Positions 1 through 37,570 of a stretch of 37,570 bases of DNA are shown piece after piece. The notes beneath the pieces were generated by a model. That model had not been told where the DNA came from. It worked only from the letters and a program-made list of their open reading frames with translations, and did not search any database. The translations under genes and the position numbers were made by a program. The stretch comes from Minisyncoccota bacterium (GTDB taxonomy: Bacteria; Patescibacteriota; Minisyncoccia; UBA6257; 2-01-FULL-56-20). The stretch's first letter is position 1. The number at the start of each line of letters is the position of its first letter. Where the stretch lies: NCBI GenBank assembly GCA_035541855.1, contig DATKMM010000031.1:1-37570 (forward strand). Direction: 5' to 3'.

Positions 1-207
1 CACCTTTCGACAGTAATCGATCAATGCATGGAAATCTAAAAAGAGAATCTCCGGATTTACCATCTCGGCAGATTTCCGGAAATCATCGACTTCGGTTGTT
101 GGGAATACCTGATGCCCCGCCGCAGTAAACGCACTTTTAAATCCTTCATACACCCAGCGATCAGCTCCAAGGCCATAAGGATTCAAAATGTTGTATAAAA
201 CCTTCAT
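1..207 (-). CDS. hypothetical protein, N-terminal fragment (gene runs off the window start); likely part of the glycan cluster
   Basis: Reverse-strand ATG at 205-207 overlaps the TAA of the upstream methyltransferase gene (TAATG). An open frame, MKVLYNILNPYGLGADRWVYEGFKSAFTAAGHQVF..., runs for 69 codons to position 1 with no stop. It is absent from the ORF track because it is truncated. Confidence 0.5.
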   Translation of the reverse strand, partial: MKVLYNILNPYGLGADRWVYEGFKSAFTAAGHQVFPTTEVDDFRKSAEMVNPEILFLDFHALIDYCRKV

Positions 208-980
208 TAAACGCGATAGATGCCTATTCCGGCCCATTTCTGGCCTCGATCTGCGATGACCTCGCGGCTATCTTCCTTCTTTATCTCGTTCCAAAACCGA
301 TCAACCAGGCAGCCCGACTCAACAGGATGGACCGCGATGTCATGGAATGCGATAACGCCCCCTTTTCTTACGAGCGGCGAATATAGCTCGAAATCCTTTT
401 TTACCCCTTCATACGTATGGTCACCGTCAATAAAAAGGAAGTCCAGTGGATTGTCGTCCAAAATCCGCCGTACCTTCTCCACTGCGGAAGCCGAATGGGA
501 ATCCTCACGCAAAAGATGGAGGCGTTGCTGCGGGCGGGCAAAGGTTTTATAGAGATTGATCTTCCACTCCGGGTAACCGCCGCCGAATTCCCCACCAGGA
601 AGATCCATGCTGATGACGGTTGCATAGGCATCAGCAAGGCGCGACCATAAAAACAAGGTCCCTCCGTTAGCGGTCCCGATCTCCATAACACTCTTCGGAT
701 GCATTTTTTTTACCACATTCGCCAGTTCGGTGATCTCGTATCGCACTTGAGCGGGCCGGATCAATCCGGCGAAGTTATCGGAGGCAAATTTTATCAAAAA
801 ATCAACGTTCGATTCCTCGGGGTCAAGCGTTTCAATGGCACGCTTTGCGCGTGGAACCAATACCCGTTTGAGCGGCTTAAGCTTATGATCAATGCGTCCG
901 CCGGCTTTTTTAAAAAGGCTTCCTACCCCCTCGGTTTTGAGAATCCTGATCGACTTCTGCGGTAATGATTCCTTTGGCAT
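207..980 (-). CDS. class I SAM-dependent methyltransferase (Methyltransf_24 / CmcI-like fold)
   Basis: 257-aa ORF. It has the Rossmann-type SAM motif VMEIGTANGGTLFLW and the downstream FIDGDHTYEGVKKDFELYSPLVRKGGVIAFHDI motif typical of this methyltransferase family. Confidence 0.8.
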   Translation of the reverse strand: MPKESLPQKSIRILKTEGVGSLFKKAGGRIDHKLKPLKRVLVPRAKRAIETLDPEESNVDFLIKFASDNFAGLIRPAQVRYEITELANVVKKMHPKSVMEIGTANGGTLFLWSRLADAYATVISMDLPGGEFGGGYPEWKINLYKTFARPQQRLHLLREDSHSASAVEKVRRILDDNPLDFLFIDGDHTYEGVKKDFELYSPLVRKGGVIAFHDIAVHPVESGCLVDRFWNEIKKEDSREVIADRGQKWAGIGIYRV

Positions 981-991
981 GAATCAAATTC

Positions 992-1996
992 TTATTGCTG
1001 ACCGCGAGATACTTCGGCAACCTGTTCGCTCACCCACGCATACGTTTTCCGCATGCCGTCTTCCAGCTTCGCGCTCGGCGCCCAACCGAGCATCTCCTTA
1101 ATGAGGCGATTATCGGAATTCCTACCGCGGACACCGAGCGGACCGCTAACGTGTTTTATCGAGAGCTTCTTGCGGGCGATCTTCATCGCCATTTCCACAA
1201 GTTGGTTGATCGTCACCATTTCATCAGAGCCGATATTCACGGGTCCGGTGAAATCCGACTGCATGAGGCGGCGCACTCCTTCAATGCATTCATCAATATA
1301 TAAGAATGAACGCGTCTGCAGGCCATCGCCCCAGATCTCGATCTCACCGCCATCAGGTGCTTCCGCTACTTTACGGCACATCGCTGCCGGAGCCTTTTCG
1401 CGGCCCCCGGTCCAAGTACCCTCGGGGCCGAAAATATTATGGAATCGGGCGATCCGGACCTGGATGCCATAGTTGCGTGCAAACGAAAGATATACATGCT
1501 CGCTGAACAATTTTTCCCAACCGTATTCGCTATCAGGAGCCGCCGGATACGCCGAATCTTCAGAGCACTTTGGATCATTTGGGTCTTCCTGATTATAGAG
1601 CGGGTACATGCACGCAGAAGAAGAATAAAAGATCTTTTTCAGGTTCCCGGTCTGCTGACCGACGTGCAGAACGTTCAAATTGATCGTCGCCGAATTATGC
1701 AAAATATCCGCATCGTGCTCGCCGGTGAACACGAACCCGGCGCCGCCCATGTCGGCTGCAAATTGGTACACCTCGTCAAATGGACGGCCGAAGATCTTTT
1801 TCGCGAACAGCTCACCGCGCAGATCCCCCTCAACGAATTCATCCGCAGCCGATGGCGCGAACTCCGGCTTTTTGAGGTCAGTACCCAAAACCCAGTATCC
1901 TTCGCTTTTTAATCGTTTTACCATATGCGAGCCAATGAACCCGCCCGCGCCACATACTAATGCTGTTTTTTGTGTCATAGCTCTACTATCATACAA
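992..1996 (-). CDS. GDP-mannose 3,5-epimerase-like NAD-dependent epimerase
   Basis: Near-collinear match to GDP-mannose 3,5-epimerase (GME) signatures: GAGGFIGSH NAD motif, AADMGGAGF, FYSSSACMYP, IARFHNIFGPEGTWTGGREKAPAAMCRK, WGDGLQTRSFLYIDECIEG, NIGSDEMV and GVRGRNSDN. The track start at 1996 is TTG; the ATG at 1978 (MTQKTALVCGAGG) is the more likely start. Confidence 0.85.
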   Translation of the reverse strand: MYDSRAMTQKTALVCGAGGFIGSHMVKRLKSEGYWVLGTDLKKPEFAPSAADEFVEGDLRGELFAKKIFGRPFDEVYQFAADMGGAGFVFTGEHDADILHNSATINLNVLHVGQQTGNLKKIFYSSSACMYPLYNQEDPNDPKCSEDSAYPAAPDSEYGWEKLFSEHVYLSFARNYGIQVRIARFHNIFGPEGTWTGGREKAPAAMCRKVAEAPDGGEIEIWGDGLQTRSFLYIDECIEGVRRLMQSDFTGPVNIGSDEMVTINQLVEMAMKIARKKLSIKHVSGPLGVRGRNSDNRLIKEMLGWAPSAKLEDGMRKTYAWVSEQVAEVSRGQQ

Positions 1997-2024
1997 GATA
2001 AATACCGCTTTTCAAGTCAGTATT

Positions 2025-2053
2025 TTGCCCGGCGTCCAAATCTCTGCTACAAT
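2025..2053 (+). promoter_or_regulatory. sigma70-like promoter candidate for the PheRS gene (TTGCCC-17 nt-TACAAT)
   Basis: TTGCCC at 2025-2030, a 17-nt spacer and TACAAT at 2048-2053. The start codon at 2062 lies only 8 nt after the -10 box and no Shine-Dalgarno (SD) sequence is present, implying a near-leaderless mRNA. Confidence 0.4.
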
Positions 2054-2061
2054 GCGGAAAT

Positions 2062-3198
2062 ATGGGAGCTGTGTACACCGTGCCGATGGATGACCAGGAA
2101 CGCGCGCTCGCCGCGCTCGCGCCGCGGACGGATGCGGAGGCGATGCGCATCAAGCGCTACCTCGCGATGCCGGACCTTTCGCGCGCGCCGGGCAGCCCGC
2201 TCCGCGAGATCGTGGAAAAGGCCAGGCAGGTGCCGGCGCTCGCGGGCTTCGACGATATCGTGATCCCGGAGATCGTGCCGGCGGATGTGAGCTTCGACCT
2301 CTTCGATTTCGCCCCGGACCACCCGGCCCGCAGCCGGTCGGACACGTATTTCCTGGACGACAACCACATTCTCCGCACGCACGACACGGTGATGTGGTAC
2401 TACTACACGCAGCTGCCGGAGGTGAAGACGCGGATCGCGCGGCGGGAAAAGCTCGGCGTGGTCTGCTACGGCAAGGTGTACCGCAAGGACGAGATCGACC
2501 GGAAGCACATGAACATCTTCCACCAGTTCGGCGGCTGGTACCTGACGCCGGCCGACACGGCGCCGCTCGCGCTCGACGACCTGCGCGGCGCCCTGACCCA
2601 GATCGTGAAAGGGCTCTTCGGCGCGGACGCGAAGTACCGCTTCCTCGACGACACGTTCCCCTACACCGACCCGTCGCTCCAGGTTGAAGTTGACGTGAAC
2701 GGCCAATGGATCGAGATCCTGGGCGGCGGCATGACGAAGCAAAGCGTGTTCAAAAAGTTCGGCGTGACGGGATACAACGCCTGGGCGTTCGGCTTCGGCT
2801 TGGAGCGGCTCGCGATCATCGGCATGGAGCTGCCGGACATCCGGCTTCTCTGGTCAACGGACGAACGCGTGAAACGGCAGCTCCACCTCGGCCGGAAGTT
2901 CGTGGAGGTGAGCAAATACCCGCCGGTCGTGCGCGACATCTCGTTCATCGTGCCGAAGACGTTCGCGCCGAACGATTATTTCGACCTCGTGCGCGACATC
3001 GCGGGCGACCTCGTGGAGCAGGTCGAGCTGATCGACGAATACGAGAACGCGGCGAAGTTCGGCGCGGACAAAAAGAGCTATGCCTACCGCATCACGTACC
3101 GCTCGGGCGAGCGGACGCTCACGAACGAGGAGGTGGACAGGCTCCATAAGACCATCGAAAAGCGGACGGCGGAGGAGTTCGGCGCGACCGTGCGCTGA
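2062..3198 (+). CDS. pheS: phenylalanine--tRNA ligase, single-chain mitochondrial-type (alpha catalytic core fused to a C-terminal FDX-ACB domain)
   Basis: Class II PheRS alpha motifs are present: DHPARSRSDTYF, LRTHDT, YGKVYRKDEIDRKHMNIFHQ, FPYTDPSLQVEV and motif 3 WAFGFGLERLAI. The C-terminal roughly 95 aa (2911-3195), SKYPPVVRDISF...NDYFDLVRDIAGDLVEQVELIDEY...SYAYRITYRSGERTLTNEEV, is an FDX-ACB fold normally found at the C-terminus of PheT or in mitochondrial FARS2. Confidence 0.85.
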   Translation: MGAVYTVPMDDQERALAALAPRTDAEAMRIKRYLAMPDLSRAPGSPLREIVEKARQVPALAGFDDIVIPEIVPADVSFDLFDFAPDHPARSRSDTYFLDDNHILRTHDTVMWYYYTQLPEVKTRIARREKLGVVCYGKVYRKDEIDRKHMNIFHQFGGWYLTPADTAPLALDDLRGALTQIVKGLFGADAKYRFLDDTFPYTDPSLQVEVDVNGQWIEILGGGMTKQSVFKKFGVTGYNAWAFGFGLERLAIIGMELPDIRLLWSTDERVKRQLHLGRKFVEVSKYPPVVRDISFIVPKTFAPNDYFDLVRDIAGDLVEQVELIDEYENAAKFGADKKSYAYRITYRSGERTLTNEEVDRLHKTIEKRTAEEFGATVR

Positions 3199-3201
3199 AC
3201 A

Positions 3202-3277
3202 GATAAAACAAACCGGCTCCCATCTTCGAGCATCCTTCAAGTTTAATGCTCTCAGATGGGAACCGGTTTGTTTTATC
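3202..3277. terminator. bidirectional intrinsic terminator hairpin H1 (24-bp stem, A-tract/U-tract flanks) between convergent genes
   Basis: 3202-3225 pairs with 3254-3277 with a single C.A mismatch on the plus strand, which becomes a G.U wobble on the minus strand. The base of the stem is GATAAAACAAA...TTTGTTTTATC. The apex contains CATCCTTCAAGTTTAATGC (3231-3249). Confidence 0.6.
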
Positions 3278-3280
3278 CGC

Positions 3281-3366
3281 GCTGTAGCACAAACACCCAG
3301 GTGCCATTCCCGGTCATCCTTCAAGTTTAATGCCCGGGAATGGCACCTGGGTGTTTGTGCTACAGC
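3281..3366. terminator. long hairpin H2 (perfect 33-bp stem) overlapping the stop codon of the GT11 gene
   Basis: 3281-3313 is perfectly complementary to 3334-3366. The apex carries the same CATCCTTCAAGTTTAATGC (3315-3333) as H1, although the stems are unrelated in sequence. Confidence 0.5.
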
Positions 3367-4256
3367 GCCATCCAATCCGGCGGGACAATGCCGTCCCGGT
3401 CCGCGATCTGCGTGCGCGACCACTGCCGTGGCGCGATGACGATCTTCCCCGGGCTTTGACTGAGCCACGCGGCCCACCACCAGAACGTGCTGTTCGCGAT
3501 AATATGGTGCCTGGCGAGCGACGCGAGATGCATGGCGGCCTCCCAACCGATGTCCTGCGGGATATAGACCGTTGGGAATGGCGGCTTGATGTTCTCGCGG
3601 CACCACGGGATGTCGTCGGAAAAAATGAAAAAGCGCGGCGGCGCACCTTTGCCCGCACGGGCAGTCATCTGCCTGATAGCGCGGTCGTAGTACGCCATGT
3701 CCGTCCCGCCGAAGTTTTTTATATTGGCCGCGCTCGTGTAATCGCTGCGGCGCACGGACAGCGCGACGGAGTTCGATTTTAGGATATCCCGCGCCAAGCC
3801 TGCGGCAGCGCCCGAAAGCTCGTGCCGGAAGCTGAACGCCTGCCGCACCTCGGGGGCGATGTCCTCGAAATAGCGCCAGCTCTGCCAGAAACCCCACAGC
3901 CAGACATCGCCGCCGACGGAAAGCACGGCGGGATCGAAATGCCGCCCGGAATTTTCGCGGACGATCCTGCGGACATGAAGGATATCCTTCGCCTTTGCGA
4001 GCCCGAGGTCGAGTCCGAGCCACAGGCCCGGGACGGGAACGCGGGAGGATAATTTCGAAAGCGCCGTAAGGCGCGGTTCAATGCCAAACACGCCAAGCTC
4101 ATAACGCCGGTAAACGAATCCGGGGCGCGGAAAGCGGTCGTTCAGGAACGTCGTGTCGAGCGCCAGGCCGGTGCCGTTTTTTTTGGCAAGATCTGATCCC
4201 AGCGCGTACTGGAACATCTGGTTGCCCAACCCGCCGCGAAGCGCAACGGTCACCAT
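3360..4256 (-). CDS. GT11-family alpha-1,2-fucosyltransferase-like glycosyltransferase
   Basis: The N-terminal GGLGNQMFQYA hallmark and the C-terminal IIANSTFWWWAAWL motif of GT11 are both present. I place the start at the ATG at 4254-4256 (MVTVALRGGLGNQ), 17 nt after the upstream gene stop. The 38 Arg-rich codons upstream in the track ORF are probably not translated. Confidence 0.8.
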   Translation of the reverse strand: MVTVALRGGLGNQMFQYALGSDLAKKNGTGLALDTTFLNDRFPRPGFVYRRYELGVFGIEPRLTALSKLSSRVPVPGLWLGLDLGLAKAKDILHVRRIVRENSGRHFDPAVLSVGGDVWLWGFWQSWRYFEDIAPEVRQAFSFRHELSGAAAGLARDILKSNSVALSVRRSDYTSAANIKNFGGTDMAYYDRAIRQMTARAGKGAPPRFFIFSDDIPWCRENIKPPFPTVYIPQDIGWEAAMHLASLARHHIIANSTFWWWAAWLSQSPGKIVIAPRQWSRTQIADRDGIVPPDWMAL

Positions 4257-4273
4257 GCTTGGCTTTTGAGACC

Positions 4274-4930
4274 TTATTTGCCGGCGGGCGCCTTCGCCGA
4301 TCCGGAAGCGGTCTGCGCGCCGGCCAGGAACTGCGCGAGCGCCTGCTTGACGCTCTGGTCGCTCGGCCAATTGGTCAGGATCTTGTCCGCGATCGCCACC
4401 GTCCCGGTCACATTGCCTTCGGCGCGATAAACATCAAAGAGGCCATAAAGCGGCTGGGGGCGGTTCGGCCCGAGCTGTTCGCCTTCCTCGTAATATTGCT
4501 GGGCCGTGCTCAGGAAGTTCGCCTGGCCGGTCCGCGCGAACGCGACCTCGTTGATGGCGCCGACCAGATACAGGTCCTGGCCGAAGCTCATGCCCCTGCC
4601 GCGGGAAAGGATCGGTTGGTAGTAACCCATCAGGAATCCCACCAGCTCGTCCGTCGTCGTCGCATCCGGACTCTGCTGGACGAAGCCAAGCACGCTGTTC
4701 GCCGTGTTGCGGACTAGTTCCTCCTGGCCGATGGGCGACGGATAATCGAGCGGGACCGAAAGCCGGTTCTCGAGATCGGCAAGCGAGGTCGGCGGGTTGC
4801 CCTGCAGACCCTGGAGCGTCGCGATGAACATCTGGGCCTTCCGCAACGGCAGGTACTCGCCGTAATACGCCACCGAAAGGATGGCGACCGAGATGGCGAT
4901 GGCGATTATTTTTTTAGCTGTGGGATTCAT
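4274..4930 (-). CDS. hypothetical membrane-anchored protein (single N-terminal TM helix)
   Basis: 218-aa ORF with an N-terminal hydrophobic helix (KIIAIAISVAILSVAYY) followed by a soluble region. Its start overlaps the stop of the upstream O-antigen-ligase-like gene by 17 nt, suggesting an operon. I recognise no family. Confidence 0.6.
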   Translation of the reverse strand: MNPTAKKIIAIAISVAILSVAYYGEYLPLRKAQMFIATLQGLQGNPPTSLADLENRLSVPLDYPSPIGQEELVRNTANSVLGFVQQSPDATTTDELVGFLMGYYQPILSRGRGMSFGQDLYLVGAINEVAFARTGQANFLSTAQQYYEEGEQLGPNRPQPLYGLFDVYRAEGNVTGTVAIADKILTNWPSDQSVKQALAQFLAGAQTASGSAKAPAGK

Positions 4931-6383
4931 GTTTTTTCAGGAAATACGACGAGAACGCCAGGAACAGGAACAGGCTGATGTACATCGGCAGCACGTCGAA
5001 GATCGCGATACCCTGCACGAGATACGCGACCGGCGTGGCGAGCATAAGCGCGTTCTGGAAAACATGCACGGACTGGTGCTCGCCGGCCGGGGCGATATCG
5101 GCCCGCTTGCGCCGGAAGAACAGCCAGGCGAAGGTCGCGAAGATGGCGATATAGCCCAGGAACCCGATGATCCCGGTTTCGGCCAGATAGTCGAAGAACA
5201 CGCTGTGCGCACGGTCGAACCAGGTTTCCGTGTTCTGGCCGGGAACGAAGAAATTAGGATTGAAATGCTGGTCGAACACCGCCGTAAAGTTCTCGGGACC
5301 CCAGCCGAAAATGGGCCGCTCGAGGAATCCCTGCCACGCCTCGCCCCATACCCAGAACCGCGTTTGCGCCGAAGAATCCGTCACGCTGATCTGCAGCAAC
5401 CGCCCGCCCGGGATGTTGTTCAGAAATGGTTCGTTCCGGATGGCGAAGATGCCGAGCCCAAGGACGATCATGACACCGATGGCGACGAGCGACCATTTGC
5501 GCATACGGCTCGAACCGGCGAATGCAAGATACAGCACGCCGACGAAGATTCCCGCAGCCAAACCAAGGAATGCGCCGCGCGTCTGGCTGAGGTAGAAAAA
5601 GAAAAGGAATGCAAGGATCAGGATGCCGTAGCCCCAGGACTTGATCGCGGTCAGCTTGCCGGCAATTTTAGAAGCCGCCCAGAGATACGCCGCATAGAAC
5701 ATCGAGAACATGAGATATGGCGCAACGTACGCGGGATTGCCAAGCGATCCCTCAAAACGGCCGTCGATCAGCAGGTGCCACCATCCAGTTGGCGCAGTAC
5801 CACCCGTGTACGGACTGATAAAACCCGGATAACCGAAATTTGCAAACAGGCCATACCCCACCATGCCCGCCGCCGCGATGAGCGAATATTTAAAGAGGTT
5901 CTTCCACTCCTCTTCATGCTGGAAGAGCATCGTAAGCAGGAGGAAGAACGCATAGTAATGGAGCATCTGGAAACCGCCTTCGCCGCGCTCATAGTTCGAC
6001 CAGAAAGCCGCGTGCATATCGAGCGCGAAAAGGCAGGCCAGCAGGTATGCGCCCACGAAAGCCGTCACCGCGATCACCAGCGGCCGCTTGAACGTGGACC
6101 GGTAAAGCTGCCTGACCTCGTTCTGCTTCGCCTCGAACGCCCACCAGAGCAGCCATGCGATAAGCCCTAGCTCGACGGTAAAGCGGAAGAAGTAATCCTT
6201 GCCGCCGATGAACGGGAAGAAAATGGAGTTTACGACGATGAGCACCGCGAAGACCGCCGCGTAGCAATACCATTTCGCTATCCGTTTGAACGAGACGCCG
6301 AAGATCCGGGCAATAACGCCTCCGAGCGGGAGCGCTACCATCGTTACGAACGTTCCCGTGTAATTGAATATGGAGTCCGGCAT
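4914..6383 (-). CDS. O-antigen ligase / polymerase family (Wzy_C) polytopic membrane protein
   Basis: 489-aa multi-TM protein with the Wzy_C-type block YLSQTRGAFLGLAAG and a periplasmic loop RFWVWGEAWQGFLERPIFGWGPENF...AHSVFFDYLAETGIIG. Confidence 0.75.
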   Translation of the reverse strand: MPDSIFNYTGTFVTMVALPLGGVIARIFGVSFKRIAKWYCYAAVFAVLIVVNSIFFPFIGGKDYFFRFTVELGLIAWLLWWAFEAKQNEVRQLYRSTFKRPLVIAVTAFVGAYLLACLFALDMHAAFWSNYERGEGGFQMLHYYAFFLLLTMLFQHEEEWKNLFKYSLIAAAGMVGYGLFANFGYPGFISPYTGGTAPTGWWHLLIDGRFEGSLGNPAYVAPYLMFSMFYAAYLWAASKIAGKLTAIKSWGYGILILAFLFFFYLSQTRGAFLGLAAGIFVGVLYLAFAGSSRMRKWSLVAIGVMIVLGLGIFAIRNEPFLNNIPGGRLLQISVTDSSAQTRFWVWGEAWQGFLERPIFGWGPENFTAVFDQHFNPNFFVPGQNTETWFDRAHSVFFDYLAETGIIGFLGYIAIFATFAWLFFRRKRADIAPAGEHQSVHVFQNALMLATPVAYLVQGIAIFDVLPMYISLFLFLAFSSYFLKKHESHS

Positions 6384-6428
6384 ATGGTTAGAAGTTTACC
6401 GCATGACCCGTTCGGGCGCAAATGTGGA

Positions 6429-7955
6429 TTACCGGGCGTACTCCACGGCCCTCATTTCCCGGATCACGTTCACCTTGATCTCGCCGGGATACTTCAGTTC
6501 CGACTGGATGCGGTTCGCGATCTCGCGGGCCAGCTCGAGCGCCCGGAAATCGTCTATTTTCTCCGGGACGACGAACACGCGCAGTTCGCGGCCGGCGGCG
6601 ATGGCATAGGCGCTCTTCACGCCGGGGAACTCGTTCGCGATCTTCTCGAGGTCGCCCAGCCGTTTGATGTAGTTTTCGAGCGTGCCGCGCCGGGCGCCGG
6701 GCCTGGCCGCGGAGAGGATGTCCGCCGCAGTCACGATGTAGGCCTCGGGCCGGGCGTACGGATAGTCCTCGTGGTGCGACTGCATCGCCTCGATCACCGC
6801 CTCGTCAACGTTATATTTCTTTAAAATTTTAATGCCCAGCTCGACATGCGTGCCTTCCACTTCATGGTCGATCGCCTTGCCGATGTCGTGCAGGAGCGCG
6901 CCCTTCTTCGCCACCTCGGCATTAAGGCCTAGTTCGCGCGCCATCATCTCGGCGATGTAGGCCATTTCGGTCGAGTGGATCAGCACGTTCTGACCGAAGC
7001 TCGTACGGAAATGCAGGCGGCCGAGCAGCTGGAGCAGCTCTTTCGGCAAGCCGAACACGCCGAGGTCCTGCGCCGCGGCCTCGCCGATCTCCAGCGTGCG
7101 CTTGGCGAGCTCCGTCTTTGCCTCCTCCACCTTTTCCTCGATCTTCGCCGGCTGGATCCGGCCGTCCTTCACCAATTTTTCAAGCGCCATGCGCGCCACC
7201 TCGCGGCGGAACGGATCGAAGGACGAGATGATGATCGCCTCCGGCGCTTCGTCGATGATGAACTCCACGCCCGTCGCGCGCTCAAGCGCCCGGATATTGC
7301 GGCCCTCGCGGCCGATGATCTTGCCCTTCAGGTCGTCGTCGGCGAGCGGGAACAGCGTCGTCGTGATCTCGGCCACATGCGAGCGGGCATAGCGCTGGAG
7401 CGCGGTCGTGATGATCTCCGCCGACCGCTTCTCCACCTCGTCCCGGTTCTCGCGATCGATCTTCTGGATCAGCTGGGCCAGGTCCTGCGCCCGGTCCTCC
7501 TTGGCCTGGCGGACTATCTCATCCCGCGCCTGCGCGACCGAGAGCCCGCCGATCTTTTCAAGCCGCGCGCCGATCTCGCCCTCCCGTCCGGCAAGTTCGG
7601 CCTCCTTCACCTTCAATTTTTCATCCTGAGCCCTAACCCTGGCGCTTTCCGTATCCACATCAGCCGCTTTTTTGTCGAGCGTCTCCTCTTTGCGCAGCAG
7701 GTGCGCTTCGAGGGCGTCTATTTCCTTGCGGCGCTCCTTGTCCTCGTTCTTCTGCTCGACCAAAAGCGAGGCGGCTTTGTCCTTCGCCTCGACGACGATC
7801 TCCTTCGCCTTGGCCTCCGCCTCGGCGAGATCCTTCTTTATCTTTTCCTCGACCGTCCCGAACTGCTTAGCCGCCCAATACCGGCGACCGAGATATCCCA
7901 CGGCGGCGCCTATCAAAAGAAAGGCGACCGCAGCGAATGCGGTTGTTGCTTGCAT
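6429..7955 (-). CDS. rny: ribonuclease Y
   Basis: N-terminal TM helix, a long coiled-coil region, a KH domain (GKIIGREGRNIRALERATGVEFIIDE) and an HD domain (HSTEMAYIAEMMA...LLHDIGKAIDHE). Confidence 0.9.
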   Translation of the reverse strand: MQATTAFAAVAFLLIGAAVGYLGRRYWAAKQFGTVEEKIKKDLAEAEAKAKEIVVEAKDKAASLLVEQKNEDKERRKEIDALEAHLLRKEETLDKKAADVDTESARVRAQDEKLKVKEAELAGREGEIGARLEKIGGLSVAQARDEIVRQAKEDRAQDLAQLIQKIDRENRDEVEKRSAEIITTALQRYARSHVAEITTTLFPLADDDLKGKIIGREGRNIRALERATGVEFIIDEAPEAIIISSFDPFRREVARMALEKLVKDGRIQPAKIEEKVEEAKTELAKRTLEIGEAAAQDLGVFGLPKELLQLLGRLHFRTSFGQNVLIHSTEMAYIAEMMARELGLNAEVAKKGALLHDIGKAIDHEVEGTHVELGIKILKKYNVDEAVIEAMQSHHEDYPYARPEAYIVTAADILSAARPGARRGTLENYIKRLGDLEKIANEFPGVKSAYAIAAGRELRVFVVPEKIDDFRALELAREIANRIQSELKYPGEIKVNVIREMRAVEYAR

Positions 7956-8191
7956 GAATGTGGTTAGTTATTAGATGTTCCATAAACTTTAATGACTCTT
8001 TAATGCTCTTATGATACACCGAAAGGGCAAAGAGGTCAACGGGAACCAGCACCCGGCCCGTATTCCGCACCCGTCCTCGGGTACAGCGTCGCGACGTGCT
8101 CATCGCGCGCTTCCCCCTCGGCGCCCTTCGCTTTATGTAAAAGTGGTGTTTGGTTGCTGGCGCCCCATCCACCTGCGCGCCTCCGGGACGC

Positions 8192-8236
8192 CCCTCGAAC
8201 GGGTGCGGCATCCGTTCCGGGTGTGATTTTTATTTC
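8192..8236 (+). terminator. possible intrinsic terminator in the long rny-gpmI intergenic region
   Basis: Hairpin CCC(TC)GAACGG-loop-CCGTTC(C)GGG at 8192-8221, followed by GTGATTTTTATTT. There is no annotated plus-strand gene upstream, so its target transcript is unknown. Confidence 0.3.
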
Positions 8237-8246
8237 GCGTCGCGGC

Positions 8247-8427
8247 CCCGCCCCCTCCTGCCTGCGCCGGAGAACCCGGTGGAGGCGAGTGAAACCGGCG
8301 GCAGCCGCTGGCCGCGCGCTAACCTGTCCGGGTGCCCGCTTTCCGAAGCAGGGCGGCAGGTTGAGCAGCGGCCGAGGCTGCCGCCCGGGCCGGAACAGGT
8401 TCTCCGGCGCAGGCAGGAGGGGGCGGG
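8247..8427 (+). ncRNA. candidate structured RNA, copy 1 (rod-like extended hairpin, unknown family)
   Basis: A perfect 30-bp closing helix (8247-8276 with 8398-8427) and an inner helix (8297-8305 with 8377-8385). The 71-nt core at 8306-8376 is repeated at 10544-10614 with 2 substitutions. The apical hairpin is GCUU-UCCG-AAGC. Strand is inferred from G.U wobbles. Confidence 0.45.
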
Positions 8428-8442
8428 ACAGGCAAGCGGAAA

Positions 8443-10014
8443 TTGTCCATCCGTATTAAAATGAATTCCATGGCAGACAAAAAGAAGCGCACGGCAGTCC
8501 TCATCGTCCTTGACGGGTGGGGCATCGGGCGGCACGACGAATCGAACCCGATCTATATCGCGAAACCGCCGACGTTCGAATACCTGAAGCAGACCTATCC
8601 CATGACGAGCCTCCAGGCGTCCGGCATCTCGGTCGGCCTGCCGTGGGGCGAGGTCGGCAACAGCGAGGTCGGCCACTTGACGCTCGGCGCCGGCAAAGTG
8701 CTCTACCAGTACTATCCGAAGATCACGATGGCGATCCAGGACGGCAGCCTGTTCCAAAACCAGGCGCTCCGGGACGCTTTCGCGCACGCCCTGCAGAACC
8801 AGTCGGCCGTGAACTTCGCCGGCCTCCTGACCAAGGCTAACGTGCACGCTTCGCTCGACCACCTCCTCGCGCTCGTGAAGGCCGCGCAGGCCGCCGGTGT
8901 CGCGAAGATCAACCTCCATCTTTTCACCGACGGGAAAGACAGCCCGCCGCACACCGCGCAGGTTTTCCTGAAAGAGGTCCCCAGGGAATATCTTGCGACG
9001 CTCGTCGGCCGCTACTACGCGATGGACCGCAACGAGAACTGGCGGCTCACCGAGACCGCGTACCAGGCGATGACCGGTCAGGTCGGCCAGCTGGTGGACG
9101 ATCCCGCGACACCGCTCGAAGCGGCGTACCAACAGGGCATGACAGAGGAATACCTGCCTCCCGTCCGCTTCGCCGATGATAAAAAGATACAGGACGGCGA
9201 TTCGCTCATCTTCTTCAACTACCGCGAGGACAGCATCCGCCAGCTCGCGTCGTCCTTCATCCTGAAGGACTTCGACAAGTTTCGGACCGTCGCTTTCAAC
9301 GATCTTTTCATCGCGACGATGAGCCACTACGACGACCACTTCGACGCACCCGTGATCTGCGTCGCGGACACCGTACAGGAACCCCTCGGCAAAGTTTTCT
9401 CGGACCGCGGCATGTCCCAGCTCCGGCTCGCGGAAACCTATAAATACGCCCACGTCACCTATTTCTTCAACGGCCTTCGCGAACCGCCCTTCCCCGGCGA
9501 ATATCGCACGCTCATCCCCTCGCTCTCCGGCGCGCGGCCCGAGGAGCATCCCGAAATGATGGCCGGTGCCATCACCGACCGGCTCATCGAGGCGATCAAA
9601 AACCGCGGCTTCGACTTCATCCTGGTGAACTACGCGAACGGCGACACGATGGCGCACACCTCCGATTACAACGCCGCGCTCGCCGCCGTGAAAACCATCG
9701 ACCACGAGATCGGACGCGTGCTCGCCGCCGCGGAAAATCCCGATACGATCGTCGTCATAACTTCCGACCATGGCAACATCGAGGAAATGATCAGCCCCAT
9801 CACCGGCCTTCCCGAAAGCCAGCACGACGCAAGCCCCGTGCCCTTCCATGTCGTCGCGCAAGAGCTCAAAGGGAAGGTGTTCATCAATGCCGATTCGTAT
9901 GAGCTCGAAACCCTCGGCTCCCTCGCCGACGTCGCGCCAACCATCCTCGAGCTCATGGGCATCGGGAAACCACCCGAGATGACCGGCCGCAGCATCCTTG
10001 ACGAGTTGGGATAA
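8443..10014 (+). CDS. gpmI: 2,3-bisphosphoglycerate-independent phosphoglycerate mutase
   Basis: iPGM motifs VLIVLDGWGIG, GNSEVGHLTLGAG, TDGKDSPP and ITSDHGN. The start is ambiguous among in-frame ATGs at 8443, 8461 and 8470. Confidence 0.88.
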   Translation: MSIRIKMNSMADKKKRTAVLIVLDGWGIGRHDESNPIYIAKPPTFEYLKQTYPMTSLQASGISVGLPWGEVGNSEVGHLTLGAGKVLYQYYPKITMAIQDGSLFQNQALRDAFAHALQNQSAVNFAGLLTKANVHASLDHLLALVKAAQAAGVAKINLHLFTDGKDSPPHTAQVFLKEVPREYLATLVGRYYAMDRNENWRLTETAYQAMTGQVGQLVDDPATPLEAAYQQGMTEEYLPPVRFADDKKIQDGDSLIFFNYREDSIRQLASSFILKDFDKFRTVAFNDLFIATMSHYDDHFDAPVICVADTVQEPLGKVFSDRGMSQLRLAETYKYAHVTYFFNGLREPPFPGEYRTLIPSLSGARPEEHPEMMAGAITDRLIEAIKNRGFDFILVNYANGDTMAHTSDYNAALAAVKTIDHEIGRVLAAAENPDTIVVITSDHGNIEEMISPITGLPESQHDASPVPFHVVAQELKGKVFINADSYELETLGSLADVAPTILELMGIGKPPEMTGRSILDELG

Positions 10015-10060
10015 ATAAGGTAATATAGAGACAGCAACCCCGAAAGGAGCAGCTTTATCT

Positions 10061-10414
10061 ATGAAATCGACTCTGGTCGCACTCGTGGTGCTTGCCACTC
10101 TCATCGTAGTGGCAACCATCGGAGTCCTACGAGGTACGTCTTCTGCTACCATTCTCGTGGTCACCCTGACTGCAGGAATGGCAGCGTGTGTCGCTGCCGC
10201 TCTATGCGGCTCGACATGGGACGGCGGGTTTATTCTCGCCGGCAAGATCGCCGCCGGATACATCGGCGCCGCTTTTGCCATCGGCAGCAGCAGCCGCCCA
10301 GCAGGGTTTATCATTGCGGGCGCCGCAGCAGCCAACGTCGTTGCTGTGTGGGTAGCGTACGAATTTAAACGGTCCCACATACACCGGCAGGCAATCCGCC
10401 GACTCGCCCTATAG
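10061..10414 (+). CDS. hypothetical small multi-pass membrane protein
   Basis: 117-aa Ala/Gly/Val-rich ORF with 3-4 predicted TM helices. A strong SD (AAAGGAG) lies 8 nt upstream, and a strong terminator follows the stop. Confidence 0.6.
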   Translation: MKSTLVALVVLATLIVVATIGVLRGTSSATILVVTLTAGMAACVAAALCGSTWDGGFILAGKIAAGYIGAAFAIGSSSRPAGFIIAGAAAANVVAVWVAYEFKRSHIHRQAIRRLAL

Positions 10415-10417
10415 TTC

Positions 10418-10458
10418 CCGCTCCGTGCACGCGTCGTCGTGTCCGGAGCGGTTTTTTT
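10418..10458 (+). terminator. intrinsic terminator
   Basis: CCGCUCCG (10418-10425) pairs with CGGAGCGG (10444-10451), extended by an inner GCACG/CGUGU helix, and is followed by a run of 7 T (10452-10458). Confidence 0.7.
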
Positions 10459-10479
10459 ATAATGCCAAGAATTGCGTAT

Positions 10480-10673
10480 GCCGGGACGGGATGCCGTTCC
10501 GGCACTCCGAAAACCCGTCGCGCCGAGTGAAATTTGCGGCATCCGCTGGCCGCGCGCTAACCTGTCCGGGCGCCCGCTTTCCGAAGCAGGGCGGCAGGTT
10601 GAGCGGCGGCCGAGGATGCCGCCCGAAGGCGCGGCAAGGTTCGAGGAGGGCAGGGACAGCATCCCGTCCCGGC
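10480..10673 (+). ncRNA. candidate structured RNA, copy 2 (same family as 8247-8427)
   Basis: A 15-bp closing helix GCCGGGACGGGAUGC (10480-10494) / GCAUCCCGUCCCGGC (10659-10673). A second helix 10517-10524 / 10628-10635 includes a U.G wobble, and a third is 10536-10543 / 10615-10622. The conserved core is 10544-10614, and it shares the GAGUGAAA junction (10525-10532). Confidence 0.45.
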
Positions 10674-10677
10674 GTGT

Positions 10678-10683
10678 TATAAT
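10678..10683 (+). promoter_or_regulatory. -10 box (TATAAT) positioned for a leaderless transcript of the downstream membrane-protein gene
   Basis: TATAAT at 10678-10683, then exactly 6 nt (GAACCC), then ATG at 10690. There is no SD. Confidence 0.35.
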
Positions 10684-10689
10684 GAACCC

Positions 10690-11058
10690 ATGCACTGGCT
10701 CATGAAACTCATCCTTATCGTGGCCGCCAACGCCCTCGCGCTCTGGCTCGCCAACCTCTGGGTCCCCGGCTTCGTCGTGCAGGCCCCCATCCTCGGCCTC
10801 GCCATCATCGCCCTCACGCTCACCGTCCTGAACTTCCTCCTGAAGCCCCTGCTCACCCTCGTCCTCGGCCCCATCATCATCCTTACGCTCGGCCTCGGCC
10901 TCATCGTCGTGAACGCCATCGTCCTGTGGTCGCTCGCCTACCTGGCCAACCACCTTGACTTTATGCATGGAAGTATTACGATACAAACGATTCCCGCGCT
11001 CTTCTTCGCAACCCTCATCGTGAGCGCCATAAACTTTATCGTCCATTCAGCCACCTAA
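10690..11058 (+). CDS. DUF360 / phage holin family 4-like (YvlD-type) membrane protein
   Basis: 122-aa four-TM protein. The sequence LWLANLWVPGFVV...LNFLLKPLLTLVLGPIIILTLGLGLIVVNAIVLW matches the characteristic DUF360 pattern. Confidence 0.65.
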   Translation: MHWLMKLILIVAANALALWLANLWVPGFVVQAPILGLAIIALTLTVLNFLLKPLLTLVLGPIIILTLGLGLIVVNAIVLWSLAYLANHLDFMHGSITIQTIPALFFATLIVSAINFIVHSAT

Positions 11059-11062
11059 TTCC

Positions 11063-11275
11063 ATGGCCATCATACAGATCCTGCTTTCCGTCGCCATCAT
11101 CACGCTCATCCTCCTCCAGCAGCGCTCGGCCGGCGTGTCCGGCCTCATGGGCGGCGGCGACAGCGGCGGCGTGTACCAGACGCGGCGCGGAATGGAAAAG
11201 ATGTTTTTCTATGCGACCATCGTCCTCTCGGCTGTTTTCGTGATCCTCGCGGTGTATCAGCTGTTCGTTTCCTAA
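11063..11275 (+). CDS. secG: preprotein translocase subunit SecG
   Basis: 70-aa two-TM protein with the typical SecG layout: LLSVAIITLILLQQRSAGVSGLMGGG...GMEKMFFYATIVLSAVF. Confidence 0.7.
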   Translation: MAIIQILLSVAIITLILLQQRSAGVSGLMGGGDSGGVYQTRRGMEKMFFYATIVLSAVFVILAVYQLFVS

Positions 11276-12922
11276 ATGTCTTTTTTTAAAAAGCTTTTTT
11301 TCGCGTTCACCGGAAAAGAACGCATCGCCTTTCTCGCCTGTTCGGCCATCGCAGTGGCAAGCTTCGCGATCGTCATGAGCATGGTCGTCGCGCAGGCGAC
11401 CGTCTCGGTCCCGACCCAGGGCGGCACCTATACCGAAGGCATGGTTGGGCAGCCGGAATACGTGAATCCGGTGACGGCGCAAAGCGAGGCCGATCTCAGC
11501 CTGGTCAAGCTGGTCTACGCCAACCTGACCGACCTGGCGGACGACATCACCACCTCGACGGACGGGCGGACCTGGACCGTGCATCTGAAAAACGGCCTTA
11601 CGTGGCAGGACGGCCAGAAGCTTACGAGCGATGACGTCATTTTCACCGTCCAAAGCATCCAGGCCGCGGACGCCAACTCGCCGCTCTATACCAGCTGGGA
11701 GGGCGTCACGGCAAGCCGCGTGAGCGAACTCGAGGTCCAGTTCACGCTCGCCAATCCCTATGCGTTCTTCGGGGATGACCTCGATGATCTCTATATCATC
11801 CCCAAGCATATTTTCGCCGACGTGCCGCCGGGCAATTGGTATCTCTCGGACTACAACCTGAAGCCGGTCGGCAGCGGGCCGTATGAGTTCACCGCCTACG
11901 ACGAACAAGATGACGGCTTCATTTCCGGCTACCACCTCACGGCATGGAGCGGCTACGCCGGCCGGCAGCCTCTCATCCAGAACTTCAACGTCCAGTTCTT
12001 CCGCAACGAGGCCGACCTCGTCGCCAGCTTCAATGCGGGACAGGTCGACGGCTTCGGCAACCTTTCGGCCGGAGACCTCGCGGAGATCAGCCGGCCCTAC
12101 AATCTGTTCGCGTGGCGCACGCCGGGCTACTACGCCATTTTCTGGAACGAAAGCAAAAACATCGCCCTGCAGGACCCGGCTGTCCGTCAGGCGCTTTCGG
12201 AAGCCGTCGACCGCGACGCGCTCGTTTCGCAGGCCCTGGCCGGCTATGGCGCCGCCGATGACGGGCCGATCCCGCCGGACGCCCCGTACTTCGTCCCGAC
12301 CGGGGAAAGCTCGTCGCCCGATCTCGCTTCGGAAACCCTTTCGCAGGACGGCTGGACCATAAGCTCTTCAAGTCCGTTCCGGTCGAAAACGATCCAGAAG
12401 ACATCCGTGCCGCTCGCCGTCAACCTCACGGTGCCCGATATCAATTTCCTCGTCACGACGGCAGGGATCCTCCAGGGAGCGTGGCAGTCCATCGGCGTCC
12501 AGGTGAACATCGCCACCGACACGCCGGCCGACCTCGTCGCCAATGCGATCAAGAACCGCGCGTACGAATCCCTGCTTTTCGGCAACGTGCTCGGCCCCAG
12601 TTCCGACCTTTACTCGTTCTGGGACTCGTCACAGCGCTTCTCGCCCGGCCTGAACCTCGCCATCTACCAGAACAAGGCCGTGGACTCGCTTATCGAGGCG
12701 GCGCGCCAGGAGCTCGACGACGCTTCGCGCACGCAGGAGTTTGCCGCGGCGGAACAGGATATCGTAAACGACGATCCCGCCGTCTTCCTCTATTCCCCGG
12801 ACTACCTCTATATTTCAAGCCGGGACGTGCAGGGCGTGGCGACCGGAACGCTCGTCGATCCGTCCGACCTCTCGCGCGAAATGACGGGGTGGTACCTCGA
12901 CACGGCGAGGGTGTTGAAATAG
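11276..12922 (+). CDS. ABC-transporter family-5 (peptide/nickel type) substrate-binding protein, N-terminally membrane anchored
   Basis: 548 aa with an N-terminal TM anchor and an SBP_bac_5-like block LTWQDGQKLTSDDVIFTVQ. The start ATG directly abuts the secG stop. No permease or ATPase genes are adjacent. Confidence 0.7.
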   Translation: MSFFKKLFFAFTGKERIAFLACSAIAVASFAIVMSMVVAQATVSVPTQGGTYTEGMVGQPEYVNPVTAQSEADLSLVKLVYANLTDLADDITTSTDGRTWTVHLKNGLTWQDGQKLTSDDVIFTVQSIQAADANSPLYTSWEGVTASRVSELEVQFTLANPYAFFGDDLDDLYIIPKHIFADVPPGNWYLSDYNLKPVGSGPYEFTAYDEQDDGFISGYHLTAWSGYAGRQPLIQNFNVQFFRNEADLVASFNAGQVDGFGNLSAGDLAEISRPYNLFAWRTPGYYAIFWNESKNIALQDPAVRQALSEAVDRDALVSQALAGYGAADDGPIPPDAPYFVPTGESSSPDLASETLSQDGWTISSSSPFRSKTIQKTSVPLAVNLTVPDINFLVTTAGILQGAWQSIGVQVNIATDTPADLVANAIKNRAYESLLFGNVLGPSSDLYSFWDSSQRFSPGLNLAIYQNKAVDSLIEAARQELDDASRTQEFAAAEQDIVNDDPAVFLYSPDYLYISSRDVQGVATGTLVDPSDLSREMTGWYLDTARVLK

Positions 12923-12960
12923 GTTTCGGGGTGTGCTATACTGATCTTTCATCCAGTCTG

Positions 12961-13044
12961 GCTCGGGTGGCGGAACTGGCAAACGCGCACGTTTCAGGTA
13001 CGTGTGGCCGTAAGGCCTTAGGAGTTCGACTCTCCTCCCGAGCA
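12961..13044 (+). tRNA. tRNA-Leu (anticodon CAG), type II with long variable arm; CCA not encoded
   Basis: Manual fold: acceptor GCUCGGG/CCCGAGC, anticodon stem CACGU/ACGUG with loop UUCAGGU, variable arm GGCCGUAAGGCC, and T arm AGGAG-UUCGACU-CUCCU. Confidence 0.9.
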
Positions 13045-13087
13045 CTATAAAAATTAAATAAATATAAATTAAGCATCAATACTAAAA

Positions 13088-15070
13088 ATGATCAAAAAAT
13101 CAGAACCACAGCCGCAGAAAGACCGGCCGCACATCCGGCCGCCGGAGCTGCGGCCCCGGCCGGCCAAAACCGCGCCGAAAGAACCGGGTGCCGTCCAGGC
13201 CGGCCGCGACGCGGAACGGAAGCCGAACGCCGACCGACCGCGCGGCCCGCGTGCGCCGCGGCGGCAAAGTCTCCCGCCGGTGGGAGCGATATCCCGTTCG
13301 AGCGCTTCGAAGTTCGGTAATAGCCACGGCGGCCAGTTCGGCGCCAACGGTAACGCCGGCCGCGACGCGGCCGGTGCCGGCGCGGCGCCGCGCGGCAATC
13401 CGGACGCGGTGCGCTTCGTCCCGCTCGGCGGCCTCGAAGAGATCGGCCGCAACTGCATGTTCCTCGAATACAGGAACGAGATCGTCCTGATCGACGTCGG
13501 CCTCCAGTTCCCGGAGGAAGAGACGCCGGGCATCGACTACATCATCCCGAACGTGCAGTATCTCGAAAAGAAAAGGCAGAACATCCAGGCGATCATCCTG
13601 ACGCACGGCCACTACGACCACATCGGCGCCCTGCCGCACCTTCTGGCGCGCCTCGGCAATCCCCCGATCTACGCCACCTCGATCACGAAAGCGATCATCG
13701 AGAAGCGCCAGGACGACTTCCCGAACTCGCCGAAGATGAAAGTGATCACCATAAAGAACGGCGACGAGATGAAGATCTCGAACGCCTTCACGGCGCGCTT
13801 TTTCGGCGTGCCGCACACGATCCCGGAAACGACCGGCGTGCTCATGAAGACGCCGATCGGCAACATCGTGCATTTCGCCGACTTCCGCCTCGACTATACG
13901 GATGAGGGCGAGCCGCAGGGACTCGAGGAGTTCGAGCGCATCGGCAAAATGGGCATCCACAGCTTCATGGTGGACAGCACGGCCGCCGAACGCCCCGGCC
14001 ATTCCGTTTCGGAGAAGACCGTCGAGCGGAACCTCGAAGAGATCTTCCGCCAGGCGGAGGGCCGCATCGTGGTCGCCACATTCGCATCGCTCATCACCCG
14101 CATCGCGGAGATCATCAAGATCTCCGAGAAGCTCGGCCGCAAGGTCGCCCTGAACGGCTACTCGATGAAAACGAACATCCAGATCGCCGAACAGCTCGGC
14201 TTCGTGAAGGCCAAGGAGGGCACGATCGTCGCCGTCGAAGAGCTCGGCAAGTACAAGGATGACAAGATCATGATCCTCTCGACGGGCGCGCAGGGCGAAT
14301 CGAACGCCGGCCTCATGAAGATGATCAACGGCGAACACCGCCATATCAAGATCAAGCCGGGCGACACGTTCGTGCTCTCGTCCTCGGTCATCCCGGGCAA
14401 CGAGCGCAGCGTCCAGTCCGTGAAGGACAACCTCGCGCGCCAGGGCGCCATCGTCTACCACTCTGCGCTCGTCGACATCCACTCGTCCGGCCACGCGCCC
14501 AAGGAGGACCTCAAGCTCGTGATGAAGCTCATGAACCCGAAGTTCCTCGTCCCGGTGCACGGCTACTACTTCATGCGCGCCGCGAACGGCCAGTCCGCCC
14601 GCGAGGTGGGCATCCCGAAGGAGAACGTCATCCTGATGGACAACGGCCAGGTCGCCGAGCTCACGCCGGACAAGTTCACGATCACCAAGGAAACCGTGCC
14701 GGCATTCTACGTCATGGTGGACGGCCTCGGCGTCGGCGACGTCGAGGAGGTCGTGCTCCGCGACCGGCGCGCGCTCGCCGCGGAAGGCATGATGATCATC
14801 ATCCTCACGATGAGCCACAACGGCGGCAAGGGATCGCACCTGCTGAAAAACCCCGACATCATCTCGCGCGGCTTCATCTATCTGAAGGAGAACCAGGACC
14901 TCCTCGACGAGATCCGCAAGCGGATCCGCGGCCTCATGCAGCGCCTGCCGCAGAACCAGGACATCGAGCCGGATTACCTGAAGACGCTCATCCGCGACCA
15001 GGTCGGCCAGTTCATCTACAACGCCACCCGCCGCCGCCCGATGATCCTCCCGGTGATAATTGAGATATAA
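13088..15070 (+). CDS. rnj: ribonuclease J with a roughly 105-aa Arg/Pro-rich N-terminal extension
   Basis: A metallo-beta-lactamase/beta-CASP core begins at VRFVPLGGLEEIGRNCM and carries the motifs ILTHGHYDHIGALPHL and IHSSGHA. There is no in-frame ATG between 13088 and the conserved core. Confidence 0.85.
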   Translation: MIKKSEPQPQKDRPHIRPPELRPRPAKTAPKEPGAVQAGRDAERKPNADRPRGPRAPRRQSLPPVGAISRSSASKFGNSHGGQFGANGNAGRDAAGAGAAPRGNPDAVRFVPLGGLEEIGRNCMFLEYRNEIVLIDVGLQFPEEETPGIDYIIPNVQYLEKKRQNIQAIILTHGHYDHIGALPHLLARLGNPPIYATSITKAIIEKRQDDFPNSPKMKVITIKNGDEMKISNAFTARFFGVPHTIPETTGVLMKTPIGNIVHFADFRLDYTDEGEPQGLEEFERIGKMGIHSFMVDSTAAERPGHSVSEKTVERNLEEIFRQAEGRIVVATFASLITRIAEIIKISEKLGRKVALNGYSMKTNIQIAEQLGFVKAKEGTIVAVEELGKYKDDKIMILSTGAQGESNAGLMKMINGEHRHIKIKPGDTFVLSSSVIPGNERSVQSVKDNLARQGAIVYHSALVDIHSSGHAPKEDLKLVMKLMNPKFLVPVHGYYFMRAANGQSAREVGIPKENVILMDNGQVAELTPDKFTITKETVPAFYVMVDGLGVGDVEEVVLRDRRALAAEGMMIIILTMSHNGGKGSHLLKNPDIISRGFIYLKENQDLLDEIRKRIRGLMQRLPQNQDIEPDYLKTLIRDQVGQFIYNATRRRPMILPVIIEI

Positions 15071-15077
15071 TAGGAGC

Positions 15078-16067
15078 ATGGCCAAACCGATCCTTTTTTC
15101 CGGCATCCAACCGACGGGGCGTCTTCATATCGGCAACTACCTGGGTGCACTGAAAAATTTCGTCGAACTGCAGAACTCCGGAAAATATGACTGCTATTTC
15201 TGCATCGTCGACCTGCATTCGTTGACCGGCGATTTCAACCCGAAAGAAAAATCGGCGCAGATCCTGGACCTCGCCGCCGATTTTCTCGCCGCCGGTCTTG
15301 ATCCGAAGCGCTCGGTTATTTTCCAGCAATCGCAGGTCCCCGCGCATAGCGAGCTCACCTGGATCCTGAACACGATCACGCCAATGGGCGAACTGGAACG
15401 GATGACCCAGTTCAAGGACAAATCCGGACGCCAGCGGGAGAATGTGAACGTTGGACTTTTTGATTATCCGGTTTTGATGGCCACCGACATCCTCCTTTAC
15501 GGAACCCGAATCGTCCCGGTGGGAGACGACCAGTTACAGCACCTTGAACTCACCCGGACGCTCGCGCGCAAATTCAATACTCGCTTCGGGCAAACCTTCA
15601 CCGAACCGAAAGCCCTGCTCACCAAAACGCCGCGCGTGATGAGCCTGAAAGATCCGACGAAGAAAATGTCAAAATCAGTGCCGGAAGGATGCCTGTTCCT
15701 CGACGACGGACCGGATGACATCGGGTCCAAGATCGCCCGGGCCGTGACCGACTCCGGCTCGGAAATCGAATACGACCCCGAACGCAAACCGGGGCTTTCC
15801 AACCTCTTGGAAATATACGCGGCTTTCGGCGGATATGGACCGGAAGAGGCAGCAGGGAGATTCGCCGGAAAAAATTATTCTGATTTTAAAAGGACGCTCG
15901 CGGAGCTCATCGCCGACCACTTCGCCGGATTTCGCGCCGCAAAAAAAGCACTGCTTGCAAAACCCGCGACGCTCGTCAAGACGTTGGATGCCGGTTCGAA
16001 AGAAGCATCCAAGATCGCCGAGGCTAAAATGACAGAGATAAAAGAGAAGGTGGGGCTGGTCGTCTAA
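15078..16067 (+). CDS. trpS: tryptophan--tRNA ligase
   Basis: FSGIQPTGRLHIGNYLGA (HIGH region) and KMSKS are present. AGGAG lies 3 nt before the ATG at 15078. The track ORF start at 15060 overlaps the rnj stop and is less likely. Confidence 0.9.
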   Translation: MAKPILFSGIQPTGRLHIGNYLGALKNFVELQNSGKYDCYFCIVDLHSLTGDFNPKEKSAQILDLAADFLAAGLDPKRSVIFQQSQVPAHSELTWILNTITPMGELERMTQFKDKSGRQRENVNVGLFDYPVLMATDILLYGTRIVPVGDDQLQHLELTRTLARKFNTRFGQTFTEPKALLTKTPRVMSLKDPTKKMSKSVPEGCLFLDDGPDDIGSKIARAVTDSGSEIEYDPERKPGLSNLLEIYAAFGGYGPEEAAGRFAGKNYSDFKRTLAELIADHFAGFRAAKKALLAKPATLVKTLDAGSKEASKIAEAKMTEIKEKVGLVV

Positions 16068-16096
16068 ATTAAACAGGCATAAAAAAGCCGGAGACG

Positions 16097-17335
16097 CTAG
16101 CGATGCGCCCCGGCAAAGATCTCTTCGAACACGAGCGCGAGCCTCCCGGGGTCGTGCACTAATTGGCCGTTGACCAGCTTGGCGACCGGCCGCGGGACCT
16201 CGAACGACGGGCCGCCGGGCTCTATCTTCTTTTCCGGAAGCAACCCCTTCATAACCTCATCGGGAAAGCAGGTCGTATCCACGATAACATGGGTCGGATA
16301 CTGTCCGGTCGCCTTCCGGACGCACCAGACGACGTCGGCCGCCGTGCAAGGAGTCTCAAACCGCGTCTCCCCGATCTTTGTCATGAGGTTCATGACGTAA
16401 ATAAGCGGGGTTGGCGGCGCGGCAACCATTTTTTCCCGCAGGGCTTCCCTGAGCCCGTCGGCACAGAACGGCCCGAAGAGGTTCCCATAAATGCTGCCGC
16501 AACTGAGGATGACGGCGTCGGCGTCGAGAATGGCCCGGACCGCTTCTTCCGAAGCGGAAACCGGAGGATCGATCCGAAGATCCGTGATCCGGTCGCACGG
16601 ATCGGCCAGGACGTCACGGTCCCGAAAATCGATCCGGCATTGCCCGCGTATCTCCGCGCCCGCCCGGGTCTTTGCAACGAGAGTCCCCGGTTCCCAGGTC
16701 GCCGGCATCACCCGGAAATTCCCCGGGATGCGGCAGATGATGTGCAGGGCTTCGAGCGCCAGCTTCAGGGCCAGCTGGGACGGCAGCTTCTGCCGCTCGG
16801 CGACCTTCTGCAGGGTGAACAGCAGATAATTTCCAAGCGAATGCCCGGTGAAACTGTCGCCTTCGAGCTGCTGGTCAAGAACATCGACCAGTAACCGCCA
16901 GATCCTCACGTTTTCCGGGGTTGCCTGGTCCAGACCGAAGATCCGGCGCAGAAGGCCGATGGCTCCGGCGCGGGACGAGGGGTTCTTCATGCGGCGGGAA
17001 AATCGTTCGCCGAACAACAACCTACCCAGCAGTTCCCCGAAGGTCTGCCCTCCTGCGATACTGAACCCGAAACGCATCATCAGGTTTTCGTTCAGCCAGC
17101 CGGTATCAAGCCCGCTGAAGATCCTCGTTATGTCCCCGTACGGCCCGGCGCTTTTCGTCCGCGCCGCCAGCCGGCCGGTCGAGGTAAGATACTTCCCCGC
17201 CGGATCGTCATCATCGACCGAAGTGGTGACCGCGGTCACCCGCATCGGCCGCCGCTTACTGATCATGGCGAGAGCCGCCACGACCGCTTTCTGTCCGTTG
17301 CCGCCTCCTATGGAAGCGACGTTGATCGCTTCCAT
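16097..17335 (-). CDS. YvcK/CofD-family (UPF0052, gluconeogenesis-factor-like) protein, divergent with internal insertion
   Basis: Blocks align to B. subtilis YvcK: IGGGNG, VTAVTTSVDD, GHSLGNYLL, ADAVILSCGSIYGNLFGP and IYVMNLMTKIGET. An extra roughly 70 aa lies between the second and third blocks. Confidence 0.7.
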   Translation of the reverse strand: MEAINVASIGGGNGQKAVVAALAMISKRRPMRVTAVTTSVDDDDPAGKYLTSTGRLAARTKSAGPYGDITRIFSGLDTGWLNENLMMRFGFSIAGGQTFGELLGRLLFGERFSRRMKNPSSRAGAIGLLRRIFGLDQATPENVRIWRLLVDVLDQQLEGDSFTGHSLGNYLLFTLQKVAERQKLPSQLALKLALEALHIICRIPGNFRVMPATWEPGTLVAKTRAGAEIRGQCRIDFRDRDVLADPCDRITDLRIDPPVSASEEAVRAILDADAVILSCGSIYGNLFGPFCADGLREALREKMVAAPPTPLIYVMNLMTKIGETRFETPCTAADVVWCVRKATGQYPTHVIVDTTCFPDEVMKGLLPEKKIEPGGPSFEVPRPVAKLVNGQLVHDPGRLALVFEEIFAGAHR

Positions 17336-17371
17336 GGCAAACCTCCCGTTTAAAAGTTCCTACCCTCCAGC

Positions 17372-18217
17372 TTACTTCACGCCGTCCCAAATGGGAAGAA
17401 CCTGCCGCTTGATGTCTTCCAGAAGCTCGGCGTTGCTCGCGGCGATAAACGGGATCTGCGGGCGCGAAAGATCGGGACGGTCCTCCCTGAAGCCCGACAC
17501 CAGACACCCGGCCTCCCCGAGGATCGGGATCACCGGCGTAATATTGAAAGTAGTGGCATCGGTATGCACCACGGCATCGATCTTGCCGTCAGCCAACAGC
17601 ATGCAGTTATAGATGATCGATCCGAAATTCAGCATCCGGAGCGACCGGTCGCCAAGCATGGTCATGATCTCATACCGGCCGTTCTTGCGCCGCGGCGATG
17701 CGCCCGCGATCAGCGCCTGCGGCACGCTCCGCGCCTCGGGCCGTTCGAACCGGACGAGCGGCCTCCCGTTATCGAACGCGCCCTTGCCGCGCACCGCATG
17801 GACAAACCGATGGAGCTCCGGGAAATAAAACACCCCGAGGATCGGGTCGCCATGCCGCAGGAGCGCCACCGCGATGGAAAAAAATTCGAGGCCCTTCGAA
17901 AAATTCGTTGTTCCGTTGATCGGGTTCACGATCCACTCGTACTCGCAGACGCCGCCCGCCGGCTTCGTCGGACCGGTCTCTTCCCCGTTCACGCAATGGT
18001 CCGGATAGCGGCTCTGGACGCGCTTCACGATCTCGTGCTCGATCAGCCGGTCCGCCTCGGTCACGATATCGCCGAAATATGATTTTTCCTTTTCCGCAAG
18101 CTTCCCGCCGTTGCGCATCATGATGGCCTCTTCGCCGAGCGCACGGAGGAGAACCTGGAGTTCGGCGATCTCCGCCTCCAGGTCCAGTGCCGAAGCGGCA
18201 TGGATTTTGGTTGGCAT
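17372..18217 (-). CDS. inositol monophosphatase (SuhB/IMPase) family protein, probably catalytically inactive
   Basis: IMPase-fold blocks are present: DIVTEADRLIEHEI, VNGEETG, WIVNPINGTTNF (canonical W-x-x-D-P-x-D-G-T) and FNITPVIPILGEAG (canonical W-D-x-x-A-G). All three canonical metal-binding Asp residues are Asn. Confidence 0.75.
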   Translation of the reverse strand: MPTKIHAASALDLEAEIAELQVLLRALGEEAIMMRNGGKLAEKEKSYFGDIVTEADRLIEHEIVKRVQSRYPDHCVNGEETGPTKPAGGVCEYEWIVNPINGTTNFSKGLEFFSIAVALLRHGDPILGVFYFPELHRFVHAVRGKGAFDNGRPLVRFERPEARSVPQALIAGASPRRKNGRYEIMTMLGDRSLRMLNFGSIIYNCMLLADGKIDAVVHTDATTFNITPVIPILGEAGCLVSGFREDRPDLSRPQIPFIAASNAELLEDIKRQVLPIWDGVK

Positions 18218-18275
18218 ACTTTATTCTATCGTCTTCCCGCGAAACCGCGCAAGTTCCGCCGCGCCTGAAGAATTA

Positions 18276-21200
18276 CTACAGTTTCCGGAGGCCGATCCAT
18301 ACATCGCCGCCGTCCAGTTTGGCCGCCGATTCCGCATCGAACTTTTCCGATCGCCTATATTCCACGGCCTCCGCGCCAACATCATTCTTGAGTTCCGTCT
18401 CATGCCGGCTGACCGCCTCCCGGATCCCGGCCGGCAGATCAATGGCGAGCGCGATCCTGTCCTTCGGCTCCAATCTGGCCGCCTGCCGCAATTCCTGCAC
18501 CATGCGGACAACATCGCGAAGCAGGCCTTCTTCCCGCAGCTCCGGCGTGATGACGGTATCGAGCCCGACGTCGCCGGCGATCTTCGCATCGAATACCGCC
18601 TTTTTGACGTTCACCTCGTCGGCCAAAATAGCAAGCAGGTCTTTAGAAAGTTTTAACGTGGCGTCCTTGATCATGAGCGTCGCGAGCGGCTGGCGCACTT
18701 TGATCTTCGCTTCCGCGCGCTTGGCGAGGCCGGCCGCCGCCAATTCGCGCACCGCCCGCATCCCCTCGATCAATCCCCGCTCCCCGCTCTTAGCTCCCGC
18801 GCTCTTATCTCTTGTGCTCTTAGCTCCTATCTCTTTCATAACCGGCCACGCTTCGAGATGCACCGACGCCTTGCCCCCGCCCATCGCCGCATAGAGGGCC
18901 TCCGAAAAGAATGGCGTGAACGGGGCCATCAGTTTGGTAAGCTCGGCGAGCACGAAGCCAAGCGTGGCCGACGCGGCGTCGTGATCCGCCTGGCTCTCCG
19001 GCCGCTGCAGCCGTTTGCGCGAACGGCGGATGTACCAGCGCGACAGGTCGTCGATGAACGCTTCGATATCGAACGCGGCCTCGCGGATCTGGTAGGCATC
19101 CAGTTTCTTCGTGGCCGCCGACGCCAGTTCGCCGAGGCGCGCCAGGATCCATTGGTCAAGGACGTTTTTAGGATCTTTTAACACCGCCGACGTAGCTGCG
19201 GACGTCATATCCCGCCTCGCGTAGGTTTTCCAGAACGCGAACGAATGGTAAACGATGAGATGCACCTGCCGGAGCTTCCTGCCCACTTCGTCCTCGTCGA
19301 AGTTCTTCGGCTCGCCGAACGGCGTGCCCGCGTAGAAATACCACCGGATCGCGTCGACGCCATATTTGTCGATCAGCGCGAACGGCTCGATCACGTTCCC
19401 CTTCGACTTCGACATCTTGTTGCCGAACTTGTCGTTCATGAGCCCGAACGTGATCACGTTGCGGTACGGCGCTTCATAACCGAGCGCGGTGGCGATGGCG
19501 AGCAGGGTATAGAACCAGCCGCGCGTCTGGTCCATGCCTTCGGCGATGTAGTCGGCCGGGAACGCTGGCGGGTGCGGGAGCGCCGCGCCCGGCGTTCCGA
19601 CGCCCTTTGCGGCTTTCGCGCTCCCCCCGAACGGAAAATGGTTCTGCGCGTACGGCATCGCGCCGGAGTCATACCAGACGTCCGCCACTTCCGGCACGCG
19701 CTTCATCTTCCCGCCGCACTTCGGGCACGTCAGGAAAATACCATCGACGAACGGCCGATGGAGGTCGACCGCTCCCATGTCGTCGCGCGGGACGGTCCGC
19801 AGGGACAGCTCCCTGATCTCGGCAAATTTGACGAAATCCCCCTTCCGATTTTCCTTTTCTTCGACCGCCCGTTTCTCGCTCCACCCCTCCGCAGCCTGGA
19901 ACATCGCCCAGATCGGATATTCATGGCTCACCAGCAGAATGTTTTTGCCCTCATGTTCTTTCTCGCAATCAGCCAGGAATCCCCAGACCCGCCGGCGCAG
20001 GTCCCGCAACGATTCGCCGCCTTCCGGACGTTCCTCGAACCGCGCCCGGTACGTGGGATACGCTTCAAGATACTTTTTATCGCGATAGCCGGTCAGGGTC
20101 GGACCGAGACGTATCTCTTCGATACGCTTATCGAAAAACATTTTCGCATCGGCGAGGACGCCCATATCGATCTCCTCGGTCTCCTTCGTCCGCGTAATAT
20201 CGGAACTGATCACGACATCGATCTTCTCGCCGCGCTTCGCGAGCTCTTTTTTGAATTTTTTAATGGACGCCTCCACCTGCTTCCGTCCGCGCGGCGTCAG
20301 ATGCAAAAACTTCCGCTGTCCGGAATCGATGATGTCGAACAGGTTGCTCTCCGCCTCGCCGTGTCGCATCACCCAGTATTTATTTTTTGAACCGCCCGCC
20401 AGCGTGGAAAGCTCGTCCAGGCCCGGCACCACTTCCACGTGGTCGCATGCCTTGCATTCCCAGATCGGCAGCGGCGCGCCCCAATACCGCTCGCGCGACA
20501 GGTTCCAGTCTTTCGCCTCGCGCAGCCATTCGCCGAAACGCCCCTCCTTTATATGCTCCGGCATCCAATGGACCGTCTCGTTGCGCTTCAGGAGCTCCTT
20601 GCGCAACCGGGACATCCCGATGAACCACGAAGTGCGCGCATAGTACAGGATCGGCGTACCGCACCGCCAGCAGAACGGATACTCATGTTCATATTCCTCG
20701 ATGCGCAGCAAATTCCCATGCTGGCGCAAATGCTCGAAAATGTGTTCCTCGGTGTCTTTCGCTTTCACGCACTCGCCCTTGAACGCCGGCACATCCTTGG
20801 TGAACTTCCCCTCCTCATCCACGGTATGATGCTGCGGCAGGCCAACCTCTTTCCCGAGCGCGTAGTCATCCTCGCCGTACATCACGGCGGTATGCACGAC
20901 GCCCGTACCGTCCGTCGTCGTCACAAAGTCCGCCGGATAAATTTTATACGCCTCCGGTTTTCCGAGCGGTGCCACCTCGAAGAGCGGCTCGTATTCGAGG
21001 CCGACCATCTGCGCACCAGTCAATTCATGGGAAACATCCGAACTCTCCAATCCCAGATCCTTCAACCGGTCAACCGCCGCGATGAGATATTCCCCATCGC
21101 GCTGCACGGCGCGATATTTTATACCGGGACCAACGACAAGGGCGACGTTGCCAGGTAACGTCCACGGCGTCGTCGTCCAGGACAGTACATAGATCTTATC

Positions 21201-21938
21201 GTCCGTCTTCGATAAATGGCCGCCGATGTTCTGGCCAGGTTTTAATTTAAACTTCACATACACCGATTTGTCGGCGACCTCCTTATATCCCTGCGCAAGC
21301 TCATGCGAGGAAAGCGCCGTTCCGCAGCGCGTGCACCACGGCACCACCTTATGCCCTTTATACAGCAGCCCGCGCCGGGAGATCTGCGCGAGCGTCCACC
21401 AGATCGTCTCGATATATTCCGGCGCGTACGTCACGTAGGCATTTTCAAGGTCGAGCCAATAGCCGATGCGGTTCGTGAGCCGCTCCCATTCGTCCTTGTG
21501 GATCCAGACCTGCTTCTTCGCCTCCTCGTTGAAACGCTGCACGCCGAACTGCTCGATATCCTTTTTGGTCTTGAACCCAAGCGCCTTTTCCGCCGCCATC
21601 TCGACCGGCAGGCCGTGCGTGTCCCAACCCGCGCGCCGCGGCACATGGTAGCCGCGCATGGTTTTGTACCGCAGCATGACGTCCTTCACCACGCGCGCGA
21701 GCACATGGTGCAGCGCCGGCTTCCCGTTCGCATACGGCGGCCCTTCGTAGAACACGAACTCGCCCTTGTCCGAAATGCCGCTCTTTTTCTCCAGGCTCTT
21801 TTCAAAGATCCCATTCTCGTCCCAAAACTTCAAAATCTTCTCCTCCAGCCGGGGCAGGTCGAACTCGCCGTCCAAAAAATCAGGAGATCGCTTCGCCATC
21901 CCCTTAAAATACCAGATTTTACCGGGATTTTCAAACAA
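18276..21938 (-). CDS. ileS: isoleucine--tRNA ligase (type 2) with an inserted histidine-phosphatase (PGAM-like) domain
   Basis: IleRS signatures are present: PPYANGKPALHH (HIGH-type), the editing-domain WTTTPWTLPGN, GTGVVHTA, the KMSKSKGN loop and DVWYDSGAMP. An extra roughly 205 aa (about aa 518-722) carries the RHGE and SHE motifs. The track start is TTG at 21938; an alternative ATG lies at 21899. Confidence 0.9.
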   Translation of the reverse strand: MFENPGKIWYFKGMAKRSPDFLDGEFDLPRLEEKILKFWDENGIFEKSLEKKSGISDKGEFVFYEGPPYANGKPALHHVLARVVKDVMLRYKTMRGYHVPRRAGWDTHGLPVEMAAEKALGFKTKKDIEQFGVQRFNEEAKKQVWIHKDEWERLTNRIGYWLDLENAYVTYAPEYIETIWWTLAQISRRGLLYKGHKVVPWCTRCGTALSSHELAQGYKEVADKSVYVKFKLKPGQNIGGHLSKTDDKIYVLSWTTTPWTLPGNVALVVGPGIKYRAVQRDGEYLIAAVDRLKDLGLESSDVSHELTGAQMVGLEYEPLFEVAPLGKPEAYKIYPADFVTTTDGTGVVHTAVMYGEDDYALGKEVGLPQHHTVDEEGKFTKDVPAFKGECVKAKDTEEHIFEHLRQHGNLLRIEEYEHEYPFCWRCGTPILYYARTSWFIGMSRLRKELLKRNETVHWMPEHIKEGRFGEWLREAKDWNLSRERYWGAPLPIWECKACDHVEVVPGLDELSTLAGGSKNKYWVMRHGEAESNLFDIIDSGQRKFLHLTPRGRKQVEASIKKFKKELAKRGEKIDVVISSDITRTKETEEIDMGVLADAKMFFDKRIEEIRLGPTLTGYRDKKYLEAYPTYRARFEERPEGGESLRDLRRRVWGFLADCEKEHEGKNILLVSHEYPIWAMFQAAEGWSEKRAVEEKENRKGDFVKFAEIRELSLRTVPRDDMGAVDLHRPFVDGIFLTCPKCGGKMKRVPEVADVWYDSGAMPYAQNHFPFGGSAKAAKGVGTPGAALPHPPAFPADYIAEGMDQTRGWFYTLLAIATALGYEAPYRNVITFGLMNDKFGNKMSKSKGNVIEPFALIDKYGVDAIRWYFYAGTPFGEPKNFDEDEVGRKLRQVHLIVYHSFAFWKTYARRDMTSAATSAVLKDPKNVLDQWILARLGELASAATKKLDAYQIREAAFDIEAFIDDLSRWYIRRSRKRLQRPESQADHDAASATLGFVLAELTKLMAPFTPFFSEALYAAMGGGKASVHLEAWPVMKEIGAKSTRDKSAGAKSGERGLIEGMRAVRELAAAGLAKRAEAKIKVRQPLATLMIKDATLKLSKDLLAILADEVNVKKAVFDAKIAGDVGLDTVITPELREEGLLRDVVRMVQELRQAARLEPKDRIALAIDLPAGIREAVSRHETELKNDVGAEAVEYRRSEKFDAESAAKLDGGDVWIGLRKL

Positions 21939-21943
21939 AAAAA

Positions 21944-23653
21944 CTAAATTCTTTCCGGCGTTTTGATGCCAAGCAGGGCGAGGCCGTCCGCGAGCGTGCG
22001 GGCGGCGATAGCGGCGAGCGCGAGGCGCGAGGCGCGGCGGGAGGCGCTTTCGTCCTTCAGGATAGGCGTGGTCTCGTAGAACTTGTTCGCCGCGACGGCA
22101 AGATTATAGAGATAGGCCGCGAGGATGCTTGTCGCATACAGCTCGCCGGCCCGCGCGACGGCGTTCGGAAACCCGAAGATCTTCCGCATGAGCGCGAGCT
22201 CGTCCTCCGAATCAAGCCCCGCGAAACTGCGCCGCGCCGCGGACCGTTCCGCTTTCCGCAGAACGCTTTTCAACCGCGCGTAGGTATACTGCAGATACGG
22301 CGCGCTATCGCCGGTAAAATCAAGCATCTTGTCCCAGTCGAAAACGATGTCTGTCATCCGGTTTTCCCTGAGGTCGTTGTACTTCAGCGCGCCGATGCCG
22401 ACCGCCTCCGCGACCTCGTCCTTTTCCGCGTCGGACAGGTCCCGCGCCTTTTCCCCGACGATCTGCCGCGCAAGCGTCCTGGCTTTCAGGATAGCATCCT
22501 TCAGCGAGACCGTCCGCCCTGCGCGCGTGGAAAGCTTCTTGCCGCTTTCCCCGAGCACCAGGCCGTATTTAACATGCTTTAATTCCGCGGAGTCCATGCC
22601 AAGTTTTTTCGCGACGGCGAACAACTGCTCGAACTGCAGGGTCTGCTCGTTGCCGATGACATATAAAATCTTCGCCGGTTTGTATTTTTTGAGGCGATAC
22701 GCCAGGTTCGCGATGTCGCGCGTCAGGTACAGACTGGCCCCGTCCGATTTCTCGATGAGCGCCGGCGGCAGGTTGAACTCATCCAGCCGCACGATGAGCG
22801 CGCCTTCGCTCCGCTCCGCGATACCCCTCTCCAGCAGTTCCCGCGCTATCTTTTTCAATTCGCCCTCGAAAAAGCTTTCGCCGACCCAGACGTCGAAATC
22901 CGGGACGCCAAGCGCCGCATACGCACCCTTGAGCTCTTCGACCGATCTGCTCCTGAACTGCTCCCATAGTTTCCGGTTCTCCGCATCCCCCGCCTCCAGC
23001 TTCCTGAACTCCTCCTGGGCCTGCCTTTCGAGCTCCGGATCCGTTTTCGCCTCTTCATGAAAACGGACGTAGAGCTTCTGCAGCTCCTCGATCGGATCCT
23101 CCCCGATCGCCGCCTGGTCGCCCCACCGGCGGTAGGCCACGATCAATTTGCCGAACTGCGTCCCCCAATCGCCGAGATAGTTCCAACGGATGACGCGGTA
23201 TCCCAAAATTTCGAAAATATTCGCCAGCGCATCGCCGATGATCGTATTCCGCAGATGCCCGACGTTCAGGGTCTTCGCGATGTTCGGCGAAGAATATTCG
23301 ACGATGACCTTTTTCCCGGCGCCGATATTGCCCGCCCCGAACTTCCTGTCCCGCGCGACGCGGGCGAGCTCGTTCTGCAGGGTCTTTTTGCTGAGCCAAA
23401 AATTGATGAAGCCCGGCGGCGCGGCCTCCACTTTCCCGAAAAATCCCGCCGGAGCGTTTTTTGCGATCGCCGCGGCAAGCTCGCCGGCAAGCGCCAGCGG
23501 CTTCTTCCCGCGCGCGGCCGCGAGCCGCATGGCGATGTTCGTGGCATAGTGCCCGAACTCCGGCACTTCCGGGACCGTCAGGCGGGCATCGACCGGCTCG
23601 CCGACCGCCTCCGCGATGCACTCCGCGATGATAGAGGTAATGTCATTCGTCAT
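21944..23653 (-). CDS. argS: arginine--tRNA ligase
   Basis: VEYSSPNIAKTLNVGHLRNTIIGDAL, the KLSTRAGRTV (MSTR-type) loop, and a C-terminal DALR anticodon-binding region. Confidence 0.9.
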   Translation of the reverse strand: MTNDITSIIAECIAEAVGEPVDARLTVPEVPEFGHYATNIAMRLAAARGKKPLALAGELAAAIAKNAPAGFFGKVEAAPPGFINFWLSKKTLQNELARVARDRKFGAGNIGAGKKVIVEYSSPNIAKTLNVGHLRNTIIGDALANIFEILGYRVIRWNYLGDWGTQFGKLIVAYRRWGDQAAIGEDPIEELQKLYVRFHEEAKTDPELERQAQEEFRKLEAGDAENRKLWEQFRSRSVEELKGAYAALGVPDFDVWVGESFFEGELKKIARELLERGIAERSEGALIVRLDEFNLPPALIEKSDGASLYLTRDIANLAYRLKKYKPAKILYVIGNEQTLQFEQLFAVAKKLGMDSAELKHVKYGLVLGESGKKLSTRAGRTVSLKDAILKARTLARQIVGEKARDLSDAEKDEVAEAVGIGALKYNDLRENRMTDIVFDWDKMLDFTGDSAPYLQYTYARLKSVLRKAERSAARRSFAGLDSEDELALMRKIFGFPNAVARAGELYATSILAAYLYNLAVAANKFYETTPILKDESASRRASRLALAAIAARTLADGLALLGIKTPERI

Positions 23654-23692
23654 GGCTTTGCCCCTGGATTATATCGTTTTTCCATCTCCTTG

Positions 23693-23698
23693 TATAAT
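23693..23698 (+). promoter_or_regulatory. -10 box (TATAAT) positioned for leaderless smpB mRNA
   Basis: TATAAT at 23693-23698, a 6-nt gap (GGAGGC), then ATG at 23705. Confidence 0.4.
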
Positions 23699-23704
23699 GG
23701 AGGC

Positions 23705-24139
23705 ATGGCAAAGCCGATCGCGGAAAACCGGCGGGCGCGGTTCGACTACGAAATATCCGGCACCTATGAGGCCGGCATCGAACTGCGCGGCCATGAAGTG
23801 AAAAGCGCGAAGATCGGCCGGTTCCAGGTCGCCGGCGCCCGCGTGCTCATCCGCGGCGGCGAAGCATACCTCGTGAACGCCCACATCCCGCCTTACCAGC
23901 CCAAAAATACGCCTGATGGCTATGAAGAGGACCGCGCCCGGCGGCTGCTGCTCACGAAGGCCGAGATCAAAGAGCTGACCGGCGCCCTGCGGGAAAAGGG
24001 ACGCATGCTCATTCCCCTCCGCGCGGCCGTGAAGCGGGGGCTCGTCAAGATCGAACTCGGCCTTGCGCGACCGCGCAAAAAATCGGACCAACGGGAGGTC
24101 ATCCGGAAGCGTGCGCACCGGCGCGAGATGGCCGCGTGA
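23705..24139 (+). CDS. smpB: SsrA-binding protein SmpB
   Basis: MAKPIAENRRARFDYEI...GIELRGHEVKS...LLLTKAEIKEL...G..LIPL...IELGLARPRKKSDQR is the canonical SmpB pattern. The long upstream extension of the track ORF (from 23057) is antisense to argS and was discarded. Confidence 0.9.
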   Translation: MAKPIAENRRARFDYEISGTYEAGIELRGHEVKSAKIGRFQVAGARVLIRGGEAYLVNAHIPPYQPKNTPDGYEEDRARRLLLTKAEIKELTGALREKGRMLIPLRAAVKRGLVKIELGLARPRKKSDQREVIRKRAHRREMAA

Positions 24140-24210
24140 CGCTGGCGCCGCGCCGCGTTGTGTGATAGAAAGAAAGAAGAGGCAGTTCATCATAATCAAA
24201 GGGGAATAAC

Positions 24211-25386
24211 GTGAGAAAAAACGGGAATGGTAAAAGGCTCAACCCCGCCAAGCTCGGGGACGAAGCTGGAAAATTGGAGGCCGATCTGTGCGTGCGGGTC
24301 GTCGGCCAACGCCAGGCGATCGAACAAGTGGTGAATATCTACCAGGCCTTCCTGGCCGGAATGTCGGATCCGGGAAGGCCGATTGGCAATTTTCTCTTCC
24401 TTGGACCGAGCGGTTCCGGGAAGACGCGGCTCGTCGAAGCCGTCGCGGAAAGCTTTGTGGGCGACCGGGGCGCCGTTATCAAGGTCGACTGCGCTGAATT
24501 CCAGCATAGTCACGAGATCGCCAAACTGATTGGCTCGCCGCCGGGATATCTTGGCCACCGCGAAACGCACCCCTTGTTCAGCCAGGAAGTGCTGCAGCAG
24601 TACTACACCGAGCACGTCAAGCTCAGTTTCGTCCTGTTCGACGAGATCGAGAAAGCCAGCGACGCGCTCTGGAACCTGCTGCTCGGCATCCTCGACAAGG
24701 CGACGCTCACGCTCGGCGACAACCGCCGCGTCGATTTCTCGCATACCATGATCTTCATGACGAGCAATCTGGGCGCCACGGAGATAAGCGCGATCCTGCG
24801 CCCCAGTCTCGGATTCGCCGCCGGCGAAGCGGAACGCACGCGTTCCACGGGTGTGATAGGCGACTCGCTGGCCGGCAAGATTTCGCGCGCCGCCATCGAG
24901 GCCACCCGGCGCAAGTTCACGCCGGAGTTCATCAATCGACTGGATAAGATAGCGGTCTTTCATCCTCTTAGTGAGGATGAATTACGCCAGGTCCTCGACA
25001 TCGAGCTGGGGATCGTGCAACAGCGCGTCTTCCACTCAGCCAACGGCGCCCCGTTCGTGCTCACGTTTACCAGGTCCGCGAAAGATGCTTTCCTGCGCGA
25101 AGGCATCGACCTGCAGTACGGCGCGCGCCACCTGAAGCGGGCGATCAACCGCTTGCTCGTACATCCCCTCTGTAACCTTATCGCCACCGCGCAGGTACAC
25201 AGCGGCGATAAGGTCAAGGTGGATTACGACGACGCCATCGGTCAGATAGCCTTCTTCATAGAAGAAGAGGCCATGGCGCCGTACACCATGATGCAAGTGA
25301 TAGAATCAGCCGCACCGGATTCCCTGGCGGCGGCGGCCGGAGCTGAACGGACGAGGTCCACCAAGGCAAGGGCCTCGCGTCGATAA
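24211..25386 (+). CDS. single-ring Clp/Hsp100-type AAA+ ATPase (ClpB/ClpA D2-like module only)
   Basis: GTG start preceded by AAAGGGGA. Motifs: VVGQRQAIEQV, Walker A GPSGSGKT, Walker B VLFDEIEKA, sensor MTSNLGA and the D2-small-domain GARHLKRAINR. There is no N-domain, D1 ring or middle domain. Confidence 0.75.
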   Translation: MRKNGNGKRLNPAKLGDEAGKLEADLCVRVVGQRQAIEQVVNIYQAFLAGMSDPGRPIGNFLFLGPSGSGKTRLVEAVAESFVGDRGAVIKVDCAEFQHSHEIAKLIGSPPGYLGHRETHPLFSQEVLQQYYTEHVKLSFVLFDEIEKASDALWNLLLGILDKATLTLGDNRRVDFSHTMIFMTSNLGATEISAILRPSLGFAAGEAERTRSTGVIGDSLAGKISRAAIEATRRKFTPEFINRLDKIAVFHPLSEDELRQVLDIELGIVQQRVFHSANGAPFVLTFTRSAKDAFLREGIDLQYGARHLKRAINRLLVHPLCNLIATAQVHSGDKVKVDYDDAIGQIAFFIEEEAMAPYTMMQVIESAAPDSLAAAAGAERTRSTKARASRR

Positions 25387-25413
25387 CGATCCGGCTCTTT
25401 ACCCCATTACCCC

Positions 25414-25449
25414 ACGGCGCTTCCCGCATCGGAAGCGCCGTTTTTATTT
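25414..25449 (+). terminator. intrinsic terminator after the AAA+ gene
   Basis: ACGGCGCUUCC-loop-GGAAGCGCCGU followed by TTTTTATTT. Confidence 0.6.
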
Positions 25450-25466
25450 CCCATCCGCACCTCAAC

Positions 25467-25541
25467 TGGTGCCCTCGTGAGGAATTGAACCTCAATCTTC
25501 TCCTTCGGAGGGAGATGTCCTATCCGTTGAACTACGAGGGC
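25467..25541 (-). tRNA. tRNA-Arg (anticodon CCG), CCA encoded
   Basis: Reverse complement folds as acceptor GCCCUCG/CGAGGGC, anticodon stem UCUCC/GGAGA with loop CUCCGAA, T arm UGAGG-UUCAAUU-CCUCA and a 3' ACCA. Confidence 0.9.
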
Positions 25542-25570
25542 GGCGATCGGACCCGCAGGTCCTGTCCCGG

Positions 25571-26674
25571 CTACTTTACTATAAAACCGATGATTTGATA
25601 AGCGGCGGCGGCGATAAAAACCAGCGCGATAGCGTCGAGCAGGAACTTCTGCGCGGGCGGCGGGGCGAGCGCCCGGCGGCCGATGGCGACGATCAATAAA
25701 TATTGCACGCTCAAAAACACGCCACCAACCAGGGTGACGACCACCAAAAAATCATTCAACCCGGCCATCACGCACGCCAGCGGGAAAAAGATGATGAGCG
25801 CCCGCGATCCGACCCGGTTCCACCGCAGGTCCTTCTCGAGGGCGTTCCTGATCTCGCGGGAGATCGGCATCGAACTCGTGGCGACCGCGAAAAGACCCAG
25901 CGCGGCGATGACACCGCGCTTCCAGGGCTCCCATCCGCCAAGACCCGATATCGTGTCCGGCGTTATCTGCGCGCCGCTGCCCAGGATTCCCGAAACGAAC
26001 AGCAAGTAGAGCAGGACGGCGAGCAGCGTTCCCGCAACCAACGGAAGCCACGACGCGAATTTCCAGCGCTTGCCCCTGCTCGATTCGTACGCCGGCTCCA
26101 CGGAGGTCCATCCGGCCACCGAGAAAAGGACGGCTCCAAAAGGCAGGAATGCGCTCGCCATATTGACCGCCGGCGCCCCGCCGAAGCCAAGATGCGGCAG
26201 GGTGGTGACGAAAATGAGCACGATCACGAGCGCGGTGAAGAGGATCCCGACCATTTCTAGTTCAACCACGCGGGCATCGCCGAGAAGCACGATCCCGGCG
26301 ATGAACGCCCAGAACGCCGCGACAGCGATCCCCGGCGGGATCCCCGGGAAACCAAGCTGGATGAACTGGCTGCCAAGGATAAGATAGGCAACCAGCGCCA
26401 GCAGCAGCCCGAGGACGATCGCCGTGAACCCGACCCAGAAACCGCCCGGGCCGAAATACTGGCGCGCCAGCCCCAGCAGGCGCTCTTTCTCCCCGCTGGC
26501 CTCAAGCGTCCTGAAGTAAACCACATGCGCCACGGCGACCATCGCGCCGAGCACGGCAAGATACAGCAGACACAGCAACCACCCCGCTTGGTAGAAAACG
26601 AACGGCAGGGCAAACACGCCATCCCCCACCGTCGCCGCCGCTACGATCGCGGCAACCTTCCAGAATCGGCGCAT
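25571..26674 (-). CDS. amino-acid permease-like polytopic membrane transporter (Aa_trans / aromatic amino acid permease-type)
   Basis: 367 aa with about 10-11 TM helices. The N-terminal block VGDGVFALPFVFYQAGW is typical of this transporter class. Substrate is unknown. Confidence 0.55.
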   Translation of the reverse strand: MRRFWKVAAIVAAATVGDGVFALPFVFYQAGWLLCLLYLAVLGAMVAVAHVVYFRTLEASGEKERLLGLARQYFGPGGFWVGFTAIVLGLLLALVAYLILGSQFIQLGFPGIPPGIAVAAFWAFIAGIVLLGDARVVELEMVGILFTALVIVLIFVTTLPHLGFGGAPAVNMASAFLPFGAVLFSVAGWTSVEPAYESSRGKRWKFASWLPLVAGTLLAVLLYLLFVSGILGSGAQITPDTISGLGGWEPWKRGVIAALGLFAVATSSMPISREIRNALEKDLRWNRVGSRALIIFFPLACVMAGLNDFLVVVTLVGGVFLSVQYLLIVAIGRRALAPPPAQKFLLDAIALVFIAAAAYQIIGFIVK

Positions 26675-26689
26675 GCATTCATTGTACCA

Positions 26690-27865
26690 TCAGAACTTGG
26701 TTGTCTGCGGCGTTCCGAGGCCCGTCACGTAGTCATATCGCTTGCGCGCCGCACACAGATAGCCGCAATCACCGTTCAAACCGCTCGTGATATCGCGGAA
26801 AAACGTCAGCGTCCCGGCCGAAGCCTTGTCCGCGTATATCTTTGCCAGCGAGACGGAAGCGCCAAGCGCCTCGATAGCCGCCCATTGCGGCGCCCCCGCG
26901 GAGGTCCCTCCCACGGTGTACCATCCGTTCTTATAGGAACCGGTGGTTTTATACACCGGGTACCCCGTCGCCGGGTCGGCATTGTAGGCAACGTCCGGGA
27001 CCGCGCGCATGCCGGCCGCCTTCGGGATGCTGTACGCCGCCTGATACTCCGGCTGCTTCTCGTACGCGCTCACGCCCCCGCCGCTCCCCTCCCAGGCCAG
27101 TTCTTTGACGAATTTCCCCGTCGAGCTCGCGAGCACCAGCGTCGTCCCGCCGACACCGACCACGTTCGGCGCGGATGCCGGCCAGCTCACGCCGGCGCCA
27201 TCGTCGCCCGACGCCGCGAAGAAAACCGGCTGGCCATTGCTCCGGCTCTTGAAATGCGGGTCGTAGGTAAGCTGGTCGGAAAATTCCGCGCCGCCCCAGC
27301 TCATCGAGACCGCGACGACATCCTTCCGCGCCGCGGCGTAATCGACCGCCGCCATCAGGTTCGCGCCGCTCTGCGTCTTCGCCTCTACCAGCAGTATCTT
27401 CGCCTTGGGAGCGATCGCATGCGCCCACTCGACATCGAGCGCGGTCTCAAGCGACCAGCCGCTGCTCGAACCCGTGGAACTCGCCATGTCGTGTTTTTCG
27501 AAACAGCCGTTCTTCGTCGTGCACGCCGCGAGGCCGTATGCCGCATTGAACACCGCGAGGTCGCTCTCCGCCGTCGCATCGTCGTAAGCGTCAATGACCG
27601 CGATCGTCCCCTTCCCGCCGGTCGAAGGGAGATTGTACGCCTTCTTGATCTGCGCCGGGGTCACGCCCTGCGGCTTCGCCGCCGCCGCGCGGTACACGTG
27701 GATCGGCGGGTTCCCCTGGAAATCCGCGAACCGATACGCCGCCACGGCAAGCAGCATCGGCCCCAAGCTCAACCGGCCCGGCAAACCCAATCCCCACGGA
27801 GAAAGGAACGCGGTAGCGGCCGCGATGAACGCAGCAAGCGCCGCAAAATATTTTTGATGTCTCAT
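26690..27865 (-). CDS. S53 (sedolisin/kumamolisin-like) serine-carboxyl peptidase, N-terminally anchored, no recognisable pro-domain
   Basis: VTPAQIKKAYNLP at the start of the catalytic domain, then ETALDVEWAHAIAPKAKI, SMSWGG and GGTSAGAPQWAAI (catalytic Ser block). There is an N-terminal hydrophobic signal or anchor. Confidence 0.7.
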   Translation of the reverse strand: MRHQKYFAALAAFIAAATAFLSPWGLGLPGRLSLGPMLLAVAAYRFADFQGNPPIHVYRAAAAKPQGVTPAQIKKAYNLPSTGGKGTIAVIDAYDDATAESDLAVFNAAYGLAACTTKNGCFEKHDMASSTGSSSGWSLETALDVEWAHAIAPKAKILLVEAKTQSGANLMAAVDYAAARKDVVAVSMSWGGAEFSDQLTYDPHFKSRSNGQPVFFAASGDDGAGVSWPASAPNVVGVGGTTLVLASSTGKFVKELAWEGSGGGVSAYEKQPEYQAAYSIPKAAGMRAVPDVAYNADPATGYPVYKTTGSYKNGWYTVGGTSAGAPQWAAIEALGASVSLAKIYADKASAGTLTFFRDITSGLNGDCGYLCAARKRYDYVTGLGTPQTTKF

Positions 27866-27972
27866 AGCTCCATTCTCCGCCCCATTACGCCGTCATTCAA
27901 GCAGTTTTTTATAATTTCTTCAGTTGCGGGTTGTTTTATTCCGAAAAATCAATACAATACAAGCAAGACCAG

Positions 27973-28059
27973 GGAGGGTTGGCAGAGTGGTCTAACGCGC
28001 CGCACTCGAAATGCGGTTGGGGAGAAATCCCCTCACAGGTTCGAATCCTGTACCCTCCG
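27973..28059 (+). tRNA. tRNA-Ser (anticodon CGA), type II; CCA not encoded
   Basis: Acceptor GGAGGGU/ACCCUCC, anticodon stem CCGCA/UGCGG with loop CUCGAAA, long variable arm GGGGAGAAAUCCCC, and T arm ACAGG-UUCGAAU-CCUGU. Confidence 0.9.
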
Positions 28060-28218
28060 CCCGTTCGTTCGCGGTTCGAGAGACCTTCCGGCCTCGTGTT
28101 TTGTTATCTTTTTGAAATGCAGTTCAGGCGACGAAAGCCGGCAGGCGTCCGGGATTCGAACCGGCTCTGATTCCGGGGAGCATCAGATTGGCATGCGATA
28201 GGTAACGGATGTATCGTT

Positions 28219-28902
28219 ATGGTAATGAACGCCCTTATCCGGAAAGCGATCGTGCAATCAATTTCAGGGATCGCCTTCTTCGTGGCCATCATCTACTTCA
28301 GCGCAGGAACATGGCACTATTGGCAGGGCTGGCTTTTTCTCGGCGTATTCACGCTTTGCACCATCGGATTCACCGTGTATCTCTTTCTTTACGATGTGCC
28401 GCTCCTTGAGCGACGGATGAACGCCGGACCCTGGAAGGAAAAGGAGAGGTCGCAGAAGATCATCGTCTCGCTCATCATGATCTCTTTTTTCATCTTTATG
28501 ATCCTCCCCGCAGTGGACCATCGTTACGGACTTTCGCCGGTTCCCGCCTGGGCAAGCATCCTTGGCGATCTTATCATCGCCCTCTCCTTCCTTTTTATCT
28601 TTTGGGTTATACGCGTCAACAGCTTCGCGGCGTCCAATATTTCCGTCGCATCCGGCCAAACAGTGATCTCGAGCGGACCGTATGCTTACGTGCGCCACCC
28701 CATGTACGCGGGAGCACTTTTGCTTTTTGTCGGAGTTCCCCTTGCGCTTGGTTCGTGGTGGACCATAGCGCTCATCGTTCTCTTTATCCCCATACTTTTA
28801 TGGCGGCTTTTGGACGAAGAAAGAATATTACGGAGAGACCTGCCCGGCTATGTCGAGTATACGCAGAAAGTACGGTTCCGTTTGGTGCCGTACGTTTGGT
28901 AA
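28219..28902 (+). CDS. isoprenylcysteine carboxyl methyltransferase / phospholipid methyltransferase family membrane protein
   Basis: Multi-TM protein with the C-terminal block GPYAYVRHPMYAGALLLFVGVPLALGSWW...EERIL characteristic of the ICMT/PEMT family. Confidence 0.75.
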   Translation: MVMNALIRKAIVQSISGIAFFVAIIYFSAGTWHYWQGWLFLGVFTLCTIGFTVYLFLYDVPLLERRMNAGPWKEKERSQKIIVSLIMISFFIFMILPAVDHRYGLSPVPAWASILGDLIIALSFLFIFWVIRVNSFAASNISVASGQTVISSGPYAYVRHPMYAGALLLFVGVPLALGSWWTIALIVLFIPILLWRLLDEERILRRDLPGYVEYTQKVRFRLVPYVW

Positions 28903-28908
28903 GGTATA

Positions 28909-29130
28909 TTACAGTTTTTTCCGAAGATATTCGAAAACGATATAACCGATAAATGCGGCTACGACGGCAATGATGAAGTTGGGCAGGGTAAAAATATTGA
29001 GAATAGCCCACACGAGACCCCTCTCCCGTCCCATGCCCGAACTGGTAAATTGACCCATCAAAAGATTGGCATAAAAGAGGAACACAATAAATGCAACTTC
29101 AACGATTGCTCTTTGCAGATTTTTTTTCAT
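28909..29130 (-). CDS. hypothetical two-TM small membrane protein, translationally coupled to the kdp operon
   Basis: 73-aa ORF whose ATG (29128-29130) overlaps the TGA of the upstream KdpD-N gene (TGATG). Two hydrophobic helices. Confidence 0.55.
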   Translation of the reverse strand: MKKNLQRAIVEVAFIVFLFYANLLMGQFTSSGMGRERGLVWAILNIFTLPNFIIAVVAAFIGYIVFEYLRKKL

Positions 29131-30242
29131 CAGATCATAACGATATGCACGTCCGGCAATTTTTCGACAAGCGTTTCGGTCACCGATCTCTTGAATTTCG
29201 CGAGTCCCCGTTTCGGCGTCGGATGCCCCTGTACCAAATGCGTAACGCCGTTCGCGCGGACGAATTGGATCAACGCCTGTGCGACATTATCATCCTTTAA
29301 CGTGAATGTTTCCGCGCCCATGCTTTTCGCGAGTCCCATGATCTTCGCGGTTTCGTCGCGGACCGGGGAAAGCGCCCTGCTTTCTTCGGCAGCGGTAAGA
29401 ACATGTACCACGTACCATGCGGCATTGAGCTGCGCCGCCAATCGCGAGGCTGCCCGCAAGATCTCTTCGCTGTTCGATTCCCCGCCGCGGATGCGGACCA
29501 TGATCTTGTTGAGCGCGCTGGGTTTTGTTTTGGCGTGGAACTTTTCGCGCTGCCGTTTGTCCAAGAGATTCGCCGTTTCGCTCAAGGCTAATTCCCGCAA
29601 GCGCGTGAGATTCTCGATCGTGAAGAAATTATTGAGCGCCGCATCGATGCGGTCGGGCTTGTAGATCTTCCCCGCCCGCAGACGCTCGATGAGGTCCATG
29701 GCCTCGATATCGACGTTCGTTATGAGATCGGCTTGCGCCACGATGGAATCCGGGATGCGCTCGGCCACCTTCACCCCCGTGGCTTTTTCCACAATGTTAT
29801 AGAGCGATTCGAGGTGCTGGACGTTGAGCGTCGTAATGACGCTGATCCCCGCGTTGAGGAGGTCTTCCACGTCTTCGTAGCGTTTCTCATACTTGCCGCC
29901 CGGGGCGTTCGTGTGCGCAAGCTCATCGACCAACGCCACGGTCGGACGGCGCCTGAGGACGGCCGCGAGGTCCATCTCCCTGAGCTCAAGATTCCCATGC
30001 TGCACGATCCTCGGCGGCACGACCTCCAATCCCGTCGCCTGCGCGATCGTCTCGGGACGCTCGTGCGGCTCCATGTAGCCGATCACCACGTCCACACCCG
30101 CTTCCAAAAGCGACCTGCCCTTCTGCAGCATGCGGTAGGTCTTGCCGACGCCCGCGGCGGAACCGAGGTAGATCTTAAGCTTGCCCCGTTCGCCGGTATC
30201 GATCAATTGCAAAAAATCATCAGGAGTTTGATGGTAGGCCAT
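29130..30242 (-). CDS. kdpD: KdpD N-terminal sensor domain plus USP domain protein (no histidine kinase module)
   Basis: LKIYLGSAAGVGKTYRMLQKGRSLLEAGVDVVIGYMEPHERPET is the KdpD N-terminal P-loop domain. A USP-like C-terminal half follows. The protein ends at 370 aa with no TM, HisKA or HATPase regions. Confidence 0.8.
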   Translation of the reverse strand: MAYHQTPDDFLQLIDTGERGKLKIYLGSAAGVGKTYRMLQKGRSLLEAGVDVVIGYMEPHERPETIAQATGLEVVPPRIVQHGNLELREMDLAAVLRRRPTVALVDELAHTNAPGGKYEKRYEDVEDLLNAGISVITTLNVQHLESLYNIVEKATGVKVAERIPDSIVAQADLITNVDIEAMDLIERLRAGKIYKPDRIDAALNNFFTIENLTRLRELALSETANLLDKRQREKFHAKTKPSALNKIMVRIRGGESNSEEILRAASRLAAQLNAAWYVVHVLTAAEESRALSPVRDETAKIMGLAKSMGAETFTLKDDNVAQALIQFVRANGVTHLVQGHPTPKRGLAKFKRSVTETLVEKLPDVHIVMI

Positions 30243-30265
30243 GGCTCAATCATATCGCCCCGGCG

Positions 30266-30862
30266 TCATTTCCGCACCGGGTACTGGTTATCAAGCGCGA
30301 TATTCAGCGTAAGGACGTTCACGCCCGGCTCGCCAAAAACGCCCAAGCTGCGCCCGTCGGTATTCGCTTCGATCAGGGACTCCACGTCGGAGAGCGGGAT
30401 GTTCCGCGCCTTCGCAACGCGTGGCGCCTGGATCGCGGCGTTCGCAATGCTGATCTCCGGGTCAAGGCCGCTCCCCGATGCCGTTACCGCATCGGCTGGG
30501 ACGGGCGTACTCGAAGACAATCCGTTCTCCGAGCGGTAGGCGGCGATATTCTGCTGGATCATCGTCGCGAGCTTTTGCGAGGTCGGACCGAGATTTGTCC
30601 CGCCGGACGCAGTAGGATCGTAGCCCGCTCCTGCCGCCGAAGGACGCGGCTCGAAATATTGCGGCCCGCTGAAATTCTGCCCGATGAGCGCGGAGCCGAT
30701 CACCGTGCCGCCCGCGTCCGTGATCAAGCTGCCGTTCGCCTGCCACGGGAAGAGCGCCTGCCCGAACGCCCATACGGCGAGCGGATAGATGCCGCAGAGG
30801 ATGACCGCGAAGACGAGCGTCGCGACGACCGATATTCGGATCTGTTTCAGGAATTCTTTCAT
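30266..30862 (-). CDS. kdpC: potassium-transporting ATPase subunit C
   Basis: 198 aa with an N-terminal TM helix followed by the KdpC pattern FGQALFPWQANGSLI...IGQNF...YF.PRPSA...SGGTNLGP...VTASGSGLDPEISI. Confidence 0.88.
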   Translation of the reverse strand: MKEFLKQIRISVVATLVFAVILCGIYPLAVWAFGQALFPWQANGSLITDAGGTVIGSALIGQNFSGPQYFEPRPSAAGAGYDPTASGGTNLGPTSQKLATMIQQNIAAYRSENGLSSSTPVPADAVTASGSGLDPEISIANAAIQAPRVAKARNIPLSDVESLIEANTDGRSLGVFGEPGVNVLTLNIALDNQYPVRK

Positions 30863-30866
30863 TGGT

Positions 30867-32885
30867 TTAGACGAGGTGAAGCGCGGTTATCGCGAGGTCG
30901 ATGAGCTTGATGCCGATAAACGGAGCGATGATGCCGCCGAGCCCGTAAATGATGAGGTTCCGGCGCAGGACCGTGGCGGGAGGCAGCGGCCGGAACTTCA
31001 CGCCTTTCAATGCGAGCGGGATCAGGAGAATGATGATGATCGCGTTGAAGATGACCGCGGAAAGCACGGCGCTGTAGGAACTCGTGAGATGCATGACGTT
31101 CAGGGGCGCGATAGCCGGGAAGGTGGCGAGGAGCATGGCCGGGATGATGGCGAAATATTTCGCGACATCGTTCGCGATGCTGAAGGTCGTGAGCGCTCCG
31201 CGCGTCATGAGCATCTGCTTGCCGATCTCTACGATCTCGATGAGCTTCGTCGGATTCGAATCGAGATCGACCATGTTGCCCGCTTCTTTCGCCGCTTGCG
31301 TGCCCGTGTTCATCGCGACGCCGACATCGGCCTGCGCGAGCGCGGGCGCATCGTTCGTGCCATCGCCCGTCATGGCGACAAGGCGGCCTCCTGCCTGTTC
31401 CCTGCGGATGAGATCGAGCTTGTCTTTCGGTTTCGCTTCGGCGAGAAAATCATCCACGCCCGCTTCCTTGGCGATCGCGGCCGCCGTGAGCGGATTGTCA
31501 CCCGTGATCATGATCGTCTTGATGCCCATCTCGCGGAACAGATTGAACCGTTCGACGAGGCCGCCCTTCACGACATCCTTCAGATAAATGACGCCGAGGA
31601 TCTTGTCGTGCGTCGCGACGACGAGCGGCGTGCCCCCCGCTTTCGCGATCCGCTCCACTTCCATCTCGGTATCCTGCGTGAACTTTCCGCGCGACCAATG
31701 GCGGATCGCATTCGCTTCGCCTTTGCGGTATTTCGTGAATTCCAGGTCGAGCCCGCTCATGCGCGTCTGCGCCGAAAACGGAACGAAGGTGGCGGACGGC
31801 ATCTCGTGGATCTCGCGCTCGCGGATGCCGAACTGCTTCGCAAGGACCACGATGCTCCGGCCTTCGGGCGTCTCGTCGGCGAGCGACGCAAGCTGGGCCG
31901 CATCAGCGAGTTCTTCCACAATCACCCCCGGAGCCGGAATGAATTCCGTCGCGTGCCGATTGCCAAGCGTGATCGTCCCCGTCTTATCGAGGAGCAACAC
32001 ATCCACGTCGCCCGCCGCTTCGACCGCGCGCCCGCTCATCGCGAGCACGTTATGCTGGACGAGCCGGTCGATGCCCGCGATGCCGATCGCGGAAAGCAAA
32101 CCGCCGATCGTCGTGGGAATAAGGCAGACGAGGAGCGCGACGAGAACGGTGATCGAGAACGTCGTTCCGGCATAGATGCCCATCGGCAGGAGCGTGATGA
32201 TGACCACCATGAAGATGATCGTAAGCGCCGAGAGCAGGATCGTGAGCGCGATCTCGTTCGGCGTCTTCTGGCGCTTCGCGCCCTCGACGAGCGTGATCAT
32301 ATGATCAAGGAAGCTCTCGCCGGGATTCGCGGTAATGCGCACCTTGATCTGGTCGGAGAGCACTTTCGTGCCGCCGGTGACCGCGCTCCGGTCGCCGCCC
32401 GCTTCCCGGATAACGGGAGCCGACTCCCCGGTGATCGCCGATTCGTCAACCGTCGCCGCGCCTTCGACGATCTCGCCGTCGCCCGGGATCGTATCGCCCG
32501 CCGCGACCAGGACAATGTCGCCCTTCCGCAAAAGTTCCGCGCCGATCTTCTCGAGCTCGCCATCGTGCTTGAACCGCATCGCGAAAAGCTGGGTCCGCGA
32601 TCTGCGGAGCGCGTCCGCCTGCGCTTTGCCGCGCCCTTCCGCCATCGCCTCCGCGAAGTTCGCGAAGAGCACCGTAAACCAAAGCCATAGGGCGATTTGG
32701 ATCACAAAACCCTGCGGCTCGTGGCTCAGCCAGATCTCAATGGTCGTCACGATCGCGCCGATCATCGTCACGAACATCACCGGATTTTTCACCATCCGGC
32801 GCGGATCAAGCTTCAAGAAGGCATCTTTGATCGCGGGGAAGATGATGGTTGTATCGAATATGCTGCGCTGTTGTTTGATGGCCAT
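30867..32885 (-). CDS. kdpB: potassium-transporting P-type ATPase subunit B
   Basis: P-type ATPase motifs [17 protein letters not shown] and [17 protein letters not shown], with a KdpB-type N-terminus. Confidence 0.92.
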
Positions 32886-32894
32886 GGTAGTCGA

Positions 32895-34619
32895 TCAGAA
32901 TAATGTTCCCGAATGCATGAGGAAATGCTCGACGATGGGTCCGAGCGTGAGCGCCGGGAAGAACGTCAAGGCGCCGACGAGAAGCACGACGGCAATGAGG
33001 AGTATCACGAAAATCGGCCCGGTCACCGGGAACGATCCTTGGCCCTGCGGCACCAGTTTCTTCTGCGCGAACGATCCCGCAAGCGCCATGACGGGGATCA
33101 CCGTGATGAATCGTCCGAAGAACATCGCGAGGCCGAGCGTCGTGTCGTACCACATGGCGTTCGCCGTAAGCCCCGCGAAGGCGCTCCCGTTGTTGCCCGT
33201 TGCCGAACTGAAGGCGTACAGGATCTCGCTGAACCCGTGCGGTCCGGCGTTGTTCAATCCCGCGAGCCCCCATTGCGTCGTCGCCGCAAGCGCCGTAAAT
33301 CCGAGGATGGTGAATACGGGCGCGAGCACCGAAAGCATCGCCACTTTTACGTCGTACGCCTCGATTTTTTGGCCGAGATATTCCGGCGTGCGCCCGATCA
33401 TGAGCCCGGCGATGAACACCGCAAGGATCGCGAAAACAATGATGCCGTAGAGCCCCGATCCTACGCCGCCAAAAATTACCTCGCCAAGCTGCATGTTCAC
33501 GAGCGGCACGATGCCGCCAAGCGGCGTGAACGAATCGTGCATCGAGTTCACCGCCCCGTTCGACGCGTCGGTGGTAAGCGTCGCGAAAAGCGACGAGTTG
33601 AAAATGCCGAACCGGACCTCCTTGCCTTCCATGTTTCCATCCTGAGCCGCGACTCCCAATTGCTGGTGGATAGGATTGCCCGCTTGCTCATAATGGTACG
33701 CAACAAAAAATCCGACGAGGAACACGGCCAGCATCGCCGCCCAGATCGCCCAGCCGTGCCGCTGGTTCTTCACCATGCGGCCGTAATAGTATGTGAGCGC
33801 GCTCGAGATGCCGATGATGCCGAGCATCTCGAGGAAATTCGCAAGCCCATTCGGATTTTCATATGGGGTGGCGGAGTTGGCATTCAGGTAACCGCCGCCG
33901 TTCGTCCCGATCATCTTGATGGCCTCCTGCGACGCGATCGGCCCTTGCGGGATCGATTGCGTGCTTGCAGCGCTTGTCGGTTGCACGACATTCGCCGTCG
34001 TGTACGGATGGAAGTTCTGCGGAATGCCCTGCGCGACAAGGACGACGGCGAACACGAATGCGATCGGGAGCAGGAGATAATACGTCGTGCGGGTAAGATC
34101 GGTCCAGAAATTGCCGATCGTCGTCGCCGTGTGCCGCGCAATGCCGCGCACCAGGGCCGCCGCGAGCGCAATGCCGGTCGCCGCCGACACGAAGTTATGG
34201 ATCACGAGCGCGACCATCTGCGAGAAATACGACATCGTCGCTTCTCCGGCATAGCTCTGCCAGTTCGTGTTCGTCGTGAAGCTCACCGCGGTATTGAACG
34301 CGAGATGCGGACTCAGGTTCGGTAATCCCTGCGGATTGAGCGGAAGCCATTGCTGGATACGCAGGATGATGTAAGTGAAGAAGAGGCTTACCGCGCTGAA
34401 AAGCAACATGGCAACCGTATACTGCTTCCAGTTCTGTTCTTTGCGCGGATCGATGCCGAACAGCCGGTACGTCGACCGCTCGAGCGGCTTCATAAGCCGG
34501 TCGAGAAACGTCTTGCCGTCCGGATCAAGCACGCGCACCAAGTACGCGCCAAGATATCTCGTGATCACAACGATTACCGCGATATAGATGCCGAGTTGGA
34601 GCCAGTCGATAAGGGGCAT
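32895..34619 (-). CDS. kdpA: potassium-transporting ATPase subunit A
   Basis: 574-aa polytopic protein with the KdpA channel-like repeats (TNTNWQSY, GTNGGGY, SNGAVNS). Confidence 0.9.
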   Translation of the reverse strand: MPLIDWLQLGIYIAVIVVITRYLGAYLVRVLDPDGKTFLDRLMKPLERSTYRLFGIDPRKEQNWKQYTVAMLLFSAVSLFFTYIILRIQQWLPLNPQGLPNLSPHLAFNTAVSFTTNTNWQSYAGEATMSYFSQMVALVIHNFVSAATGIALAAALVRGIARHTATTIGNFWTDLTRTTYYLLLPIAFVFAVVLVAQGIPQNFHPYTTANVVQPTSAASTQSIPQGPIASQEAIKMIGTNGGGYLNANSATPYENPNGLANFLEMLGIIGISSALTYYYGRMVKNQRHGWAIWAAMLAVFLVGFFVAYHYEQAGNPIHQQLGVAAQDGNMEGKEVRFGIFNSSLFATLTTDASNGAVNSMHDSFTPLGGIVPLVNMQLGEVIFGGVGSGLYGIIVFAILAVFIAGLMIGRTPEYLGQKIEAYDVKVAMLSVLAPVFTILGFTALAATTQWGLAGLNNAGPHGFSEILYAFSSATGNNGSAFAGLTANAMWYDTTLGLAMFFGRFITVIPVMALAGSFAQKKLVPQGQGSFPVTGPIFVILLIAVVLLVGALTFFPALTLGPIVEHFLMHSGTLF

Positions 34620-34625
34620 GGTGGT

Positions 34626-34709
34626 TTAAAAATTTTCCGGACGGATCATCGACCAGAAAAGATACACGATAAGCCCGACCGCGATAATGCCGATAATGAT
34701 GGTGGCCAT
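34626..34709 (-). CDS. kdpF: potassium-transporting ATPase subunit F (27 aa)
   Basis: Hand-translated minus-strand ORF MATIIIGIIAVGLIVYLFWSMIRPENF*, ending 6 nt upstream of the kdpA start. It is a single TM helix with the typical KdpF C-terminal P-E-x-F. It is below the ORF-track size cutoff. Confidence 0.65.
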   Translation of the reverse strand: MATIIIGIIAVGLIVYLFWSMIRPENF

Positions 34710-34717
34710 GAATATGG

Positions 34718-34801
34718 TTAGAGTTTTTCGCAGGCCTTCACATAGAGAAGGCACAGCGCAAAAAACACGACGATGATGGTTATAAAAAATAGGTCTTGCA
34801 T
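34718..34801 (-). CDS. possible additional 27-aa hydrophobic peptide at the head of the kdp operon
   Basis: Hand-translated MQDLFFITIIVVFFALCLLYVKACEKL*; its stop lies 8 nt before the kdpF ATG. There is no SD, and it sits about 10 nt downstream of the predicted transcription start site (TSS). Confidence 0.3.
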   Translation of the reverse strand: MQDLFFITIIVVFFALCLLYVKACEKL

Positions 34802-34816
34802 GTCCGTTCCATGTTC

Positions 34817-34844
34817 AAAATATATCCTCCGGATTTATTGTCAA
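34817..34844 (-). promoter_or_regulatory. sigma70-like promoter candidate for the kdp operon (TTGACA-16 nt-TATTTT)
   Basis: On the minus strand, TTGACA (34844-34839), a 16-nt spacer and TATTTT (34822-34817), within an AT-rich divergent intergenic region. Confidence 0.35.
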
Positions 34845-34914
34845 TGGCTATAATCGTAAAATTTTATTTATATCAAGGGCTTTATGATGCATTTTTAGAT
34901 CGTTGTCATAATCT

Positions 34915-34943
34915 TTGACAGAAAGCCGAAAAGGCCATAGTAT
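34915..34943 (+). promoter_or_regulatory. sigma70-like promoter candidate for the TrmB-like regulator gene (TTGACA-17 nt-TAGTAT)
   Basis: TTGACA at 34915-34920, a 17-nt spacer and TAGTAT at 34938-34943, leaving a leader of roughly 125 nt that contains the palindrome GTCAAaaaTTGAC (34988-35000). Confidence 0.4.
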
Positions 34944-35076
34944 AAAAGCGGAAATAATTTTCGAGATTCATCGGAGCGTTGTTCGGTGTCAAAAATTGAC
35001 GACAAGCTCCGTGATCCGTTGCCGATTGCTTCAAAATGACGCGCAATTTACCTGTGGATAACCCAACGCCAAAATC

Positions 35077-35826
35077 ATGAACTTAGAGGAAATTCTCACT
35101 GAAGTCGGTCTTGATGAGAAAGAGGCAAAAGTATATCTGGCGCTTCTCGATCTTGGCAGTGAAAAGGTGCACGAGATCGCCAAAAAAGCGGGCATCAAGC
35201 GCCCGACGGCGTACGTCATCCTCGAACAGCTCTACGCGAAAAATTTCGCCATCAAAACGCATCACGATCGCCGCGCTTTTTATGCTGCCGAGAAGCCGGA
35301 CATCCTGCTCCGGGCATTAAAGGAAAAAGAAGACCTTCTCGAACAGACATTGCCGCTCCTTCAAGCCAGGATGGCGGCATCAAAGATCAAACCGAAGATC
35401 AGGATCTACGAAGGACGCAACGGCATCGAAAAGGTGTATGACGAAATTTATCAAAGCCCATCGGTTTCCCTTTTCGGCTCGCTCAAAAATCTCTCCGAGG
35501 TATTCGTAGGCCGCGCGGACAAACTGAAAGAAATCATCAAATCGCAGGATATCCATGTCCGCGATCTCCTCACGGAAGATCCGAAGGATCTCGATTTCGG
35601 CTACGCCGCCGTCGGCCGCAATTATGAAGGCCGCGTCGTTCCCAAAGAATTCGACCTCTACATCGATGGTGCAATTTACGAAGATCAGGTCGCGATCCTT
35701 TCTATCAAGAAAGAACTCTTTGCGGTTGTTATTGAGAGCAAAGAGGTTGCAGATACGTTCCGGTCGTTATTCGAACTTGCATGGAAAATGTCGGTGCCGC
35801 TGGAGAAATTTACAAAAAACCATTAA
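35077..35826 (+). CDS. TrmB-family winged-helix transcriptional regulator
   Basis: The N-terminus LGLDEKEAKVYLALLDLGSEKVHEIAKKAGIKRPTAYVILEQL is the TrmB-type HTH. A C-terminal effector-like domain follows. Confidence 0.75.
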   Translation: MNLEEILTEVGLDEKEAKVYLALLDLGSEKVHEIAKKAGIKRPTAYVILEQLYAKNFAIKTHHDRRAFYAAEKPDILLRALKEKEDLLEQTLPLLQARMAASKIKPKIRIYEGRNGIEKVYDEIYQSPSVSLFGSLKNLSEVFVGRADKLKEIIKSQDIHVRDLLTEDPKDLDFGYAAVGRNYEGRVVPKEFDLYIDGAIYEDQVAILSIKKELFAVVIESKEVADTFRSLFELAWKMSVPLEKFTKNH

Positions 35827-35931
35827 GCACAACCGGCATCCCGTGAGAGATCATCAAGAACGATTTGCACCGCAACGCCAGCAGGATATGCGGCTTTGAC
35901 ATCAAACGTCCTAGCGGCAGCGAAATATTAT

Positions 35932-35971
35932 GGCAAAGAAAATCCCCCGCGCGACATCGGTCGCGCGAGGG
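35932..35971 (-). terminator. intrinsic terminator for the small minus-strand ORF
   Basis: Stem CGCGCGAC (35948-35955) pairs with GUCGCGCG (35960-35967), with flanking CCC/GGG extension. On the minus strand it is followed by AUUUUCUUUG. Confidence 0.5.
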
Positions 35972-35976
35972 AGCGC

Positions 35977-36198
35977 TCAGGAAAGATATGCGGCGAACAT
36001 CCGCCCGTAAAACGGCATCCGCAGGCAATAATAATAGTGAACGTATCTCAGCCCGTCCCAGACAAAACCGGGAACATAGTAATCTCCGCCCTTGGCCTCC
36101 AAGGTAGTGGCGAAGAAGCTCGTGATGCCATCCCGGCAGATCGAGGGTACGCACGCCTGGTGCGCCAGGAGTTCCTCCATGATCCTGGCATCGCACAA
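35977..36198 (-). CDS. hypothetical small Tyr/Cys-rich protein (67-73 aa)
   Basis: Third-codon positions are visibly GC-enriched in this frame compared with the overlapping plus frame, and a terminator hairpin lies directly downstream. The track start is TTG (36198); an ATG (MEELLAHQ) lies at 36178-36180. I recognise no family. Confidence 0.4.
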   Translation of the reverse strand: MCDARIMEELLAHQACVPSICRDGITSFFATTLEAKGGDYYVPGFVWDGLRYVHYYYCLRMPFYGRMFAAYLS

Positions 36199-36246
36199 TT
36201 CTTTGAATTTAAAAGAGATTTAATCCCGGCGTGGTACGATAGGTGC

Positions 36247-37173
36247 ATGAAACGATCCTGCTTCGCATCGGCGGCTTTCGCGGTGGTCATTATCCCGGGG
36301 ATCATGGGCACCTCGCTCGACCGGGCATCGGACGGCAAGGAACTGTGGCCGGATATCGGCGAGATGCTCGTGTCGCCGGGCGACCGCTACCTGGATGCCT
36401 TGTCCTTCTCGACGAGCGGCGTCCCGGAAACGGCAGTCGTCCCGGGCGGCGTTATCCGGGAAGAGCTCGACATCCCGTTCTACGGCAACTTGGTAGCGTC
36501 GCTCTGGAATCTCGGCTACGATGAAAGCTCGACCCTGTTCCTCGCGCCGTACGATTGGCGGCAAAGCGTCGCCTCTTCGGCCGCGGCGATCGCCGGCGTC
36601 ATCAGCCGGGCGGCAGCTGCTTCGCCCAGCGGGAAGACGGACGTCATCGCGCACAGCATGGGCGGCCTGGTCCTCGAAGCGTACCTTGCCGCCGCGACCG
36701 GCACGCCACCCATCGGCAAAGCTATCATGGTCGGCGTTCCGCGGTTCGGCGCGCCGGAGGCGTTGAAGATCCTGAACCAGGGCGACGACCTCGGCATCGG
36801 ATTCCTGGGGATAGGTCTGAATGCGGGCGAAATAAAGCAGATCGCGCAGAACATGCCCGGCATCTACGATCTTCTGCCCGCGACCGGCAGCTACTCCGGC
36901 ATCAACCAAAAACTGCTCGCCGACGCCCGGGCGCTCCACGCTTCGCTTGACGCGGAGGCGTTCAACAGCGCGGAAACCTGGAGCATCGCCGGCGGCCGCG
37001 CGCCGACGTTCGACGGCGCGACCGGGGACGGCACCGTCCCCTTCGCAAACGCCTTCATCGCGCCCGACGCGACCCATGCTTACCTCATAGACAGCGCCGC
37101 GACCGGCATCGACCACGCCGGCCTCGTGAGCGACCCGCGCGCCATCGCCGTGATAACCGGGATCCTTCAATAG
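36247..37173 (+). CDS. LCAT/lipase-like alpha/beta hydrolase
   Basis: VVIIPGIMGTSLD is an LCAT-family N-terminal block and DVIAHSMGGLV is a GxSxG nucleophile elbow. I chose the start at ATG 36247 (MKRSCFASAAFAVV). The upstream part of the track ORF (from 35896) overlaps a better-looking minus-strand ORF. Confidence 0.7.
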   Translation: MKRSCFASAAFAVVIIPGIMGTSLDRASDGKELWPDIGEMLVSPGDRYLDALSFSTSGVPETAVVPGGVIREELDIPFYGNLVASLWNLGYDESSTLFLAPYDWRQSVASSAAAIAGVISRAAAASPSGKTDVIAHSMGGLVLEAYLAAATGTPPIGKAIMVGVPRFGAPEALKILNQGDDLGIGFLGIGLNAGEIKQIAQNMPGIYDLLPATGSYSGINQKLLADARALHASLDAEAFNSAETWSIAGGRAPTFDGATGDGTVPFANAFIAPDATHAYLIDSAATGIDHAGLVSDPRAIAVITGILQ

Positions 37174-37179
37174 GATATA

Positions 37180-37545
37180 ATGAGGATATGTAGCGATCCT
37201 GCCAAAACATATATGAAAATACCAACCAACATACCCGGGCAAGGATTCTATTACCACTACAAGCACGACCCGCATGGCACCGTGAACAACTATGCCTACG
37301 AAGTGATCGGCGTCGGGTGCCACACGGAAGACGATTGCCGCACCGAAGACGCGAATCTCGTCGTTTACCGTCCGCTCTATGAATCTTCGGTCTATAAAGT
37401 CGGCAAGCTTTTCGATATCCGCCCCCTCGGGATGTTCATGGAAAACATCGTAAAGGACGGGCAAACCATCCCGCGCTTCCATAAGATCACTGATCCCGCA
37501 ATCATCGCCCAACTCGCGATAATCCAAAAGCAGATGTACAACTAG
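37180..37545 (+). CDS. DUF1653 domain protein
   Basis: FYYHYKHDP...YEVIGVGCHTED...LVVYRPLY...IRPLGMFMENI matches the DUF1653 pattern. AGGA lies 4 nt before the ATG at 37180; an alternative ATG is at 37213. Confidence 0.65.
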   Translation: MRICSDPAKTYMKIPTNIPGQGFYYHYKHDPHGTVNNYAYEVIGVGCHTEDDCRTEDANLVVYRPLYESSVYKVGKLFDIRPLGMFMENIVKDGQTIPRFHKITDPAIIAQLAIIQKQMYN

Positions 37546-37570
37546 GACGTAAGGGTACCTGACACCCTTA

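What the first reader, a model, noticed from the sequence alone, without database searches (positions are those of the whole stretch)
2062..3198. Mitochondrial-type single-chain PheRS in a bacterium
Bacterial PheRS is normally an (alpha-beta)2 heterotetramer with pheS and pheT adjacent.

**Architecture here.**
- A 378-aa protein joins the alpha-type class II catalytic core directly to a C-terminal FDX-ACB domain (2911-3195).
- In canonical bacteria that domain is the last domain of the beta subunit.
- This is the architecture of monomeric mitochondrial FARS2.

**Sequence resemblance to FARS2 (from memory).** The C-terminal blocks resemble the human FARS2 C-terminus strikingly:
- SKYPPVVRDISF
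- NDYFDLVRDIAGDLVEQVELIDEY
- SYAYRITYRSGERTLTNEEV

**Context and implications.**
- No pheT follows; the next element is a terminator pair.
- If this is the only PheRS in the genome, the organism lacks the beta-subunit editing site.
- The gene also bears on the evolutionary origin of the mitochondrial enzyme.
Basis: partly seen in the sequence, partly recalled or inferred. Interest (0 to 1): 0.6.

Follow-up and report, generated by a model that had tools for sequence, protein, structure and literature searches.

The report
Single-chain mitochondrial-type PheRS in CPR bacterium
This tiny-genome (Patescibacteria/CPR) bacterium has only a one-piece phenylalanyl-tRNA synthetase built like the mitochondrial enzyme. 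It lacks the two-subunit proofreading enzyme that reviews describe as conserved in all prokaryotes, and relatives show the one-piece gene has repeatedly replaced the normal pheS-pheT genes at the same locus.

Summary
Window 2062-3198 (+) encodes a 378-aa protein with a PheS-type class II catalytic core (residues 45-273) fused to an FDX-ACB anticodon-binding domain (284-378). Its best solved relative is human mitochondrial PheRS. An AlphaFold model (pLDDT 95) superposes on 3CMQ.

- **Sole PheRS.** The 662-kb, 90%-complete genome has no pheT, no B3_4 or B5 domain and no second PheS core. It does encode tRNA-Phe(GAA).
- **Mutually exclusive with pheS-pheT.** In 40 relatives, 20 carry this gene and 20 carry pheS-pheT. 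In a 401-genome phylum sample, 28 carry this gene and none of them has a pheT.
- **Replacement in place.** Congeneric genomes differ in state while keeping the same flanking genes. The gene tree does not follow taxonomy, so spread by transfer within CPR is likely.
- **Relation to FARS2.** IQ-TREE places the CPR clade as sister to the eukaryote plus giant-virus FARS2 clade, not inside it. The direction of transfer is unresolved.

The gene scores below the NCBIfam cut-offs for pheS_mito, pheS and SrmL, and NCBI names its homologues "hypothetical protein". I found no paper describing it. This scan has reported the same architecture repeatedly on other Paceibacteria DNA. Enzyme activity, monomer state and fidelity are untested.

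The parts
2062..3198 (+). Single-chain PheRS gene (378 aa plus stop)
   Evidence: The ORF is open. Pfam finds tRNA-synt_2d plus FDX-ACB. The best PDB relative is human mitochondrial PheRS at E 1e-59. It is the only PheRS-like gene in the genome.
2062..2193 (+). N-terminal helical segment (residues 1-44), conserved in the CPR clade
   Evidence: The model shows helices at residues 10-19 and 25-35 with pLDDT 93-96. The alignment consensus in this region is conserved. It aligns with the end of the N-terminal region of canonical PheS. Its role is not tested.
2194..2880 (+). Class II catalytic core of PheS type (residues 45-273)
   Evidence: Pfam PF01409 E 1.9e-47. Motif 2 R141, motif 3 R249, H87, R90, D143, D146, H149, F153 and Q155 are invariant across CPR and FARS2-like sequences. 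Pocket residue T202 corresponds to E. coli T251, A242 to E. coli A294, and Y201 to E. coli F250.
2911..3195 (+). FDX-ACB (B8-type) anticodon-binding domain (residues 284-378)
   Evidence: Pfam PF03147 E 4.6e-25. It aligns to E. coli PheT residues 699-794. It is 42-54% identical to the same domain of eukaryotic FARS2, against 24-40% to CPR PheT.
2025..2053 (+). Promoter-like site (TTGCCC, 17 nt spacer, TG-TACAAT) ending 8 nt before the ATG
   Evidence: Consensus scan only and direct reading of the sequence. Not evidence of function.
3202..3277 (+). Long hairpin after the stop codon with a U-rich 3' arm; likely terminator of the PheRS gene
   Evidence: Inverted repeat with 32-nt arms, 91% complementary. 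dG -45.6 kcal/mol, z -9.0.
3279..3368 (-). Second long hairpin, overlapping the 3' end of the convergent GT11 gene; likely its terminator
   Evidence: Inverted repeat with 39-nt arms, 97% complementary. dG -80.7 kcal/mol, z -15. It shares an 18-nt loop motif with the first hairpin and with three other sites in the genome.

Best explanation
The gene encodes the cell's only, housekeeping phenylalanyl-tRNA synthetase. It is a single chain of the FARS2 (PheRS-M) design.

**How it most likely works.**
- The class II core binds Phe and ATP, makes Phe-AMP and transfers Phe to A76 of tRNA-Phe(GAA).
- The C-terminal FDX-ACB domain reads the GAA anticodon after swinging from a closed to an open position, as in human mitochondrial PheRS.
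- There is no B3/B4 editing domain, in cis or in trans. Tyr-tRNA-Phe and m-Tyr-tRNA-Phe cannot be proofread by the usual route, so fidelity rests on the synthetic pocket alone.

**How it most likely arose.** The gene belongs to a bacterial clade that spread within Patescibacteria. It displaced the ancestral pheS-pheT operon at the same locus, many times.

**Shown here:** the architecture, conserved catalytic residues, the predicted fold, sole-copy status, mutual exclusivity with pheS-pheT, and replacement at the same locus.

**Inferred:** catalytic activity, the monomeric state, domain swinging, and loss of editing in vivo.
For: **Domains and homology.** Domains are. The best PDB hits are the human mitochondrial PheRS entries at E about 1e-59, against 1e-35 or weaker for bacterial PheS.

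**Predicted structure.** The AF2 model has pLDDT 95.2 and pTM 0.90. Foldseek's top hit is 3CMQ, the closed state (TM 0.78/0.73, E 2e-37). The open tRNA-bound state 3TUP ranks seventh.

**Conserved residues.** Catalytic and pocket residues are invariant in 37 CPR and 17 FARS2-like sequences. T202 and A242 equal E. coli T251 and A294.

**Substrate tRNA.** tRNA-Phe(GAA) with A73 is present in the genome.

**Sole PheRS.** Searches find no other candidate.

**Relatives.**
- 20 genomes have one full-length hit (45-83% identity by BLASTP; one cut at a contig end) and no second FDX-ACB.
- 20 genomes have the canonical genes instead: 18 show pheS and a 650-710-aa pheT side by side, and in G029 and G040 picks up only one of the two.
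- One 77%-complete genome has neither.

**Phylum sample of 401 genomes.**
- 28 have the single-chain gene.
- In those same 28, the pheT profile reaches only 1e-11 to 1e-45, which is domain-sized pieces.
- Several of the 28 are 100% complete in 2-10 contigs.

**Same locus.**
- In family relatives the gene lies directly upstream of cca, exactly as pheS-pheT-cca does in canonical relatives.
- Three same-genus pairs share flanks at 74-88% aa identity while the middle is swapped.
- One single-chain genome keeps a 134-aa stand-alone copy of the PheT N-terminal tRNA-binding domain. It is 74% identical to its congener's PheT.
Against: - No biochemical test of any CPR member is known to me. None was found in the searchable literature.
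- The protein scores below NCBIfam's pheS_mito cut-off (228 against 258 bits).
- The genome is only 90% complete in 74 contigs, so absence of pheS-pheT in this genome alone is not proof. The complete relatives carry that argument.
- In this genome the gene is not in the conserved slot next to cca. It sits in a glycan-gene cluster on another contig.
- Y201 replaces the pocket Phe that is conserved in bacterial and mitochondrial enzymes. Its effect is unknown.
Confidence: 0.85

Rival explanations
1. The protein is a PheS-related paralogue with another job, like the uncharacterised SrmL 'mystery ligase'. The real PheRS would then be missing from the assembly, or Phe-tRNA would be supplied by a host.
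For: The NCBIfam SrmL profile (NF051887) scores nearly as well as pheS_mito: 224.7 against 228 bits, both below cut-off. A true SrmL (P0265, 419 bits) groups near the CPR clade on a long branch in the FastTree tree. The genome is 90% complete. CPR bacteria depend on hosts for many functions.
Against: All catalytic and Phe-pocket residues are conserved. No pheS-pheT was found in any of the 48 genomes that carry this gene, including 100%-complete ones. It replaces pheS-pheT at the same locus. No SrmL above cut-off was found in 401 CPR genomes. A cell with its own tRNA-Phe, ribosomes and other synthetases needs a PheRS.
Confidence: 0.05
2. The gene is functional PheRS but does not work alone as a monomer. 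It would act as a homodimer or together with a stand-alone tRNA-binding protein that substitutes for the lost beta-subunit domains.
For: Apart from mitochondrial PheRS, class II synthetases are not known as monomers (PMC3275996). In 23 of the 28 single-chain genomes of the phylum sample the pheT profile finds a second short piece. In the two I examined it is a stand-alone PheT N-terminal tRNA-binding domain, directly upstream of the gene in one of them. This genome has a MetRS-C-terminal-type tRNA_bind ORF on contig C65.
Against: This genome and its nearest relatives lack the PheT-type relic, so it cannot be obligatory. The predicted fold matches the monomeric FARS2 closely. No interaction was tested.
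Confidence: 0.1
3. The contig, or the gene, is contamination or mis-binning from a eukaryote, organelle or giant virus.
For: The closest characterised relatives are eukaryotic. FARS2-like genes also occur on giant-virus-like contigs.
Against: The gene lies on a 37.6-kb contig with bacterial genes and tRNAs. It has 76-83% identical orthologues in same-genus and same-family genomes and in at least 592 species-representative bacterial genomes named Kaiser-, Giovannoni-, Nomura- and Jorgensenbacteria among others. It forms its own clade apart from eukaryotes and viruses.
Confidence: 0.01

Closest known systems
Mitochondrial/organellar monomeric PheRS (human FARS2, yeast MSF1; 'PheRS-M' of AARS Online; NCBIfam TIGR00469; PDB 3CMQ, 3TUP)
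   Same: - The two-domain chimera is the same: an alpha-type catalytic module plus a B8/FDX-ACB domain, with no editing domain.
- It is the best sequence and fold match.
- The catalytic residues are shared, and Thr lies at the pocket floor (T202 = human T235).
- Both domains are closer to FARS2 than to bacterial PheS or PheT.
   Different: - It is bacterial and chromosomal, with no targeting peptide.
- It lacks the insertion that splits the FARS2 alignment between residues 157 and 168.
- It scores 228 bits, below the 258.35-bit cut-off.
- It forms a sister clade rather than nesting among eukaryotes.
- Y201 is present where FARS2 has Phe.
Canonical bacterial (alpha-beta)2 PheRS (PheS TIGR00468 and PheT TIGR00472; E. 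coli 3PCO, T. thermophilus 1PYS)
   Same: The catalytic core is homologous (29% identity to E. coli PheS). The FDX-ACB domain is homologous to PheT B8. It presumably has the same substrate tRNA, and in relatives it occupies the same genomic slot upstream of cca.
   Different: It has no beta subunit, so it lacks the B1-B7 domains, the B3/B4 editing site and the long coiled-coil. It scores 142 bits against a 237-bit cut-off for pheS. It is separated from CPR PheS by long branches.
SrmL, 'PheS-related mystery ligase' (NCBIfam NF051887)
   Same: The length class and architecture are similar: the profile covers both the core and the FDX-ACB region, and P0001 residues 69-368 match profile positions 39-345 of 349. 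A true SrmL groups near the CPR clade in one tree.
   Different: P0001 scores 224.7 bits against a 300-bit cut-off. SrmL lies on a very long branch. No SrmL was found in 401 CPR genomes or 14 control genomes. SrmL's function is unknown, whereas this gene is the sole PheRS candidate.
FARS2-like genes of 340-370 aa on giant-virus-like metagenome contigs
   Same: They are single-chain, lack a presequence and are of similar length.
   Different: They pass the pheS_mito cut-off (260-330 bits) and fall in the eukaryote clade. The one context I looked at is a 252-kb contig full of ORFans, with TK, MC1 and ankyrin genes. I read that context as a giant virus; this is my interpretation, not a test.
Editing-deficient PheRS of Mycoplasma (from my own knowledge: Li et al. 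2011, PNAS; not checked here)
   Same: It is a reduced-genome bacterium that tolerates loss of PheRS proofreading.
   Different: Mycoplasma keeps the heterotetramer with a mutated editing site. Here the whole beta subunit is gone.

Membership tests
Monomeric organellar PheRS (PheRS-M, TIGR00469 pheS_mito) | One chain made of a PheS-type class II core plus a C-terminal FDX-ACB (B8) domain, with no B1-B7 domains | tested here: met
   Pfam finds PF01409 at residues 45-273 and PF03147 at 284-378, and nothing else.
Monomeric organellar PheRS (PheRS-M, TIGR00469 pheS_mito) | Scores above the curated family cut-off (258.35 bits) | tested here: not met
   The score is 228 bits. Eukaryotic and virus-like relatives score 250-395 bits, one of 17 just under the cut-off.
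Monomeric organellar PheRS (PheRS-M, TIGR00469 pheS_mito) | Fold and domain arrangement of 3CMQ | tested here: met
   The AF2 model has pLDDT 95.2. Foldseek aligns it to 3CMQ with TM 0.78/0.73 and rmsd 3.5 over 386 columns.
Monomeric organellar PheRS (PheRS-M, TIGR00469 pheS_mito) | Falls phylogenetically inside the eukaryotic FARS2 clade | tested here: not met
   It is a sister clade. With LG+C20, CPR has 98 and FARS2-like 95 SH-aLRT support. With LG+F+G4 the values are 98.9 and 81.1. FastTree on a larger set nested it inside, with weak support.
Monomeric organellar PheRS (PheRS-M, TIGR00469 pheS_mito) | Active as a monomer and charges tRNA-Phe | not testable with these tools
   This needs a biochemical test. 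Only the conserved catalytic residues and the presence of tRNA-Phe(GAA) speak for it.
Monomeric organellar PheRS (PheRS-M, TIGR00469 pheS_mito) | Serves as the only PheRS of its translation compartment, without editing | tested here: met
   The genome has no pheT, B3_4, B5 or second core. The same holds in 47 other genomes that carry the gene.
Canonical bacterial PheS (TIGR00468) | Scores above the cut-off (237.45 bits) and is partnered with a PheT beta subunit | tested here: not met
   The score is 142.3 bits. There is no pheT in the genome.
SrmL PheS-related mystery ligase (NF051887) | Scores above the cut-off (300 bits) | tested here: not met
   The score is 224.7 bits. A true member scores 419.5 bits.

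The most novel reading that the evidence does not exclude
The single-chain PheRS was invented in bacteria. The eukaryotic mitochondrial enzyme FARS2 would then descend from a CPR-like (or other bacterial) single-chain lineage acquired before the last eukaryotic common ancestor. It would not have been assembled inside eukaryotes from an endosymbiont's pheS and pheT.

The sister relationship of the CPR and eukaryote-plus-virus clades fits this. So does the presence of the gene in a deep, code-25 CPR lineage. Neither result excludes the reverse direction: a stem-eukaryote or viral gene passing into CPR and then spreading by transfer.
Probability: 0.3. Interest if true: 0.85.

Novelty: new variant of a known kind. 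Interest (0 to 1): 0.68.

Why it matters
[quoted passage not shown] It also calls mitochondrial PheRS 'the only known example' of a monomeric class II catalytic module (PMC3275996). Here a large bacterial radiation uses the minimal form as its only PheRS. At least 592 species-representative genomes carry a relative, as do about half of the genomes in this organism's order and 7% of a phylum-wide sample.

**It is a natural fidelity experiment.** These free-standing bacterial lineages have lost all PheRS editing. That makes them a natural test of how much Phe/Tyr and m-Tyr mistranslation a cell tolerates.

**It offers matched comparisons.** Congeneric genomes differ in carrying the one-piece or the two-subunit enzyme. 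This gives matched pairs for studying why one form displaces the other.

**It bears on the origin of FARS2.** The bacterial clade is the nearest outgroup to FARS2. The long-open question of where the mitochondrial enzyme came from can therefore be tested by phylogeny.

**It exposes an annotation gap.** NCBI's pipeline calls these proteins 'hypothetical', and genome-completeness or metabolic surveys that look for pheT will miscount these genomes.

Tried and rejected
- **AU test of an alternative topology.** I tried to test a tree with the CPR clade held together with four FARS2-like sequences, under the mixture model. It did not finish after about 1150 s over four runs, so there is no result. 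An IQ-TREE run with 1000 ultrafast bootstraps also timed out. I fell back on a fast LG+F+G4 search with SH-aLRT.
- **tRNA-Phe identity elements in single-chain versus canonical genomes.** A BLAST search with the 74-nt gene recovered only five true tRNA-Phe genes. That is too few to compare, so I dropped this.
- **SrmL as the family.** Rejected on score and on its absence from 401 CPR genomes. The context of one SrmL gene was uninformative.
- **Recent foreign acquisition of the gene in this genome.**
  - The gene has 64.6% GC against 59.8% for the genome. However, 8% of same-size windows are as GC-rich, and the relatives' genes are GC-poorer. Composition therefore gives no support.
  - No remnant of the gene lies in the old slot.
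- **Stand-alone PheT-type tRNA-binding helper in this genome.** Not found. The only tRNA_bind ORF is of the MetRS C-terminal type.
- **D-aminoacyl-tRNA deacylase (Tyr_Deacylase).** Not found in this 90%-complete genome.
- **Literature.** Five searches found no paper describing a bacterial single-chain PheRS. The library lacks most subscription journals, so this is not proof that none exists.
Full report
**The object.** Window 2062-3198 (+) is an uninterrupted ORF of 378 codons.
- Pfam places a PheS-type class II core (tRNA-synt_2d) at residues 45-273 (E 1.9e-47).
- Pfam places a ferredoxin-fold anticodon-binding domain (FDX-ACB) at residues 284-378 (E 4.6e-25), which is nt 2911-3195.
- Among solved structures, the six human mitochondrial PheRS sequences come first (E about 1e-59). 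Bacterial PheS alpha chains follow at 1e-35 or weaker, and PheT beta chains match only through their last domain.

**Structure and active site.** I aligned 54 sequences: 33 CPR genes, four further members of the clade, and 17 FARS2-like sequences (A1). AlphaFold2 on this alignment gives a confident model (mean pLDDT 95.2, pTM 0.90).
- Foldseek ranks 3CMQ first. This is human mitochondrial PheRS in the closed state (TM 0.78/0.73, rmsd 3.5 over 386 columns).
- The open, tRNA-bound state 3TUP aligns with TM 0.59. Bacterial alpha chains align through the core alone.
- Residues invariant across the CPR and FARS2-like sequences include H87, R90, R141 (motif 2), D143, D146, H149, F153, Q155, G244 and R249 (motif 3).
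- Against E. coli PheS, T202 aligns with T251 and A242 with A294. These are the two residues that set the size of the Phe pocket. Y201 aligns with F250, which corresponds to T. thermophilus Phe-alpha-260 (PMC3275996).
- Y201 is a feature of the CPR clade. It is Tyr in 31 of 37 CPR sequences, and Phe in all 16 FARS2-like sequences that have a residue there.
- The review calls the same change in cytosolic eukaryotic PheRS conservative. I attach no functional claim to it.
- The FDX-ACB domain aligns to E. coli PheT residues 699-794.
- Both domains are closer to eukaryotic FARS2 than to canonical bacterial proteins. The core is 34-39% identical to FARS2 and the FDX-ACB domain 42-54%. Against canonical CPR PheS the core is 25-31% identical, and against CPR PheT B8 the FDX-ACB domain is 24-40%.

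The fusion was therefore inherited as a unit, not re-made from the local pheS and pheT.

**It is the only PheRS here.** The window is contig C31 of a 662,252-bp, 74-contig genome that is 90.4% complete, 1.1% contaminated and 59.6% GC.
- The pheT_bact profile hits only the FDX-ACB domain of this gene.
- B3_4, the editing domain, finds nothing at E<=1.
- B5 gives only a 12.8-bit hit.
- The only other tRNA-synt_2d hit is a 42-residue stretch of a class IIb synthetase.
- The genome encodes tRNA-Phe(GAA) with A73, and 33 tRNAs in all.
- No D-aminoacyl-tRNA deacylase was found.
- The single tRNA_bind ORF (contig C65) is of the MetRS C-terminal type, not a PheT relic.

**Distribution.** Among 40 relatives from the same genus, family and order:
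- 20 have one full-length match (45-83% identity by BLASTP; one is cut at a contig end) and no second FDX-ACB.
- 20 have the canonical genes instead. In 18 of them a pheS (about 25-31% identical) lies beside a 650-710-aa pheT. In G029 and G040 picks up only one of the two genes, and G029's pheT is confirmed.
- One 77%-complete genome has neither.

In an even sample of 401 genomes of the phylum, each at least 80% complete:
- 28 have the single-chain gene.
- In exactly those 28, the best pheT match is only domain-sized (E 1e-11 to 1e-45). 320 genomes pass the pheT cut-off, and most of the rest have shorter but clearly multi-domain pheT genes.
- The apparent exception, G046 (5.9e-45), is a stand-alone 137-aa open frame homologous to the PheT N-terminal tRNA-binding domain.
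- These tallies include G190, an unpublished genome, which counts as one canonical-pheT genome. No other claim rests on it.

Their records are named Kaiser-, Colwell-, Giovannoni-, Nomura-, Yanofsky-, Jorgensen-, Zambryski-, Staskawicz- and Doudnabacteria, Paceibacterota, Parcubacteria and so on. Some date from the 2015-2016 CPR surveys. NCBI names these proteins 'hypothetical protein', and JGI names them 'phenylalanyl-tRNA synthetase alpha chain'.

**Replacement in place.** In the family's single-chain genomes the gene is directly followed by a roughly 490-aa gene that Pfam identifies as a CCA-adding enzyme (PolyA_pol head, RNA-binding and HD domains). In the canonical genomes the order is pheS-pheT-cca.

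Three genera contain both states. Comparing their loci shows:
- **Genus g323 (G387 versus G410).** The flanks are 79% and 88% identical at the protein level on either side. A 1.1-kb single-chain gene sits in one genome and a 3.1-kb pheS-pheT pair in the other.
- **Genus g53 (G316 versus G289).** The slot is the same, but the gene is inverted relative to its flanks.
- **Genus g306 (G384 versus G360).** The downstream gene is 84% identical. G384 retains a 134-aa ORF immediately upstream of the single-chain gene. That ORF is 74% identical to the N-terminal tRNA-binding domain of G360's PheT and matches pheT_bact positions 41-151.

This relic shows the direction of change in that lineage: a canonical pheT was there first.

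The single-chain gene tree does not follow taxonomy. The window's family needs at least five changes on well-supported branches, and members of other classes nest among it. Repeated transfer within Patescibacteria followed by displacement is the simplest reading. Recurrent de novo fusion is excluded, because all copies form one clade far from CPR PheS.

**This genome's own locus.** Here the gene is not next to cca.
- The ancestral neighbours are a sigma factor, a 237-aa protein and cca. All lie on contig C32, with a 530-bp non-coding gap where same-genus relatives have the PheRS gene. No remnant is present.
- The gene now sits between a GDP-sugar epimerase-like gene and a GT11 glycosyltransferase. 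This stretch has no DNA counterpart in the nearest relatives.
- Composition gives no sign of recent import.
- I read this as a relocation. Assembly or binning error has not been excluded.
- Upstream lies a promoter-like site that ends 8 nt before the ATG.

**Relation to FARS2.** A search of 1.84 billion cluster representatives found only 203 clusters at E<=1e-30. The full-length hits fall into three kinds.
1. **CPR-type sequences.** These include P0125 and P0130. P0130 lies on a 32%-GC bacterial contig with an ATP-synthase operon. Its in-frame TGA codons align with invariant Gly columns, which indicates genetic code 25 of Gracilibacteria/Absconditabacteria. Another member, P0124, comes from a MAG labelled Oligoflexia.
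2. **Bona fide eukaryotic mitochondrial enzymes.** Examples are Branchiostoma, Schizosaccharomyces Msf1, Coemansia, a chytrid and Salpingoeca.
3. **Presequence-less proteins of 340-370 aa.** These pass the pheS_mito cut-off. One lies on a 252-kb contig that looks like a giant virus.

The trees gave these results:
- IQ-TREE under LG+C20 gives three clean groups when rooted on canonical PheS including E. coli: canonical, a CPR clade (98 SH-aLRT) and a FARS2-like clade (95).
- A fast LG+F+G4 search agrees, with support of 98.9 and 81.1.
- FastTree on a larger set that included the long-branched SrmL placed the CPR clade inside the FARS2-like radiation, with weak support.
- An AU test did not finish.

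The bacterial clade is therefore most likely the sister of the mitochondrial one. The architecture predates their split, and which domain of life had it first remains open.

**Known or new.**
- The review of PheRS forms states that heterotetramers are conserved in all known prokaryotes and that mitochondrial PheRS is the only monomeric class II module (PMC3275996).
- AARS Online lists PheRS-M with FARS2 only (PMC11580382).
- I found no paper on a bacterial single-chain PheRS.
- Earlier agents of this scan reported the same architecture on other Paceibacteria windows. From those notes I took leads and re-tested each here: same-slot replacement, the cca neighbour, the beta-subunit relic, the pocket change and the giant-virus copies.
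- This window adds four things. The first is a whole-genome demonstration that the gene is the sole PheRS. The second is a quantified mutual exclusivity with pheS-pheT. The third is within-genus state changes with conserved flanks. The fourth is the sister-clade result, including a code-25 lineage.

**Verdict.** This is a real and functional-looking gene. It is very probably the housekeeping, editing-free PheRS of this organism. It is a bacterial variant of the mitochondrial-type enzyme, widespread in Patescibacteria and so far unnamed by annotation pipelines.

Noticed in passing
window 3202-3368; also G000 C47:8787, C47:10786 (-), C55:2287 (-): A family of long intergenic hairpins with stems of 30-40 bp. 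The stems differ in sequence, but the loop region CAT(C/T)CTTCAAGTTTAATG is conserved. There are five copies in the 662-kb genome, two of them in tandem after the PheRS gene. A conserved loop on variable stems suggests a protein- or RNA-recognised element rather than a plain terminator.
   Followed up: partly
G000 C48:4208-4281 (-) and G002 C2:62210-62283: The tRNA-Phe(GAA) genes of this genome and a congener have TCCGATT in the T-loop. That is C55 in place of the near-universal U55 (pseudouridine 55). More distant relatives have TTCGATT. The CCA end is encoded in the gene.
   Followed up: no
G000 C32:5096-5632 against window 2062-3198: The conserved slot for the PheRS gene, between a 237-aa gene and cca and downstream of a sigma factor, is an empty 530-bp spacer in this genome. 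The gene sits instead on contig C31 among glycan genes that have no DNA counterpart in the nearest relatives.
   Followed up: partly
L023:1076-1480 (G384); G046 C1:41657-42007: Stand-alone ORFs or open frames of 134-137 aa are homologous to the PheT N-terminal tRNA-binding domain. They are kept in genomes that lost the rest of pheT. In G384 the ORF lies immediately upstream of the single-chain PheRS and is 74% identical to a congener's PheT. In 23 of the 28 single-chain genomes the pheT profile finds a second short piece. This may be a tRNA-binding helper acting in trans.
   Followed up: partly
L071:9463-10833 (protein P0130): A 456-aa single-chain PheRS lies on a 32%-GC bacterial contig. Its 13 in-frame TGA codons mostly align with conserved Gly columns, which indicates genetic code 25. 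It is sister to the Paceibacteria-type clade.
   Followed up: partly
protein P0124 (MBX7144632.1): A 414-aa member of the CPR single-chain clade is deposited under an Oligoflexia MAG. This could be mis-binning, or transfer outside Patescibacteria.
   Followed up: no
window 1-6383: The gene is embedded in a surface-glycan cluster. The cluster holds a Methyltransf_24/CmcI-like methyltransferase (207-980, -), a GDP-sugar epimerase/dehydratase-family gene (992-1996, -), a GT11 glycosyltransferase (3360-4370, -) and an O-antigen-ligase-like membrane protein (4914-6383, -). Another first-stage note covers this cluster.
   Followed up: partly
L073 (JGI 3300010938, 252-kb contig): A presequence-less 360-aa FARS2-type gene sits among ORFans together with thymidine kinase, an MC1 chromatin protein, a C1 peptidase and ankyrin-repeat genes. 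The contig looks like a giant virus.
   Followed up: no

Follow-up and report, generated by a model that had tools for sequence, protein, structure and literature searches.

The structure upstream of gpmI is most likely a rare palindromic repeat in which conservation is centred on the apex. Two copies lie in the window (the whole 37.6-kb stretch of DNA that was analysed), before gpmI and before a holin-like gene, and a third lies before mreB on a metagenome contig; their 73-nt apex is almost invariant, while the arms that enclose it have diverged but still pair within every copy. The observed pattern is far beyond chance, and what the earlier note had picked out here is real and statistically solid. 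The note's proposal of a covarying structured RNA is only partly supported: the conserved apex and the paired, diverging arms stand, but they are not by themselves proof of selection at the RNA level. The explanation that we favour, with confidence a little under even, is a non-autonomous, MITE/Correia-like palindromic repeat that is mobile or once was. Judged from comparison of the loci, the element has inserted at at least three unrelated intergenic sites (before gpmI, the holin-like gene and mreB) and does not code for protein. A functional RNA made from the plus strand is possible and stays alive as a minority hypothesis.

Anatomy and divergence of the three copies

The element measures about 180–215 bp across the copies. 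Coordinates of the two copies in the window, their parts and the surrounding genes are given in Table 1.

Table 1. Parts of copies 1 and 2 and neighbouring features (positions in the window)
Feature	Position	Strand	Remarks
RNase Y gene	6429-7955	-	divergent from gpmI
Long inverted repeat	8050..8223	.	neighbour of copy 1 but unrelated to it
Copy 1, entire imperfect palindrome	8231..8443	+	213 nt; ends 26 nt before gpmI ATG 8470
Copy 1, left arm	8247..8276	+	30 nt, perfect complement to 8398-8427
Copy 1, AACC...GGTT unit	8273..8401	+	identity 95% to L005 copy (122/128), 84% to copy 2
Copy 1, GAGTGAAA	8287..8294	+	same in every copy; unpaired in single-copy folds
Copy 1, apex core	8305..8377	+	73 nt; UCCG loop, 5-nt CGGGY bulge
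Copy 1, right arm	8398..8427	+	has AGGCAGGAGG and GGGACAG, motifs common to the other copies
gpmI	8470-10014	+	lies between the two copies
117-aa hydrophobic ORF	10061-10414	+	
TTATAATG, left of 8-nt direct repeat around copy 2	10457..10464	+	possible target-site duplication or -10 box
Copy 2, entire imperfect palindrome	10477..10676	+	200 nt; 13 nt before holin-like ATG 10690
Copy 2, left arm	10480..10515	+	
Copy 2, apex core	10543..10615	+	73 nt
Copy 2, right arm	10638..10673	+	complementarity to left arm 81%
TTATAATG, right of 8-nt direct repeat around copy 2	10677..10684	+	contains TATAAT
holin_4_2-like gene	10690-11058	+	
SecG	11063-11275	+	
SBP_bac_5 protein	11276-12922	+	
RNase J	13088-15070	+	

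The perfect 30-bp helix that had been described at the base of copy 1 is present, and it is extended imperfectly outwards as far as 8233-8441. The two copies share a direct repeat of 115 nt (8273-8387 against 10511-10625, identity 90%), and the near-identical core, originally given as 71 nt, comes to 71–73 nt with just two differences, T/C at 8333 and A/G at 8367. The junction that had been called shared and unpaired is GAGTGAAA, which is found at 8287 and 10525 and nowhere else in the window, and which the folds leave unpaired. The reported double change from G-C to U-A was also recovered, in the GGCAGC/GCUGCC helix (alignment columns 40 and 114). Internal loops in the folds of copies 1 and 2 are small or one-sided, the largest having 8–11 nt on the 5' side.

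With the third copy (on the JGI metagenome contig that we call L005) the gradient of conservation becomes apparent. Identity across the three copies is 97–100% in the 73-nt apex; in the AACC...GGTT unit copy 1 and the L005 copy are 95% alike, and each of them has 84–87% identity to copy 2; between copies the outer arms reach only about 60–70% identity and indels are required to align them. The apex diverges less than the remainder in each of the three copy pairs (Fisher p=2e-6, 9e-3 and 5e-7). The statement that the closing helices have no sequence in common was an overstatement, as the arms are diverged homologues that retain AGGCAGGAGG and GGACAG and carry mirrored indels; the right arm of copy 1, for example, has gained GGGGCG, and its left arm holds the mirror sequence CGCCCC. 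Pairing is nonetheless maintained in the folded outer arms, where Watson-Crick pairs make up 32 of 33 pairs in copy 1, 26 of 29 in copy 2 and all 22 in the L005 copy. The perfect arm of copy 1 is Watson-Crick at 30/30 positions and the one outer-arm pair of this copy that is not Watson-Crick is a G.U; in copy 2, the minimum-free-energy fold of the plus strand has three G.U pairs in the outer arms. The apex of the L005 copy has a 1-nt deletion that shifts all six reading frames, which excludes a peptide-coding repeat.

Elsewhere in the window, at 3202-3368, there are hairpin twins that have an identical 18-nt centre, differing perfect stems and small loops. Their layout, with a conserved centre and variable arms, is the same as that of the element. 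Taken together, the twins and the element hint at a common, undescribed way of generating or using hairpins in this lineage.

Insertion before unrelated genes

The genome is of Paceibacteria type, within the candidate phyla radiation. Those gpmI homologues that have a named source are labelled Candidatus Paceibacterota, and the closest non-identical one has 78% identity. Three relatives retain the gene order RNase Y(-)/gpmI(+)/holin/SecG/SBP/RNase J; in them the RNase Y-gpmI spacer is 113, 115 and 118 nt long versus 515 nt here, and the gpmI-holin spacer 8, 52 and 67 nt versus 675 nt here. These spacers leave no room for either copy, so copies 1 and 2 are lineage-specific insertions relative to the genomes compared, which are distant ones (gpmI 77-78% amino-acid identity). 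A promoter block of RNase Y (TAATGACTCTTTAAT...GATAC...GGTCAA) is conserved and can be aligned up to about position 8042, where extra DNA begins in our organism; it consists of the inverted repeat listed in Table 1 and then copy 1, and the two together make up the excess of about 400 nt over the relatives. In two of the three relatives the 117-aa hydrophobic ORF is missing between gpmI and the holin-like gene, and one relative (L004) has an extra 81-aa ORF after the gpmI-holin gap. The earlier note measured the distance to the first possible gpmI start codon, the TTG at 8443, but the recorded start is the ATG at 8470.

The third copy occupies positions 1717-1897 of its contig, 39 nt before mreB and in the same orientation, and is enclosed by its own inverted repeat. 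The flanks of the three copies are unrelated, and the contig has no gene in common with the window. The element is missing before mreB in the two loci whose MreB is most similar, L046 (amino-acid identity 94%) and L047 (91%). The nearest mreB loci are distant as well, with 76-79% nucleotide identity, and homology to L005 begins exactly at the mreB start codon.

Reading of the sequence between the element and its downstream genes revealed a -10-like TATTAA at 8453-8458, between copy 1 and the gpmI start, a -10-like TATAAT at 10678-10683, 6 nt before ATG 10690, and TTGAGA-17-TACAAT between the L005 copy and the mreB start. Because TATAAT-like boxes lie between each copy and the start codon, the downstream genes are probably transcribed from beyond the element, with leaders that are very short or absent. 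On neither strand is the hairpin followed by a U-tract, and the element is therefore not an intrinsic terminator.

Signs of a transposition machinery were sought in the same DNA. The window encodes no transposase, reverse transcriptase or integrase, and a cognate autonomous element or transposase is likewise missing from roughly 9.5 kb of additional flanking sequence. Direct repeats flanking the copies are of different kinds: at copy 2 it is TTATAATG, twice, with the left one 12 nt away from the palindrome; at copy 1 it is CATCCGT, twice, a 7-mer expected at chance level; and around the L005 copy there are none of at least 6 nt. Where this organism has been assembled independently, the assemblies are broken or folded back at the site of the element.

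Searches for further copies and for known RNA families

An exact 25-mer from the apex was used as a query and gave one match in the JGI metagenomes, which is the L005 copy, and no match in 185,579 GTDB species-representative genomes or in IMG/VR. The gapped three-block pattern GAGTGAAA...CTAACCTG...CAGGTTGAG had no match in the representative genomes, and the 40 matches of its two-block version in IMG/VR were all chance ones as judged by blastn. Plasmids and phages yielded no blastn match to the element, and an nhmmer profile built from the three copies detected no fourth one in the loci of the relatives or in about 9.5 kb of additional sequence from the same organism, which thus has two copies in about 47 kb. 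Hairpins of the arm type that are empty, that is without the central unit, do not occur in the window. At the protein level, a six-frame peptide bait for spurious ORFs over the other copies found no match, and when the 104-aa ORF that overlies copy 1 was used in a full HMMER scan, it returned only two unrelated low-complexity matches.

The earlier failure to match the element to SRP, 6S, RNase P, tmRNA or common riboswitch consensus sequences was borne out in Rfam 15, where the search had no match at the gathering score or, noise aside, at E<=10. The whole window contains two tRNAs and nothing else at the gathering score, the best match in 8000-10900 at E<=10 is nhaA-I with 15 bits against a threshold of 37, and L005 has no match. 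We found nothing specific in the literature on MITEs or structured RNAs of candidate-phyla-radiation (CPR) organisms.

Folding and strand symmetry

On the plus strand the minimum free energy is -158.5 kcal/mol for copy 1 and -138.7 kcal/mol for copy 2, with z of -9.5 and -8.9, respectively, and none of 200 dinucleotide shuffles equalled either value. The minus strand gives -162.0 and -134.3 kcal/mol for the same copies, and for the L005 copy the energies are -128.6 (minus) versus -127.8 kcal/mol (plus). In the palindrome self-alignment, where each copy is aligned to its own reverse complement, there are 5 G.T versus 8 A.C pairs, and an A.C pair is a G.U pair on the minus strand. The view that the G.U wobbles are viable on the plus strand only is not supported, as the minus strand folds equally well or better and A.C pairs outnumber G.T pairs. 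RNAalifold, run for both strands on the 148 well-aligned columns, gave -70.3 kcal/mol for the plus strand, where the covariation term was +1.34 (not favourable), and -74.2 kcal/mol for the minus strand, where it was -0.66, with two-sided (compensated) changes at 6 pairs per strand; the middle helix is disrupted in two of the three copies in this alignment. Since the element is a palindrome in DNA, any ‘compensatory’ change compensates equally on the minus strand, and with both strands folding and ‘covarying’ alike the compensation is not assignable to RNA. The apex never varies and so it neither supports nor opposes a fold for this part.

Some hints of strand asymmetry were seen. The apex loop is a UNCG-type UCCG on the plus strand alone. 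Positions that do not pair on the plus strand are mostly purine-purine: the copy-specific arms contain 8 purine-purine mismatches versus 1 pyrimidine-pyrimidine mismatch (p=0.04). All three copies are oriented like their downstream gene. The purine-rich mismatches and the uniform orientation hint at a strand-specific role.

A palindromic intergenic repeat and its possible mechanism

Dispersal, empty orthologous sites, unrelated flanks and lack of coding capacity together place the element in the class of small palindromic intergenic repeats. How could its arms differ between copies and still be complementary within each? Template switching is documented to generate, in a single event, perfect stems, ‘compensatory’ changes of several bases and mirrored indels, and it makes inverted repeats longer and more uniform (PMC8794818, PMC8604942). 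Switching across the hairpin during replication would copy one arm from the other, and the palindrome could lengthen in the process; such events, selection on the hairpin, or both probably keep the arms complementary. A DNA mechanism of this kind fits the mirrored indels, and the arm that is Watson-Crick at 30/30 positions, better than stepwise compensation does, and since template switching accounts for arms that differ yet remain complementary, selection on RNA is not required. The apex would be kept either for a function of its own or because propagation depends on it, as a hairpin that is recognised in trans. If transcribed, the element would form an interrupted hairpin of about 85 bp with the perfect 30-bp duplex of copy 1 at its base. 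This base is a duplex of RNase III type and could alter the stability or the insulation of neighbouring transcripts, an effect for which Correia and ERIC elements are the precedent.

Several findings count against a mobile repeat. Just three copies are known; the window encodes none of the enzymes listed above; the flanking direct repeats differ in kind from copy to copy; the copies are all co-oriented with the downstream gene and have plus-strand mismatches rich in purines; and conservation is lowest at the ends and highest in the centre, a pattern that neutral decay of a transposon does not predict. A neutrally decaying transposon does not explain the invariant apex. Its conservation may come from its being the target of a trans-acting enzyme, from an RNA function, or from mobility of the central unit alone.

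Alternative explanations

The same observations can be read at the RNA level, with the element as a multi-copy structured non-coding RNA from the plus strand whose 73-nt apex is functional (in protein binding or base pairing) and whose long basal helix needs only to be double-stranded, either for stability or for RNase III processing. We hold this to be unlikely but worth keeping in play. It would agree with an apex that stays nearly identical while the remainder diverges, with arms that differ but pair in every copy, with the one clean exchange of G-C for U-A and with two C-to-U changes in L005 that give G.U on the plus strand (columns 36/118, and CCGG to CUGG by hand pairing); the exclusive UNCG-type loop, the purine-purine mismatches and the co-orientation with downstream genes in 3/3 copies also point this way. 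Set against these are fold energy, wobble counts and alifold, all without a strand signal, the lack of a conserved promoter upstream and of a U-tract terminator downstream on either strand, the disrupted middle helix, an apex whose invariance leaves its fold with no covariation to back it, and the absence of the element from relatives and from the representative-genome collection, while the mirrored indels and the fully Watson-Crick arm better suit a mechanism acting on DNA. It is rather improbable, in our estimate, that the 73-nt apex is a sequence-constrained module, be it an RNA or a hairpin ligand, riding on a rod-like hairpin that moves between loci; such a module would possibly also move between CPR genomes, with the basal duplex drifting freely as long as it pairs. 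Still at the RNA level, the element could be thought of as a 5' leader that regulates gpmI and the other two genes in cis, as a riboswitch, attenuator or thermometer would, given its stable predicted structure and its position directly 5' of three genes in sense orientation. We regard this as very improbable, since the genes in question (gpmI, holin-like and mreB) are functionally unrelated and their orthologues in relatives are not preceded by the element, the -10-like boxes downstream of it leave the transcripts leaderless or short-leadered, no Rfam riboswitch is matched, and neither a terminator/anti-terminator alternative nor sequestration of a start codon is visible. A leader that is specific to gpmI and ancestral is excluded by these sequence comparisons at the evolutionary distance of the relatives examined.

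At the DNA level, some insertion sequences insert into the loops of palindromic units, as IS1397 does in enterobacterial BIMEs, and with this precedent one may ask if only the central AACC...GGTT unit (~130 nt) is mobile or duplicated, landing in the loops of existing intergenic hairpins so that the arms are derived from the target. Identity between copy 1 and the L005 copy does fall sharply at AACC/GGTT, with 122/128 positions identical inside and about 65-75% identity plus indels outside, and the same genome has other hairpins with long, copy-specific stems and small loops at 3202-3368. The arms, however, are homologous between copies (they share the 10-mer AGGCAGGAGG and GGACAG), the window has no empty hairpin of the arm type, and the edge of identity with copy 2 lies further in, at the GAGTGAAA junction, which makes a gradient rather than one fixed edge; we see only a slim chance for this scenario. 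To a site that acts as DNA, namely a cruciform or hairpin recognised by a protein (for instance a nucleoid protein, a recombinase or an enzyme of HUH type) or a structure with an influence on the adjacent promoter, we likewise assign little probability. The perfect symmetry of the two strands, the TATAAT-like box 2-26 nt downstream of each copy and a centre conserved as a binding site would be are in line with it, but there is no candidate gene for the enzyme nearby, 73 invariant nucleotides far exceed what a binding site needs, and a symmetric dimer site has no need of the conserved asymmetric features (GAGTGAAA and the CGGGY bulge).

Comparison with known repeats and RNAs

In a classical MITE the terminal inverted repeats are the conserved part, as they are recognised by the transposase. 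The element has the size and non-coding nature of MITEs (about 50-500 bp; here 180-213 nt, with no related ORFs in protein collections) and their dispersal with presence or absence at orthologous sites, three loci being occupied and the syntenic relatives empty. Its ends, on the other hand, are about 60-70% identical while the centre is 97-100% identical, so conserved terminal inverted repeats are missing and we do not file it as a MITE. The Correia element (NEMIS) of Neisseria resembles ours in being about 100-200 bp long, non-coding and palindromic, and in lying mostly just before genes with insertion polymorphism between strains (PMC10969869). The inverted ends of Correia form an RNA hairpin that is cut by RNase III, and the element can carry promoters (PMC10969869). 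By analogy, the perfect 30-bp duplex modelled for copy 1 would be a Correia-like substrate for RNase III. Correia differs by its conserved 26-bp terminal inverted repeats, the TA duplication that flanks it and its hundreds of copies per genome, whereas in our element the ends are least conserved.

The ERIC/IRU repeats of enterobacteria are also imperfect palindromes; they measure about 127 bp and lie in intergenic regions that are transcribed, their sequence is highly conserved across species at non-orthologous positions and they affect mRNA stability (PMC10969869, PMC2229807). ERIC is conserved over its full length and widespread in one family, in contrast to the element, in which conservation fades from the apex towards the base and which has an extremely narrow distribution. 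REP and REPIN are extragenic hairpin repeats in which compensated stem variation is common as well, and presumably it is the DNA hairpin that is recognised in trans; REP has 20-40 nt, and REPIN combines conserved arms with a variable loop, opposite to the pattern seen here. With this opposite conservation, and with no RAYT or Y1/HUH transposase among the proteins of the window, REP/REPIN was rejected. The stem-loop repeat families of cultivated bacteria (PMC2267715) are a generic class of repeated intergenic sequences with stable stem-loop folds, mostly of unknown function, to which the element, with no known relative in sequence, is likened by description only. Template-switching hairpins (PMC8794818, PMC8604942) represent a mutational mechanism and not a family of elements; the mechanism accounts for the arms, but neither for the invariance of the apex nor for the spread to new loci.

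Known RNAs and cassette-like structures were considered as well. 6S RNA does not fit, as there is no large two-sided central bubble, two copies occur in 2.2 kb and the element is missing in relatives. SRP RNA, RNase P, tmRNA and Y RNA-like candidates have no Rfam 15 score near the gathering threshold. The attC site of integrons was dismissed because here it is the ends that vary and the centre that is conserved, there is no integrase and the neighbours are syntenic housekeeping genes. A retron msr-msd would have the inverted repeats that flank the element, but gpmI, the holin-like gene and mreB follow downstream and the window encodes no reverse transcriptase. A riboswitch or other cis-leader was set aside for want of a tie to orthologous genes of one pathway.

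Significance for Patescibacteria

CPR genomes are tiny and have few known mobile elements or regulatory RNAs. Small palindromic repeats are familiar in cultivated bacteria and, to our knowledge, essentially undescribed in CPR genomes. The kind of element is known already; the variant is odd and its family tiny, and what makes the family unusual is its inverted conservation, with a fixed apex and ends that are free to change but paired. This makes it a test case for telling selection on RNA structure from maintenance of a palindrome at the DNA level. It also calls for caution in RNA discovery that is based on covariation, since a DNA palindrome will produce ‘compensatory’ changes on both strands. 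On the practical side, the element causes metagenome assemblies to break and to fold back at its locus. If the apex is functional, it would be a new non-coding RNA of CPR bacteria, and otherwise the element would be an ordinary decaying repeat; should the functional apex be mobile as well, the element would represent a new class of mobile structured non-coding elements in Patescibacteria.

Assembly breaks and sequence boundaries at the element

The palindrome at copy 1 of the element (8231-8443, upstream of gpmI) breaks or chimerises assemblies. In an assembly of the same organism from another sample, contig L001 begins with a fold-back, such that its positions 1-235 are the reverse complement of window 8247-8481, after which it runs on as window 8428 onward, while the neighbouring contig L053 ends, at its own start, at about window position 8219. 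Judged from these two contigs alone, the fold-back could also represent a real inversion of the palindrome centre. A further discontinuity is found at the third copy, on metagenome contig L005, where G+C rises from 0.42 (1-1700) to 0.63 (1900-5457). The shift falls exactly at the element and indicates either the boundary of a genomic island or that sequences from two organisms were joined there into a chimera.

Short direct repeats flank both copies in the window (see table). The one around copy 2 may represent either a target-site duplication of 8 bp or a -10 box present in duplicate, and the one around copy 1 is at chance level.

Other inverted repeats

A third long inverted repeat directly adjoins copy 1 on its left side and has a terminator-like hairpin with a T-run (8208-8233) at its end. 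Its sequence is unrelated to the main element, its overall structure is weak (z=-2.3), and it is also missing from the short RNase Y-gpmI spacers of the relatives. The adjacent, near-perfect twin hairpins between the convergent pheS-like (2062-3198) and GT11 (3360-4370) genes fold with an energy of -122 kcal/mol (z=-21). The 18-nt apex, CATCCTTCAAGTTTAATG, is the same in both, but the stems differ. This layout of conserved centre and copy-specific arms is also that of the main palindromic element. The twin hairpins match no family in Rfam, with only generic miRNA-hairpin hits below threshold, and matches to the apex 18-mer in IMG/VR are at chance level. Past the right end of the window, contig L052 of the same organism carries another inverted repeat, flanked by the genes for CTP synthase and a histidine kinase.

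Repeats and other features of the window and the organism
Feature	Position	Strand	Details
Twin hairpins	3202-3277 and 3279-3368		stems 32 bp and 39 bp
Third long inverted repeat	8050-8223		arms 32 nt, 78% complementary; centre 110 nt
Direct repeat around copy 1, CATCCGT	8209-8215 / 8448-8454
Hydrophobic ORF	10061-10414		117 aa; between gpmI and holin-like gene
Direct repeat around copy 2, TTATAATG	10457-10464 / 10677-10684
Isoleucyl-tRNA synthetase	18276-21938	-	1220 aa; His_Phos_1 domain inserted, residues 522-690
Inverted repeat of GAGCTAGGAG-like units	L052 7750-7873		arms 37 nt, 78% complementary; spacer 50 nt

Coding features

The architecture of the isoleucyl-tRNA synthetase, with its inserted histidine-phosphatase domain, is also recorded for the orthologues of the relatives. 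The small hydrophobic ORF has its own terminator, read from sequence at 10421-10458; the corresponding site is empty in two of the three relatives and occupied by an unrelated 81-aa hydrophobic ORF in the other. The gpmI-holin spacer appears to be a preferred site of small insertions.

What the first reader, a model, noticed from the sequence alone, without database searches (positions are those of the whole stretch)
19773..20387. Histidine-phosphatase (PGAM-superfamily) domain inserted into the zinc knuckle of isoleucyl-tRNA synthetase
**Size and position.**
- The IleRS ORF is 1220 aa, whereas type 2 IleRS is roughly 1000-1050 aa.
- The excess maps to about 205 aa (about aa 518-722) between PIWECKAC (C495, C498) and DLHRPFVD...CPKCGG (C738, C741).
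- In T. thermophilus-type enzymes only about a dozen residues separate these two elements.
- Placement inside a loop closed by four Cys ligands is a classic site for a nested domain.

**Identity of the insert.** It carries the full histidine-phosphatase signature:
- YWVMRHGEAESN (RHG motif, R525-H526)
- LTPRGRKQ
- ISSDITRTKETEE
- EGGESLRDLRRRV
- ILLVSHEYPIW (second catalytic His, H672)

The catalytic residues therefore look intact. I am not aware of a described aaRS with an embedded phosphatase. Possible roles include acting on a phosphorylated nucleotide, tRNA end or alarmone, or moonlighting metabolism in a reduced genome; all of these are speculative.
Basis: partly seen in the sequence, partly recalled or inferred. 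Interest (0 to 1): 0.75.

Follow-up and report, generated by a model that had tools for sequence, protein, structure and literature searches.

The report
Phosphatase nested inside isoleucyl-tRNA synthetase
The isoleucyl-tRNA synthetase of an ultra-small (Patescibacteria) bacterium carries a complete, apparently active histidine phosphatase inside a zinc-knuckle loop of its catalytic domain, and in sister lineages the same phosphatase is a separate gene packed against the front of ileS, so the two enzymes appear to form a partnership I found no description of.

Summary
The ileS ORF (18276-21938, minus strand) holds a 211-residue insert (aa 512-722). It matches Pfam His_Phos_1 (E=2.5e-24) and replaces about 9 residues between the two Cys pairs of the second zinc knuckle.

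- **Not an artefact.** The same sequence occurs in two other assemblies. All 120 closest IleRS homologues (56-69% identity, Paceibacteria/Patescibacteria) carry the domain.
- **Catalytic residues intact.** R525, H526, R583 and H672 never vary in about 130 nested copies; E608 is E or D in all but one.
- **Confident models.** AlphaFold gives a PGAM-like fold (pLDDT 94.8). Its nearest solved neighbours are small phosphatases (PspA, Rv2419c, PhoE), not mutases. In the full-length model both linkers score 95 or more.
- **New finding.** Free-standing 186-200 aa homologues sit between argS and ileS. Among 80 metagenomic loci, 37 have that arrangement, 36 have the domain nested at the same site, and 7 contigs are too short to tell. 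The phosphatase is therefore almost always linked to ileS, adjacent or nested, with one to three switches between the two states.
- **Still open.** The substrate is unknown. The domain matches no characterised equivalog, and I found no literature on it.

I rate it a new variant of a known kind, of moderately high interest.

The parts
18276..21938 (-). ileS ORF, a type 2 isoleucyl-tRNA synthetase. It is 1220 aa from the TTG; the likelier start is the ATG at 21899 (M14), giving 1207 aa. The stop codon is 18276-18278.
   Evidence: TIGR00392 ileS scores 835 bits against a cut-off of 621. The full-length AF2 model has pLDDT 89.9 and pTM 0.86. It superposes on IleRS2 8c8v (TMt 0.80) and on 1ile (TMt 0.91).
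20406..21899 (-). IleRS N-terminal part (aa 14-511): first Rossmann half, CP1/editing domain, first zinc knuckle (C202/C205, C423/C426), and the WNLSRERYWGAPLPIW motif.
   Evidence: Aligns to 8c8w residues 13-475. Motif positions.
21705..21716 (-). HIGH signature in its non-canonical form, ALHH (aa 75-78).
   Evidence: The [A/G]xHH variant is described for IleRS2 in preprint 10.64898/2026.02.03.703510.
20445..20456 (-). First half of the second zinc knuckle, CKAC (C495, C498).
   Evidence: Conserved in nested, free-type and outgroup IleRS.
19773..20405 (-). The insertion relative to insert-free IleRS2 (aa 512-722): N-linker, histidine-phosphatase domain, C-linker.
   Evidence: G+C is 0.562 against 0.583 and 0.621 for the flanking gene parts, so there is no strong compositional anomaly.
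19869..20375 (-). Pfam His_Phos_1 (PF00300) match, aa 522-690.
   Evidence: E=2.5e-24, 86.4 bits. AF2 of aa 505-730 gives pLDDT 94.8 and pTM 0.92. Foldseek top hits are 4ij5/4ij6, 9mmh, 6s2q, 4qih and 1h2e.
20361..20366 (-). R525-H526 of the RHG motif. H526 is the predicted phospho-accepting nucleophile.
   Evidence: In 130 of 130 nested and 135 of 135 free sequences that cover this column, the residues are R and H. Invariant in A5.
20190..20192 (-). R583, the second phosphate-binding Arg (SDITRT).
20115..20117 (-). E608, the predicted general acid/base.
   Evidence: E in 127 and D in 7 of 135 nested sequences that cover the column. Coordinates.
19923..19925 (-). H672, the second catalytic His (SHE).
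   Evidence: H in 136 of 137 nested sequences that cover the column. Invariant in A5.
19716..19727 (-). Second half of the second zinc knuckle, CPKC (C738, C741).
   Evidence: Invariant C725/C728 in A5 numbering.
18279..19772 (-). IleRS C-terminal part (aa 723-1220): DLHRPFVD, DVWYDSG, GMDQTRGWF, KMSKS (19404-19418), the anticodon-binding domain and DUF5915.
   Evidence: Aligns to 8c8w residues 485-848. Pfam Anticodon_1 and DUF5915. Coordinates.
21944..23653 (-). argS, abutting ileS. In sister lineages the free-standing phosphatase gene lies exactly between argS and ileS; here that slot is empty.
   Evidence: Synteny in L081-L086 and L088-L167.
23669..24139 (+). smpB, divergent from argS. It is part of the conserved smpB<>argS-(phos)-ileS neighbourhood.
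   Evidence: The same arrangement appears.

Best explanation
**What it is.** The window encodes a bifunctional enzyme: a working type 2 IleRS with a complete, catalytically competent PhoE/PspA-like histidine phosphatase built into the surface loop closed by the second zinc knuckle of the catalytic domain. By motif order this loop is the CP3 position, between WG.P..W and D.W.DSG.

**Chemistry (inferred from the superfamily).**
- H526 attacks a phosphomonoester and forms a phospho-histidine intermediate.
- R525, R583 and H672 hold the phosphoryl group.
- E608 protonates the leaving group and activates water.

**Origin (shown).** The domain is the same protein that sister Patescibacteria encode as a 186-200 aa gene wedged between argS and ileS. 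In most of those loci its stop codon lies within about 10 nt of the ileS start. The whole ORF, from the N.Y..RHGE start to the E.R.L end, sits at one identical site in all nested forms. There have been only one to three switches between 'adjacent gene' and 'nested domain'.

**How it works (inferred).** This clade of the family is found essentially only adjacent to or inside ileS, and the full-length model gives confident linkers. The phosphatase therefore most likely acts as a fixed 1:1 partner docked on the IleRS catalytic domain, not as a free cytosolic enzyme. I propose it removes a phosphate from something that meets IleRS. Candidates are a phosphorylated form of the synthetase itself (for example a KMSKS-loop serine), a 3'-phosphorylated tRNA end, or a phosphorylated small molecule that competes at the synthetic site. 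The substrate is unknown, and no choice among these candidates is supported by data here.
For: **Identity and fold.**
- PF00300 at E=2.5e-24, nested in tRNA-synt_1.
- The insert replaces about 9 residues of IleRS2.
- AF2 of the insert gives pLDDT 94.8. The best Foldseek PDB hits are small histidine phosphatases: 4ij5/4ij6 PspA, 9mmh, 6s2q, 4qih and 1h2e.

**Activity is retained.**
- R525, H526, R583 and H672 are the same in virtually all of about 130 nested and about 135 free sequences, and E608 is E or D in all but one of each set. These sequences share only about 30-40% identity.
- The four residues are invariant, and E608 at least 90% conserved, in 120 full-length homologues.
- The nested domain diverges no faster than the essential IleRS parts. 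Mean pairwise identity is 0.40, against 0.42 for the anticodon-binding region and 0.46 for the editing domain.

**IleRS is intact.**
- TIGR00392 scores 835 bits.
- KMSKS, the HIGH variant and all eight knuckle Cys are present.
- The model superposes on IleRS2 with TMt 0.80-0.91.

**Linkage to ileS.**
- Five of five free-standing homologues looked up lie in argS-phos-ileS.
- Of 80 metagenomic loci, 37 have the free ORF directly upstream of ileS, 36 have it nested at the same site, and 7 are too short to classify.
- The phosphatase stop lies -10 to +13 nt from the ileS ATG in 27 of 32 loci.
- The window has the same smpB/argS/ileS synteny with the slot empty.
- The insertion point is identical in both nested clades.
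- Bootstrapped NJ trees give one switch in 26% of replicates, two in 68% and three in 6%.

**Integration.** In the full-length AF2 model (pTM 0.86) the 10-residue blocks covering both linkers score 95-97.

**Real and widespread.** The sequence occurs in independent assemblies. All 120 best homologues carry the domain. There are 31 full-length nested representatives among the top 150 clusters at 50% identity.
Against: - No substrate is identified. No step of aminoacylation or editing produces or consumes a phosphomonoester.
- Conserved adjacency in the highly syntenic, compact genomes of this group need not mean functional coupling. argS, smpB and recO are just as conserved as neighbours, without any known functional link to the phosphatase.
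- Patescibacterial synthetases seem to tolerate insertions of unrelated domains. Examples are an IS200-like Y1 transposase domain and a GNAT in P0269 and a NUDIX domain in a LeuRS. The nesting could therefore be a tolerated rearrangement.
- More distant homologues (P0009, P0011) are not next to ileS.
- pLDDT and pTM do not show where the phosphatase pocket points, because no coordinates were available.
- In two loci (L158, L161) no ileS lies within about 1.2-1.5 kb downstream before the contig ends.
Confidence: 0.58

Rival explanations
1. Hitch-hiking housekeeping phosphatase. The phosphatase does a job unrelated to IleRS, such as nucleotide or sugar-phosphate salvage in a reduced genome. It happened to lie upstream of ileS, and a local rearrangement dropped it into a permissive surface loop. 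It stays active because its own function is needed. IleRS only provides expression and a scaffold.
For: - The catalytic residues are conserved equally in the free and nested forms.
- The nearest solved relatives are small-molecule phosphatases.
- Other unrelated domains are nested in Patescibacteria class I synthetases: Y1_Tnp and GNAT in P0269, and NUDIX in the LeuRS of L170.
- The neighbourhood smpB-argS-ileS-recO is conserved as a block.
- From general knowledge, ribF lies just upstream of ileS in E. coli without any known functional tie.
Against: - All 73 loci with enough flank keep the gene touching or inside ileS. The stop and start codons mostly overlap or lie within 13 nt.
- The insertion site is identical in the two nested clades.
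- The linkers are modelled with pLDDT 95 or more rather than as floppy tethers.
- One lineage carries two tandem copies inside IleRS (P0188).
Confidence: 0.3
2. The domain is the cell's cofactor-dependent phosphoglycerate mutase, or another named enzyme of the family (CobC, PspA, SixA), fused to IleRS as moonlighting central metabolism.
For: - The best NCBIfam hit of the insert is dPGM_arch.
- phmmer finds the small S. pombe dPGM 1fzt at E=4e-5. That structure gives the highest TMq, 0.72, among the listed Foldseek hits.
Against: **No curated cut-off is reached.**
- dPGM_arch: 56.7 bits against 225.
- PspA: 49.1 against 350.
- CobC: 42.5 against 162.9.
- SixA: 20.1 against 74.5.
- The free homologues also fail: CobC 97 against 163, and dPGM_arch 95 against 225.

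**Mutase substrate-binding positions are not kept.**
- The motif 'ERYYG' of 1fzt aligns to 'EEIRLG'.
- 'WRRSY' aligns to 'YRARF', which is 'YESRF' in the clade consensus.
- 'HGN' is 'HEY' here, and the residue after H672 varies freely among G, E, Q, A, N and D.
Confidence: 0.05
3. A catalytically dead structural module: a phosphate- or RNA-binding platform that helps hold tRNA, with the phosphatase chemistry lost.
For: - Pseudo-enzyme members of this superfamily exist (general knowledge).
- The domain sits on the catalytic domain of an RNA-binding enzyme.
Against: - The nucleophile His, both Arg and the second His do not vary, and the acid/base position is E or D, over hundreds of diverged sequences. 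The free-standing forms show the same pattern.
- A binding-only module would not need H526 and E608.
Confidence: 0.04
4. Assembly chimera or frameshift artefact joining a phosphatase gene and ileS.
For: Several database relatives are short fragments broken by frameshifts (P0002-P0007).
Against: - The window has a single uninterrupted ORF.
- The same sequence occurs in two other assemblies.
- The 120 full-length homologues have the same architecture.
- In all 36 nested metagenomic loci the phosphatase shares one uninterrupted reading frame with IleRS sequence; the 31 that cover both IleRS halves are a single frame.
- IleRS sequence resumes in frame on both sides at conserved motifs.
Confidence: 0.01

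Closest known systems
Type 2 (eukaryote-like, mupirocin-resistant) bacterial IleRS, e.g. Priestia megaterium IleRS2 (PDB 8c8u/8c8v/8c8w) and Thermus thermophilus IleRS (1ile)
   Same: The whole IleRS body matches:
- phmmer E=1e-224 to 8c8w.
- The model superposes with TMt 0.80 on 8c8v and 0.91 on 1ile.
- It has the KMSKS motif, two Cys4 knuckles, the Anticodon_1 + DUF5915 C-terminus, and the [A/G]xHH form of the HIGH motif.
   Different: - A 211-residue enzyme domain replaces about 9 residues in the second knuckle loop.
- There is an extra 13-aa Gly/Ala/Pro-rich stretch after DVWYDSG.
Small histidine phosphatases of branch 1: Hydrogenobacter PspA phosphoserine phosphatase (4ij5/4ij6), Geobacillus PhoE (1h2e/1ebb), Mycobacterium Rv2419c GpgP (4qih/4pz9), riboflavin-pathway HFP (9mmh)
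   Same: - The fold matches, with Foldseek E about 1e-12 to 1e-10 and TMq 0.63-0.70.
- It has the RHG, R, E and H catalytic set.
- It is about 190-200 aa with a short cap region.
   Different: - Sequence identity is only 19-27%.
- It is below every curated family cut-off.
- It is never free in this lineage: it is nested in, or in sister lineages packed against, ileS.
- Its substrate is unknown.
Free-standing Patescibacteria 'histidine phosphatase family protein' / 'broad specificity phosphatase PhoE' (e.g. P0048, P0075, P0081)
   Same: - They are the same protein family, scoring 190-215 bits against the profile of nested domains.
- They have the same start and end of the fold, including the C-terminal AEIRELxL-type strand.
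- They have the same catalytic residues.
- They share the same smpB/argS/ileS neighbourhood.
   Different: They are separate ORFs of 186-200 aa between argS and ileS. The partner IleRS is 944-963 aa in the four loci with full-length gene calls and has a short knuckle loop.
IleRS with an embedded GNAT acetyltransferase (NCBIfam NF040702 'ileS_w_GNAT'), and the CP1 editing domain as the classic nested domain of class Ia synthetases
   Same: Both are precedents for a class Ia synthetase hosting an additional enzyme domain inside its catalytic domain. One relative, P0269, carries His_Phos_1 and GNAT together.
   Different: - The window protein has no GNAT domain and scores 308 bits against the cut-off of 1999 for NF040702.
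- The guest here is a phosphomonoesterase, whose chemistry has no known place in aminoacylation or editing.
Bifunctional RNase H / acid phosphatase (Rv2228c type, NCBIfam NF005567), and the histidine-phosphatase domain of TFIIIC subunit tau55 (the latter from my own knowledge)
   Same: In both, a branch-1 histidine phosphatase is fused to a protein of nucleic-acid or tRNA-gene metabolism. NF005567 is among the best NCBIfam hits of the insert.
   Different: Those are end-to-end fusions, not nested insertions. The partner is not a synthetase. The score is far below cut-off (56.5 against 326).

Membership tests
Histidine phosphatase superfamily, branch 1 (Pfam PF00300 His_Phos_1) | Profile match above the curated gathering score | tested here: met
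   86.4 bits against a cut-off of 21.7, E=2.5e-24, aa 522-690.
Histidine phosphatase superfamily, branch 1 (Pfam PF00300 His_Phos_1) | RHG motif with the nucleophilic His, plus a second Arg, a second His and an acidic general acid/base | tested here: met
   R525, H526, R583, E608 and H672 are present. They are conserved in about 265 relatives and in 120 full-length homologues.
Histidine phosphatase superfamily, branch 1 (Pfam PF00300 His_Phos_1) | PGAM-like alpha/beta fold | tested here: met
   The AF2 model has pLDDT 94.8. There are 285 PDB matches at E<=1e-3; all 50 listed are histidine phosphatases or mutases. This is a predicted structure, not a solved one.
Histidine phosphatase superfamily, branch 1 (Pfam PF00300 His_Phos_1) | Phosphomonoesterase or phosphomutase activity through a phospho-His intermediate | not testable with these tools
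   Needs an enzyme assay of the wild type against H526A.
Cofactor-dependent phosphoglycerate mutase (dPGM; NCBIfam NF038349, TIGR01258 and others) | Score above the curated equivalog cut-off | tested here: not met
   The insert scores 56.7 bits against 225 for NF038349. The free homologue P0081 scores 95 against 225, and 43.9 against 81.7 for TIGR01258.
Cofactor-dependent phosphoglycerate mutase (dPGM; NCBIfam NF038349, TIGR01258 and others) | Substrate-binding residues: Arg and Tyr after the catalytic Glu (ER.YG), the Arg-Arg pair, and Asn after the second His (HGN). These are family knowledge. | tested here: not met
   In the alignment to 1fzt, EEIRLG aligns to ERYYG, YRARF aligns to WRRSY, and HEY aligns to HGN. 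The clade consensus is YESRF. The position after H672 is variable.
PspA-type phosphoserine phosphatase (NF045917) | Score above the curated cut-off | tested here: not met
   49.1 bits against 350. It is nevertheless the closest solved structure, at 27% identity.
Alpha-ribazole phosphatase CobC (TIGR03162) and phosphohistidine phosphatase SixA (TIGR00249) | Score above the curated cut-off | tested here: not met
   CobC scores 42.5 against 162.9. SixA scores 20.1 against 74.5.
Isoleucyl-tRNA synthetase, type 2 | ileS equivalog profile above cut-off | tested here: met
   TIGR00392 scores 835.4 bits against 621.4.
Isoleucyl-tRNA synthetase, type 2 | Class I signature motifs HIGH and KMSKS, and the two Cys4 knuckles | tested here: met
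   ALHH (the [A/G]xHH variant) at aa 75-78; KMSKS at 841-845; C202/C205/C423/C426 and C495/C498/C738/C741.
Isoleucyl-tRNA synthetase, type 2 | Type 2 C-terminal organisation with no C-terminal zinc-binding domain, and overall fold | tested here: met
   Anticodon_1 + DUF5915. The best PDB matches are IleRS2 and T. thermophilus IleRS.
Isoleucyl-tRNA synthetase, type 2 | Isoleucine-specific aminoacylation of tRNA-Ile | not testable with these tools
   Needs an aminoacylation assay.
IleRS with GNAT domain (NCBIfam NF040702 ileS_w_GNAT) | Score above cut-off and presence of an acetyltransferase domain | tested here: not met
   308 bits against 1999. There is no GNAT Pfam hit in the window protein.
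Acquired mupirocin-resistance IleRS MupA/MupB (NF000257/NF000258) | Score above the exception-model cut-off | tested here: not met
   721 and 743 bits against 1900.
Known anti-phage defence proteins (PADLOC-DB) | Any profile match | tested here: not met
   No hit for the insert or for the free homologue P0081 at E<=0.01.

The most novel reading that the evidence does not exclude
The phosphatase is an obligate functional partner of IleRS that acts on a phosphorylated species tied to tRNA-Ile charging. It might:
- reverse inhibitory phosphorylation of the synthetase's KMSKS loop (the kind of attack HipA-family kinases make on GltX and TrpS);
- remove a 3'-phosphate from a damaged tRNA end before charging;
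- destroy a phosphorylated inhibitor at the synthetic site.

Any of these would be a new class of synthetase-linked repair, regulation or self-protection activity. Together with the NUDIX-in-LeuRS and GNAT-in-IleRS cases, it would be part of a wider habit of Patescibacteria to build auxiliary hydrolases into class Ia synthetases.
Probability: 0.3. Interest if true: 0.85.

Novelty: new variant of a known kind. Interest (0 to 1): 0.62.

Why it matters
Aminoacyl-tRNA synthetases are among the best-studied enzymes, and their nested domains (CP1 editing, zinc knuckles) are textbook material. I found no description of an embedded phosphomonoesterase.

- **Scale.** It is the normal form of an essential enzyme across a large branch of the Patescibacteria. 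These organisms have minimal genomes, in which retained sequence is usually needed.
- **A natural experiment.** The same phosphatase alternates between 'gene packed against ileS' and 'domain inside IleRS'. This is a textbook fusion-plus-neighbourhood signal of a protein partnership.
- **Directly testable.** The nested and split versions can be compared in vitro with H526A and domain-deletion controls.
- **If the link is functional**, it adds a new auxiliary chemistry to the synthetase repertoire.
- **If it is not**, it is a clean example of how a neighbouring gene becomes a nested domain at a zinc-knuckle loop.
- **Annotation.** NCBI labels many of these proteins only 'class I tRNA ligase family protein' or 'histidine phosphatase family protein, partial'.

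Tried and rejected
- **Artefact or chimera.** Rejected by the independent assemblies and by hundreds of homologues.
- **Named enzymes (dPGM, CobC, PspA, SixA, GpmB).** All curated NCBIfam cut-offs are missed by wide margins, for the insert and for the free homologues. Mutase-specific residues are absent.
- **Defence-system link.** There is no PADLOC hit.
- **Antisense genes over the insert.** None has a Pfam match.
- **Recent horizontal acquisition.** G+C and GC3 of the insert are only slightly below the rest of the gene. The domain tree broadly tracks the IleRS tree.
- **Direction of the switch.** I tried to decide whether nesting or the free gene is ancestral, using NJ trees of the IleRS body rooted with Clostridia, Chloroflexi and other IleRS2. 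The result is unresolved. The root state was free in 39%, nested in 16% and ambiguous in 45% of 200 bootstraps, with one to three changes. The NJ tree of the 185-column domain alone is too weak to count events: 18 Fitch changes, many caused by truncated fragments misclassified as 'free'.
- **First word-index search with the insert alone.** It returned only 14 hits, mostly frameshifted fragments. This wrongly suggested rarity. The profile, representative and full-length searches corrected it.
- **Pocket orientation.** I could not find where the phosphatase pocket points relative to the synthetic site, because the structure tool returns no coordinates. The papers read name a CP3 element but give no residue ranges.
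- **Literature.** Six searches for an IleRS or aaRS link with histidine phosphatase, PGAM, Patescibacteria, Nudix or GNAT found nothing relevant.
- **Distant free homologues P0009 and P0011.** They lie in unrelated contexts, so the ileS link is confined to the Patescibacteria clade of the family.

Full report
**1. The observation**

The minus-strand ORF 18276..21938 is 1220 codons from a TTG. Gene callers in other assemblies of the same sequence start at the ATG at codon 14, giving 1207 aa. The finding's coordinates, 19773-20387, translate to aa 518-722.

- Pfam places His_Phos_1 (PF00300) at aa 522-690 with E=2.5e-24 and 86.4 bits (cut-off 21.7). It lies between two stretches of tRNA-synt_1 and is followed by Anticodon_1 and DUF5915.
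- The NCBIfam ileS equivalog scores 835 bits against a cut-off of 621.
- Against PDB sequences, aa 31-511 align to residues 13-475 of Priestia megaterium IleRS2 (8c8w), and aa 723-1117 align to residues 485-848. A 211-residue segment (aa 512-722, window 19773-20405) therefore replaces about nine residues.
- That segment lies between the CKAC (C495, C498) and CPKC (C738, C741) halves of the second zinc knuckle.
- ORFs on the opposite strand over this region have no family match and are shadow ORFs of a G+C-rich gene.

**2. It is real and common**

- The identical argS-ileS stretch is present in an ENA assembly (ERZ27256510, a 17.4-kb contig) and a Logan assembly (SRR8879131), with the same nested architecture recorded for the 1207-aa product.
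- The 120 best database homologues of the full protein (56-69% identity, 1103-1259 aa) all carry PF00300. Where named, they are 'class I tRNA ligase family protein' or 'isoleucyl-tRNA synthetase' from Candidatus Paceibacterota, the Patescibacteria group or Parcubacteria.
- An exhaustive HMMER search of 1.84 billion cluster representatives with the insert alone gave 2096 hits at E<=1e-3. The top 150 include 31 full-length IleRS (1050 aa or more) with the domain at about residue 480-720.
- The scan of one genome per species found the insertion in MAGs labelled Colwellbacteria, Falkowbacteria, Saccharibacteria and Parcubacteria. IleRS2 of Clostridia, Chloroflexota, Cloacimonadota and others lacks it.
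- The G+C content of the insert (0.562; GC3 0.706) is only slightly below the flanking parts of the gene.

The window's organism is therefore a patescibacterium, probably of class Paceibacteria, and the nested domain is the normal state of its IleRS.

**3. The domain looks active, and IleRS looks intact**

- AlphaFold2 on aa 505-730 with a 129-sequence alignment gave mean pLDDT 94.8 and pTM 0.92.
- Foldseek against the PDB returned only histidine phosphatases and mutases. The top hits are small phosphatases: Hydrogenobacter PspA (4ij5/4ij6, 27% identity), the riboflavin-pathway HFP (9mmh), mycobacterial hydrolases (6s2q), Rv2419c (4qih) and, at rank 43-44, PhoE (1h2e/1ebb).
- In an HMM alignment of 283 domain sequences, the nested copies that cover each column show R525 in 130 of 130, H526 in 130 of 130, R583 in 136 of 136, E608 as E (127) or D (7) of 135, and H672 in 136 of 137. 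The free-standing copies show the same pattern.
- R525, H526, R583 and H672 are invariant, and E608 at least 90% conserved, in the 120 full-length homologues. The IleRS motifs KMSKS and the knuckle cysteines are conserved too.
- Among 55 full-length nested proteins, mean pairwise identity is 0.40 for the phosphatase domain, 0.42 for the anticodon-binding region, 0.46 for the editing domain and 0.59 for the catalytic core. The guest domain is therefore under constraint comparable to essential IleRS parts.
- The full-length model (1200 aa, 120-sequence alignment) has pLDDT 89.9 and pTM 0.86. The 10-residue blocks covering both linkers score 95-97.
- Its IleRS body superposes on IleRS2 (8c8v, TMt 0.80) and on T. 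thermophilus IleRS (1ile, TMt 0.91).

**4. The new evidence: the same phosphatase is the upstream neighbour of ileS in sister lineages**

A profile of the insert plus knuckle flanks retrieved two kinds of hit. The first is partial IleRS fragments. The second is a large set of 186-200 aa free-standing proteins scoring 190-215 bits, named 'histidine phosphatase family protein' or 'PhoE' from Pacebacteria, Nealsonbacteria and others.

- All five of these proteins I looked up lie in the order smpB (divergent), argS, phosphatase, ileS, small ORF, recO. In one case a retroelement cassette is interposed.
- The window has the same smpB (23669-24139 +), argS (21944-23653 -) and ileS arrangement. There is no gene between argS and ileS.
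- I scanned metagenome contigs with a profile of the free-standing proteins and classified the 80 best loci by reading frame:
  - 37 have the phosphatase as its own ORF directly upstream of ileS.
  - 36 have it in frame inside ileS.
  - 7 contigs are too short to classify. Five of these still show argS just upstream.
  - In two loci (L158, L161) no ileS lies within the 1.2-1.5 kb available downstream.
- In the split form, the phosphatase stop lies -10 to +13 nt from the ileS ATG in 27 of 32 loci. This is typical of translational coupling.
- The insertion point is the same in all nested forms: after GS..(E/D)L.... and before .(D/E)LHRP. The inserted piece corresponds to the whole free protein, from N.Y..RHGE to the E.R.L strand.
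- More distant homologues (about 30% identity: P0009, P0011) are not next to ileS. The link is therefore specific to this clade.

**5. Evolution**

- NJ trees of the IleRS body (926 columns, rooted with ten insert-free IleRS2) place the window with L140 and L145 in one nested clade. Most other nested sequences form a second clade, and the split-type enzymes lie in between.
- In 200 bootstraps the parsimony number of state changes was one (26%), two (68%) or three (6%). The inferred ancestral state was split (39%), nested (16%) or ambiguous (45%).
- The domain-only tree agrees in separating window-type nested domains from the split-type clade plus L002-type nested domains, but it is weak.
- I conclude that switches were few and that guest and host have co-evolved. 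The direction is unresolved.
- Variants exist. One IleRS has two tandem phosphatase domains (P0188). Another combines an IS200-like Y1 domain, the phosphatase and a GNAT (P0269).

**6. What it is not**

- No curated equivalog is reached by the insert: dPGM_arch 56.7 against 225, PspA 49.1 against 350, CobC 42.5 against 162.9, SixA 20.1 against 74.5.
- None is reached by the free homologues either.
- The positions that bind 2,3-BPG/3-PG in mutases are not kept: EEIRLG instead of ERYYG, YRARF or consensus YESRF instead of WRRSY, and HEY instead of HGN. These positions are family knowledge.
- There is no defence-system match.

**7. Mechanism**

Shown:
- It is a nested domain of confidently predicted fold, conserved in every catalytic residue of the histidine-phosphatase mechanism.
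- The host is an IleRS with all its own motifs.
- This clade of the family is almost always linked to ileS, either adjacent or nested.

Inferred from the superfamily's established chemistry:
- H526 takes the phosphoryl group from a phosphomonoester.
- R525, R583 and H672 bind it.
- E608 acts as the general acid/base.

Inferred from the fusion-plus-neighbourhood pattern and the confidently modelled linkers:
- The phosphatase works as a fixed 1:1 partner on the surface of the IleRS catalytic domain.
- By motif order the site corresponds to the CP3 element named in the yeast IleRS paper, which gives no residue ranges (PMC11685878).

Not known:
- The substrate. Canonical aminoacylation and editing involve no phosphomonoester. 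Candidates are a phosphorylated IleRS loop, a 3'-phosphorylated tRNA end or a phosphorylated small molecule. Nothing here discriminates among them.

The main rival (about 0.3) is that the enzyme does an unrelated housekeeping job and merely rode into a permissive loop of its neighbour. Supporting this, Patescibacteria synthetases clearly tolerate foreign domains.

**8. Comparison and novelty**

- The host is an ordinary type 2 IleRS. The guest is an ordinary-looking small branch-1 histidine phosphatase. The combination and its split or nested alternation are what is new.
- Databases already hold hundreds of these proteins under generic names.
- Six literature searches found no description. A 2026 preprint that annotated domain architectures of 96,219 IleRS sequences never mentions a phosphatase.
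- NCBIfam does recognise an IleRS with a GNAT domain (NF040702), so synthetases with embedded accessory enzymes are a known kind.
- I therefore rate this a new variant of a known kind. Interest is 0.62: surprising to a synthetase specialist and immediately testable, but with an unknown substrate and a credible neutral explanation.

Noticed in passing
L170:233-3082 (+): A leucyl-tRNA synthetase (949 aa) with a NUDIX hydrolase domain nested at aa 383-504, just after the CP1 editing domain. It is a second class Ia synthetase with an embedded hydrolase. The same contig holds P0009, a distant free homologue of the phosphatase that is not next to ileS.
   Followed up: partly
protein P0269 (1066 aa, from the representative search): An IleRS carrying three guest domains: an IS200-like Y1 transposase domain at aa 340-461 (inside the first tRNA-synt_1 match, aa 18-677), His_Phos_1 at 680-854, and a GNAT acetyltransferase at 935-1063, after the D.W.DS motif at about residue 898. 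NCBIfam has a model 'ileS_w_GNAT' (NF040702).
   Followed up: partly
protein P0188 (1087 aa): An IleRS with two tandem His_Phos_1 domains in the knuckle loop (one matched at aa 541-697 by Pfam, the other at about 749-906 by the representative search).
   Followed up: no
L086:6618-8055 and L081:1313-2819: Diversity-generating-retroelement-like cassettes (bAvd plus reverse transcriptase RVT_1). One sits between the phosphatase gene and ileS (L086) and one lies about 3 kb upstream of the phosphatase gene, separated from it by a 1015-aa ORF (L081).
   Followed up: no
window 21705-21716 (-), aa 75-78: The IleRS HIGH signature is ALHH, the [A/G]xHH variant. A 2026 preprint (10.64898/2026.02.03.703510) says this variant confers mupirocin hyper-resistance in IleRS2.
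   Followed up: no
window about 19570-19640 (-), aa about 765-790: An extra Gly/Ala/Pro-rich stretch (GGSAKAAKGVGTPGAALPHPP) between DVWYDSG and GMDQTRGWF. It is the only low-confidence spot near the active site in the model (pLDDT 54). It lies in the same stretch between the D.W.DS and DQTRGWF motifs where P0269's GNAT hit falls (placement in P0269 inferred).
   Followed up: no
L002:4763-5623 (+): This nested IleRS also has a 20-residue insertion between the two cysteines of the first half-knuckle (WQC-QTGKSQIPKWASPSGFSPNSK-QC).
   Followed up: no
window 8230-11046 (-), 13100-15106 (-), 26525-28201 (+), 2854-4023 (-), 36220-37527 (-): Large ORFs (938, 668, 558, 389 and 435 aa) with no Pfam match at E<=1e-3.
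   Followed up: no
window 16097-18217 (-): Directly downstream of ileS lie an inositol-monophosphatase-family gene (17372-18217) and a CofD/YvcK-like gene (16097-17335). A TrpRS/TyrRS-type class I synthetase (15060-16067, +) follows.
   Followed up: no
window 29130-34619 (-): A kdpA-kdpB-kdpC potassium-ATPase operon with a KdpD-sensor/Usp gene lacking a kinase domain. Patches of low G+C (about 0.49-0.53 against 0.61) lie at 1-2000, 28001-29000 and 34001-36000.
   Followed up: no
proteins P0002-P0007 (ENA contigs of 6-160 kb): Close relatives of the nested IleRS (53-80% identity) appear only as 144-262 aa fragments with out-of-frame tails on long contigs. This probably reflects indel errors in those assemblies rather than split genes.
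   Followed up: no
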